Under the pieces are notes generated by a model, which saw only the letters and a list, made by a program, of their open reading frames with translations, made no database searches and was not told the origin of the DNA. From Octopus sinensis (taxonomy: Eukaryota), in the NCBI RefSeq assembly GCF_006345805.1, contig NC_043000.1, positions 162,936,001-163,000,000 on the forward strand: 64,000 bases of DNA, in the 5' to 3' direction. Every line of letters begins with the position of its first letter. The first letter of the stretch is position 1. Below are positions 1-64,000 of this stretch, piece after piece. The position numbers were made by a program, and so were the translations under genes.

Positions 1-720
1 GGGTATCAAAGTTTTTAAAGCTGGTCGAATGTATGATTGAAAACTGTAGATATGTAAATTTGTAAATTTCTTAACTTATTTTGAAGGGCTGTTCTGTATT
101 ATTTGTGAATAGAGAAGCTGTGTTCGACCAGAGAGAATCTTAGCATCATTATTTTTTCCATGTGCGTTTGTGTTATTGCAATAAAAAGTGTTTGTATATT
201 TCGTGCAAGGTAATATTGTGGAGGTTGAAGTTGACCCCTCTAGAGATATTTGTATGTCCAGTTAGAAAACAGGTGTTTTTTTGCAATAAAAAGTATGTTT
301 ACATTTATATTTGAATATTCTGGGAGGAAGCAAAGAAAAGTCAGATATTCATAGAAAGTTTTAGGTTTTGCAAGTCTACAAAAAAAAAAAAAAGAAAAAA
401 AAAAAAAAAAAAAGCGTGATGTTTTTAGAGAGAAGAAAAAAAAGAAAGAAAGAAAAAAGGGTGCTTACAGAGGCAGTTGTGGGTATTAAAGTTTTTAAAG
501 CCGATCGGATGTATGTTTGAAAGCTGTAGATACGTAAATTTGTAAATTTCTTAACCCACTTTGAAGAGAATTTCAAATACTCACGAGTATTGAAGATGTT
601 CCAGTCTTTGAGAGTTATTTTCCCCGTTGCTAAACTGGCCCATATTAAGTGTTCTATGGCTTTCGGCCACGAACTGTCAGAGCAGTGAGGAACACGTCCA
701 GCCGCTGTCAAGGCTGGTGC

Positions 721-767
<47 letters not shown>

Positions 768-776
768 TTATTATTA

Positions 777-3700
777 CTTTTTTTTCTTCTTTCAAATTTG
801 CTTCCATTTCTTGCCGAGTGTCTTCCCGACTCCTAGGGCAAAGAAACTCATAGTATACATTGGTAGGCCATTAAACCAAACTCAGTAGTTCGTTCATTTT
901 TTTTTTTTTAAGTTAAATTAAAATACAGGAGCAGCAACAGTTCTCACATCGACAATGCTCTTCTCAATACGTGTGATGTACCAGTTAAGACAATCTTTTG
1001 CACTTCTTGCAGGGATGGTAAGCCAGGGATCATTCTCATATAATTTTCGGTTCCCTTCTTGATCATTCCTAGTGCTCCTACGATCACTGGTATTGTAACC
1101 GCCTTGAGATGCCACATTTTCTCAATTTCAATGAGTAGGTCTTTATATTTTCTGAGCTTGTCAAACTCTTTCGCTGAGATATTATGATCACAGGGGATGC
1201 TCATGTCGATCAATAAGCAAACTTTATTGTTTTGGTCTTTCACAACAATATCTGGTTTATTGGCCTTGATGGTTCGGTCTGTATGTACTGGAATGTCCCA
1301 CAGAATGGTTACATTTTCTCCTTCAGTTACAGCCTCAGGGTGGTGATTATACCACTTGTCGGCAGTTTTGATATTGTAATGCCGACTTATTAGCCAGTGG
1401 AGATATTGGCCAACTCTGTCATGTCTTAATTTATACTCCACTGGTGCTAAGACTTTACATCCAGAGATTAGGTGGTCCACTGTTTCAATCATGTCGTTGC
1501 AGAATCGGCATTTTGGGTCTGCTCCATTTTTCATCACATTGGCCTGGTAGTTCCGGGTTAATAGGCTTTGGTCTTGAGCAGCCAGGATGAAACCTTCGCT
1601 CTCTGCTTTTAGCCTGAGCTCCGCAGCCACTGATGGGTTTGCTTCTGGTCAACATCAGCTTGTTTGCTGCGGGTCACATATTTGCCGTGCAGAGGTTTCT
1701 CCTCCCCTATCAGCCAATTGCTCGTGCGCTTTTTTCATTGCCATCATTTTCACCTTCTTTGCAACAATAGTTGCCGTACTTCCCTCGGGTTGTTCAGTTT
1801 GGGTATCCTGCACGAGAGCAATAGCAATTTTTTTGCTTTCCTTTATGATAGAATGAAGCTTCTTTCGTCTCTCGTGATTTTCCACGAGCTTTAGCATCCA
1901 GTCATTCGATATTTCGAGATATTTGGCCAGTCCAATTGTGGTTGTTTTGTAAGCTAGTTCAAATTGGATCAGGCCTCGACCTCCTTGGGCTCTGGAAGGT
2001 AAAGGCGATCTACGTCTGCCTTTGGGTGGTGCATCCTATTACAACTCAGCAGCTTGCGTATTTTTCTATCTATATTCTTTACTTCACTCATATTCCAGTT
2101 CAACACATTGTAGCTATAAGTAACAACTGGAACTGCTAAGGAATTTATAGCTAACACCTTGTTACGTGCATTTAGTTCAGATTTCAGGACTGCACGAACT
2201 CTCCTATAACATTCCTTCCTGATTTTCTCTTTCATGCTTGCATGCTGAATACCAGAGCCTTCATTTATCCCTAAATATTTGTATGTCTGTTCTTGCTCAA
2301 GCTCTCTTATGACTGTGTCAACATCTAGCACGACTGAATTTGTGGTCTTCACTTTCCCTTTCTGGAAAGTGGCCTTGGCACACTTCTCAAGTCCAAACTC
2401 CATCCCGATGTCATCGCTGAATGCTTTCACGGTGCGCAATAGGCCTTCAAGTTCATTATTGTCTTTACCATAAAGTTTTAAGTCATCCATATAAAATAGA
2501 TGGCTTTTTTTTTATTGGCAATTTTATAACCCATACCCTGTTCTGTTTAATTCACTTGTAAGGGGTATTAGGGCTATGCAGAATATTAAAGGTGAAAGTG
2601 AGTCACCTTGAAAACTTCCACCAGTTGATGTTTATATTTTCTGAGGCAAGTACTCCATTAGAGTGGTATAATTGGAGATTCGTATTCCACAACGACATAT
2701 TGTGCTTCAGGAAGTTTGAAATCACAGGGGAATTTTAAAGATGTCCAGCGATCTCAAGATCCATGGATGCGGTATACTGTCGAAGGCCTTTTTATAGTCA
2801 ATCCATGCGGTGCTGAGATTTCTGCGCTTGTTGTGACAGTTCTCAAGGATCATACGATTGATTAGCAGTTGATCTTTGCATCCGTAAGAGCCTCGGCGGC
2901 ACCCTTTTTGTTCAATGGGGAAAATATCGTTCTTCTCCATGAATGCATATGTTTTCTCCGCCAGGATAGATGTTAGGATTTTATACGTGGTGGATAGACA
3001 GGTTATAGGCCGATAGTTTTTTGGAAGGTTGGTTTCGTTATTCTTTGGGAGTAGGTAAGTAATGCCACTTGCTAACCATTCAGGTGTTTTCTTTGGGTCT
3101 CTCAAATTCCATTGAGCAGCTGAACTAGCTTACCGTGTGCGCACGGGAGCGATGCGAGCCAGAAATCGGCACCCTATCTTTACCGGGGGATTTCCAGTTA
3201 TGAGCCTTCGTGAGTGCCTTTTTAGGTCTTCTATTGTGATGTCTTCCCATGCTTGTTGTTGTAAATTTTGGTACGATCCTTCAGTTTGTATAATCCAGTC
3301 TGCATTTATGTTGTACGTCTTCTTGTCACTCCAAATCCTTTCCCAAAGTTTTGAACTTCTCCATGGGAGGGGGGGTCTTTAACGGTTACTTTCTCCTTCC
3401 CTATTCTCTGTAGAATTTTTTGGCATTGGATGTGAACAGCTTATTTTGCTTGTAAAACTTGTTTCTTTTCTCAAATCTTCGTATTCTTTGGGCTTTTGCT
3501 TGGACTTTTTGTTTCAGCGTTTCTTTTATTGATATCAGTTCTTCTCTTGGTGAGGATCCAAATTTTCTCTTCATCTTTCTTCCTGTTCTGGATCTTACAT
3601 CATTTCCACATATTAGTTCATTTAATATTGATATTTCCCCTCTCATAAATTCAATCTCTTTTTCAATTTTACTTCTCCAGGTTTGATTTCTTCTTCCAGG

Positions 3701-4736
3701 TTTTGCTTCTTTGTTTTTTCGGGGGCATACAGCTGGTTTCAATTGCCTAGCAGAAGCGTAAATAATTTCATTTAACTCAGTAAAATCAGGTTTTAATTCT
3801 CGTATTATTTCATTTGTTACATAGTTGCCAATTTGGATTTGTTTTTTTATTTTGGTTTGTATTTGAGAGTTTATGAAGTGGTTCTCTCTATCATTCATAC
3901 TTGTATGTCTTACAACTTCAAGCGTATTCAGGATTTTCTGCCTCATTTCTGCCATAGACTCTCTGTGTTCTTCAGCAAATGCGAGATCTTCAGTTACTGT
4001 TGTTTTTTCGTTTTCCTGGCTATCTTTAACAGGTACAATAGAATTTCTTGTATCTTCAGGCCTTTGCGTACTTTGATCAGATGGCAGTCTTTCAATTAAG
4101 CCTCGTGGCGGGCTATACTGTTCATCTGATTCTTCATTTCCTTTGTGTCTTATATTTATGTCATTTTCCGTTGCGTGCTTGATCGCACTTATTTCACTGT
4201 CTGTGAGTCTGTTATTTCTAAAGATATCCCTCCTCACATTTGCTAATTTGTTCTCGTCCAAATAGGGCCTACTGTCTTGATTCCGTGTTCTCCATATACT
4301 GTAAGAGTTTGCGGTGTGTCTCTCTTGAGATGGCCTACCTAATGCATAGTAATAAGCGTATATTACTTCTTTATACTCTTCTCGGGTCCATTTGTTCCGC
4401 TTACATTTTTCTTTCTGTGGTGGTTGTGGTGGTGAACTTGGAGGGCTCGAGTTGGGGGATTTCCCGTTCAAGTGACCATCCATGTCCGTATTCGGAGAAG
4501 AGTTTGTGCCAGTTGATGACTTTTCGATCCCAGGCTGGCTCTTCCCTGGGCGACGCGCTTCCAGATTAACCATAGGACAAGCGATTTGGTATACTGATTT
4601 AGTTTTCCTTTTAGTTTCCAAAAACATTTTGGTGCTACGATAATGTTATCATTTTTTAGCTTTGATTGGCTCGTGGGGAGACGGCCATCATTGCCGTTAC
4701 AATTATAATCGTACCATTATAGCAGCCGTAGTCGGC
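777..4736 (-). mobile_element. R4/Dong-clade non-LTR retrotransposon (RT plus restriction-like endonuclease), near full length, several frameshifts
   Basis: ORF pieces 3401-4627, 2722-3105, 1969-2490, 1655-1897 and 944-1630 read as one protein: NYRPITCL, WIDYKKAFDS, FQGDSLSPLIFC, YMDDLKLY (RT), then CRFC..ETVDHLISGC..RHD (CCHC) and KPDIVV..LLIDMSIP (RLE). Both ends abut (TAA)n on the element strand (721-776 and about 4737-4750), as for the TAA-targeting Dong family. Confidence 0.93.
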
Positions 4737-5179
4737 TTATTATTGTTATTATCTTCACCATTACCATCACTATCATCATTATCACCACCATTACCATCAT
4801 CATTATCATCATCACCCTCACCATCACCACCATCATCATCAATGATATTGTTTTATGTGTAGTCACAGCAGTATATTATTGTTATTTTTGTTTTTTTATC
4901 ATTATCACCATCACAGTAGTGTCTGTCTGTCTCGTTGGCTGGCTTGGTGGTTGGCTGGCTGACTGTCTTCAATGCCAGAGTTCTTGCCTGTCAAATAATA
5001 CTTTCATATTTGGTTAACAATAGAGCCGAGGTGAGGTTTGTGTGTGTGTGTGTGTAGATAGATAGATAGAATATAAGCACTATTACTACTTTTTTTTTTT
5101 TTTTTTTTTTGGGTGGGGTCAAAAAAAGTTCAGATGTTTACTACTATTAGCCTTAAGAAAAATTAAGGAAGGGGTGTCC

Positions 5180-6110
5180 TGTATTGTTTGTGAATAGAGA
5201 AGTTGTGTTCGACCAGAGAGAATCTTAGCATCATCATTTTTTTCCATGTGCGTTTGTGTTATTGCAATAAAAAGTGTTTGTATATTTCGTGTAAGGTAAT
5301 ATTGTAGAGGTTGAAGTTGACTTTTCTAGAGATGTTTGTATGTCCAGTTAGAAGAACAGGTGTGTTTTTGCAATAAAAAGTATATGTTTACATTTATATT
5401 TGAATATTCAGGGAGGAAGCAAAGAAAAGTCAGATTTTCATAGAAAGTTTTACGGTTTTGAAAGTCCACAAAAAGAAAAGCGTGATGTTTTTAGAGAGAA
5501 GAAAAAAAAAAGATGTTTACAGAGGCAATTGTGGGTATCAAAGTTTTTAAAGCTGGTCGAATGTATGATTGAAAACTGTAGATATGTAATTTGTAAATTT
5601 TCTTAACTTATTTTGAAGGGCTGTTCTGTATTATTTGTGAATAGAGAAGCTGTGTTCGACCAGAGAGAATCTTAGCATCATTATTTTTTCCATGTGCGTT
5701 TGTGTTATTGCAATAAAAAGTGTTTGTATATTTCGTGCAAGGTAATATTGTGGAGGTTGAAGTTGACCCCTCTAGAGATATTTGTATGTCCAGTTAGAAG
5801 AACAGGTGTGTTTTTGCAATAAAAAGTATGTTTACATTTATATTTGAATATTCTGGGAGGAAGCAAAGAAAAGTCAGATATTCATAGAAAGTTTTAGGGT
5901 TTTGCAAGTCTACAAAAAGAAAAAAAAAAGAAAAAAAAAAAAAAAAAAAAAGCGTGATGTTTTTAGAGAGAAGAAAAAAAAAAGAAAGAAAGAAAGAAAA
6001 AAGGGTGCTTACAGAGGCAGTTGTGGGTATTAAAGTTTTTAAAGCCGATCGGATGTATGTTTGAAAGCTGTAGATACGTAAATTTGTAAATTTTCTTAAC
6101 CCACTTTGAA
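5180..6110. repeat. About 447-bp tandem unit (roughly 2 copies) flanking the R4 3' end
   Basis: gaccagagagaatcttagcatca at 5211 and 5658, plus repeated tgtaaattt..cttaa blocks. Confidence 0.8.
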
Positions 6111-6297
6111 GAGAATTTCAAATCAAACTCACGAGGTATTGAAGATGTTCCAGTCTTTGAGAGTTATTTTTCCCCGTTGCTAAACTGGCCCATATTAAGT
6201 GTTTCTATGGCTTTCGGCCACCGAACTGTCAGAGCAGTGAGGAACACGTCCAGCCGCTGTCAAGGCTGGTGCTTATTATTATTATTATATATTATTA

Positions 6298-6329
<32 letters not shown>

Positions 6330-6330
<1 letters not shown>

Positions 6331-7225
6331 TTTTTTTTCTTCTTTCAAATTTGCTTCCATTTCTTGCCGAGTGTCTTCCCGACTCCTAGGGCAAAAAACT
6401 CATAGTATACATTGGTAGGCCATTAAACCAAACTCAGTAGTTCGTTCATTTTTTTTTTTTTTAAGTTAAATTAAAATACAGGAGCAGCAACAGTTCTCAC
6501 ATCGACAATGCTCTTCTCAATACGTGTGATGTACCAGTTAAGACAATCTTTTGCACTTCTTGCAGGGATGGTAAGCCAGGGACATTCTCATATAATTTTC
6601 GGTTCCCTTCTTGATCATTCCTAGTGCTCCTACGATCACTGGTATTGTAACCGCCTTGAGATGCCACATTTTCTCAATTTCAATGAGTAGGTCTTTATAT
6701 TTTCTGAGCTTGTCAAACTCTTTCGCTGAGATATTATGATCACAGGGGATGCTCATGTCGATCAATAAGCAAACTTTATTGTTTTGGTCTTTCACAACAA
6801 TATCTGGTTTATTGGCCTTGATGGTTCGGTCTGTATGTACTGGAATGTCCCACAGAATGGTTACATTTTCTCCTTCAGTTACAGCCTCAGGGTGGTGATT
6901 ATACCACTTGTCGGCAGTTTTGATATTGTAATGCCGACTTATTAGCCAGTGGAGATATTGGCCAACTCTGTCATGTCTTAATTTATACTCCACTGGTGCT
7001 AAGACTTTACATCCAGAGATTAGGTGGTCCACTGTTTCAATCATGTCGTTGCAGAATCGGCATTTTGGGTCTGCTCCATTTTTCATCACATTGGCCTGGT
7101 AGTTCCGGGTTAATAGGCTTTGATCTTGAGCAGCCAGGATGAAACCTTCGCTCTCTGCGTTTAACCCTGAGCTCCGTAGCCACTGATGAGTTTGCTTCTG
7201 GTCAACATCAGCTTGTTTGCTGCGG
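6330..7225 (-). mobile_element. 5'-truncated second copy of the same R4/Dong element
   Basis: Near-identical to 777-1672 (ORF 6538-7089, CCHC plus RLE). Flanked by TTA arrays at 6273-6329 and 7226-7303. Confidence 0.92.
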
Positions 7226-7255
7226 ATTATTATTATTATTATATTATTATTATTA

Positions 7256-7304
<49 letters not shown>

Positions 7305-7574
7305 ATCTGTTGTACCTGGGGAGAGTCATTTTCTTTTTGTGCCTTATAATATAACACACTCACCGGTAAAATTTCCCCTTTTTTTCTTATTTTTATTTTC
7401 CTAAAATTTTCGTTGCATCATGCAACCTATTCGATAGTTTTGACTCTGTCCGTTATTTAACACTGCGATATTTACTCTGAGAGAATGCAGTGTAAATAAC
7501 GGACAGAATATGCTTCAACACACGAATTCATATAAAGAATCTTGCAAACCAAATCCAAAAACGAAAAATAATAA

Positions 7575-7790
7575 TCTATTATATAAAATCCGTTCTGTCT
7601 GTCTGTGTGTGTGTCTTCTAGGATCTCGGGCATCCTCCATCCGATTGCGCTCAAATTTGATATGTAGATACCGACGGTATCAGAGCGTGTGTAAGTCTTG
7701 AAAAAAATACAAAAATCGATTCCAGGTGAGAATGCGATCGATAAAGCCGTGGAAACGTGCATTAGTACGCGCAAGTACATAAGTCGAAAT
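7575..7790 (+). mobile_element. Helitron-like non-autonomous element, 5' portion
   Basis: A|TC-tattatataaaa start followed by a (ctgt)n microsatellite, the same 5' architecture as 29423. No 3' hairpin-CTAG found. Confidence 0.5.
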
Positions 7791-7938
7791 CCGCCTTTTG
7801 CTGGTGTCTCAAATTTAGGTTAAATCAGTGTTTCTCAAAGGGGACGCCTATGGGTCGGTAGGACAAGTTGCTTTGAGAAAATTTGGTTTAAATGTTCGAC
7901 AACTAAGCACCGTCCATTGGACGGTGGACGTTTTGCTC

Positions 7939-7939
<1 letters not shown>

Positions 7940-7974
<35 letters not shown>

Positions 7975-8057
7975 GTAATAATAATATAATAATAATAATA
8001 ATAATATATAATAATGATAATAATAATAGTAATAATAATAATAATAATATAGTAATA

Positions 8058-8099
<42 letters not shown>

Positions 8100-8116
8100 C
8101 GTTATCATTATTATTA

Positions 8117-8152
<36 letters not shown>

Positions 8153-8188
8153 TATTATTATTTATTATTATTATTATTATTATTATTC
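7940..8188. repeat. (TAA)n joined directly to (TTA)n (inverted trinucleotide array)
   Basis: Sequence switches from aataataat to tattattat at about 8055. Confidence 0.95.
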
Positions 8189-8400
8189 AGTAGTTTTATT
8201 TTTATAGCGTGCTTTCACTTCACTACCGAGCGCAGCTCTGTGTGCCTTGGGTATGTGCTGTGATTTGTTGTGATGCTCTGATGGTTATTGTATGGAAAGT
8301 GTTCTGCGTAGGATGTGTGCAGTGCCTAGTAGTGCAATTTTCTGTATGTTATATGTGTTTGTAAGTCCTGGTGTTTTTGTTATGTATTTATCTGAAAAAA
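8189..8400 (-). mobile_element. 3' end of another R4/Dong subfamily
   Basis: Minus strand translates DKYITKTPGLTNTYNIQKIALLGTAHILRRTLSIQ*, homologous to VQKIVLTGTSHVLRRALSM* of the main element. Short 3' UTR, then TAA tail. Confidence 0.85.
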
Positions 8401-8598
8401 GCGTTTGTCCTCAGTTGTTTCGCTGTTGCTGATTGTCCATACATTCTCTTTTGCTATAGAGAATTACCTTCTCTCTTCCAGTCGAAGAAGGCATCGAGAT
8501 GATTCTCACGATGGTTTCAACTGATATCTGAATACGTCCTTACATGCTACAACAATTGTTCGACATAGCGATAATAAATATTCCTTATATTTGCTACA

Positions 8599-8900
8599 GT
8601 GGAGGCACATGGCCTAGTGGTTAGAGCAGTGGACTCGCGGTCGAAGGATCGCGGGTTCGAATGTCAGACCGGGCCATGTGTGTATTTATGAGCGAAACAC
8701 CTAAGCTCCACGTTGCTTCGGCAGAAGGTAATGGCGAAATTCTGCTGACTCTTTCGCCACAACTTTCTCTCACTCTTTCCTCCTGCATCTTGCAGCTCAC
8801 CTTCGACGGACTGGCGTCCCGTCCAGGTGGGAAACCTATACGTCAAGGAAACCGGGAAACCGGCCCTTATGAGCCAGGTATAGCTTGAGAAGGAACAAAC
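8599..8900 (+). mobile_element. tRNA-derived SINE with 12-bp target-site duplication
   Basis: A box TGGCCTAGTGG and B box GGGTTCGAAT. TSD atatttgctaca at 8587-8598 and 8901-8912. The body motif gactggcgtcccgtccagg resembles V/Meta-type SINE bodies. Confidence 0.88.
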
Positions 8901-9029
8901 ATATTTGCTACAAGACTGTCAAACAGATGTTATTATGTTCTAATACAAATGCACTTCATTATTGAATTGTGTCTGTTTTGAATGCACTTCATTTTGAATT
9001 GTGTCTGTTTACTACAATACTGCACTGAT

Positions 9030-9532
9030 TGGAAACGTCATCATGTACGTTGTTTTGTTTTGGTATAAAAGATGAGTTACAGCATATATTCCGCTCGATA
9101 CCACAGATTTGCTTGTCAGTTGTTTGACCTTTATCGATTGAGCATGTCCCTTAGTGGTTGACGATATGTGCATCTCTGATCATGAACAGAAGTAGCGGTG
9201 GAGTATCATAGCCATGTGTTGAGAGGAATCCCCTGGGGTTTGGATAATTCACATTTGGAAACATGGGTGTTTCATTCAGCATCCTTAAACAACCCTTATT
9301 CAGGGACTTTTTGAACGGGAAGGGCTACTCGACCTGAAGAAAATTCTAATTGGGCCCCACCTGCAAGGTCATGCACTGTCTATCTTGATATGAGATCACC
9401 ATATCGCGCACATATGGTTGTGATGCATGTCCCAGAGGCATCTTTATCAGACGGGTAAGTCATGATGGGTATACTGGGCTTCATATATTTTACCCCAGTG
9501 TCACTTTGATAGCTTGCACTGCCCTCTCACTC

Positions 9533-9597
<65 letters not shown>
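9030..9597 (+). mobile_element. Non-coding interspersed element ending in a (TAA)n tail
   Basis: Non-simple sequence ending ...cactgccctctcactc followed by (aat)n at 9533-9597. No ORF; family identity is inferred. Confidence 0.45.
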
Positions 9598-9598
<1 letters not shown>

Positions 9599-9745
9599 CC
9601 TTTCTACTATAGGCACAAGGTCTGAAATTTGAGGGAGGGGTTAAGTCGATTACATCGACCCCATTATTTGACTGGTACTTAATTTATCGACCCCGAAAGG
9701 ATGAAAATCAAAGTCGACCTCGGCGGAATTTGAACTCAGAACCTA
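9598..9745 (-). mobile_element. Nin/Deu-domain tRNA SINE fragment
   Basis: Minus strand GAGTTCAAATTCCGCCGAGGTCGAC..TTTCATCCTTTCGGGGTCGATAAATTAAGTACCAG; the motif recurs many times in the window. Confidence 0.85.
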
Positions 9746-9759
9746 GCTATTTACAGGCG

Positions 9760-10310
9760 TATGTTCATGGAAGGCCCCTTCATTCATACCATGCTCGCCT
9801 CTCTCATCCACCTTTCAATAGCTTACTGAAAGGTAGCATTCCCTCTCCATCCTTATTTTCCTCTTCAAGTGAAACTTGAAGAAGTTGATGAGGGATTGGC
9901 GAAAGATAAAGGCGTTTGTCTTCAACCCCTTCAGTCACGTCCACCATACAACCTCTGCCACCGTGGCCACCACGTATACAAAAGCTGTCTGCCTCTCCTA
10001 GTTAAAAGAACGTGGTGGAGCGATCTGCAGGATGGGTTCAGTTGAAAGTTGGATCCATCCTACACGTGACAGCAGATGTTTCACATGAACCCACAGGACG
10101 AGGGCATGCGGGAACATTTCGTCATCCTGCGCTCATCTCGGACATTCACGGCTAACAGCACTTCCATCTATGTAAAGAGATTATCCCGAACCGTCAATGC
10201 TCCACCAGTAGCACTGCTTGGCCAGAGATTTCTGGAAGTTATCCATCGGGTCGAAAGTTCTCCGAACGAGGCTACTTGAGGGTCTTCGACGCCCAGGGTC
10301 TCCTCAATGA
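9760..10310 (-). pseudogene. L1/Tx1-clade ORF2 C-terminal remnant (zf-RVT region)
   Basis: Frameshifted minus-strand translation gives VRDNL..RECPR..DE..PHAL..VKHLLSRVG..LINFFKFHLKRKIRMERE. Confidence 0.6.
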
Positions 10311-10854
10311 TGATGATGATGATGATGACGACGATGATGATCAAGATGATGGGGGTGGAAGAGGAGAGGAGGGGGAAGGGGAGGGAAGGGGAGGAGGGGG
10401 ATTGCGAGGAGGAAGGGGAGGAGATGAAAAGGGGGAAGGGGAGGTAGGAAGAGGAGGAAGGGGGGTAGGAAGAGGAGGAAGGGGAGGAGGAAGAAGAAGA
10501 AGTTCTTTATAAGTTGTCGTATTGTTAACATGATGATTTTCAGTTCTTATCTCTTCTTCTTTCCTCGTCATTTATTTCCCCCGCCCCTCCCATCTTTACC
10601 TTTACCTAACTGAGAAACAGAGAAACAAAGCAATTCTATTTATTGCTTTTTTTTTATTTCTTTTTCTTTCGGTCTTTCACGATAACGAGATGAATTTATG
10701 TATGTTCATATGTATGTGTGCATGTATGTGTTAGTGGTGTGTGTGTGTGATTGCTTCTATGTATAAGTGTAGGTGCGTATGTATGTGTATATCTGCATGC
10801 ATATCTGTATGAATATATCTATAATGCATGTATGAATGCCTCTATGAATGTATG

Positions 10855-10892
<38 letters not shown>

Positions 10893-11219
10893 AGTATCTC
10901 CCCCCCCTCACGCTGATACAGATTTTGCTGATTCTGCAGCTTCAGTTATGCTCTCAATCGTCTTCTTGACCACAATGATTCCGACGCCGATGATGCCAAT
11001 GCTCACACCACGACAGCATTTCTAACACAGATCCTATCAACCTGCAGCGCAGACACTTAATATCACACATCAGTAAACAGAGAACTTGAAAGTATCCTCT
11101 AATGGACTCTAAGTGTCATTCAACTTTCAAATCACAAGGAAACACAACTCCATAAAATGAAAGATGAAACGTTACACAAAATTCTGGCAGTCATCATATT
11201 TTAACTCTCTCATTTCTTT

Positions 11220-11560
11220 CTCGATATGTCTATCGACAGCATCGACAGGGTAGATTCCACTGTGCTTGTGATTCAATACAGAGACTATAAGCTTCAGAAA
11301 TGTGGCCAGGCCCTTCAACTTCAAGTTAGGAGAAGCACTGCTGAGTTCTTTCAGTAAGTTCAAGACTCGTCAACGGCAGCCCCGGCAGGCTCTAGGGAAC
11401 CATCACCTAATAATTCAAGGTAGTGGAGTCTACTACAAATAGACTTGTGCTACACAAGGACATCATGTACATGTCTTATGCGATGAAGAAGGAGCAGCTC
11501 ATATCCGACAGAACCTGAGAGAACTACGTAATCCGGACGAATCGTTTGCTAAACTCAAAC
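11220..11560 (+). pseudogene. Possible piggyBac-like transposase remnant
   Basis: Weak motifs VDSTVL..YRDY..QVRRSTAE and FNFKLGEALL..GNHHLI, with stops. Resemblance judged by eye only. Confidence 0.25.
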
Positions 11561-12599
11561 ACTGTGGGAAAAGTGTTTTGCTTTTCTTTGATGAAAACTT
11601 TTGATTAGGACCAGAAGATGAATAAAAGAAGTAGCAGGTAGCTTTACACGATCCGTACGAATTTAGTCAAGCTGGTCGGTTCAAGCGCCACGCCAAACTT
11701 CTGAAAAGACCCTCATGGAATTTACTTTCAAGGCGAAACAAACTGTATATTTGATTTCAATCAGTATTATTTATTTATTTATATAAAAACACCCGTTAAA
11801 TCAACGTTAAATGATTTAATATAGCGAACTTAGCTGAATGACTAATATTACTTTTATCTATTCAGCAAGGACGGTAGATAATTCGGTAGAGCTTTCAGCT
11901 TTTTCAGATTTCACTGAAGTATAGACTTCACCTTCATCGCCGAAATAGTAATGAGGCAGTCATTAAATGTACAATATTGTACTCGAGTAAGGCATGGAAA
12001 AGAAAATCATTCTGTTTCTAAAATGTAGATGCTTATATGTCTAGAAAGAGTGATATACACCAAGTTCTTTGCCGTTTCTGATGACCCTGGGAGTCGGGAG
12101 CAATGAGTATCATTTTGTACTTTGTCACATTTTTCTGCCAGACCTCAGGATCAATGGTACTGTTTGGATTGAGGCAACGAGAACCTGAACGGAGTAATTA
12201 AACCCTTGAGTAGAGTGTAGCAAGATCGGGATGAGGCATACTTGTTTCAGTGAGCCTGTACTTCTATATGGCTCTCGCAGCCCGTAGTGGCTGGAAGAGG
12301 CTTCTCACGATTATGTACCCTCATCCTATAGCCTCATAGTATGTTGGCTTTAACTCTCTAATCTACTACATTGGTGACGCCATCGAAAGGACAAATCGGT
12401 TGGCAGTCCCACAGTGCTAAGACTTTGTTGGGGACAGTTGCGGTGGATGAAGTGAGTAACTTGAACGAAGCCTATTTTGATCCTTGCATGCAGCCGTTTC
12501 CGAGGCTACGTCGAGTCCGTCATTGGGAATGAAGACAGTTTTGATGAATGATCTGTTTCTTTAATGCATCCGGTGAAACGAGTGTGCTATTTTGCCTAT

Positions 12600-12995
12600 T
12601 CTTATATTCTTATATTTGTTTCAGTCATTTGACTGCGGCCATGCTGGAGCACCACCTTTTAGTCGAACAAATTGACCCCAGGACTTATTCTTTGTAAGCC
12701 TAGTACTTATTCTATCGGTCTCTTTTTGCCGAACTGCTAAGTTACGGGAACGTAAACACCCCAGCATCGGGTGTCAAGCGATATTGCTGGGGACAAACAC
12801 ACACAGACGCGCACACACATATATATATACACGACAGGCTTCTTTCAGTTTCCGTCTGCCAAATCCACTCACAAGGCTTTGGTCGGCCTGAGGCTATAGT
12901 AGAAGACACTTGCCCAAGGTGTCACGCAGTGGGACTGAACCCGGAACCATGTGGTTGGTAAGCAAGCTACTTACCACACAGCCACTCCTGCGCCT
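12600..12995 (-). mobile_element. OK-like CORE-SINE (octopus-type), full length
   Basis: Head aggcgcaggagtggctgtgtggtaag..ggttccgggttcagtccc, core accttgggcaagtgtcttctactatagcc, and 3' part ccagcatggccgcagtcaaatgactgaaac. Confidence 0.85.
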
Positions 12996-13464
12996 ATGTT
13001 GTATATTTTCTCTTGTATTTGCTTCTTCCTTGAATTTGAGTCTCAGTCGTCTTGTGAGCTCTTTACGCATGCGCGCGCAACCGAACACTAGTGTGCACAC
13101 AGTTGTGTATGTGTCTGTGCGTGCTACTTTATCTATCTGGTGTATGTGCATGTGTGTGTGTGTGCGTCTGTGTGTGTGAACAGGCAGCTTGAATAAAACC
13201 TACAAGGGAAATAAACGTAGAATAATAATGAAGAGTAGCCTCCCTTTAAAGAGTTTTGTTTTAATATGTTTATAGAAATTACAGTGTGCTGTGAATAAAT
13301 AAGATAAAAAGATTTTTAATGAATATACTGAGTCAAATCCGTAAATGTTTAATCTTGCTGTGAAGTAAAGCCTATGCAATCTCATGGCAATGACTATTAC
13401 TACAACCAACTGCCTTGCGCCAAAATTAGAAACCAGTAATTACGACTACAATCAAGATTATAAA

Positions 13465-14080
13465 TAATTAATCCTTTCTACTAGAGACACAAGGCCTGAA
13501 ATTTTGGGGATAGTCGACTGCATCGACGTCAGTACACAACTGGTACTTATTTTGTGGGCCCCAAAAGGATGAAAGGTAAAGTCGACCTCGGTGGAATTTG
13601 AACTCAGAATGTAAAGACGGATGAAATGCCACTAAGCATTTGCCCGGCGCGGTAACGATTCTTATTTTTTACTACCCACAAGGGGCTAAACACAGAGGGG
13701 ACAAACAAGGACAGACAAAGGGATTAAGTCGATTATATCGACCCCAGTGCGTAACTGGTACTTAATTTATCGACCCCGAAAGGATGAAGGGCAAAGTCGA
13801 CCTCGGCGGAATTTGAACTCAGAACATAACGGCAGACAAAATACCTCTGTCTTTACTACACACAAGGGGCTAAACACAGAGGGGACAAACAAGGACAGAC
13901 AAACGGATTAAGTCGAATTCATCGCCCCCAGTGCGTAACTGGTATTTAATTTATCGACCCCGAAAGGATGAAGGGCAAAGTCGACCTCGGCGGAATTTGA
14001 ACTCAGAACGTAACAGTAGACATAATACCGTTAAGCATATCGCCCGGCGTGCTAACGGTTCTGCCAGCTCACCGCCTTAG
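13465..14080 (-). mobile_element. Three Nin/Deu-type SINE units in tandem
   Basis: aaagtcgacctcggcggaatttgaactcagaa at about 13580, 13795 and 13978; two units share the aggggctaaacacagaggggacaaac tail. Confidence 0.85.
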
Positions 14081-15119
14081 GGTTATGAATAAATAATATT
14101 ATGAGATTATATACTTATGTATATCAGCTCGCCTGAAATTGCCCCTAATTCAATGATACAGGCTCACAGATTTAAAATGGTGTAGATTAAATCTTTCTAT
14201 CGAAGTTTCGTGTTCATTTGTTCCAAACACCAGCCAAATACTTTAACAGCAATTTCAGTATTTGAACAGAAATATGATAAACAAACGAATTAAGGTAATC
14301 ATTGTAATGCTACTAATGTACTATTATATAAATGAGATCCGATTCTTTTATAATTTAATAAAGGGTATTGCGCTGTTGGGTGAAGAGAATACGGTAAGCC
14401 TCGTAAGCTGAAAACTAGTAAAATCAGACCGTTAAATCGTCGTTCCAAGCAGACTTAAATCCATCGTGAGGCCTAAATTCACCTCGAGATTAAATACGTA
14501 TGGATATCAAACCGTATTTTTATTTTTTGCATATAAATAGTAATGAAATTACTCTTAGTATATTTAATGTAGCAAATATCATGAATTCAGTTATAGACAC
14601 TTATATAGTGATACTTATATTAGCTCAAAGACTAATATTTATAATCAATTAAGCGAAAAGAGGAGACAACTACTGACATGTTTCAGCTTTATCAGACCTT
14701 CTCAGCGAAGCATAACTTTCATTATATTTTCCGAAGTGCTGATGACAGAAGAACAAAATGTACAATATTGTGTACATACAAGCATGAAATAGACAACATG
14801 TATAAAAAAAAACTAAATAATTTATTATCTGAATGAAAGTGTTTATGTACCTCGGGGGCGAGAGCATGAGGATCGGTGAGCATCTCATTTGAACTGGTAC
14901 CAAGAACTATATTCCCTAATACACCATCATTAAAAGCGGTAAAGTATGATTTGAAGGAGATTTTGCTACCATTTCCAGGAGACCGAGTGACGATCTAAAT
15001 ACTTCTTTGTTGAAATCTGAGACCAGTCGACAGAAACAGATATCGACTTCAGTGCAAGGAAAATAGTCCTTTACAGAAATATAGCAACCAGATCAGACTA
15101 TTGATCACCTTTGCCAATA

Positions 15120-15285
15120 ATCGATTCTCTTTCTCTCCCTCTCCTTCTCTCCCTTTCTCTCTTTATTTCTCTCTCTCACTCTCCCTCTCTCTTTCTTTCT
15201 CTCTAGCTCCCTTCGCTCTCGCTCTCTCCCTCTGTCGATCACTCACTTTATCTATACTTTTTCTCTATCTATCTAGCAATCTATA

Positions 15286-15322
<37 letters not shown>

Positions 15323-15447
15323 CGCTCGCTTTGTCACCCCCTCTCTCTCTCTCTCTCTCTCTCTGTGGGTGGGGGGTCTGTCTGTCTGTCTATCTATCTA
15401 TCTAATCTATTTATCTGTCTGTCTATCTATCTATCTATCTATCTATG

Positions 15448-15497
<50 letters not shown>

Positions 15498-15520
15498 CCT
15501 AACTATTTATCTGTCAGTCT
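15120..15520. repeat. (CT)n and (TATC)n microsatellites
   Basis: Direct inspection. Confidence 0.95.
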
Positions 15521-16216
15521 ATCTCTTGAACAGTGCCCGTTCGTTTTAAGGGCAAGTGAGGTATGATTTACGAAGGGTTGTTTGGATACTTGATTGGCAG
15601 TACTGTCAGTATTTTGGTTACATGTAGAGTTATATTTACATTAATCCCATTATACAGACATTGACTACTTTTTGTCATTCAAACTAAATAGAACATACCT
15701 CGCTAAGTGAGTTTAATAAAACTAACCTTCTCTTGGAATTACCTCCTTTGATGTTTTACAAAAAAAATTAATACTCTTTCAAGAATTTGTTGTTTAGTAA
15801 TTGCTTCCATAGTCTCCGGTGAACGAAGCTTTTGTTCTCACTATATCACATTTTGAGTGTGGACATATATATTTAATAATATTGTATGTAAAATGCTCAT
15901 CTTAACCAAAGCCATGATTACTGATGAAATGGAAACTTAAAGAGACTCGCTCTTGTTTCATAATGGTTTTACTGCTTAGTGAGGCGAGTTCAGCCGATGC
16001 ATAGTAATAATTCCTATATTGACAAAATTAAGTCAATAGATATTGAGAAGTTTAACTATGTTATATAACACATACGCCTTTAAAGATTGGGCACTGAGAT
16101 TCATCATGTCACCATTAATCAAGCAGATCAAAGGTGTTCGAAAATGTCACTGTCAGAAAAATGTAGCATGCTATATATGTGTGCATATGTATGTCTGTTT
16201 GTACATATATAATATA

Positions 16217-16249
<33 letters not shown>

Positions 16250-16349
16250 CAAAATAAGCAACAAGGATATCCAGAAGTGATGCAGTACGATCGTTTCCTG
16301 CGGCTCGCATGAAACGATCGTATATCTGGATATCCTTGTTGCTTATTTG
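16250..16349. mobile_element. About 100-bp fold-back element (MITE-like) next to (TA)n
   Basis: Outer arms caaaataagcaacaaggatatccaga / tctggatatccttgttgcttatttg; inner stem tacgatcgtttc / gaaacgatcgta. Confidence 0.8.
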
Positions 16350-16438
16350 AGTATAATCACCTTATTTTGAATTGTATGGATAATACCATACTAAATTTTG
16401 GTGCCTTAACTTAAGTGCCATATTCATCTGAATCTCTC

Positions 16439-16471
<33 letters not shown>

Positions 16472-16576
16472 ATACAAATGTATATATATATATATATAAT
16501 ATTATATATATATATATATATATAATATATATAATATATAATATTATATATATTATATATATATATATATATGTAC

Positions 16577-16621
<45 letters not shown>

Positions 16622-16639
16622 TATGTATTCGCCATGCTT

Positions 16640-16830
16640 GACCGCTAAAGCTACAAGTTTTTGTTTTTCATTTTCTCTCTCTTTTTCTCTTATTCCTTTC
16701 TGTTGAAGACCACACGCTCGAAACGGGAAAGACTTTTCCCAGGTGTCAAACTAATACACCTGTTTGCTCTTCATACACCTGTCTTCGTCTTTTGTTTTCC
16801 TACAAATATCAACCATGTGTATATATGTAT
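16640..16830 (+). mobile_element. Penelope-like terminal repeat fragment with hammerhead-like motif
   Basis: ctgttgaagaccacacgctcgaaacgg at 16700-16726, homologous to the motif at 17390-17426. Confidence 0.6.
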
Positions 16831-17235
16831 ATGCATATGGATATATATGTGGGTGTACTGAATATATTTATACACACACACACATACATTGGCTTACAAA
16901 CGAAAGGAGCAGACATGGCTGTGTGGGAGGGAGTTTTTCCAACCACATGGTTCCAGCTTCAGTCCTACTGCATTGTACATTCAACAAGCGTCTTTTACTA
17001 TTACACAAAGCCAAGAGTGGATTTGGCGGACTGAAACCCGTGAAATGTATACACCACTTATATCTATCCATCCATCCATCCATCCATTCATATCATCCAT
17101 CCATCCATCCATACATACATACATACATACATACATACATAATACATACATACATACATACATACATACATACGTACATACGTACACACACGCACACACA
17201 CCCACACACACACATATATATATTATATATATATA

Positions 17236-17279
<44 letters not shown>

Positions 17280-17284
17280 TATAG

Positions 17285-18850
17285 ATATATAACGGGAAGC
17301 TTTATGAAAATAGACAAAGGACGAAGGCAGGTGGCAAACAAACAAACAATTGTATTAGTATGGCGCTCAGGAAATATAAATAAAACAAGTCTTTAACGTT
17401 TCGAGCCTACGCTCTTCAACAGAAGAGACACAGAGAGAAAAAAAACACAGAAAGAAGGAGAGAAAAAAAAATGCGTGCAGTAACTAACGAATCAACATGG
17501 CGATCTGATTTCGGCCAGAAGTCAAAGATCAAACATGAGACGCGAGAGCGAAATAAGGGGAGATAATAGGGTTGATAATAGGTTGAATGACCACCTATTA
17601 GTGCGTCTGGACGTGTGTATTTATAGGGTTGGTGTATGTATTAGTATGTATAAGGGTGTGGTGTGTGTGTGTGTGTGTATGAGAGAGTATTAGTGCGTAG
17701 GATAGGTCTGGACAGGCGTATGTATGGGGTTGGTGTATGTATTAGTATGTATTAGTATGTATTAGTACGTATTTAGTTGTATATATAATGTGTGTGGTGT
17801 GTATGAGAGAGTATAAGTGCGTATGTATAGGGTTGGTGTATGTATTAGTATGGCACATCATATATGATGTGATGTGTAAAGTCGTGTGGTGTAGTGAGGA
17901 GAAGGGGGGGGGGAAGAGGGGGATGGGGGAGGAGAGGGGAAGAGAGAGGAGAATGAAGGGAGGGGGAGGGGGGGGAGGGGGGGGGAGGAGAAAGGGGGGA
18001 GGGGGAGAGAGAAGGGGAGTGAGGGAGCAGAGGGAAGGGGAAGAGGGAAGGAGGAGGGGAGAAAGAGGGAAGAAAGGGAAGGGGGTAGGGGTGAAAGGAT
18101 GAAGGACTGAAGAAGTAGGGGTCGGGGGGGAAGATAGGTGAGGAGGGGGGATAGGGGGGTTAGATGAGGAGGGGGGAGAGTTGAGACCAAATGGCGTATA
18201 AGAGCGAAGAGAGAAGATTAATTCCTGTTCACGGCGCAAACGGGAATCCGGATGGCCTCTGTGTAAGGACAAACCGAACACAGATAGGTGTTGCAAGGAG
18301 TGACCGGTGGAGCGAAAATGGCGTGAGACCGGTGTGTCGTTCGCAAGGTGGATGTCACGAAGGTGTTCCGCGAACCGGTCAGCCAAGCGGCGTCCCGTTT
18401 GTCCGATGTACAAGGAATTGCAGAGAGAGCAGAGACGCAATAGATAATATTGCTGGAGGTGCAGGTGAAGGAGTGGATGATGGGATAGGGTCGATGGTGG
18501 GTGCTAGTCAGGCGGGTGGTGTTGGAGAGGTAAGGGCAAGTGCAGCAACGTGGGCGGGAGCAGGGGAACGAGCCGGGTTGGGGGGTAGGGTCAGGGAAGG
18601 AGCTATGGACCAAAAGGTCTCGAAGGTTGTGGGCTCGTTTGAAAGAGGGGAGGGGTCGGTTAGGGAACCGTAAATCTTCGAGTATAGTCCGCCCTTGAGC
18701 ATAATACGCAGGGGATTTTTAGGGGGCTGTACCTCTGAAAAACCTAAACCTTGTGTATAACGCCACCCCTTCTCTAACTGAGTAAGGAGTCTATATAACG
18801 TCCTTGGTTTGTAAAACTGTATACGGTAACGTCCTTTATTATATTGCATA
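17285..18850 (-). mobile_element. Penelope-like element (Neptune-type), 5'-truncated, GIY-YIG endonuclease plus terminal repeat
   Basis: GSFPCSRPRCCTC..FTCTSSNIIYC, then a frameshift to CSLCNSLYIGQTGRRLADRFAEH..REQELIFSL..PFGLN. A purine-rich insertion follows, then the terminal repeat with a hammerhead motif. Confidence 0.88.
17390..17426 (-). ncRNA. Minimal hammerhead-like motif, variant core CUGUUGA
   Basis: ctt CTGTTGA A GAGC gtag GCTC GAAA CGTT aaaga. Confidence 0.55.
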
Positions 18851-19135
18851 TAACATAATGCAAACGTGTAGCTCTTTTGTGCATTTTGTTTGCAGAAAAT
18901 AAAGAAATAACAGTAATAACAGTATAACGTTTAATAAATGTTGCTTACTGCAAGTTATGGACGATACTTGTATGACTTCATTGCTTTCAGGCTTAGCTTA
19001 AGGTATTTTCGCGCCCGACATCGCAAAATGTGTCTGAATAAACATTGCCGGACAGCAAATAGAGACTCGGACATTGGTTAGAAAATTTGACCTTTTATTT
19101 TGGGGGAAAAAGTGCGGATTATACTCGAGGATTTA

Positions 19136-19199
<64 letters not shown>

Positions 19200-19203
<4 letters not shown>

Positions 19204-19412
19204 CCTCGTGAGCACCGCCAGCAATTTTTTCCTCTGTCTTCCCTTCTCGGGATCTTTCCTTCTCCTTTGTTTCCGACGAAGAGCTCCGCTCGAAACGTTA
19301 AACCCTCCTTCTTCCCTTCTTTCCTGAGCTTCCAATAATACTTTATTTGTTCCACCTCCTCGCGTTGCTGTGTTTTTTTGTGTTTTTTTGTGTTTTCTTG
19401 TTTGGATTAACT
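19200..19412 (+). mobile_element. PLE terminal-repeat fragment with minimal hammerhead (19269-19303)
   Basis: gttt CCGACGA A GAGC tcc GCTC GAAA CGTT aaac: stems I and II and the palindromic ACGT stem III are present; core has U4C. Confidence 0.65.
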
Positions 19413-19426
19413 TATAATATATTTAT

Positions 19427-19552
19427 AAAGCACGATTTATTCGTGATCAGAGGAGTTCGATAACCGAGGTACTCCTGTGTATATATATATATATATATAC
19501 ACAGGAGTACCTCGGTTATCGAACTCCTCTGATCACGAATAAATCGTGCTTT
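19427..19552. repeat. Perfect 126-bp palindrome centred on (AT)9
   Basis: The 54-bp arm aaagcacgatttattcgtgatcagaggagttcgataaccgaggtactcctgtgt and its exact reverse complement. A diverged third arm lies at about 19637-19695. Confidence 0.93.
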
Positions 19553-19585
19553 TAAATACCACACACACACACCACACACACATAT

Positions 19586-19621
<36 letters not shown>

Positions 19622-20214
19622 ATATACATATATATAATGCACGATTTATTCGTAATGAGAAGTGTTCTACAATCGAGGTACTACTATGAATATATATTAG
19701 GTTATTAGGTGGGAATTTATAAATTTGAGCAAGCGAGCTGCTATGGGTGCCTATAAGGGAAGCAACTCTTACAAAGTATATAGGAAAATAAAGTTGCCTC
19801 CCTTGTCTAGGTAGAGTGTTATAATTTTATAATTTTTCAAGTGACAAATACCAGCCATCGTCCCTTAGGAAGTCTCTGCCCATCCTCTCTCTTTCTCTCT
19901 CTCTCTCTTCCTCTCTCTCCTCCCCTTCCCTCTCTTAATCGGTAGTGAAAAAAGATTTCTCACTCACAGAATTGTTCTTTCAGTCACTTGAAGCACTTCA
20001 AATTTTCACCGGATTATTTTTTTAAATGTAGTTTTGCAAGTTGATGACGGGGAGTTTTTGTTGTTCGTTCGTTTTGTCTTGTTTTGTTTTTCTATAAACT
20101 ACAGATAAAGAAATTATATCACTTTGAAACAAATCTGGTGGAAATTTGAAGTACTTCAATCGTTCGAAAATTCCACAAGACCCTTCTTCATTTACAAATC
20201 CATGAATCATATAT

Positions 20215-20420
20215 ATGTTTTTCTCTTTTATTATCTATTTCCTCCAGTCATTGGACTGCGGCCATACTGAGGCCTAAAGGGTTTCGTCGAACAAATGGAT
20301 CTCAATACTTATTTAATAACTTTGGTATTTATTCCATCGGTTTATTTTGCCGAACCGCTAGAAGACAGTGACCTCTGCAAACCAAAAACGGGTGTCACGG
20401 GAGGCAGAGGACAAACACAA
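20215..20420 (-). mobile_element. OK-like SINE 3' fragment
   Basis: cagtcattggactgcggccatactg..ttttgccgaaccgcta, as at 12620-12750. Confidence 0.7.
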
Positions 20421-20723
20421 ACACACGCACACCCAATTATATGTAACATGTATGTATGGCATTTATATGTATATATGTGTGTGTATACATGTATACACAC
20501 ATAGACACGCACACAGGTGTGTATGTATGTATGTATGTATTTATGGGTGGGTGGATGGATGGATGGATGGATGGATGCAAGCTTGCACGAATGCATGCTT
20601 GCATGTATGTATGTATATACGTCATTATTCAGTTAGGTTTTAAGATTTCTTGCAAATACGGCAAGAGCTGGTTTCTAACCTAGATCCAAAGCTTCCTCAT
20701 TGGAATTTTAACATCAACAAGGT

Positions 20724-20787
20724 ATGTATGTATGTATGTATGTATGTGTGTATATATGTATGTATGTATGTACGTATTGTATGTATG

Positions 20788-20826
<39 letters not shown>

Positions 20827-20909
20827 ATGTATGTATGTGTGTGTGTGTATGTATGTATGTATGTATGTATGTATGTATGTATGTATGTGTTTATGTATGT
20901 ATGTATGTA

Positions 20910-20942
<33 letters not shown>

Positions 20943-21268
20943 ATGTATGTATGTATGTATATGTATGTATGGTGTGTGTGTGTGTATGTATGTATGTATG
21001 TATGTATGTATGTATGTATGTATGTATGTATGTGTTTATGTATGTATGTATGTATGTATGTATGTATGTATGTATGTGTGTGTGTATGTATGTATGTATG
21101 TATGTATGATGTATGTATGTATGTATGTATGTATGTATGTATATGTGTGTGTGTAGTATGTATGTATGTATGTATGTATGTGTGTGTATGTATGTATGTT
21201 GTATGTATGTATGTAGTATGTATGTGTGTGTGTGTGGTGTGTGTGTGTGTATGTATGTATGTATGTAT
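20724..21268. repeat. (ATGT)n/(GT)n microsatellite
   Basis: Direct inspection. Confidence 0.97.
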
Positions 21269-21289
21269 TCTTTCTTTCTCTTTTTCTTA

Positions 21290-21900
21290 TCCGTTACCGG
21301 TCGACACGCATGAATACGAGAGCAATCTTTTTCTTCAATTTTATCTGCGTCATGTCTTAGAATTATAATCCTCTGGTATTCTTCTACTGCCTGTAGAATT
21401 AATCTTTAATCCTGTTCTAATTTTGTAGTACCCAGGAACATACAACTGCATCTTTGCTTGTAGTTAACCCTTGATCAAAAATTAGATATTTGTAGATGTC
21501 CGGGCTTAATTCATTTAATTTGAATTTTTCACACTCTCTGTTAATACGTAACGAAATCTTCGTCGTCTTTTTTCACCAAATTTTAACATTGCCAGCAAAG
21601 TACTGCACAGGGAGCTTCTTCACTGAAAAATTTTCGATAAAAAATTAATTTTTTCATCGAAACAAATCTCACCAGGTTTCTTCGGCAGAATATAGTTTCT
21701 ATATTTTTCGTGTTCGGCAGGGGATAACTTTCTTAAAAGTAAGACCAATTTTTACATTCTTCTTTGAAGATTTCTTCGTATCTTCGAAAATATGCCGAGA
21801 AGGTAATCATTACTTCTGGTTTATAACTTAATTCTTCAACTGAGTTTGCTACGCTGTCCGGCGAGTGCGAACCTAAAGTATTTTCAGATTTCTTCAACAT
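21290..21900 (-). pseudogene. Ty3/Gypsy gag remnant
   Basis: TFSAYFRRYEEIF..LLLRKLSPAEHEKYRNYILPKKP..KKDDEDFVTY..RECEKFKLNELSPDIYKYLIF..KLEQD; related to 43600-43990. Confidence 0.75.
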
Positions 21901-22344
21901 TAATTCCAACAATAGTTGGTTTTGTTGTTGTTGCTATTGTAGCTGCTGTTGTTATTGTTGTTGTTGCTGCTGTTGCAATTGCACCACGTTCTCCATATTA
22001 AACGACTGTTTCTTTGGTTTCGTACAAAAAAAAAATTAACGCCCATCGCAAGCTTCAAACAACTTGTCACCACTTCTACATCCTGGTGTTGATATATAGT
22101 TTAACGAAGGATAAATTAAGTACCAGTTACGCACTGGGGTCGATGTAATCGACTTAATCACTTTGTCTGTCCTTGTTTGTCTCCTCTGTGTTTAGCTCCT
22201 TGTGGGTAGTAAAGAAATATATATAATCTAACGAAGCAAGGTGGATGGGTGTCGGAATCCTTCCACAACAATTTGTGTGCTTATTTGGAAAACATTCGTC
22301 GAGAAAATGGACCTTTTATTCGAGAGAAGCGTAAAATACTTTTC

Positions 22345-22374
<30 letters not shown>

Positions 22375-22375
<1 letters not shown>

Positions 22376-22628
22376 CACGTGACACGTGATCACGTGGCCG
22401 ACCAGACTATCAGATGCTGTTACACATCGCTGGTCACAATGCGTTCGCATAGTTTTAGCCTTCGAATGACGCCACCCCGCTGGCTAAGCGAGCAGGCCAA
22501 CAGAAGAAAGATTGGGAGAAAGAGTGGTGTTTTCGCTCAATAAACACACACAACGCCCGGTCTGGGAATCGAAACCGCGATCCTGCGACCGCGAGTCCGC
22601 TGCCCTAACCACTAGGCCATTGCGCCTA
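22375..22628 (-). mobile_element. tRNA-derived SINE inserted in a (CATA)n array
   Basis: Head ggcgcaatggcctagtggttagggcagcggactcgcggtcgcaggatcgcggtttcgattccc matches the 8599 head; the 3' body is different. Confidence 0.85.
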
Positions 22629-23017
22629 CATACATACATACATACATACATACATACATACATACATACATACATACATGCATGCATACATACATACATA
22701 CATAATACATACATACATATATACATACATACATACATACATACATATACATACATACATACATACACACACACATACATACATACATACATACATACAT
22801 ACATACATACATACATACATACACACATACATACATACATACATACATACATACATACATACACACATACATACATACACACATACATACATACATACAT
22901 ACATACATACATAATACATACATACATATATACATACATATCATACATACATACATACAACATACATACGAATACATACATACATACATATACTACATAC
23001 ATATATACATACATACA

Positions 23018-23051
<34 letters not shown>

Positions 23052-23225
23052 CATACATACATACATACATATACATACATACATACATACATACATACAT
23101 ACATACATACATACATACATACATACATAATACATACATACATACATACATAACATACATACATACATACATACATACATACATAATTACGTACCTACAC
23201 CCATACACGTATACATACATACACA
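22629..23225. repeat. (CATA)n microsatellite
   Basis: Direct inspection. Confidence 0.97.
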
Positions 23226-23509
23226 TAATATCAATCAAACCCAAGTAATTCCGTATATTTCAGTAACAGCGGCTCCGATTCATCATTTTCAACTCATTAT
23301 CATAATTAATTTATGCATCTTTTGTTGAAAGACTGATTATGTTTATAGTTTCGTGTTTGGATGTTAAAGACAGAAGCAAACTTCAGATCAGTTTAATGTA
23401 CAGTAACACTTTCAAACAGGAAATAAGCGAAATCTATGTGTATATGTGTGTATATGTATATGTGTGTGTCAACGGCCATCCAATGAAGTGTTTGTTTTTT
23501 TTTTCTTAA

Positions 23510-23900
23510 GGCTTAAGGCTGTCTCATGCGCGGGGACATAGAAATAATCGGACTGAATACCCGATCGCACGGTTAAACCATTGGGAGTGAAGGACCCCTA
23601 GCCTTTGTTAGGGCATCCTTCTAGGAGAAGGTAACTCAGGTAACTGGGATAACTCCGACATAAAACCTGCGGCTCAGTGGTTACCGATGATGTTAATTTG
23701 TTCTTCTTTTCGAATTATGGCTGCTGTTGCTTAGTGAGTGCGATTGACTCAGTACACAGCCTTTCTTCACTTTAAAAAAAATCTTCTTGCACAGGCATTG
23801 CACGATAACAACATTGATTAATCTTCGTGCAATGGCCATACTCGATAACGAGGGGGCAGCCACCACCATGTATGTATGTATGTATGTATGTATGTATGCA
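23510..23900 (+). mobile_element. Non-autonomous retroposon with (ATGT)n tail, possibly RTE-derived
   Basis: A second, inverted copy lies at 39818-40110. The motif ctaggagaaggtaactc resembles RTE 5' UTRs (from recall). Ends gagggggcagccaccaccatgtatgt. Confidence 0.6.
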
Positions 23901-24196
23901 TATGAGAAGGTTCATTAGACAAGTATCTTCTACTATAGTCCAGGACCGATCAGTACCTTTGAGTGAATTTAGTAGATGAGAACTTTGAGGAAGCCCATCG
24001 TTTATATGTGTGTGTGAGTGTGTGTGTGTGTGCGCGCGAGTTCATCCATTTGTGCTAGCTCCCTTACTCCTCTCCGACTGACAGCTTGTGTTGGTTTGTT
24101 TACGTCTCCGTAACTCAGAAATTCGCCAAAAGAGTCCGATAGAATAAGTTCTTCACTTAAGAACATAAGTCCTAGGAGCGATTTGTTAGACTAGAC

Positions 24197-27100
24197 CAGA
24201 GGTTATTAACCTTTTTATTTCCATACCCTCTCTAGGAATTTGTCCTCCTTTCCATCCACCCCATTGCATCTATGAATAAAATTCTGTACCAGATTTCAAA
24301 ATAAAATCTAAAATATGTTTTTAGTCTTTTTATTGAATATGAATTAGTCACATTATACAAAATATGTATGATTTTATATTGAATCACACTATACAAAAAG
24401 TGAGTTACTTCACACTGCTTCTTAACAAAAAGAAAGTTGTTTTTTAATATGAATTAGTCACATTATTAGTGAGATACTTGACACTGCTTCTTAGTTACAA
24501 GATCTTGAATGCATGGTTGAATGCCAGAGGGGGCACAATGTAAGTCCCTTTCAACGTTCAGCCTGTTTCTGTTCTTGGTCTTGACTGCAACGAGCGTGGG
24601 AAAATGCAGCTTCACAAAGATACGTGGATCCAAACATAACTAAAATCCGAGGACCTGACGTGAGATCAGAGGATAAACAGGAAAGTACTTGATCTAGAAC
24701 ATTTCAAGATCCAGTTCTTTGAAGTCTTCCTTAGCCTGGGAGTTGAACTTCAGCTCAAGAAACTCCTCTTGCACTCACACTGAAATGGGTTCCTGATGAA
24801 TTTCCAAGCTTCGCGCTTTTCATCTACATCTGGGATGTATCTGATTAATTCTGTTTTCAAATCAGTTAGATGAGTGATTATTTGTTTCTTAAACTCAGAA
24901 TCAAGGTTACCGTGAATGAGAGCAGAATCCAAATAACAAAAACTGGTTGTATTTCCCTGCTGAATTCGACATTTCCAGAGAACGAGTTTGGCTACGAAGG
25001 TTTGAGTGGTGTTATGGTGTGTGAGAATGTTAATATTTACCCCTTGTAGTTTAAGGTTGAGAGCATTCAACGCTTCGAAGATGTCCACCAGGTAAGCTAG
25101 AGATAGCTGAAAGCCTTCAGACTGGAATTTGCCATGGAGATCTGCCTTCTGCTGCAAATCAAGAACATTTGCTACTTCTTCACGTAGTTCATAAAGCCGT
25201 CCAAGCATGTTTCCCTTTGATGGCCATCGTACGTTCGTGTGAAAAAGCAATGCTTCATGTTCAGATTCCACATCTTTATAGAACAGTTTGAAAAGACGAC
25301 CGTTTAAGGCTCCACCTTTAACAAAGTTGACAACCTTGATAACCATGTTCAAGACATTTCTCATTTCAGTATGTAAGGCTCTGGGTGATAAAGCTTCATG
25401 ATGAAGTATGCAGTGTGTACGTACAACAGATGGATTTTTGTATTTCTCCCTAGTAATGAATCTAGACTTCAGACCAAGCATGGTTGGAGCTCCATCAGTG
25501 TCCACCCCTCCCAGCGAATCCCATGAAAGTCGATTTTCCTGAAAGAAGTTTTTACATCAAGAAAAATAGCTGCTGTCGTTGTACAATTATCCATAGAGTG
25601 ACAGAATTGCCTGACACAAAACGAGGATATACCAGTATCTGAGAACACTGAATGATGTCAGTCGTTTCGTCATACTGGATGGCAAAAACAGGAGAATTTG
25701 ATCTTTGATGTCTTGAGACAAGTCATCGATCCTTCCCTTGATTGTATCATTTGATAATGAAATCTGGGAAAGCTTGTTTGCACTATATTTCCCCGGAACG
25801 AGTTCTGCTGCACGGAGTAGACTTGGTTTTAAGAGAGACTCTCCGATGCCATGGCTCTTCTTGCACTTTGCAATCAACATGGCGATCTCATAGGAAGCCT
25901 CAACAACCATCGAAGTGCCGAAATGTCCCATTACCGTCCAACTTTGCTTGTTTCAAGGAATGTCTTTTTGTTTCAAAGAATGCCTTAGGGTAGTCTGCAA
26001 GAGCAAGATGTGTTGTCCTCGAGTGGCGTTCCAAGCGTGAGGGTCGCATTCTATCACTGTTCGAATTTTTGTAATATATCAAACACTAGGGGACTTCTGT
26101 GTCACCTTTTTGGAGGGACACGAATCTAAATCGAACATATTCGTCAAGGTACTTCCGTTTCTTTGCACTCATTGCGAATTATTTGATGCGCAGTGGACAA
26201 CACAAATATGAGAACGAAAGATAAAGTACGTGTAAGGCAATGTCGAGTTAGAACGCTTGGAGTAAAAAGTTCGGAAAAAAATCAAAACAAAAAATATTGG
26301 AATGAAACTTAAATTAAAAGAAAAGTTATACGAAAAATTTGTATTTATTTGTAAGAAAATATTTTAAAATGTTTCTATAAAAAGGAAAAGATTTTGCATA
26401 GCTTTTAGTTTTACCTAATACTTTCTGTAATATTTAAATCTGAATTTTAGTTTAAAATTTGGCTTTATATTATAATTTCCTTTTTCTTACGAAAAAATTT
26501 ACTATATTTTTAATATAAACATTTTGGTTTTATTGTTAATTTTTTTTTATTTTTCCAATCTGTATTTTTTTTTTTTTTTTTTTGAGACTTTATCAAATTG
26601 AGCGATAGTAGAACCTATTACATACTTTTCGTTTTTATTTCCTATTTTTAAATATATCGTACTTTTCCTCTTGCTAAAATTTAAAACTAGTTTTCAATTT
26701 TCAAATTGTGTTAATATTTCTTAGTATGGTAATATGATGTTTCAGCATCTCTCTTATTTTTAAGAATTACATTATTTCATATATATGAAAACTATGGATC
26801 AAACTTGTTTATAATCTATTAACTGAAAAAGATGTTTGTCTTTACACGATAATATCTAAGCTTTATAACATTGGTTCTTAACTTGAATCTTGTTATAACA
26901 AACAAAAATTTACAAAATAAAAGCAAATATTAAAGCTACAATCCAGAATTAGTGAAGGTTTTGAGGGATATGAAGTGGGGTCAATCGGTACAGAAAATGC
27001 TAAGCGGCGCTAAGATAGCAGAATAAGAGAACTAAAGGAATAAGCATTTTTTGCACTTTTTCCTGAAATTCTCATTATTTGACTACGCTCTCGTTAAGAG

Positions 27101-27230
27101 AATAACAAATATAATTACAGAAATTCCAGTTTTTTGTCAAGGGCTCGTGCCCCCCTTGGAAGTTACTGACGCCCCCCACCCCACCCCACTAGTGGGGACG
27201 CCCCCCCCACCCCCAGGTTAAGAATCACTC
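24197..27230 (-). mobile_element. hAT (Buster/Charlie-type) DNA transposon, degenerate
   Basis: TIRs cagaggttattaacct and (reverse complement) gagtgattcttaacct, 12/16 match. Left flank gacTAgac fits the Buster nnnTAnnn pattern; the right TSD is not retained. Confidence 0.82.
24466..26172 (-). pseudogene. hAT transposase pseudogene
   Basis: MSAKKRKYLDEY..MRPSRLERH..EASYEIAMLIAKCKKSHGIGESL..LSNDT..TDGAPTM..THCILHHEAL..LLFHTNVRWPSKG..LAYLVDIF..KKQCQVSH*; stops and frameshifts present. Confidence 0.9.
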
Positions 27231-27662
27231 TTCAGAATGGTATTCAAGCATGGAGGCAATCTAATGACTGGAACAAGTTAAATACGAAAGATATATGTAA
27301 GTTGAATTTTGGGAATCCGAGATAGACTGCTGGCTCTTGGATATTGCTGGGGCTTCCTATGGGGCTTCGTTCCACCATTCCATTCCGGTCGTCATGGTAT
27401 CTGCTTCTCTGAACTTCTTAACTGAATGTTCCTCCACATAAGACATGCTACACACCAGTACGTATCTCTGTCTATGTTATATTTCCTATCTCATGTTTCA
27501 TTGTATGTTTTATTCAAAACCTTTCACCCAACAGTTTCAATGTTTAGACCAAGTTTCTATTCATTCATTCATTCATTTCCTGAAGTCATTGACCTGCACA
27601 TTGAAAGCTAATCGCGAATATTCTGAGAGGATGGGGAGGTTACGAAGTTCATTGCCCTAACA

Positions 27663-27665
27663 GTG

Positions 27666-27696
<31 letters not shown>

Positions 27697-27707
27697 TGTG
27701 TGTGTGT

Positions 27708-27746
<39 letters not shown>

Positions 27747-27874
27747 TGTGTGTATGTGTGTGTGTGTGTGTATGTGTGTGTGTGTGTATGTGTGTATGTG
27801 TGTTTGTGGGTGTGTGTGTGTGTATTGTGGTGTGTGTGTTATGGTGTGTGTGTGTGTGTGTTGTATGTGTGTGT

Positions 27875-27940
<66 letters not shown>

Positions 27941-27945
27941 GTGTA
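27663..27945. repeat. (GT)n microsatellite
   Basis: Direct inspection. Confidence 0.97.
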
Positions 27946-28489
27946 TATACACTTTTACGACGTTATAGTATATTATGCATTTAAGACAAAAAAAAATCTG
28001 CTCCTCGGAAAAGTTTAACTGCATTCCCCTCCAACCTAGCCTATCCCACACGACTTGCTATCCTGCTTCTTATACGGTTCATTTACATAACTCTCTAAAT
28101 ACTTTCCTCAAGCCCTTTCATCCAGAATTTCAGCATTGAGAAATTTCTGGAATGCGAGTTTTATTCATTTATTTATTTATTTATTCATTTATATATTCGT
28201 TGCTGCCGAAGTCAGCTTTGTCCTTCATCCTTTCGGGGTCCAGAGAATAAGTACCAGTCGTGGACAAAGATCGATGCACTCGACATCATCCGTCCCTAAA
28301 AATTGTTGTTCTCGCGCCCAAATTAGAATTATTTATTTATTCACCTTTATGACTATTCGTTTCCTAGAGTCGTTGATCGAGTCATGTCTAAATTTGCCGT
28401 GGATCTCACACGCCCTGGGTAGAGCAGGTGGCCACGAGGTACATAGACTTTGCCTCTCTCCTCAAATTGGCTTACCCATACAATCATAC

Positions 28490-28885
28490 GCACTCTCTCT
28501 TTTACTCTTTTACTTGTTTCACTCATTTGACTGAGGCCATGCTGGAGCACCACCTTTAGTCGAGCAAATCGACACCAGGACTTATTCTTTGTAAGCCTAG
28601 TACTTATTCTATCGGTCTCTTTTGACGAACCGCTAAGTTACAGAGACGTAAACGCACCACCATCGGTTGTCAAGTGATGTTGGGGGGACAAACACAGATA
28701 CACAAACGTATACACACACACACACACACACACACAGAGTTTCCGTCTACCAAATCCACTCACAAGGCTTTGGTCGGCCCGAGGCTATAGTAGAAGACAC
28801 TTGCCCAAGGAGACACGCAGTGGGACTGAACCCGGAACCATGTGGTTGGTAAGCAAGCTATTTACCACACAGCCACTCCTACGCA
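28490..28885 (-). mobile_element. OK-like CORE-SINE
   Basis: Co-linear with 12600-12995. Confidence 0.85.
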
Positions 28886-28933
28886 CTGTTAAAATGTATT
28901 TCATTTTTCGTAACTCACTAAACACTTCTCAAA

Positions 28934-29143
28934 GAGGTAATATTTATTACCACTTAAACGTGGATGTTCTATTAGAATAAACCATACTACGGTAGATACC
29001 ATGAGAGAGATTCCTGTAGGCTTTTGGTGCTAAATGCCCTTTGCACCAAAAGGTAGTGTGAGTGTTTCTCTCGTGGTATCTATCGCAGAATAATTTATCC
29101 TAACAGAGCATCCACGTTTAAGTGGAAATAAATATATTACCTC
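28934..29143. mobile_element. About 210-bp fold-back MITE
   Basis: Arms gaggtaatatttattaccacttaaacgtggatg / catccacgtttaagtggaaataaatatattacctc, plus inner stems. Confidence 0.8.
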
Positions 29144-29422
29144 ACGCAATTCACATTACTTTTGTCGCTGATATATGCTTTTCTCAAATATGAGGCATTT
29201 CTTAAACGTAGGTATTACATATTTATTCGTTTATGAATTTATTTATGTATTCATGTGTTCAGTATATACATTTACTTGTTGATATATCCTGGAGTTGTTG
29301 GTCTAGACATGACTAAACTAACAATTACTGTCACTGATTGTGAGCAGGGGCGACAGCTACGAGGTACATTGATTCTGACACGCCTGACCCTAATTCCCAA
29401 CAGGTTTTCTATTAAAGTTATA

Positions 29423-29936
29423 TCTATATATATAAAACTGTAGTTGTGTGAGTGTCTGTCCCCTTCGATTTAGATTCCTAACTACTCCCACATTTTGCGG
29501 TGCAGTTTAACCAAATTCGGGTATCTTATAGTTGTGATTCATATCGAGCCCATCTGCGTATTAGCACGCGTCTACGATGAGTCTACGATTTTAAAAATAA
29601 TTTAACATTATTTTTTATTCCATTTTAATGCATATTTTTTCGTGTGTCGATGGCGGCGGAGTTGGCGTCCATGGTCACACCTGCACTTGTGTTGCTTCTC
29701 CCCCTTCTTCCCTCCCTCGTGAAGCTGTGGGGAAGGGAGTGTAAGGAAATCAACGTCGTAAAGCGTTGTCAAGGAGACCAGCGTTCTTTTAGAACAACGA
29801 CTTCATGGCTTGAAGACACCAAAACAGAAATGGCTAAGAAAGCCCGAATTGGCATCTACAAGGGAAGTAACTCTCTAAAAATGCTTATATAGTTATTTCC
29901 CTTACAAACCCGAGCAACGCCGGGCGATACTGCTAG
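29423..29936 (+). mobile_element. Complete non-autonomous Helitron (514 bp)
   Basis: A|TCtatatatataaaac start, subterminal hairpin cccgagcaacgccggg, and CTAG|T end; inserted in an AT dinucleotide with no TSD. Confidence 0.88.
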
Positions 29937-30192
29937 TGTGTTATAAAATATAACATCAAAACAAGTCAAGCATGCATCACCGTGACTACATTCTATCACA
30001 TTATTTCAATTAATCCACTTCACAAAACTCTTCGTATCCATACTTGTTTCAGGTCAACCACCTGACAGAATACTCGTTGACACCATTCTGACTGAGACGT
30101 GATGACGAGGCAAAGTATTTGAAAGTCATCCAGTGATAGATGCGCTTGAAAACGGGAACCATTAACACTATTGACCATTAATTTTCAATCAA

Positions 30193-30387
30193 GTGGCGTC
30201 GCTGTGTGGTAAGAAGCTTGGTTCCCATGACATGGTTCCGGGTTCAGTCCCACTTCGTGGCACCTTGGGCAAGTGTCTTCTACTATAGCCTCAGGCCAAC
30301 CAAAGCCTTGTGAGTGGATTTGGTAGACGGAAACTGAAAGAAGCCCATCGTGTATACACACACACACACACACACAATCACACACAC

Positions 30388-30425
<38 letters not shown>

Positions 30426-30910
30426 TCATATATATATATGAATTTGTGTTTCAAGTTCCCTGACGTAAAGTCGTGCGTTGAAACAAATATTGTTGTATTT
30501 CGGGACGGTCATTTTTTTGGTGTGGGGGGCAAATAAACACACGCACTACATATTCGCTCTACACTCGTTTATTACTGTACTTATTCTAACCCATGCCCAT
30601 TATGAAGAGAGATTTCCGGACAATGGACAAACGAGCGAAGAACGAATATATAGCGCGTGTGTTTACAAGAATATATATATATATATATATATATATAGCT
30701 TTGTGTGTGAGTGCTTGTCTTTGGTCCGCCACAATCGCTTGGTGTGTTTAAGTCGCTGTAATCTAGCGGTTCGGCAAAAGAAACCGATAGAATAAGTACT
30801 AAGCTTACAAATATTGAGTCGTGGGTTCGATTTCTTCGACTAAAGCCTTTTAAGGTGGTGCTCCAGCATGGCCGCAGTCAAATGACTGAAACAAGTAAAA
30901 GAATAAAAAT
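30193..30910 (+). mobile_element. OK-like SINE with an internal inverted-repeat insertion (about 30535-30664)
   Basis: Head and core at 30193-30350, 3' part at 30700-30910. Internal arms aaacacacgcactacatattcgctct / agaacgaatatatagcgcgtgtgttta. Confidence 0.75.
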
Positions 30911-31879
30911 AATCAATTCAATTTTATTACGAGTATTAGTAATGTTATTTCTCTTCTCTTACCAGTTACTTTGTCTTCATTGCATTCATATACTTACTGT
31001 ACATATGATACTCACACACACACACACATACACACACACACACAATCACACACACACACACACACACACATACACACACACACACAATCACACACACACA
31101 TACACACATACACACAGACAGAGTTAAGGCGATGCAACCCCAAATTCCTCTTATGTGGTTCAGTAATACTAGCTCTGACCCATCGTTTTCAAAAGTATCA
31201 TATTTTTAATTTCGTATTTCTCTGTTGAAGGAGTGATTGTACATTTGACATAAAAGTATATTGTGTTTATTTTGGGGCCATTCGTCTAATAAAGGGATTT
31301 TCTCTCGGAATCCAGCTTCTGCTTTTTCAAAGACATACATATTCTAAGAATATGATTCTAACTTAGAGTCGCTTTATTTGCTTAATTTGAAATTTACTCT
31401 GCCTCGGCGGCATAATTGCAAACCGGTGTATGGTATACTTTTTCTATATAATTCAGACTGGAGAGGTCGACCTCGTTCTGGAAGTAACACGAGAGGGCGA
31501 CACTAACAAGATGCAAAAATGGAGAAATGCTTATCTGTTGCACTCGCGGTCACTTCCAGGATGATTTCGTTTCGTCAAACTCTGGTGTATATTGTATTTT
31601 TTGACAAAATAATCTGTTCGGGGATTGTTTTTCCGGACGAAATCTGCAACCTCTGGCTTTTCAACGATACACATACGTTAAGCATGTTAAATATATTTAA
31701 CGAGCCTGTTGAGAAATTTGTATGTGTTTATGTGTGTACATACTTTTATACATGCCAACGGATAATACTGAACCTATCTAAGTGTACATGTATATGCGTG
31801 TGTCATTATTTAGAGAAATACAAAGGGGAGAGAGAGAGAGAGAGAGTGAGATGAGACAGACAGAAAGAATGGAGATACA

Positions 31880-32490
31880 TACGAGGGTTGCTGAAAAGTT
31901 CTTTGTATTGCGAAAGGACAGAGCTTTTACCTTTGCTGGGGAGGTGGTACAACTATTGAGAAGATACGCAAAACATCATGATGGTATACAATATATCTTT
32001 TTCTTTTTTACAGATTTAACGCGTGGTGGCAGCTCCTACAGTGGATTTAGGTAAAATTGAAGCACGATAGGTCTAGAACTACTTCGATTGCATAATTCGA
32101 ACATTTGTATTAAAATTTAGTTAAATATATCTAACGATCCTGTTGAGATATTCTTATGCGTTTATATGTGAACATGCTTTTATGTATGTGACCGCGGAAG
32201 TTGGCCGACTTAACTGGGGTTCATCTGTGACCTCGAAATGACCAGTCCGAAACCTTAACGCCTAGATTTTCACTGTGGAATAAGCTGAGCAACCATCCTT
32301 CAAGACTTCATATCGTCATGGATTTCCGCCGCTCCTTTGCTTTGCAAAAAGAGGGAATTCACGGCGAGATGAAGTCTTTAAGGATGGCTGCCCATCTTAC
32401 TCTACAGTGAAAATCTGGATGTCAAGGTTTCGGACTAATCATTTCGAAGTCACAGATGAACCCCGTTCAAGACGGCCAACTTCCACAACC
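31880..32490 (+). mobile_element. Mariner remnant (TIR plus HTH fragment)
   Basis: tacgagggttgctgaaaagtt TIR-like start; GCPSYSTVKIWMSRFRTNHFEVTDEPRSRRP. Confidence 0.7.
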
Positions 32491-32492
32491 AT

Positions 32493-34916
<2,424 letters not shown>

Positions 34917-34949
34917 CCATACTACAATCATCAGGAAGGCATCAGCTTA

Positions 34950-35270
34950 CAATGAAAGTGGAAAAAGATAAATTTGTTCCGCGTGAAATAAGTGCTGCAA
35001 AACAAGATGCATCGTTTGACCGTCCGTTCTTTCCTTCTGGGCGAATCGAAAGGAGACCGTTTTCGAAAAGAAAAATCACTTGTGACTAAATATGGGTATT
35101 TTATGACAACAGCAAAATCTCTTCATAATGGCTAGGAGCTGAAGAGTTACCTGAAGAGCGAGCAGCTGAAGAGTCGCGTTTCAAAAACCCCTTTATGCTC
35201 CCAAAAGTTAGAGTTACTCTTTGGTGATACTGTCAAGGAATCAACCATTATTCGTTTCTACAGCCAAGAG
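34950..35270 (+). pseudogene. Mariner catalytic-domain fragment
   Basis: KITCD*IWVFYDNSK corresponds to the mariner TGDEKWxxYDN motif. Confidence 0.6.
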
Positions 35271-35404
35271 AAAGAGTAACAGCCTGAATTTACCGTTAGC
35301 ATTTTAAGGAAATGAATTCTAAATTAACCAGGAAACATTTTGTATTGGTAAAGAGCCCAGAGCTTATACACTTCCATGGTGATGGCGAGACCAAAGTAAA
35401 GTTG

Positions 35405-35726
35405 CAACCCATTAGAAGCTGTGTGGTAAGAAGCTTACTTCTTAACCACATGATTTCGGATTCAGACTCACTGCGTGACACTTTGTGCAAGTATCTTCTA
35501 CTATAGCCTCAGACCGACCCAAGCCTCGTGAGTGAACTTAGTAGACGGAAATTGAAAGAAGCCCATCGTATATCTATGTGTGTGTATCTCTTTTTCTATG
35601 CTTTTGTCACCCACTACCGCTTGACAACCGGTGTTGGTGTGTCTAACTTTCCGTAAACTAGCGGTTCGGCATCAGAGACCGATAGAATAAGCACTAGGTA
35701 TTAAAAAATAAGTCCTGGGGTCGATT
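35405..35726 (+). mobile_element. OK-like SINE, 3' end interrupted
   Basis: gctgtgtggtaagaagctt..gcaagtatcttctactatagcc..gatagaataagcactagg. Confidence 0.8.
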
Positions 35727-35808
35727 TATAAGAAACAAACAAATAGGACATTATTTACATTCGACGGATATTTGTCCTCATCTTGTGCTGTTAACACAAC
35801 GTTTCGGA

Positions 35809-35856
<48 letters not shown>

Positions 35857-36212
35857 CATCATCATCATTATTGTTCAGGTCATTGCTTGGATTCGAACTC
35901 GGAATCTTGGGGTTAGTAGCCTGCGCTCTTCACTACGCCACGGGCATAAGGCGTAGTGGTTAAGAGCGCAGGCTACTAAGCCCAAGATTCCGAGTTCGAT
36001 TCCAAGCAGTGACCTGAACAACAACAATAATAATAATAACAACATCGAAGAATACCTTAGGAATGAGAACCCAGGTTCGAAATTTCCCCAAAGCGCCTGA
36101 AGAGGGCTGGAGGGTATATCAGCCGAAAGGTTGTGTTAACAACAAGCAAGATGAGGACAAATATCCGTCGAATGTAAACAATGTAAATAATGTCCTATTT
36201 GTTTGTTTCTAT
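35727..36212. mobile_element. Head-to-head pair of tRNA-headed, hammerhead-tailed elements
   Basis: Plus copy: ggcgtagtggttaag (A box, 35950), gagttcgattcc (B box), (aac/aat)n, then CTGAAGA G GGCTG gagggtatat CAGCC GAAA gGTT gtgtt (36097-36137). The mirror copy ends at 35939 and has an internal deletion. Confidence 0.8.
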
Positions 36213-37244
36213 CAAAGACGTTAAGTTGTAGAACAGAGATTCAAATATTGGGTTGCGCTTCAGGTGACAATTTTACCTGTTTGGTTTCAGACAATTTCTA
36301 TCTGTGAAACTGTAACATAGAGCACGAATGAGTTTGTCATCTATGTTTATATACTCCGGCTGCTTACTGAAATTGAAATATTACATAAACATAGATTTAC
36401 CTTTTATAAATTACAACACAGAAGCCTTTTATGTTTTAGTGACAAATATTTTATTGCTTGAATATACAGTTTCCCTTTCCTTCCTGAGATCATAGATTTT
36501 GTCGAAAATATATTGTTTTTATATATATAATATAATTCTCTGTATACTTATATTACTCTCGTGTATGAGAGAGTGTATTATGAATATTATGCATTACATT
36601 TTGTGGTCTAGTACTCACACAATACTAATCTTTTCGTGGCAAGAAGCTGGGCGGAGGAAAAACTCTCAAAAGCAATAGATGCAGAGTAGCAGAAAATGCA
36701 TTTTAGTACATTAATATAGTGGTTTGAGAGTTTGCGGAGTACCAAACTAGATATTGTAAAAAGGTATTTAAAAAGCCAAAGATTTACACAAAACGTCCGT
36801 CCTAAACACCCTTTTGTAATACATATGTAAAATAACGAATTCTTTTGGCCATAATATACATACAAACATAGACATATGTTGCAGTTTTGATGGAACTGGT
36901 AGACTTTTTTTTTAATGTACATCACAGTATTTACTTTATTTATCTGTTCTGATTTTCAAAACTTGTCAAGGTCACTTTCTTATCTCATGGAGTAGTAAAA
37001 TGTGCGTTGAGGGTCAGTTAACAGAGGCAATTGGTCCTCTGGTAGACTTAACAGCGTTTACTCTATTGCAGTATTTGAACAAAATCCCCACCCCCACCGG
37101 GTTACTTCCTCGCACATCTTTTCCCTGCAAATATTGAACTGAAAATGTGTCGGGCAGGATATTAGTTGCATCGATCTAACCAGTGTGGAAGGCCGAAACA
37201 TTTCCTGGAAACTGTCCCTCACCCATCTCAATAAATTATAATAA

Positions 37245-37460
37245 TCCTTTCTACTAGAGGCAGAAGGCCCGAAATTTTGTGGAGCAGGAGCTAGTCAATT
37301 ACTTTGACCCCAGTGTTCAACTGGCACCTTTTTCATCGACCTATACAGGATAAAAGGTAAAGCCGACCTCGACTGAACTTGAACTCAGAGCGTGAAAACG
37401 GATGAAATGCCACTAAGCATTTTATCCACGTGCTAACGATTCTAGCAGCTCGTAGCTTTT
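37245..37460 (-). mobile_element. Nin/Deu-type SINE
   Basis: aaagccgacctcgactgaacttgaactcagag, same family as 9598. Confidence 0.75.
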
Positions 37461-37724
37461 GACTAAATTATAATAAGAAGAATCAGTTGATTAGAATACC
37501 ACTAGAAGCATATTCAAATGTTTTTTTTCCGTCTCTCGATTCTGGGGCATATATTCCGTGTGAATTTAAATTTAATTTTATTTAAAAGTACGTTTGAGAG
37601 TGCAGATGGGATAAAGCATATGTATATACAAGAACCAACAGTATTTGAAACCCCGGTTTACGATACCAAGATTTTCTGCAAAAATTTCATCTTATTAGTT
37701 GTAGAAAAAACCCAAAGTTAACAG

Positions 37725-38134
37725 TTACGCAGCAGCTAACAAATAGGTTTCACCCTTTTCGACTGTAGCCAACGGTGGAATTTGATTGGGTTCTTTGATG
37801 CCTAACGATTGTCGTTCCTCGATGATGTGTAATTCTGTAGCATCTGAAAACATATCGACATCTTGTATATTTCGTGGGTACCGTAGATATTTGACTATCA
37901 GTGGAATCGTGATTCTTGCTCCCCAGATGAATATTATTACACAAAATACCAGACCAATGATCATACTGAGCGCCATTGTACTGTCCTTCCCTTTACTCAC
38001 ACTTGCAGTAGTGACATTGGTAACATTGCAGTATGGTATGCATAGAAGATCCTGTTTCTTCTCTTCTCTCAGGTGTAATCCACTTCTAGCTTCAACTGTA
38101 AACGTACCGCCGAAAAGGAAAGTTAAATACGTAT
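37725..38134 (-). CDS. Terminal coding exon of small single-pass membrane protein A (unknown family)
   Basis: Non-repetitive ORF: NVTNVT sequons, TM MALSMIIGLVFCVIIFIWGARITIPLIV, basic KYLRYPR, tail ending PPLATVEKGETYLLAAA*. Phase-1 acceptors tttcag| (38134) or tttacag| (38095). Paralogous to 53609. Confidence 0.75.
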
Positions 38135-38361
38135 CTGAAACGATTAATTTGCATATATATGTGAGTATGTGCAAGCGGTTAAATGTGTGTGTATTTATGT
38201 GTCAACGTGTATGTATATACATATGTGTATGTGAGTGTGTGTGTGTTTATAATACACACACACATATATGTATGTATATATAATAATATAAGTAATATAT
38301 AAAGATATGCATATGTACATACACATATGTACATACCTACATATATATGTATATATACATG

Positions 38362-38716
38362 CATATATGGGTACAGGACATCAAAAAAACGTTGAACACA
38401 ATGAGAAACGAAAACATAAAAATAAAAACATAGAAGCGAACTTTTTTTTCACACAACGATAAAACAGAGAAACAAGACATACAACACAAGGAATATTCCC
38501 CTTCTTCAGTTATCCCTGTTTCATCTACTCCGCGTTTCGAGATAAGGACAAGACGCGACTTCTTTGAAACAGTCCTTCCCGCAAAGCAAATTAAATAAAA
38601 TTTGCGGGAAGGATTGTTTCAACGGAGTCGCGTCTTGTCCTTACCTTCGAAAACGCGGGGTAGATGAAACAGGGATAACTGAAGAAGGGGAATATTCCTT
38701 GTTTTGTATATGTCTT
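38362..38716. mobile_element. PLE-type terminal repeat with about 225-bp inverted duplication (38481-38706)
   Basis: Arms acaaggaatattccccttcttcagttatccctgtttcatctac..ccttcccgcaaa and their reverse complement, with few mismatches. Confidence 0.7.
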
Positions 38717-39574
38717 GAATAATTAAGAATCACGTCTCTTGACACAGATGCTTTGAGAAACTTAGAAAGGGTTACTCTAAAATCTTTCTTGCAAGGGAGA
38801 TCATTCAACTATTTAGCTACCGCTACACAAAAAATGCATGCAATAGAAATGTCAAACTATGCGCAAGCTAAGGAAAAATTCCAGTCGATATACAAGTGTT
38901 CAAATTCAAATCATGCAAGTTTTTAGAAAGTCCACAGAAATTGAATACAACGATGAGAAATGACGGAAAGTTATGTATATACATGATATGTATATACATG
39001 ATATGTATATACATGATATGTATATACATGATATGTATATAGCAGACGCATACTGAAGGTGAAAACAGTAGCGCAAGGCATTGTGAAAGTACATGCTGGA
39101 CAATTCTTCTGAAAAAGTTTAGTACGCCGAGAAATTAAGTCTCGCAACTTTATATATGAAGAAAATGACAATATGACAAAAGCTGTAACGCTGAAAGTTA
39201 GCAATAACCTTGCTGTGGCAAAAGTTGAGCTGGTGTGAGGATGATCATGAGAAGCTGGACTTGCAGTGGTAAGCTATACACTGAACAAAGCAGGATGTTG
39301 AAATGAGCTGGTTACTGTACTTGCAGCGAAAAAGGATGTTGAAATATTAACAAATCTCGGATTTGAAACTTCCATTTGTAAACTGGTTGAAAATATTGTT
39401 TCAGGCTGAAATAAATTTTAGTAGCGTTGTTGACGGAGCAGAAAAAATGGTCTGCTGGTATCGTGAAGGAAGAAATGCTGTTTATTCAAAATGTCGATAG
39501 TCCCTTTCCCTTTACTCTAATCCAGTATTGAGTACACTCTTTTCGATAGTGGTTATTCCTGTTCTCGCCAATAG

Positions 39575-39636
<62 letters not shown>

Positions 39637-39817
39637 AGATGTATGCTTGTGTACATGTAGGTTACATCCATCCGTTCAGCCAGTCATACTGCCATGCGAG
39701 CATACATACATACATATATACATGCATACATACATACATATATACATGTATACATACATACGTACGTACATACATACATACATACATACATACATACATA
39801 CATACATACATACATAC

Positions 39818-40110
39818 ATGGTGGCTGCCCCCTCGTTATCGAGTATGGCCATTGCACGAAGCTTAATCAATGTTGTTATCGTGTAATGCCTGTGCAAGAA
39901 GATTTTTTTTAAGTGAGGAAAGGCTGTGCACTGAGTCAATCCCACTCACTAAGCAACAGCAGCCATAATCCGAAAAGAAGAACAAGTCAGCATCGTCGGT
40001 AACCACTGAGCCGCAGGTTTTATGTCGGAGTTATCCCAGTTACCTGAGTTCCCTTCGCCTAGAAGGATGCCCTAACAAAGGCTCGGAGTCCTTCACTCCC
40101 AATAGTTTAA
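39818..40110 (-). mobile_element. Second copy of the (ATGT)n-tailed retroposon
   Basis: Reverse complement of about 23570-23870; tail merges into (CATA)n at 39700-39817. Confidence 0.8.
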
Positions 40111-40869
40111 CCAATGGTTTAACATACATACATACATACATACATACGAATCACTATATTTTTTAAATGTTCAGCTGAACAACTTGCGTCATAAAACTTA
40201 AACAGCTCCCTCGTTTTTTCCCTCTAGCTTTTTTGAGACATCTTCAGTGATTTGCAGTTTGAGTAAGGGTAAATTTTAGCATGCAGACGAGAATTTACCT
40301 AACCCATGCATAAAATATCCCTAAGAATTATTCATAGCATTGAGTAAAACTATAAATATGTATCTAATGTATTTATTGATATAGCAGTACATACATCAAA
40401 AAAATATTTACTAAACAGCATTTCCCCACTCTATAATTCTTATTGTTACAAAAACTGATTGAGGATCAAAAGTATCTGTCTAGATTCACTTACAGCTGCT
40501 TCAAAAGCTGTTATTTTGTTTGTTGATTGAAATAATTACAAAAGAAAATAATTATATATAATTATTTTAAACTGTGTGAATGAGTAGGATTTGGCAGAGC
40601 GATGGCCACACAGAATTTGGTTACATCTCTACATTCCAAGTTAATCTTTTAATTTTGCATTCCATCCTTTCTGCGTCAATTACATTAACTAAATTTACAC
40701 CACCACCCTCCAACTATAGAGATTATGACTTAATATCAAAAACCATTATTATTAAAGTAGCATGGTAATTTTTTGAAATTTATGCTAGTTCCTATAAGTT
40801 GTCAAAAACCACGTCGGTTTTATTAATTATAGAGAATGGGGCTAATCACGGTCAATTAGAGACGACGAG

Positions 40870-41090
40870 TCAATTCTTAGATTCAAATTTGGCACAAGGC
40901 GAGGAATTTCGGGGAGAGTTAAGTCGATTACATTGACCCCAGTGTTCAACTGGTACTTATTTTATCGACTCCGAAAATATGAAAGGTAAGGTGACCTCGG
41001 CGGAATTCGAACTCAGAACGTAAAAACTGTGGAAATGCTGCTAAGCATTTTGCCCGGCATGCTAACGGTTCTGCCAGTTGGCCACCTAGA
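40870..41090 (-). mobile_element. Nin/Deu-type SINE
   Basis: gtgacctcggcggaattcgaactcagaac..tgctaacggttctgccag. Confidence 0.8.
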
Positions 41091-41915
41091 CGAGACACAT
41101 TGTTGATAACTGGATAACTTTGTAACTGCTTCCAAGTGTTCTCCATTGCGTGTGTTACGTCATAAAGCATAACAGAAAACATATTCAAAAAAGCAAAGAC
41201 AAAGATAAATGCACATCAGTAATTATTATGTAGAGGTTCACCTTTATATCTATCTGAATATGGTCTTCTCTATCGCATATGGCTTGTAGAAATATTTATT
41301 AAAGTAATGCATAGACGTTGGTTAAATCATCTGCAGTAAACATCTTTTTCGGCCTCCAGCCAGGTGAAAAAGCATACTCAGTGAAGTTTATGTCTTAACG
41401 AATCCCAATAGTATTTGAGAAATTCCATAAAAACACACCCAGAAAAGAAATAGCAACAAAAATGGTTTTGCAATAGAGAACTCATAAAAGGAAAGCCAGC
41501 GCCCATGGGTTTTTTCTTAAAGGTCTGTGAGAGGTTGAGGAAGAGTTAAAGAAACCATGACTCATGGATTTAAATCTTCCAACAGACAGCCAACAGTGAT
41601 GCCTGCTGGGTTCAACTACTTCACATTGATAAGGGGCAAATACCCTGAAACTAGTCAGTGGATGTCTGAACCAGCATGGGAAAGCTGATGACCTTCCCTG
41701 ATCGAAGGTTGTAATGGTCACAGGTCTGTGTGTCATATAACTAGCTAGAGGCGATGACCTCTTGGAGCTATTCAACAGCAGCATTCGTCCTATTTTTCTG
41801 GACTGCCATGTTAGCTTGGTGATAACTATTAATATCCAGTACTGCTGCCGTAGTCTCCTTTAGAGGGATTTAAAAATAATATATATATAACATACATACT
41901 ATTATGACGTAGTTA

Positions 41916-43990
41916 CTCGTCGCCAATTGTTGTAGTATCGCCTCTATTTATGAGGATAATTATTTATACTATAACCGTGTAGTAACAATAAAACATATAA
42001 CGAAGCGGGGTAACAACAACGTAACAATCCAACAAACTCTCCACGAACTATACACAAACCAACAACCGATATTCCGACTAACTATCAAAATGACACCTTA
42101 AGACTTCCTGCAATTAACGCCTACTCCCTCTGCCTCTCACTCAGACCGCTACTATTTATAGTCATTCGGTCAAGTCTATTTTTGTTGGAGGTGTCGTGAC
42201 TCTCGCCACAACACCCCTCCTTTCGAGATTTCGACTTCCGTAGGAAACAAAATTTATTTTATTATTATTAGCTTCTTTTTCTTTCTTTCCAACACCTTTC
42301 CCTTTTTGAAATTTTGTTTCCCTGGGGAGTTCAGTACCTTTTCTGCTTAGGAATTATGTCTAAATGTTCAGTCTATTTACGTTTTTTGTGATTGCTCCTT
42401 CTAGGCTCAATCTCTTTCAGTGCTGGCACATCGAGCATGTCGTAAAACACTTCCATTGGAATTTCCTTCCTTTCTTCAGTATGTCTGATTTAAAATTTAT
42501 TTAAGTGTCGTTTTTACTCCCATCGCTGACCTTTTATTAAAAACATCAGGTTTGCAATTCTTTTAGCCACTATGCCATCTTGCCAACTCTCTTTACCGTT
42601 CTTGTATACTTTGAAATGGACTCTCTCTCTCCGACATAAAAATGTTTAGTTGAATGTTTTTGTATTTTCTCATTAGGTTTCTTTATTTTTTCTTTTTTTT
42701 TTTGCCTTTGGCAACAATTTGTCGAAGATCGATTTAATCTTTTGAGCGAACATTAGCTCTGCAGGTGACTTGCCTGAACTGGAATTCGGATTTGGCGTTA
42801 TTCTGTACCCCATTAAGAATATAGTTAGCGATTCGTCATTTCCCAACTCGTTCTTTGCTTTTTGTAGCGCTCGCTTGAAAGTATCTACGAATCGTTCTGC
42901 TTGCCCATTTCACCTCGGGGGTGGAAGGAGTGTGCAAACATGAGCTTGATGCATGCATTTTGCAGAATTTTTTGAACTCGTATCCTGTAAATTGTGTTCC
43001 ACTATCCGATACTATTGTGTCCGAAACAGCGTATCAAGTTCATGCAGGAACTTTATAGTTGCTTTTGAGGTAGGTTGACTGCACCTACATACTTCTGGCA
43101 ACGTGGTAAAGCTATCAACAATGATCAAGTAGTAGGCGCTATTCACTGGTCCAGCGTAGTCTATACGTACCCTGGGCCACGGACTATTGGTATTTCATCG
43201 GTGGTGCCTTGGCTGCTAGCGCACAACTTCTACATGATTTTACCAAATTTTCAATATCCCGGTCCATTGTCGGCCAATACACGTAACTCCTCACCAAAGC
43301 TTTCGTTCTTGACATCTCCGAGTGTTCGCTATGAAATTCATGTAATATCCGTTTCTGAAGAGCAGTTGCTACTACCACTCTTTGTTCGTACACTAATACA
43401 AAGTCGCAGAGTGAAACATGGTTCGCATTCATGTTTTTCTTAAATTTCTTTTTCAAGGTTTCCGTTGAGAAAACTTTAGAATTTTCTAAGCTCGACCTTC
43501 CTAACTTTGCTCTGCAATTTGAGCTCGTGTCCCACATTTTGGCAACTGTAACATTTTTGCGTTTTGAAAGGACAATCCTTCCTGAAACGCAGGGCTCCAT
43601 ATCCGTAGCATGGGTTTGGTCTTAACATTTTTTATACCTTCCCGGTATAAAGCTTGTTGAGAACTCCTCTTCGATTTTCTTTACGTCCTGACGGAAGTTT
43701 ACCACTCTTTGACACTCCTCTGCAACTGTCTTCAGGGTTAATTTTTGGTCCGTTTGTTCAAGTTTTGTGAGACTTCTTGCATGTATCTCCGCATCTTTGT
43801 TTTTCCATAAGCCTTTGTACAAAAATGAGGCATTTAAACATATCAGGTGTTAGTTCCTTCAATTTAAACCTTTCGCACATTCGATTTACGGTCCCGACAT
43901 AGTGGCAAAATCTTCATCCTCTTTTTTTAAACTAGATATCAACAATCCCATCGAGTGTTTAATAGGGAACTCTTATCACTGAATATTTTT
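41916..43990 (-). mobile_element. Internally deleted Gypsy element: gag fragment, integrase, PPT, LTR (41928-42213), PBS
   Basis: gag KDAEIHARSLTKLEQ..TVAEECQR joined to IN H2C2 (EFHSEH..YWPTMDRDIENLVKSCRSC) and rve (DYAGP..IVSDSGTQF..ERFVDTFKRAL). PPT aaaggagggg; LTR TGTTGT..ACAACA. Confidence 0.88.
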
Positions 43991-44125
43991 GATAGTAGTT
44001 CCACTGTTTGCTGGAAACAAATTTCACTAGTTTTTGCGGGGAAGTATGAAATAACAATATTTTTCATGTTCAGCGGCGCTAATTTACGTATTAATAGTTT
44101 TACTTTTTAGTTTCCGTTAGGTATG

Positions 44126-44421
44126 CTTCATAGGATTCCTTTCACGCTAGAAGGAACAGCTTGCGCAGTGGATTTGGAAAGTTATAGTGTATAGGCAAAA
44201 GGCACATGCTGGATTTGTCTCGTACTTATATGTTTAATCTAGGCGTACCTGTTGATGAAGACTTCACCTAGCACATTGTTTTATTTGCTAAAAAACGTCA
44301 GAAGCCATGGTCCAGGAAATAGATGGTAAATTTTTTTATTTTTCATTCCCTTTGAGTTTTTATCCCTAATAGTGGTTTGGAGTTTAGCTGTTCCTTCTAG
44401 CGTGAAAGAAATTCTATGAAG
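44126..44421. mobile_element. MITE with 36-bp TIRs next to (TA)n
   Basis: cttcataggattcctttcacgctagaaggaacagct / agctgttccttctagcgtgaaagaaattctatgaag, 2 mismatches. Confidence 0.75.
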
Positions 44422-44482
<61 letters not shown>

Positions 44483-45479
44483 ATTCATTAATTTTCTACT
44501 AGCCAGAATTACTTCTCTCTTCTTATTTAGATTTTTTCTTGTTCCACACAGAATTATATATAAAATGACATAAAATACGATAGGAAGAATGAAGTAGTAT
44601 TTGATGTGCTATCGCTAACTATGGACAGGGAAGATGAAGATGTTCGTCACGATGATATTACTCATCCTGAAATTGTGACGCTTTATTCCGTGCAGAAGAT
44701 CATGAAGAGTGAGACCTTGCAGAATTTTAACAAACTTTTGTGTTTGAAATATTTAAGATGCACCTTTTAATTGCAATTTCAAACTGAGTCAAATTTCTGC
44801 TCGATCCTTGATAATACTTCTTGCTATTGTCATTAATTTTATGTCTGTTTTATATTTAATGATTTTAAGCCACATTGAATTAAAATAAAAAATGCAACTT
44901 GTTCAGTAAACAATGCTATTTGTGCGGAGAATGACCTTGTGTTTCTACCTCTTTTATCAGTTCTGGTATTTAATCTTAAACGGCATTCAATACATTAAAA
45001 ATACAAATGCAGCACCGTGTGAGTTCAACAACGAATATAAATAATGTAATAGGTGAGTTGTAAAGTGAAAGACATCAAATAAACGACAGCCGAGTAGATG
45101 TCGGTTATGTATTCTTTATTAAGGTAAGTTAGTAATAATAAACAATAACGAGATGTAAATTTATTTTTCTAAGCATTTATAAGAGGTGCGGAGACGTATT
45201 CACAACCGTGTGTTTTCACATGTAAATTCAGTACTACTACAGTCCTCCACTGTGCTTTTCAGTTCGTCCAGAAATCGTTTGGGCTTTTGCTGCTACTAAT
45301 ACACTATTTTAAATTCTTTCCCCTCAAAAAGTAGTAACCATGTAATAGGCGACCCCATTAATTTAAGCTTAGAATGGCCTACAAATGCGACTTTAACGAG
45401 AGTATACACACACACACACACACACACATAAATATAATCGACACAATAAATATACCAATATATATGTATATATAAGGGA

Positions 45480-45619
45480 ACATATGTGACTGTGTGGTAG
45501 GAAGCTTGCTTCCTAACCACATTGTGCCTGGTTCAGTCCCGCTGCGTGGGCCAGTGTCTTCTACTATAGCCTCCGGCTAACCAAGGCCTTCTGATTTGGT
45601 AGACGGAAACTGAAACCCC

Positions 45620-45620
<1 letters not shown>
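45480..45620 (+). mobile_element. OK-like SINE 5' fragment
   Basis: gactgtgtggtaggaagcttgc..gtgtcttctactatagcc..tttggtagacggaaactgaaa. Confidence 0.75.
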
Positions 45621-45670
<50 letters not shown>

Positions 45671-45700
45671 ATGCATACATATATGTGTGTGTGTGCGTGC

Positions 45701-45741
<41 letters not shown>

Positions 45742-45870
45742 TGTGAGTTTGTATGTGTATTTCGTCAGTCGATAACTGATGAAGAATTGTGGACTTTGTG
45801 TCTCCCGTTCGTTTTTACATTCAGTATACGTTATTTCGTTTGTTTATTTACCATACATTATTTCATTTAT

Positions 45871-45920
<50 letters not shown>

Positions 45921-46582
45921 GGCACTCACAAACACATATATACGTACATACACACACATATAAATCGGAACGGGGGAGACGGATGCAGCAAGAGTATGAG
46001 AGCATAAGCAATATATCCTGTACAGAGTACATTGATTAATTTTCCTCAATCTCCGGTCGACGAATATTAGATACTCTGAAGTGATAACATGATAACAACA
46101 CACGCGCTGACATCACTTCAGCCTCCAGATGTAACTTCGAAGGATTAGAAACATCAACGATAAAAGAGATAAAAGTACAAAGCAGTTAGGATTTTAATAC
46201 TTTTAAAAATATTTAAAATATTTACGAATATATTTGAGTGTATATACCAGTGATGGGTAACTATCCGGAGAATTTATCAAAACGATTGTACAGTAGTTTA
46301 TTTAGTCCGGTCCAGGGGCCTAAATGTGTATGTGCCTGTATGTGTGTTTGTGGTGTGGTGGGAGGCATGTGAAGTGTTGAAGGGATGTTTGATGAAAAGG
46401 ATCGTTAAAACATGTAATCTGTCTTGTCATATTTACTATACTTAGCCTTCAATAAACAGAGGTTTATATACTGCGTACATGACAAACTAAGAGGGCCATA
46501 AACATCGAAAAGAAAATCTGGAACGTAGTGCCCGAGTTATGGCTGAATTTTAACGCCGAAAGTAGGAAAAGAATAGACTTAC

Positions 46583-46630
46583 TTGTAAAACCATAGCGAA
46601 TTGTATGAGATTGGTAAACCTCCATGTTGC
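46583..46630 (-). CDS. Candidate first coding exon of gene A (48 nt, MEVYQSHTIRYGFT, phase-1 donor)
   Basis: tttttacag|gcaacATGG..ACAA|gtaagt: good acceptor, Kozak context and donor; phase fits the terminal exon. No transcript evidence. Confidence 0.4.
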
Positions 46631-47844
46631 CTGTAAAAATTATTTGAATAGATAAAACTTTATGGAAAGTAATAAGTAACTAAATCATTCTAGTGTGTGA
46701 AATGTTTCTTTTGTTCGATACAAGGTCGAAATATACGCCGAAAACGAGACTAAAAGAGTGAGGCAGGTGTAAGGCGATAAGAAGTTTAGTGAGTATCAAA
46801 TAAATGCAACCATGCATGACAGCCGATTTCTGTGAAGCTCACGGGTCAGCTTTTTCCGTTTTGGCTTATGTTCATAAAGATGGCCAATGTTACGCACAAA
46901 GTTTATTGTGACGTCAAAGGTTTGTCCATATATATAAGTGGATCAATTTCATACATTTTACCTGTTATTTGCTTCGACTATCAAATAAGAATGCACGACA
47001 CGCAGAGATTGGTTAAGGACAAGCTTCTATGAACAAACAGCGTTAATGATGTCACAAATGAATTCGATCGTAGGAAGTGGGTTGAGAAGAAACTATAGCT
47101 TGTTTTTCTACGTTCGGTTGGGTATTGTGATTTGACAAACAGATTATATCCTCGTAAACAATTTCAGCTTTCTTGTAACCTTTTATATTCAAAAATTTCT
47201 CGTGTGTTGCTATTTCAGTAACATTAGATGACATTTAATTTTTCTACCCATAATTCCGTGGTGTTTTCATATTGTTTATGTCTATTGTTAGAATTGGTAG
47301 ACCAGTGATAATTTATTTCAGTAAAATCTAGTTTGGAATTTTATTTTATTTTATTTATCTGTTTTTATTGAAATACTGAAGAAGTATATATGTTGTGCTC
47401 TGAAATAGAATAGACATAGGTTTCAAGCAGGGCTCATCGTTTTCTCTGATACACTTTCTAGTCGCAAACCTCAAAATATTTTAAATAGCTATACGGAAAC
47501 TTAATCTTCTTCCGCTTTGTTATTATTTTCAATGACATTGTCTTTCATACAAGCAGGGTCAATATCATGACTATGAAACTAGATTCTTTTGCTGATTAAA
47601 TCGACAATACTCATGTACTGATGTAAGACACCCTTATTTGCAAATTAATGACGATAGAGGTGTTGCTGACTTTTGATTTATTTTGGTTTCTCCTTTTTGG
47701 TTCAGTAATCGATGGAATATTATAGTAATATCCTGAGGTAGGAGTAAATTACTCAAACAGTAATAAAAAGACATCTGCAATGAAGAGACATTGTTGATAT
47801 TCAATGCACAAAGTGGTATATTAGATGACAATATTGTTTTCAAA

Positions 47845-48030
47845 TTTTGGCACACGGCCAGAAATTTCGGAAGTCGATCACATCGACCCCAGTGGTACTT
47901 ATTTCATCGGCCCCCGAAAGTATGAAAGGCAAAGTTGATCTCGACGGAATTTGAACTCAGAACGTAAAGTCGGAGAAATTCTGTTCAACATATTATCCTG
48001 AATGGTACCGTGTCTGCCAGCTCGCCGCCT
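47845..48030 (-). mobile_element. Nin/Deu-type SINE
   Basis: ggcaaagttgatctcgacggaatttgaactcagaac. Confidence 0.75.
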
Positions 48031-49489
48031 TACCTGGGTACACAATATTAGTGCCGAATCTCAGGTTCTGCTTCACTTATAAATACTGATATTATTGTTA
48101 TTAAGAGAAGGGCAATTTTAGAAATAATACAGGAATGCAATGAATTTCTTATATGAAGAAATATTTTTATATTTATGTGTGCCTTTCAACCCTCCAAAAT
48201 TCGTAAAACAAATACTAGTAATAAAATAGTGGTCACTATAATCGGTTATACGTGTCACTTTCGATAATTAATGTGTCTAATTAAGAAATTAGATTTATTT
48301 CGCATTTATTTGATATTTAGCTTAAGCAAACTTAAGCACATTCTTTTTGTCTGAAAAAATGAAGAGAATCGCAATTAGTTGAATTGAGATGTCTGCAATT
48401 CATATTAGTCTCCGTTTTTATATGAACAGTTGATTCCGCTAAGCTGAGATTCAGTTTTAAACCATACGGCAGTGGCAGTGTGCTAAGACTAACATCACTT
48501 TGAAAACTTTGTTTATAAGCTGTGTTGAATCCAAGCCTACCTCTGTCAGCATTGATCAAATGATAAAAAGTCAAGTGAGTGTATCAGATAGATTGTTTAT
48601 AGGTCGATAAAATAAATACCACAAATGTACTGGAAATCCACTAAATCGACTCCATACATTGCATAAAATTATTACTGTCTCTAAAGTAATATTACCGTAG
48701 AGCAATAGATAAAACCTGAGGTAGACGAAACTGTCATGCAGTACCAATGTCCGAAGGAAAATGAAGATACTAATGCTCATAAGAAAAATTATTAACTTGA
48801 TAATTTCCCTTCCTCTAATGACACAGGGCTGTCTTGTCTTGTCAACAATAACCATTTATTATTACGACTAAAAAGAAGGAAGAAATTTAATGGATAATGG
48901 TGATTCTTTATTACCCACTAGGGGCGACCATCTGCAACAGCTTCACCAGTGTAATGCTAATGAAATTATTCATTCATATAGCTGTACTTTAATCAACACA
49001 CATCTAACTCAGAGGAGATTTCGAGGAAAATGCGTGTGAGAGTGGGATTGAAGGGATCCATTTAGAGTTAAGTACTATGATATCTCTATTTCTAAATATG
49101 TTGCTCTAATTCATTGTATAATAAAGATTTTGAAGCTTATGGGTGGGTTGCACAAAGCTTGAGAACGAAGATGTGTGATCTTACAATACATTTTACCCTT
49201 ATGTGTATGCAATGTTTAATCTGTAACTGTAATTGTAAATTGGACCTTGAGCAAAATAATTTGTCGACTTGAAACTGGATTGTATATGGGACTGGTTTGC
49301 GAGGCCTAAATACAGGCTTTAATCAGGTTTTAGCGACAAACTTGCTCTGTATAACTTACAACGCCCCAATGAACCTTTGAAAACGGATGAATATATTTCT
49401 TTCAGTAAATTAGTAAAAGAGTGGGATGTTGCAACTTGGAATTAACTGTTCATAGACTCACTCGAAGTGTTTGAATTTAAGCAAACACT

Positions 49490-51334
49490 TTACTACTTAC
49501 TACGGTTTACTACTTAAGTCTAGTGTAGTGTTCCAATCTAAACCCAGTAAATCTAAGTCATATCGATTTGTCAAAAAGCAAGCCCTGTTAAAAGTATTTG
49601 AATCGAACTGTACTTTACACTCTGATCATACCAATAAGTTTTAAACCTGATGCGTTCTTAAAAACGTGTTCTGTCTCAACAATGTGGGAAACCAAGTTGC
49701 TTCCAAGTTTTGCGAGAAATCAATGTGATATGAAATGCAATTTAACCTGGAGGATCATTTATTTAAACAATTAAATACTTGTGGTATTTTTGAAAATCCA
49801 TTTTAAAACTGGTATAAATCGTAGCAACTTGATTTCTTGAATTCTTGATTTGTAACAGCCGAAAACTTGAGACGAGACATTTTGCTTACCTCCTCTGAAA
49901 GCCAATACTTTCCATATGACCGAACTTACTGCATTATTGACAATTGTGTTGCTTGCGAGGGAAAAACTTTACATAATGTCTAGCACCGCAAACCAACATA
50001 GCTGGAAATGAGCGGGATTTCTTTTCTATCAATAGGTAATAGCTTGGAATCAGTTTTCACTTGATTTACTGACACTAAACTTGATAATTAGTCACTCGTT
50101 TCAATCATCTTCGTGCCGTACTTCAAGTATATTGACTTTTGGTACTCTTTTCTGGCTTGCTGTACAGTCATTTCTGGTCGTAGTATTAATTGTGATAACA
50201 GTTTACTAATGTCTGCATACGATGGTGATTGTAGACCAGCAACGAAGATTAAATGTTTAAACTGTTAAAGAATTCAAATTAAAACTTTTACATTTGTGAA
50301 CTGCTATAGCAGACAAAATCACTCTCCCCAGACTTGGGAATTTTTTAATTTAAAACAACCGTGGTGTTTTATACATTATTTATATTATTTACATTCAACG
50401 GATATTTGTCCTCATCTTGTTTGTTGTTAACACAACATTTCGGCTGATATGCCCTCCAGCCTTCTTCAGGTGTCTTGGGGAAATTTCGAACCTAGGTTCT
50501 CATTTTTCGATGTTGTTGTTGTTCAGGTCACTGCTTGGAATCGAACTCGGAGTCTTGGGCTTAGTAGTCCACGCTCTAAACCACTACGCCATATGCCGAA
50601 ACGGTGTATTAACAACAAACGAGGACAAATATTCGTCGAATGTAAATAATGTAAATAATGCACATAATTCCTCATCTCTTAAATATAGAACTGCGGTGTC
50701 TTACGTGAAACAAAGATGAATTTGCACCAAAAATCTTCTGAAGTATTTCAACTCTCTCATTGAAAGGGATGCCTCGAAGATTCTTCGGTAGTTTACAGCT
50801 GTTTATTAGTTCAAAGTGTGTTTATTAGTTCAAAGCTTAGTTAATAGTAATCCTTAATATTCCAGCACCCAACGCTAAAAGTATCTCCAAAATGTGCAAA
50901 CCATGAATCAAAGGTAATATCAGCGACTGGAATTTGAAGCTGTCTGAGCTTCGTCACTGTTTGAATTGATAGTTAACTTTGAGGTTAGTCATTCAATAAT
51001 TTTAAACTGTGTTTTTGCTGACCTTGGAGAAGCGCTTCCATTTGTTCAAAAAGGATAGCTATTTTATCATCCCATCCTCGTCGATATTGTTGTAACTATG
51101 ACTGCAATCATAATTTGAGCCACGAGTACTAGACGATAAAAAATATGACCCATTAGACACCAGCGAAGAAGAAATAACTCGTTTTATATAATAACAATCG
51201 ACAACACAAAGTGTCTGTCAGACAAGAAACTCGGGCGAAAGCAGACACGTGGAAGGGAGACCGACTGCAAAGACGCGACCGGTTGAACGCCATAGTCACA
51301 TGCTGAAAATCTGTTAGTCGTCTTATCCCTAACA
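49490..51334 (-). mobile_element. Gypsy 5' half: LTR (51088-51334), degenerate PBS, gag, protease; interrupted at 50385-50700
   Basis: LTR TGTTA..CAACA then tatcgacgagg. gag TFDSWFAHF..ILQKIFGANSSLF..AGLQSPSYAD, zinc-knuckle remnant, protease ITLISRKTWKQLG..KNASG..LDLLGLDW. Confidence 0.78.
50385..50700 (-). mobile_element. tRNA-headed hammerhead-tailed element with inverted partial tail at its 5' side
   Basis: Head 50590-50520; hammerhead gacac CTGAAGA A GGCTG gagggcatat CAGCC GAAA tGTT gtgtt at 50474-50429; plus-strand partial tail 50594-50692. Possible degenerate TSD ggtgt(t/c)tta. Confidence 0.82.
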
Positions 51335-51366
<32 letters not shown>

Positions 51367-53608
51367 GTGTATGTGTGTGCACGTGCGTGCGAATGCGTGT
51401 GAAGGCGTGTAACCGAATGACTATGGTGTAGCGCACGCGATCATACGGTCTTGGGTTTGATTACTGAACCGGTCGAGCATTTTGTCCTTGAGCTGAGTAC
51501 TTTATTTCATTTTTAGGCTGGTCTAGGCAATGTACCTCAAAATAAGTACGATTCAGGTGCTGTTGCAGCTCTCACTCTTTCTAGTTGTCACATGTTTGAT
51601 AATGAAGAATGTGATGGTTGTAAGAGTGGCTGTATTTGTTCGTGACTAAAGCAGTTAACGAAAGCCTTGTTCATGCTACCATACAGGCTTCAGAGTGATA
51701 ACTATGAATTTCTTTTTATATGTATATTCGGCAAGTGGTACGTTATTTGACAGGTAAAATGGAGTGTTATTTACTCTGTCAAGTTAAAACCTTTAGGTGG
51801 TCTTAAGCTTTAGACAAATAGAGTTTGATAAAATAAATACTAAATTACCGGGTCTATAACATCAATTAACTTCAAGAAAAATTTATTTTACCACAAAGTT
51901 AAAATATTGTAAGTACAACAAAATATAATACGAAGGGATAATTCCACTGTGCACCATCCTTCCCATTCAGTTTTATGCTAAAATAATTTTTTGACTCAAC
52001 CAAAAAGTCAAGACAATTTTTTTCTTTGCAAGTGTATGTATTTTGCACTATTAACTCAAAGCTACTCATACCAGAATCTATGGTTTCGATACACGTAAAT
52101 CTACTTCCATTACGTTTTCTCTGTACACGATGTTATTGTTATCCTACAATTCGTAGCTCGCTCAGTAAACATTTAAATAATATAACAAATTTACAAGTTT
52201 CGAAAAACACAAATTCCTTTTGGTTTTATTTTTTGATATGTTGCTTAGTAATTATCGGTAAAATATTTGGATATCCTACCTTCAATATTTTGTGAAACAT
52301 CAGCATCGATACTCAGACAAGTAAAACAATAAGACAATATAGAAACTGGACAATATCTGAGTTATATAATTTTCTTGTAAAAATATATATATATAGATAT
52401 ATGTATAAAACTATAATACAAAGAAAGTATTCAGGGTTGGTGTCAGCAAAACAGTCAATCAAATTCGTAATATTTATATTAAATGTCATTTAATGAGTTC
52501 TGCATACAATCAAGAGAAGAGAATTGTAACATTTTTGGAAGAGGCCTTCTCCTGAGAAATAAAAAAAATTACGGAACGTGTATAAAATTATATTCTTACA
52601 TCACAGACAGGGTTCTTTCTCGTGGGGTGGGTTTAGGAAATGAAGCACATACGGTGCATTTAAATGTACAACTATTTAACACTTTTCCAAAGGAAGGCTC
52701 TACCTGTAATGTTAGAATCCACTTTTCATTATATGACATGAATTTATTTAATATTAAGAATTTTAATATTTATTTGGTAAATTGAATGTTACAATATAGA
52801 GTAATCAGGTGATTTAACGCATCATTTGTCAGATGAACGTTTAAGTTGCATGAATGTTCTTGATGAAATCTGACTGATTTCGAGATGGAACCAATAAAAC
52901 CTTAACCCTCATGAGAGGCTTTGAACACAGCACAAGTTAATTAGATGCTCATCGACTTTTACAGTTCTGTAGTGCTTACTGCACTAAACCATTTTATATT
53001 GCGGTATCTTCAGAAAACCATTGACATACTATGATGTCGGTGAGAAGATACCGACAATTTACAATTTTCACTTAGTCACCTGACACCCTTGTACATTCAA
53101 CAAGTGTTTTCAGTTTCCTAAATATACTAAAGTCAGGTTCCTCCGCAGGCCTGGATTAAACAACGCGGAGCTGACCAAGTAATGAACCTCAAATATTTTG
53201 AACAGTTTTGGCATTTTAGCTATAACCGATTAGGTTTGAGTGTTATATTTGGTATGCAACAGTCGATCACCCGTTGAAGTCAGCCCTCTCTTTGGTATTG
53301 ACCGCTAGATGAATGCCTTCCACAATGAGGTCTTTATGAATATGGGTTAACATTAGAACTAGAATTAGAGTGTTAGTTAAGGTTAAGTCTAAGAATATTG
53401 TAAACCCGTAAAATTAGTCTTTTCATAACTTATATATAAAGTTTAAAAATTTGGCTTTTGCAGTGTCAATTCGTATTCTCTCATTTCCTTTTGAATTGTG
53501 GCACCATGGTCAGCAAAAGTAAATTTGGCAGCTGTTTATTGCTGATTGACCCGTAGTGCTATTGTTTAAATTTGTTTCGTTTTCCTCTTTCAGTAAAGCA
53601 TTGTTTTT

Positions 53609-53916
53609 TCAAGCTGCTGCCAAGTAGTACTTTTCCCCATTTTCTACTGTCTCCAAAGTCGGTTTCGATATAATGGAAATACTGAATGATGGTATAACTA
53701 CAGGAACTGAGTTGATATCGTGATTAGGTTCAGCAGGTGGCGAAGATGATTGTTTCCTGTGACGATGGAACATGAAACATTTACATAAAAGTACTAAAAT
53801 GATTAGCAATAAAAATCCTCCAAGGGCAAAAGAGAATTCTATTGTTTCTACATTCATTTTTGTGGTTACGCTTGGTGGTAGCCACCAACCATCGAATGGT
53901 ATTTCATTATTCTCCG
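53609..53916 (-). CDS. Terminal coding exon of small single-pass membrane protein B (paralog of A)
   Basis: ttttatttgcag| phase-1 acceptor; ENNEIPFDGWWLPPSVTTKMNVETIE, TM FSFALGGFLLLIILVLLCKCFMF, basic HRHRK, tail ending PTLETVENGEKYYLAAA*. Confidence 0.78.
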
Positions 53917-54071
53917 CTGCAAATAAAATAGAAACGGGTATATTAGAAGAGACATATTAATGAGTTTGAATATAGAAACATGTCTTTGTATGTGTAGAAG
54001 TCTGTACGTATATAAAACACAACATACCTGTACACATGCACACTGACACATAAATCGAAAACATACGAATA

Positions 54072-54280
54072 CAGTTCTATATTTAAGAGATGAGGAATTT
54101 TGTACATTATTTACATTTGATGGATATTTGCCTTCATCTTCTTTGCTGTTAACACAACGCTTCGGTTGATATACGTTCCAGCCTTCATCGGGTGTCTTGG
54201 GGAAATTTCGAACCTGGGTTCTCATTTCTAAGATATTTTTCGATGTTATTATCATTATTATTATTATTATTATTATTATA
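54072..54280 (-). mobile_element. Headless copy of the hammerhead module (degenerate core)
   Basis: gacacCCGATGAAggctg..caaccGAAGcgttgtgtt plus the shared tail attcctcatctcttaaatatagaac. Confidence 0.75.
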
Positions 54281-54513
54281 TAGGTATGCTTGTGTGCGTG
54301 TGTGTGTGTCTGTATGAAATCCTTGGTACAGTTAAGTATATTTGAAAAAGGAAAAGAACGACTTCACTGGTAGTTCCAATCAATTTAATTTTCTAATATA
54401 ATTTTACAGTTTGGTTTGTAGATCTAGTCATATGTACGCACATGTGCATACACACATACACCTATATGTACATACATATATACATACACATATATACATG
54501 TATATATACATAC

Positions 54514-54608
<95 letters not shown>

Positions 54609-54629
54609 TATTACACATATATAAATATC

Positions 54630-55856
54630 TATGGTCATCCCTGAATAATGCGATTTTTTATACGTTTATTTTTCAAAATTAAGATAAATATACTCTCCTT
54701 CATTTTCTACAATGCTCTTCCATCTATCTGGTAGTCTTTCAAGGACCCCTTTTGGAAAATTCACTTGTCCGTGACGAAAAATACTCCTACTATACTGTTC
54801 TGGCCTCGTCTACAGAATTCATATTTTTTCAGTCCAAGAGATTTAGAAGACTGCGGAATAAATGATAATCAGATTGGACAATGTCCGGCGAATATGGTGG
54901 GTGGGGCATCGTTTCTCATTCAAACTGCTCCAACCTTTGAAATGTCATCGTCACTGTATGTAGCCGAACACCATCCTGATGGAAGAACACCTGTCATCTT
55001 GAAAACAAAGATGGTCGTTTTTTCTTCTAGTGCTGACTTAAGCCGCTCAAGCTACTCGCAGCAGATCTCCTTTGTTATTGTTTGGTTTGAGTTTAAAGGT
55101 TCAAAATAGACTAAACCTTTCATATCTCACCAAACAGATAACAACACGTTATGTGGGTGAAGACCTTCTTTAGCCACTGTCTTCGGTGCTTGACATTTTT
55201 ATTGAGAACCCATTTCTCGTTACCAGTCACTGTTCGTTCCAAAATTATTCATTCGTTAGACATGACAGCAAACAAGGGCACACATTCATTCTCTGCACGC
55301 GATTAGACTCGGAAAGTTTTTAAGGAACACATTGACCTAATTTGCTGACTTCTCCGATGGCCCCGCAGGTGTCGATGAATGGTTGAATGACCAAATCCAA
55401 ACTTCACTGTCAGTTCCTCAACTGTTACGATGGGATTTTGCTCCACCAGGGTTTGCAGGATATCCTCGTCAAGCTCTACAGATCTTCCACGACAAGGCTT
55501 GTCTTCTAGGCTGTAGTTTCCGGCTCGGAATTTCTGGAACTACCGTTGACACTGGCTTACGCTTATTTCTGATACCCATATAATGCATTAATATTCCTAG
55601 TACTTTCCGTTGCATTGTTACCTTTATTGAACTCATGAAGCAAAATATGCCGAATATGCTCCTTTATTTCCATTATAGCTTTGAAAAAATAACTGTCAAA
55701 ATCGAACTGCACTCTTCAAACCTTACACTAAGAACAAGCACAGGGTAAAATTACTACTTGCTTTCATAGCAAGTTGATGCAGGTAGTTTGTCCCGTCAAC
55801 CTCCGACTTTTAGTTCGTGCAACTGATAAAAACGCATTACTTATGGGAAGAACCTA
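54630..55856 (-). mobile_element. Full-length degenerate mariner (transposase about 55673-54679)
   Basis: MEIKEHIRHILLHEFNKG..LEDKPCRGR..TGNEKW..LSVW..FHQDG..HPPYSPDIVQSDYHLFRSL..LPDRWKSIVENEGEY; imperfect TIRs at both ends. Confidence 0.9.
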
Positions 55857-56189
55857 TGTATATATACACACAAACATGCACACATACATATATATTCTAG
55901 TTCATACGTATCGATCTATTTATACATGCATTCACACCTGTATATGTATATATACCTACATACACATGCATACATACACTTACATATGTATATACATCTA
56001 CACTACTCAAGTATTTAAGTTCACGTATATATTGGGGGGGGAGATTAAAATGGTAGTGTACCTTCGAGGGTTGTTCTCTCCAATGACCGAATGATTGAAA
56101 GTGTGCGTGTGCGATCCACTTCTATTTGGATATATGCATCATTATTTTAAAGCAAAAAGAGAATCCCGTTATTGGGGTGGGGGAGTAGA

Positions 56190-57498
56190 ATTTTTGAATT
56201 TTTTTTTATTCAGTAGTGTGAAGAATTCTTTATATTTCCGGAAATATTTGTTGTCCCATCATAACTTAAAGAAGAGGAAGATTGGGAATTTTCCGTTTCC
56301 GTATGTTGCGAATTGTTCACTTCAGGTGGCGTTTCTGACTGAGGAGTCTCTAATTTGTTTCTTATGTACACCAACTACGTTATGTAGTTCCGTTCCGGTT
56401 TCACCAATCTGGTATTCTTTACATTGTAAGCAAGTTGCATAGTAAATTAAGTTTCTTGTTTTGCAATTCATGTTTGCAATAACTTTGAAAATATCATTGT
56501 TTTTTAAAGGATCTTCATTATATTCACAAGTTCCGCATCGAGGGTTTCCGCACCTCTTACTTTACATTGTTTCAAAGTTAGATGTAAATTTCGCCTTGGT
56601 GAGCAGCTTTTCTAGGTTGGGTGATTATTTGTGAATCTTTTATGAGTGCATTCATTTTGGGGGATCGCTGGAGAATTGGGAAATATTGTTTGGCGGCTTT
56701 TACAATGTTGAAGTTCCTTGGTTGGTTATGAATGACGATTACTGGTTTTTTTCCTTGTTTTGTTGAGTTGTTTCTCTCAGGGTTGTCACTGGAATGCTCT
56801 GGGCCTTGGAGATGGCCGTATTGATGAGGTTCACCGGATATTCTTGTTTTTTAAAGAACCATTTTAGTTCTTATAATCTTTTTTTTCCTGTAGTGTGGGG
56901 TGTGTTACTATGGTGCAGATGCGTCTTGATATGTTAAAGGGAATGTTCCTTTTGGTATATGAAGGGTTTGCTGATTGGAAATTTAAGCATTGGTGTGTGT
57001 CTGTTAGTTTGTAAAATAGGTCAGATTCGATATTTTCCCCTTTTTTTAAGATAGGGATATCCAGAAACGGTAGTCCCTTTCTATTACATTCCATGGTAAA
57101 TTACATTGCATCGTGAAGCCTGTTTATAATGGAATGGAATCTTTACAGATCTTCTTGGCTTCTATCTCAGAAGATGAAGCAATCCTCTGGGTAACGTTTC
57201 CAGTTGTTATTAATGTAGGTAGAGAAGTCGTGACTGAAGGTTTCCTGCAGCTGGGAATATAGTTTTGACTCTAGGCAACCCATACCGAGTGCTGCATATA
57301 TTGGGGGTACTTTGGAGGTTATGGCCGTTCCTTTTATTTGTAAATACAGTTGGTTATCAAAGAGGAAGTGGTTGTTCTCCAATGTTAATTTGAACCCTTC
57401 CAAAATAAACTCTTTCGGGAATCTCCCTGAAATGGAATCTGGGTGTTTTGTGATCCAGAAGTCAACAGCTTCAATTCCTAAGTCGTGTGGGATATTAG

Positions 57499-57505
<7 letters not shown>
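56190..57505 (-). mobile_element. Penelope-like element remnant, RT plus GIY-YIG
   Basis: YTNIPH..YLQIKGTAITSKVPPIYA..WKRYPEDCF..LPFLDI..YKLTDTHQCLNFQS; NCKTRNLIYYATCLQCKEYQIGETG. Confidence 0.87.
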
Positions 57506-57573
<68 letters not shown>

Positions 57574-57612
57574 CTAACATCCCACATATATATATATGTG
57601 TGTGTATGTATG

Positions 57613-57653
<41 letters not shown>

Positions 57654-58186
57654 ACACACATGTATGCATATATAGGTGTATGTGTGGGTATGCATATGTA
57701 TGTATATACGACTAGATCTACAAACTAAACTGTAAAATTTTATTATTAAAAAATTGATTAGAATTACCAGTGAAGTCATTTTCTCCCCTTTCAAATATAT
57801 AAATGAGAAAGCGATATAGCCAAAAATGGATAAGATCGTTTCTCAATCCCGAAACCATGCGTTCGATTCCATTACGCGGCATATTGGACATGTCTTTTTT
57901 TTTTACCATAGTCTTGTATGGTCTCTTGTCTTGTGAATTAAATTGGATGGTTAGAAATTATGCGAAAACCCATCTGATAGAGTGTGCCAGTAATTTAAAG
58001 CTATGACCTTATCACACTCTGTCACAACTGTCACACACTTTCACATAAAAGGATTATATCGAAAGTATACGTGTTTTGGGAAACTTACACTATAATTCGA
58101 TAAGCAGGTCGTTGAAATTTATCGAACAACAGGATACATATTGTCGAAATCAACGGAGATATATTAACAGCATGTGCATTTTCGTA

Positions 58187-58248
<62 letters not shown>

Positions 58249-58473
58249 GCACGCGTACGCACTCACACACACACGCACACACTCACAAAATCACTCGCGC
58301 CTGTGCATAGAAATAGGAGAACATGCAACATACTTGCACAAATAAATATGACATCCCCAATGAAACAAGATCTCTCTCTCTCTCGTTATGCACTTCAGTA
58401 TATACTTGTCTACACCTACACTCACTTTGCTCTCTCTCTCACTCTCTCCTGTCTTTGGGTGGGTTTTTGCATC

Positions 58474-59237
58474 GTGACGCGACAATTCAGCGCTAGACAA
58501 TTCAGCGCAAATTCCCCCCATTGCGGTTAGTGTCCAACTAATTAAAAAATTTTATTGATGCATCGCCAGTCTCAGTCTGTTGAATCAAAATATTTAAAAA
58601 GCAAAAAATACTAAACAACGGATCAGTAAGATTGATTCACCGTTAGTCTCTCTCTACTGACCCAAGATGTTTAAAAAGCAATAAATACTAAACTACTTTG
58701 AACCAGTAGTTAGCTAGTTAAATTTTCATAGGAAATTCAAAAGGTGTATAGTTGACGTTTCGTATGGGATGTGTATATATGTTTATATTTCTTGCTGATG
58801 TGTGTTTCATGTGTATGTATGATTTTTGTTTATGTATTGTTAATCTATTCTGATTTTTACCTTTTGACCTACAGATTTGAAAAAAATAATTTTTTGTAAC
58901 AAACTTCGGACACTAGTAGATTGTGTCATATAAAACATCTTTTACTCTTAGCATTTTTGAGAAAAACTTATATTTACGAAGTTATTTCACGTTAAAGTTC
59001 TCGTATTCCGGTAATTTCAACCAATCAATGACGTGTATTCAGCTGAATAAAATTACTGCCGTTGTTTGGATCCATCTATTCTATGACTGCTGTGTTTGTA
59101 GGTTGCATGTACATGTGTTTTAGATATACAACCAACACCACTATAATATAATATTAAATTACATATATCACATGCGCTGAATTATCGGCGCTGAATTATC
59201 GGCGCTGAATTATCGGCGCTGGATTGTCGGTACTCCG
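58474..59237. mobile_element. Non-autonomous DNA transposon-like element with subterminal repeats
   Basis: gacaattcagcgc twice at the left end; gcgctgaattatcg three times plus gcgctggattgtcg at the right end, in inverted orientation. Confidence 0.6.
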
Positions 59238-59959
59238 TTAGTATATGTGTGTGATTGTGCTGTAGTAACCAATGTCTGGCCGTGCGGAGTAAGCAGCATT
59301 ACATTACATAAACGAATTCATATAATAGTTTCGATTACATGTTCAAGCTAAGTTGATTTACAATCCATTTAAGCATCTGGCTAGTTTTAATCACTGCACT
59401 ACTACCAAACTGGGGTACCACATTCAAGGGTCTTTAATTAATTTCGGCCCCAATTGTTGAGATTGATACTCAACTGAGTACACCTATCGAGTTATGATGT
59501 TCATTTAGATATTTAGTCCCTCTTATGGAGAAATTACTGCAACTAATTAACGCCGGTGAACAGAATACATTAAGATACACACAATCATACATACATACAT
59601 GCATACATACATACATACGTGTGTGTGTGTCTGTCTGTCTTTCTGTGTGTGTGTGTTGCAAAATATATCAAAGAAGAAAACAAACCCAAAACATTCAAAC
59701 AATACTCGTACAAATTTCTCTAAGAAATACCAGACAAACCAACAATAACCATGGCAAAGATCAGCTTTCTAATCAGGTGAGTTATTGTGGCCCATGAAGT
59801 GCTATTATAGAAGGTATATAAGTATATAAGAAGTATAGAACGTATATAAGACTCACTTTTTTTCCAATGAAAAGTCTCCAAAATATCACCCCGTCTTCTA
59901 TATGCAAAGTTGCTTTGAATATTGGTTTCACATTTTGGCAGCAGCCCAGCAATTTTGGG

Positions 59960-60140
59960 AATGTGGTTAAGTCGAATACACCGATCCAAGTACTTGTGAT
60001 CGACTGTTATTTATTTTATCGACCCAGCGGGATGAAATGCAAGATTGACCGCGGTGAAATTTGAACTCAGAACGTGATGACAGACGAAATGCCACTAAGT
60101 ATTTTGCCCGGCTTGTTAACGGTTCTGCTAGTTCACCACC
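59960..60140 (-). mobile_element. Nin/Deu-type SINE
   Basis: ttatcgacccagcgggatgaaatgc..gaaatttgaactcagaac. Confidence 0.75.
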
Positions 60141-60372
60141 TGGAGTTGCTTTGAATATTACAAGCTTCAATGCGCTAAAAACAGTTTACCTGAATATGCA
60201 CTGCAGAAATTGAGAAGTGTCTAATACACCCGTACGTCTTTCATGTTAGATATGACCTGGACCGTTCCTAACATTACCAAAACCTATCCAAGTTATAGAT
60301 TGTCGTGTTAAATCCATCTTCATAGAGCAAACCTTAAATTGACAAGTGTGTTGCTACTAGTGTATATCTTAC

Positions 60373-60534
60373 CTTCACCTCATTAACTGAATCGGGCAAT
60401 AAATCTTTAAAATCTGTAATATTTAAAGCTAACTGCCCTTAACTCTAAAAGCTCCCTACGCCTATCAGTTGCCCATACATTCTCCTTCCTACTTTTGTGT
60501 TGATAAACAAGATTAAGTAACACTCACCATCCAT
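60373..60534 (-). CDS. Candidate 5' exons of gene B: ATG GAT G (60534-60528) and a 41-nt exon (60413-60373), separated by a 114-nt intron
   Basis: aagATGGATG|gtgagt; aatattacag|..GTGAAG|gtaaga; open frame MDDFKDLLPDSVNEVK. No transcript evidence. Confidence 0.35.
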
Positions 60535-61034
60535 CTTATGTATAATTTCAAACAAACGCTTAAGATTATCAACTTTTCTCTGATAAATACTGAACTACAG
60601 TTATTTTGTTGTTAGTAAGGTTATTTCTGTTGTTGTGGTTGTTGTTTTGTTTTTAACTTCTTACTCGCTTGTTTCTTGGTGTATCTTTCTACCTCGTGAT
60701 TTTTCTGTTCAAACGCACATGATCTAAGAACAAAAATAAGGAAAAGAAAAATAAATAAGAAAGCAGACCAAAAGGTATATACATTTATAAAAAAATAAAG
60801 GTAAGCAGTCTGATCTGTATTGATAAGCACACTTTGATTTCATCTACTTTCTCATCTTAAAACGAGTGGTGTTTAAAGTCTTGGAAATAAAACCCTTCTC
60901 AATGTATAGTTATAAATGAGAGCAAAACAATGAAATGATGCAAGGTTACAAATCAACACTAGACATGTATTTATCACAATATACTAGATCGAAAAAGCAC
61001 AACTGTGCTGAGAGAAAAGTTAGGCATAAGAAGA

Positions 61035-61255
61035 GTTAAATGTAGTTTTCAGGAGAGGAAACTGCGTTGGTTTGGATATGTGATGCGTATGAGTGAAGAC
61101 AGTTGTATACAGAAGTGACTGCCGTTGAAAGTGGATGGTACGTATTGAAGATGAAGTAGTGAGGATTGATCTTAGGATGTTAGGGCTCACGGAGAAAATG
61201 GCAGTAGACCGAGATGGTTGTAGATATGAAGTGCTGGGGAAGACCCGTCCACGAA
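61035..61255 (+). pseudogene. RTE-clade LINE 3' remnant
   Basis: QERKLRWFGYVMRM..DEVVRIDLRMLGL..DRDG. Confidence 0.75.
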
Positions 61256-61277
61256 ACTAAGGACAGATGTTAGCGTT

Positions 61278-63190
61278 TTATAAATTGTTGTTAAGCAGAT
61301 TATGGGCCGATAGTTTTTTGGGTTCCTTTGTTTCTTCATTTTTTGGAAGTAGGAATGTTAAACTATTAACTAGCCAAGAGGGGATCATACTAGGATATTG
61401 CAAAACATCGTTGTAAAGTTTTGTTAGTAGTTCATGGCTCTCTGGGAAGGCATTCAACCAGAAGTTAGGAATTTTATCCTTTCCTGAGACTTCCATTTGC
61501 TTGACCTCCTGAGAGCAGATCTTATATCTTCTACCTTGACATCCTCCTACTTTTGCTCCTCTAAGGAGTCTAAGTCTGTAAATATTCTATCAATCCAAGG
61601 AGCCTTTTCATTGTGTATTTTTTCTACTGCCCAAATTTTATTCCAAAATTCCTGCACTTCTTCTTTTGATGGGACAGTCTTTACTGTAACTGGTATCTTC
61701 CCAATCTTCCTGTAAACATTTTGGGGGCTATTTTTGAACATGTTGTTGTCCTTGAAGAATCTAACACTCTTTTCATACCTTGCTATGCAAGCAGCTTTAA
61801 CACATACCTTTTGCTTGATGGTGTCTATGGTGGTATCAATGTCAAATATGGTTTTCATACTATATTATCTCTTTAACTTTCGGGTTTTTGTAGGTTTCAT
61901 AGTCTTGTTAAACTTAAGTAGCTTAATTTGGTGTTGAATACGCTCTTACCAAGAAGGCTTTTTGTGAGAATGTTGGCGTTTTGTAATTTTTTCACCACAT
62001 AGAATCGTTGAGATTTTCGTGGATGCATAGTACAGATGGTTACGATATGTAATATCTACATCATTAGCTGAAATTAAATCCTTAAGTGCAAGGCAGATTT
62101 TACCAATTATTTTCAGGTTTTGGTTAGAATTGCGAACTTTTGGGAGAGTATCGCGTTCATTCGTACTGGTTTCTTTAATTTTCAGCCATTCAATCATGAT
62201 TTGATTTTTTTTTACATCATGTAGTACTGTTGGGTCAATTTCTATTTAATTTTCATCTGCTTTAGCGTTTATGATTGGTTCAGAGAGTATTTCACTCTGC
62301 TTATTAGTTATATTAACTCTTTCAATCATTGCTGCATTTTCATCAGCCCTAGGCTGGTCTATAATTATTTCCTCTGTAGTATCTTCTTTAGCTGCAGCTT
62401 CGTTCTTTTTATCCTTTACTGATTGTTTAATTTGGTCAATCTCTACTTCAATTAGTAATTTATTTTCATAATATTTCTTCTGACGTTGGCAAGTTTGTTA
62501 CTGTTCATGTAGGGTCTTACTACAAGGTATTTCTGTCTCCAGTTTAAGTAGGTTTGTACAGTATTAGATTTATTTGTGGGGAAATATATGGCATGGTAGA
62601 AGGCCGTAAGAACTTCTTATTATCTTCCCTAGACCATTTTTCATTACTTTTCTTTTGGTTGTTTGATGACGAGCATGGATGGCCATCTGTTGGAATATTC
62701 CAGTTGTGGGGTACTTCCAGCTTCTGTGTGTCAGGAAGGTTTGAACCAGTAGCTGATTTTCGGACTCGAATCTGGTTCCTCATTCGAATACGTGGCCTTT
62801 TGTAATCTGGTCGATGACCATTCCGGTTTCTATTTTGCTTTGTTAAAGTGAGGCGTGACGAGCTTCGACGTTGACATTAGAGAACGGATCTGTCTGCTTA
62901 GGGTTAATCTTTTGAGACAACACCGTCTTCAAGTTCTCTGTATGTAAATATTGCTCGTAACGTAGCTTCTTCAGGCTAACAGATCGATATCGAGTACGTG
63001 GACCTTTGTGATCCGGTCGACGACTAATCTGCTTTGTAATTTGATTTGTTATCATTGAGGCATGACGAGCTTCGACGTTGACATTAGGGGACGGATTTGT
63101 CTGTTTAGGGACAATTTTTTGAGACAACACTGTCACCGAGTTCTCTGCATGTAAACATTGCTCGTACCGTAGCTTCTTAAGACTATCAGA
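61278..63190 (-). mobile_element. Second R4/Dong-family element, degraded 5' half
   Basis: KWSREDNK..TIKQKVCVKAACIARYEK..FWNKIW..GKDKIPNFW..LTFLLPKNEETKEPK, co-linear with the N-terminus and RT start of 777-4736. Confidence 0.82.
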
Positions 63191-63839
63191 TCTGTATTCG
63201 TCTGTATTTTTTTCATGGGTTTATCTCCGAACGTTCCTTTTTTTTTTTGTTTTTTGCGATGATTTAAACTTATGAATGGTTCGCTCTGTCTGTGTTAGTT
63301 CGAAAAATAAAAAAAGAAAAAAGAAAAAAGTTTTGTTTTTGATTTTTGCTTCGTTTGTGACACGTGTTTTCATATGCATGAATGTGTGTCCTGTAAATTT
63401 CCCGTAGTTGTGTAAACATTGAGATGTATGTGTAGTCCTATGGATATCAAAATGTATAAATGATTGCGTAGACATTCGAGTGAATGCGTAATTATTCAAT
63501 TTCTGCACTTCCAATTTTGTTCCATTTCTATTTTATAATTTGTAAACTTTCCGGTTTTGACTTTGTGTGTGTGTTTCGCACATGTTTCACTGAGACATCG
63601 TTCATAGGAGAAACTGTGCTTTGTATGGGAGCAAAATTTCGTTTATTATTATTATTATTATTATTTTCGTTAAAAGACTGCATCCTTCAAGTCTTCTATA
63701 GGTTCCTTTATCTAATTCCATCGATGTTATTGGATTAGATTTGTTTTTGAATGGGGAGCCTTGTGTAACACGTCCATGTTGTTATTCAGTATGGGGCTAT
63801 TCTTCCATATTATTGTTGTTGTTGTTGTTGTTATCATCG

Positions 63840-64000
63840 TTCGATGGAAAACTAACAGATTCTTTGGCTCGCCGGTCAAAGTGCTTAGCGGCATTCCGTC
63901 CGTCTTTGCGTTCTGAATCCACATTCTGTCGCAGTCGACTCTGCATTTCATCCTTTTTGGGGTCGATAGAATAAGTACCAGTTGAACACTGGGGTTGATG
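63840..64000 (+). mobile_element. Nin/Deu-type SINE running off the window end
   Basis: gtcgactctgcatttcatcctttttggggtcgatagaataagtaccag. Confidence 0.75.

What the first reader, a model, noticed from the sequence alone, without database searches (positions are those of the whole stretch)
37725..53916. Tandem pair of small orphan single-pass membrane proteins sharing only a C-terminal PxLxTVExGExYxLAAA motif
Seen: two minus-strand exons about 16 kb apart, each with a phase-1 acceptor, a short N-terminal segment, one TM helix, basic residues after the TM and a roughly 50-aa tail. Their last 17 residues match at 12 positions (PPLATVEKGETYLLAAA vs PTLETVENGEKYYLAAA), while the rest is unalignable by eye. 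The AAA codons differ synonymously (gct gct gcg vs gca gca gct), which suggests selection on the protein. Inference: N-out/C-in topology (NVT sequons in A, positive-inside rule). B has juxtamembrane CKC, like palmitoylated transmembrane adaptors. I do not recognise the family; it may be a lineage-specific receptor/adaptor cluster whose terminal motif docks a shared partner.
Basis: partly seen in the sequence, partly recalled or inferred. Interest (0 to 1): 0.8.

Follow-up and report, generated by a model that had tools for sequence, protein, structure and literature searches.

The report
Octopus tandem pair of small membrane proteins
Two neighbouring octopus genes encode small single-pass membrane proteins that share only a conserved 17-residue C-terminal motif; both look like real coding genes found only in octopuses, and their function is untested.

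Summary
The window is Octopus sinensis chromosome DNA. On the minus strand, two terminal exons end in PPLATVEKGETYLLAAA* (37778-37725) and PTLETVENGEKYYLAAA* (53662-53609).

Each exon belongs to a two-coding-exon gene. Each has a phase-1 intron, a consensus donor and acceptor, and a strong Kozak ATG. A is 150 aa (RefSeq LOC115210799) and B is 104 aa (O. bimaculoides A0A0L8HK16).

Both genes lie in the same order in O. bimaculoides. Outside the motif, A and B are no more alike than shuffled sequences. Inside it, 12 of 17 residues are identical, and 8 of those 12 use different codons (pS 0.8, saturated). This points to an old duplication with selection on the peptide.

The coding exons have no indels between species, although the flanks carry 12 gap openings per kb. 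Only the sense frame stays open in every species.

A profile search of 1.84 billion protein representatives found only these two clusters. Pfam, NCBIfam and PDB sequences gave nothing. AlphaFold is confident only about the TM helix, and the tails look disordered.

Best reading: octopod-restricted bitopic membrane proteins whose free C-terminal linear motif docks a shared cytosolic partner. Expression and function could not be tested. Interest is modest.

The parts
46583..46625 (-). Gene A, first coding exon: ATG plus 14 codons plus 1 base (MEVYQSHTIRYGFT), ending in phase 1. Donor GTAAGT at 46582-46577. Kozak context GGCAACATGG.
   Evidence: tblastn of P0001/P0002. Sequence and splice sites. 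Conserved in O. bimaculoides and O. vulgaris.
37725..38134 (-). Gene A, terminal coding exon (residues 15-150 plus TAA), entered after the TTTCAG acceptor.
   Evidence: The spliced translation equals RefSeq LOC115210799 (P0001) exactly. Orthologues have no indels.
38088..38132 (-). Gene A: weakly hydrophobic N-terminal segment TYLTFLFGGTFTVEA. It may be a signal peptide with a VEA cleavage site.
   Evidence: Read from the sequence. Conserved in three species. Short low-confidence helix 16-22 in AlphaFold. No signal-peptide predictor was available.
38010..38042 (-). Gene A ectodomain core CIPYCNVTNVT: two conserved Cys (CxxxC) and two N-glycosylation sequons.
   Evidence: The sequons are kept as NITNVT and NITNIT in the other two species.
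37917..37976 (-). Gene A transmembrane helix MALSMIIGLVFCVIIFIWGA.
   Evidence: KD19 of 2.62. AlphaFold helix 66-98 with pLDDT about 84. dN/dS 0.13-0.19.
37728..37778 (-). Gene A C-terminal motif PPLATVEKGETYLLAAA.
   Evidence: No nonsynonymous change between O. sinensis and O. bimaculoides, against 4 synonymous changes.
60528..60534 (-). Gene B, first coding exon under the 104-aa model: ATGGATG (M, D, plus 1 base), phase 1. Donor GTGAGT at 60527-60522. Kozak context CATAAGATGG.
   Evidence: Matches the start of O. bimaculoides A0A0L8HK16 (P0005).
53609..53916 (-). Gene B, terminal coding exon (residues 3-104 plus TGA), entered after the TTGCAG acceptor.
   Evidence: 99% identical to O. vulgaris P0004 and 81% to O. 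bimaculoides P0005, with no indels.
53777..53836 (-). Gene B transmembrane helix with juxtamembrane Cys-Lys-Cys: FSFALGGFLLLIILVLLCKC.
   Evidence: KD19 of 2.65. AlphaFold helix 17-59 with pLDDT about 90. CKC is kept in O. bimaculoides.
53612..53662 (-). Gene B C-terminal motif PTLETVENGEKYYLAAA.
   Evidence: One change (K to E) at a variable position in O. bimaculoides.

Best explanation
These are two real protein-coding paralogues that arose by an old tandem duplication. As far as the databases show, they are restricted to octopods. Each encodes a small bitopic membrane protein with the N-terminus outside and the C-terminus in the cytosol.

Each protein has four parts:
- a short, fast-changing ectodomain (in A, glycosylated and holding a CxxxC pair);
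- one transmembrane helix;
- a basic juxtamembrane stretch (in B with a CKC that could be palmitoylated);
- an intrinsically disordered cytoplasmic tail.

The only element the two proteins share is the last 17 residues, P-x-L-x-T-V-E-x-G-E-x-Y-x-L-A-A-A-COOH. I read it as a short linear motif presented at the free C-terminus. On this reading it docks one cytosolic partner common to both proteins. The acidic-flanked Tyr could serve as a phosphorylation switch. The divergent ectodomains and TM segments would give each paralogue its own context.

Shown: the gene structures, the synteny, the constraint on the reading frames, purifying selection on the motif, a single confident helix, and the lack of relatives. 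Inferred: topology, palmitoylation, docking, phosphorylation and the identity of the partner.
For: Gene models: spliced translations reproduce the database proteins, with GTAAGT/GTGAGT donors, polypyrimidine-AG acceptors, phase 1 in both genes and A(-3)/G(+4) Kozak ATGs.

Synteny: the same order and strand occur in O. bimaculoides CM046604.1.

Frame constraint:
- The syntenic alignment has 12.1 gap openings per kb, but the CDS has none. The probability of that is 0.007 for A, 0.024 for B and 0.0002 jointly.
- Indels reappear directly after the B stop codon.
- The sense frame is the only frame open in all species.

Motif selection:
- Between paralogues, 8 of the 12 identical residues use different codons. 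pS is 0.8 (saturated) and dN is 0.21.
- Between orthologues there is 1 nonsynonymous change where 6.1 are expected at the flank rate (P = 0.015).
- The A transmembrane helix has dN/dS of 0.13-0.19.

Disorder: AlphaFold gives pLDDT of 84-90 only for the TM helix and below about 55 for the tails, motif included.

Topology: sequons are conserved, and the residues after the TM carry a net positive charge.

Not a repeat and not a known family: only two clusters among 1.84 billion representatives, and no Pfam, NCBIfam or PDB sequence hit. There are no further copies in the window or in the syntenic locus.
Against: - No expression, splicing or protein evidence could be obtained here.
- Annotation is inconsistent between assemblies.
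- Overall dN/dS is high: 0.56-0.96 for A and 1.09 for B. For B only the motif shows constraint, and on very few changes.
- The coding exons change about as fast as the flanks.
- The motif fits no canonical class that I could check by sequence. PDZ classes I-III fail because p-2 is Ala. YxxPhi, ITIM, ITAM and dileucine motifs also fail.
- Paralogy rests on 17 residues plus architecture, because the rest is unalignable.
- A signal peptide in A is only weakly suggested.
Confidence: 0.55

Rival explanations
1. The shared C-terminus is a sorting or turnover signal rather than an adaptor-docking site. It could direct ER export, endocytosis or lysosomal targeting. It could also be a C-terminal degron resembling the alanine tails read by Pirh2 and CRL2-KLHDC10.
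For: The motif sits at the extreme free C-terminus of a disordered cytosolic tail and ends in three Ala. Ala-ending C-degrons that need the free carboxylate are documented (PMC10591846).
Against: [quoted passage not shown] Three Ala lower KLHDC10 binding about 400-fold and make Pirh2 binding undetectable. Leu at -4 abolishes Pirh2 binding and weakens KLHDC10 binding about 70-fold. Both octopus proteins end in L-A-A-A. There is no YxxPhi motif (Y-L-L-A and Y-Y-L-A), no [DE]xxxL[LI] and no KKxx. Conservation spans 17 residues, more than such signals usually need.
Confidence: 0.2
2. The two ORFs are only the terminal exons of larger receptor genes. The exons for their extracellular domains lie further upstream, and the short annotated first exons are prediction artefacts.
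For: Both exons are entered in phase 1, which is typical of domain-encoding exons. An acceptor-like site lies directly before the A ATG. The O. vulgaris model of B extends 19.6 kb upstream with extra exons.
Against: Both ATGs have strong Kozak context and consensus donors conserved across species. The only sizeable minus-strand ORFs between the genes are retrotransposon remnants or low-complexity sequence. The extra 70 residues of the O. vulgaris model are basic, match no family and lack a signal peptide, as expected of a longest-ORF call through a 5' UTR. The O. bimaculoides model starts at MD.
Confidence: 0.1
3. One or both ORFs are not functional genes. They could be decaying duplicates or chance ORFs picked up by gene predictors, and the motif is a relic.
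For: dN/dS is about 1 for B and 0.56-0.96 for A. The substitution rate equals that of the flanks. Annotation is patchy. No transcript contig was found. Escaping a stop by chance is not rare (probability 0.21 for A and 0.40 for B).
Against: No indels occur in 720 coding bases where 8.7 gap openings are expected (P = 0.0002). The motif is kept although synonymous sites between the paralogues are saturated. The A transmembrane helix is constrained and the sequons are conserved. Only the sense frame is open in three species.
Confidence: 0.08
4. The proteins are single-pass auxiliary subunits of a channel, transporter or receptor. They would act mainly through the TM and juxtamembrane helix, as KCNE or FXYD proteins do. 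The C-terminal motif would be secondary.
For: In A the most conserved block is the TM plus the juxtamembrane stretch IIFIWGARITIPLIVKYLRYPRNIQDVD (dN/dS 0.13-0.5). AlphaFold extends that helix to residue 98. Size and topology fit.
Against: The TM and juxtamembrane segments are not shared between A and B. In B they are not conserved (dN/dS 1.3). Only the terminal motif unites the pair. There are no Pfam hits to KCNE or FXYD models, and the FXYD motif is absent.
Confidence: 0.07

Closest known systems
Transmembrane adaptor proteins of vertebrate leukocytes (LAT, NTAL/LAB, PAG, LIME)
   Same: Very short ectodomain, one TM helix and juxtamembrane cysteines (CKC in B). The cytoplasmic tail is disordered and carries docking motifs that include tyrosine.
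   Different: No sequence relationship. A lacks the juxtamembrane Cys pair. There is only one conserved Tyr, in a motif that is not YxN, YxxL or YxxV. The conserved element is the extreme C-terminus.
Small type I/III glycoproteins with a conserved extreme C-terminal scaffold-binding motif (syndecans EFYA, glycophorin C and SMAGP EYFI, neurexins EYYV)
   Same: Small size, a glycosylated short ectodomain (A) and a single TM. Conservation is concentrated in an acidic-aromatic motif at the free C-terminus. Family members diverge elsewhere.
   Different: The end is Y-x-L-A-A-A, so the aromatic residue sits at -6 and p-2 is Ala. It therefore fits no canonical PDZ class. No Pfam Syndecan or related hit. 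This comparison rests on my knowledge of those families.
Single-pass auxiliary subunits (KCNE, FXYD)
   Same: About 100-150 aa, N-out without (B) or with a weak (A) signal peptide, N-glycosylated, and with a conserved TM/juxtamembrane helix in A.
   Different: No family signature and no Pfam hit. The TM is not conserved between the two paralogues.
Alanine-tail C-degrons read by Pirh2 and CRL2-KLHDC10 (PMC10591846)
   Same: The extreme C-terminus ends in consecutive alanines and lies in an accessible cytosolic tail.
   Different: Only three Ala, with Leu at -4. In the published peptide assays that combination gives little or no binding.

Membership tests
Taxonomically restricted (orphan) gene family | No detectable homologue outside the clade | tested here: met
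   A profile of TM plus tail against 1.84 billion representatives found only the A and B clusters at E <= 0.001. Word-index searches found only Octopus sequences and one unidentified octopod read set. Limit: a relative sharing only a diverged motif would score below threshold, and no cephalopod genome could be scanned directly.
Taxonomically restricted (orphan) gene family | Evidence that the ORF is maintained as coding | tested here: met
   Zero indels against 8.7 expected (P = 0.0002). The motif is under purifying selection. Only the sense frame is open in every species.
Taxonomically restricted (orphan) gene family | Transcription and translation | not testable with these tools
   No RNA-seq, Iso-Seq or proteome data could be queried. 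The models come from NCBI, JGI and CNAG annotation pipelines.
Transmembrane adaptor proteins (LAT/NTAL/PAG type) | Juxtamembrane CxxC-type palmitoylation motif | tested here: inconclusive
   B has a conserved C-K-C at the cytosolic end of the TM. A has only one Cys, inside the TM. Acylation is untested.
Transmembrane adaptor proteins (LAT/NTAL/PAG type) | Several tyrosine-based SH2 docking motifs in a long tail, and sequence similarity to family models | tested here: not met
   The two proteins share one conserved Tyr. The tails are 57-63 aa. No Pfam hit at E <= 10 beyond noise.
PDZ-ligand C-termini (classes I-III) | [ST]-x-Phi, Phi-x-Phi or [DE]-x-Phi at the C-terminus | tested here: not met
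   Both proteins end in A-A-A with Leu at -4, so p-2 is Ala. The class definitions are from my knowledge of ELM.
Tyrosine or dileucine sorting signals; ITIM, ITAM, hemITAM | YxxPhi, [DE]xxxL[LI], [ILV]xYxx[ILV], YxxL/I | tested here: not met
   The motif reads Y-L-L-A or Y-Y-L-A, preceded by G-E-T or G-E-K. No pattern is satisfied in both proteins.
Ala-tail C-degron (Pirh2 / CRL2-KLHDC10) | [quoted passage not shown] | tested here: not met
   The end is L-A-A-A-COOH. The requirements are from PMC10591846. Octopus E3 specificity is untested.
KCNE / FXYD auxiliary subunits; syndecans | Match to the family profile (Pfam) or signature motif | tested here: not met
   None of the five proteins hit such a family at E <= 10. 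No FXYD motif is present.
Dispersed repeat or transposon-derived ORF | Many copies in the genome, with DNA-level similarity extending into the flanks | tested here: not met
   Two copies in the window and two in the syntenic locus. The motif is 67% identical at nucleotide level and the flanks are at about the random level of 25-28%. Only two protein clusters exist in the databases.

The most novel reading that the evidence does not exclude
The 17-residue ending (P-x-L-x-T-V-E-x-G-E-x-Y-x-L-A-A-A-COOH) could be a previously undescribed class of C-terminal recognition motif. It would be read by a cytosolic domain in octopods, and so define a cephalopod-specific membrane-adaptor module. The fast-evolving ectodomains would sense different cues (N:S changes of 17:3 in A, above the neutral flank rate). 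Both proteins would feed one conserved intracellular partner, possibly gated by phosphorylation of the single conserved Tyr.
Probability: 0.15. Interest if true: 0.55.

Novelty: new variant of a known kind. Interest (0 to 1): 0.3.

Why it matters
Cephalopod genomes hold many lineage-restricted genes of unknown function. Few of them offer a concrete handle for experiments. This pair does: two proteins that have otherwise diverged completely keep one terminal peptide, which can be used directly as bait to find its partner.

If the partner is a conserved signalling or trafficking protein, the pair would show how a new membrane adaptor family is built around a short linear motif. If nothing binds, the pair remains one more example of small, fast-evolving orphan membrane proteins. 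The practical result now is a corrected joint annotation, since each public annotation misses one of the two genes.

Tried and rejected
1. Shared upstream exons or a segmental duplication. blastn and tblastx between the two gene regions found only SINE-like and microsatellite repeats.
2. Further copies of the motif. An HMM and regular expressions on six frames of the window and the O. bimaculoides locus found none.
3. Wider homologues.
- The profile search of 1.84 billion representatives found only the two clusters.
- The tail-profile word search had 1 candidate and no hit.
4. Known families. Pfam, NCBIfam and PDB sequences gave nothing above noise.
5. Transcript evidence. The Logan contig holding the third A orthologue is genomic, because it is collinear through the intron. 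P0005 is not on record.
6. Literature. No paper in the held library names the loci or the SRA runs.
7. A folded tail domain. AlphaFold gave only low-confidence coil, or a weak helix, for the motif, so no fold search was run.
8. The Ala-tail degron reading. It is disfavoured by the published length and -4 requirements.
9. The antisense ORF over A exon 2 (165 aa, plus strand). It is interrupted in the third species.
10. Similarity of A and B outside the motif. There is none beyond shuffled controls.
11. Species of SRR11869390/1. It could not be identified.
Full report
**What is there**

The window is AT-rich animal DNA (37% G+C) full of microsatellites and transposon remnants. It is Octopus sinensis chromosome CM016862.1. 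The locus fetched for the RefSeq protein LOC115210799 is the exact reverse complement of window 27725-56625.

On the minus strand, two open frames end in PPLATVEKGETYLLAAA-TAA (motif 37778-37728) and PTLETVENGEKYYLAAA-TGA (motif 53662-53612).

**Gene models**

Searching the two exon peptides returned only octopus proteins.
- For A: O. sinensis LOC115210799 (150 aa, 100% identity), O. bimaculoides LOC106870194 (81%), and an ORF on a 1.2-kb contig assembled from SRA runs SRR11869390/1 (76%).
- For B: an O. vulgaris 'hypothetical predicted protein' (172 aa, 99%) and O. bimaculoides A0A0L8HK16 (104 aa, 81%).

Mapping these proteins back onto the window gives two genes with the same simple structure.
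- A has a coding exon at 46625-46583 (MEVYQSHTIRYGFT plus one base, donor GTAAGT). An 8.4-kb intron follows, then the terminal exon 38134-37725.
- B has a coding exon at 60534-60528 (ATGGATG, donor GTGAGT). A 6.6-kb intron follows, then the terminal exon 53916-53609.
- Both introns are phase 1. Both ATGs have A at -3 and G at +4. Spliced translations reproduce the database proteins exactly.

The O. vulgaris model of B adds 70 basic residues from 5' exons, which match no family. That annotation used TransDecoder on PASA transcript assemblies alongside ab initio predictors (PMC10700109). The extension therefore looks like a longest-ORF call through a 5' UTR. This is an inference. If right, it would hint that a spliced transcript exists.

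**Architecture**

Each protein has one strongly hydrophobic segment followed by basic residues. AlphaFold2, run with the five available sequences, is confident only about that helix. In A it is helix 66-98 with pLDDT about 84. In B it is helix 17-59 with pLDDT about 90. The ectodomains and tails, including the motif, stay below about 55. The tails are therefore most likely disordered, and the motif is a linear peptide rather than a domain.

A carries a weakly hydrophobic N-terminal stretch ending in VEA, which may be a signal peptide. It also has a conserved C-x-P-Y-C pair and two N-glycosylation sequons. The sequons persist as NVTNVT, NITNVT and NITNIT in three species, which fits a lumenal N-terminus. 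B has an acidic 29-residue N-terminus without a signal peptide, and a C-K-C at the cytosolic end of the helix that is kept in O. bimaculoides.

**Is the resemblance real, and what kind is it?**

Without the motif, A and B are no more similar than shuffled sequences. This holds for the ectodomain, the TM and the tail taken separately.

Within the motif, 12 of 17 residues are identical and 8 of those 12 use different codons. The proportion of synonymous differences is 0.8, which is saturated. dN is 0.21.

I compared all 3.04 million pairs of stop-terminated ORF ends in the window. Every other non-low-complexity pair with at least 12/17 identity has at least 80% nucleotide identity, as a DNA repeat would. 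The A-B pair has 67% nucleotide identity and unrelated flanks. A motif HMM scores the two copies, and the two in O. bimaculoides, at 38-41 bits. The next hit in six frames scores 4.4 bits.

The duplication is therefore old, and the peptide, not the DNA, has been retained. Same strand, adjacency, the same two-exon phase-1 structure and the same domain order all make paralogy the simplest account. It still rests on only 17 residues.

**Are the genes maintained?**

The O. bimaculoides locus is collinear with window 59259-27948 and holds both genes in the same order.

Across 18 kb of that alignment there are 8.0% mismatches and 12.1 gap openings per kb. The 411 and 309 coding bases have no gaps at all (P = 0.007 and 0.024; joint 0.0002). 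Insertions reappear immediately after the B stop codon. Only the sense frame is open in every species, and a 165-aa antisense ORF over A is broken in the third species.

Substitutions tell a mixed story.
- A overall has dN/dS of 0.56-0.96.
- The A transmembrane helix has 0.13-0.19, and the A motif 0-0.7.
- The A ectodomain is above 1, with nonsynonymous to synonymous changes of 17:3 against 10:11 in the rest (Fisher P = 0.02). Its dN is about twice the flank rate.
- B overall has dN/dS of 1.09, and only the motif is low (0.28).

Across both orthologue pairs, the motif shows one nonsynonymous change where 6.1 are expected at the flank rate (P = 0.015). Escaping a stop codon by chance is not rare (probability 0.21 and 0.40), so the argument rests on the indels and the motif.

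**How far does the family reach?**

A profile of TM plus tail from all five sequences was searched with HMMER against 1.84 billion representatives. It found two proteins at E <= 0.001, and they are the A and B cluster representatives. Pfam, NCBIfam and PDB sequences gave only noise. No paper in the held library mentions the loci.

The limits are real. A relative keeping only a diverged motif would fall below threshold. The word-index search cannot bridge even A to B, because they share no 5-mer. No cephalopod genome could be scanned directly.

Annotation is also patchy. B is not called in O. sinensis or in the NCBI O. bimaculoides v2 record. A is not called in the O. vulgaris stretch that holds its first exon.

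**Mechanism**

I commit to this reading: two octopod-restricted bitopic membrane proteins whose disordered cytosolic tails present a common C-terminal linear motif to one shared partner. The divergent ectodomains and TM segments would supply different contexts. The acidic residues before the single conserved Tyr (E-x-G-E-x-Y) make phosphorylation plausible.

None of this was tested. The motif fits none of the canonical classes I could check by sequence: PDZ I-III, YxxPhi, dileucine, ITIM and ITAM.

I also considered a genome-encoded alanine-tail degron. Published peptide data require at least four terminal Ala, and they show that Leu at -4 abolishes Pirh2 binding and weakens KLHDC10 binding about 70-fold (PMC10591846). 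L-A-A-A is therefore a poor candidate.

The other rivals are scored in their own sections. They are terminal exons of larger receptors, non-functional ORFs, and TM-driven auxiliary subunits.

**Verdict**

The genes already exist in databases as uncharacterised predictions. What is new is the link between them, the evidence of constraint and the defined motif. This is an undescribed small family of a familiar general kind. Interest is modest until expression and a binding partner are shown.

Noticed in passing
window 947-4645 (-) and 5600-7260: Pieces of a non-LTR retrotransposon. RVT_1 reverse transcriptase lies at 1972-2511 and 2725-3129, with a weak zf-RVT match at 947-1648. A second, nearly identical copy of its 3' part lies at 6541-7257, and the flanks are duplicated too (about 75-1650 against 5600-7260).
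   Followed up: partly
window 42676-43849 (-): Remnants of an LTR-retrotransposon integrase inside the intron of gene A (Integrase_H2C2, E = 3.5e-15, at 43187-43621). The region is broken into several ORFs.
   Followed up: partly
window about 32280-34750 (+): A direct repeat with an offset of about 1152 bp. Many ORF ends are identical between 32284-33450 and 33436-34605. It is too long for Tandem Repeats Finder (maximum period 500), which reported nothing.
   Followed up: partly
window 54072-54279, 50375-50693, 36017-36196, 35748-35814: Copies of a short SINE-like repeat, 83-96% identical, in both orientations. One sits just upstream of the B terminal exon. A second short repeat family recurs at 40920-41090, 37307-37423, 47893-47974, 59996-60141 and 63871-63995.
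   Followed up: no
window 37786-38280 (+): A 165-aa antisense ORF overlaps the terminal exon of gene A. It stays largely open in O. bimaculoides (116 aa) but is interrupted in the third octopod, so it is probably a by-product of the sense codon usage.
   Followed up: yes
window 60695-60724 and 60535-60591 (-); L004 10001-17310: The O. vulgaris model of gene B adds 70 N-terminal residues from 5' exons, some of which lie beyond the window. They are basic, match no family and are probably 5' UTR read as the longest ORF.
   Followed up: partly
window 46626-46640 (-): An acceptor-like site (TTTTTACAG|GCAAC) lies directly before the ATG of gene A and is conserved in O. bimaculoides and O. vulgaris. 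It suggests an upstream non-coding exon. It also leaves open the possibility that A and B share 5' exons or a promoter.
   Followed up: no
window 24753-25556 (-) and 17745-18503 (-): Two long ORFs (268 and 253 aa) with no Pfam match at E <= 0.01. The second is half proline-rich low complexity. Both are probably transposon-derived, but this was not established.
   Followed up: partly
L003 2836-2960 against window 53609-53490: The AATAAA 69 nt after the B stop in O. sinensis and O. vulgaris reads AATGAA in O. bimaculoides, where two short insertions also follow the stop. The B 3' end may differ between species.
   Followed up: no
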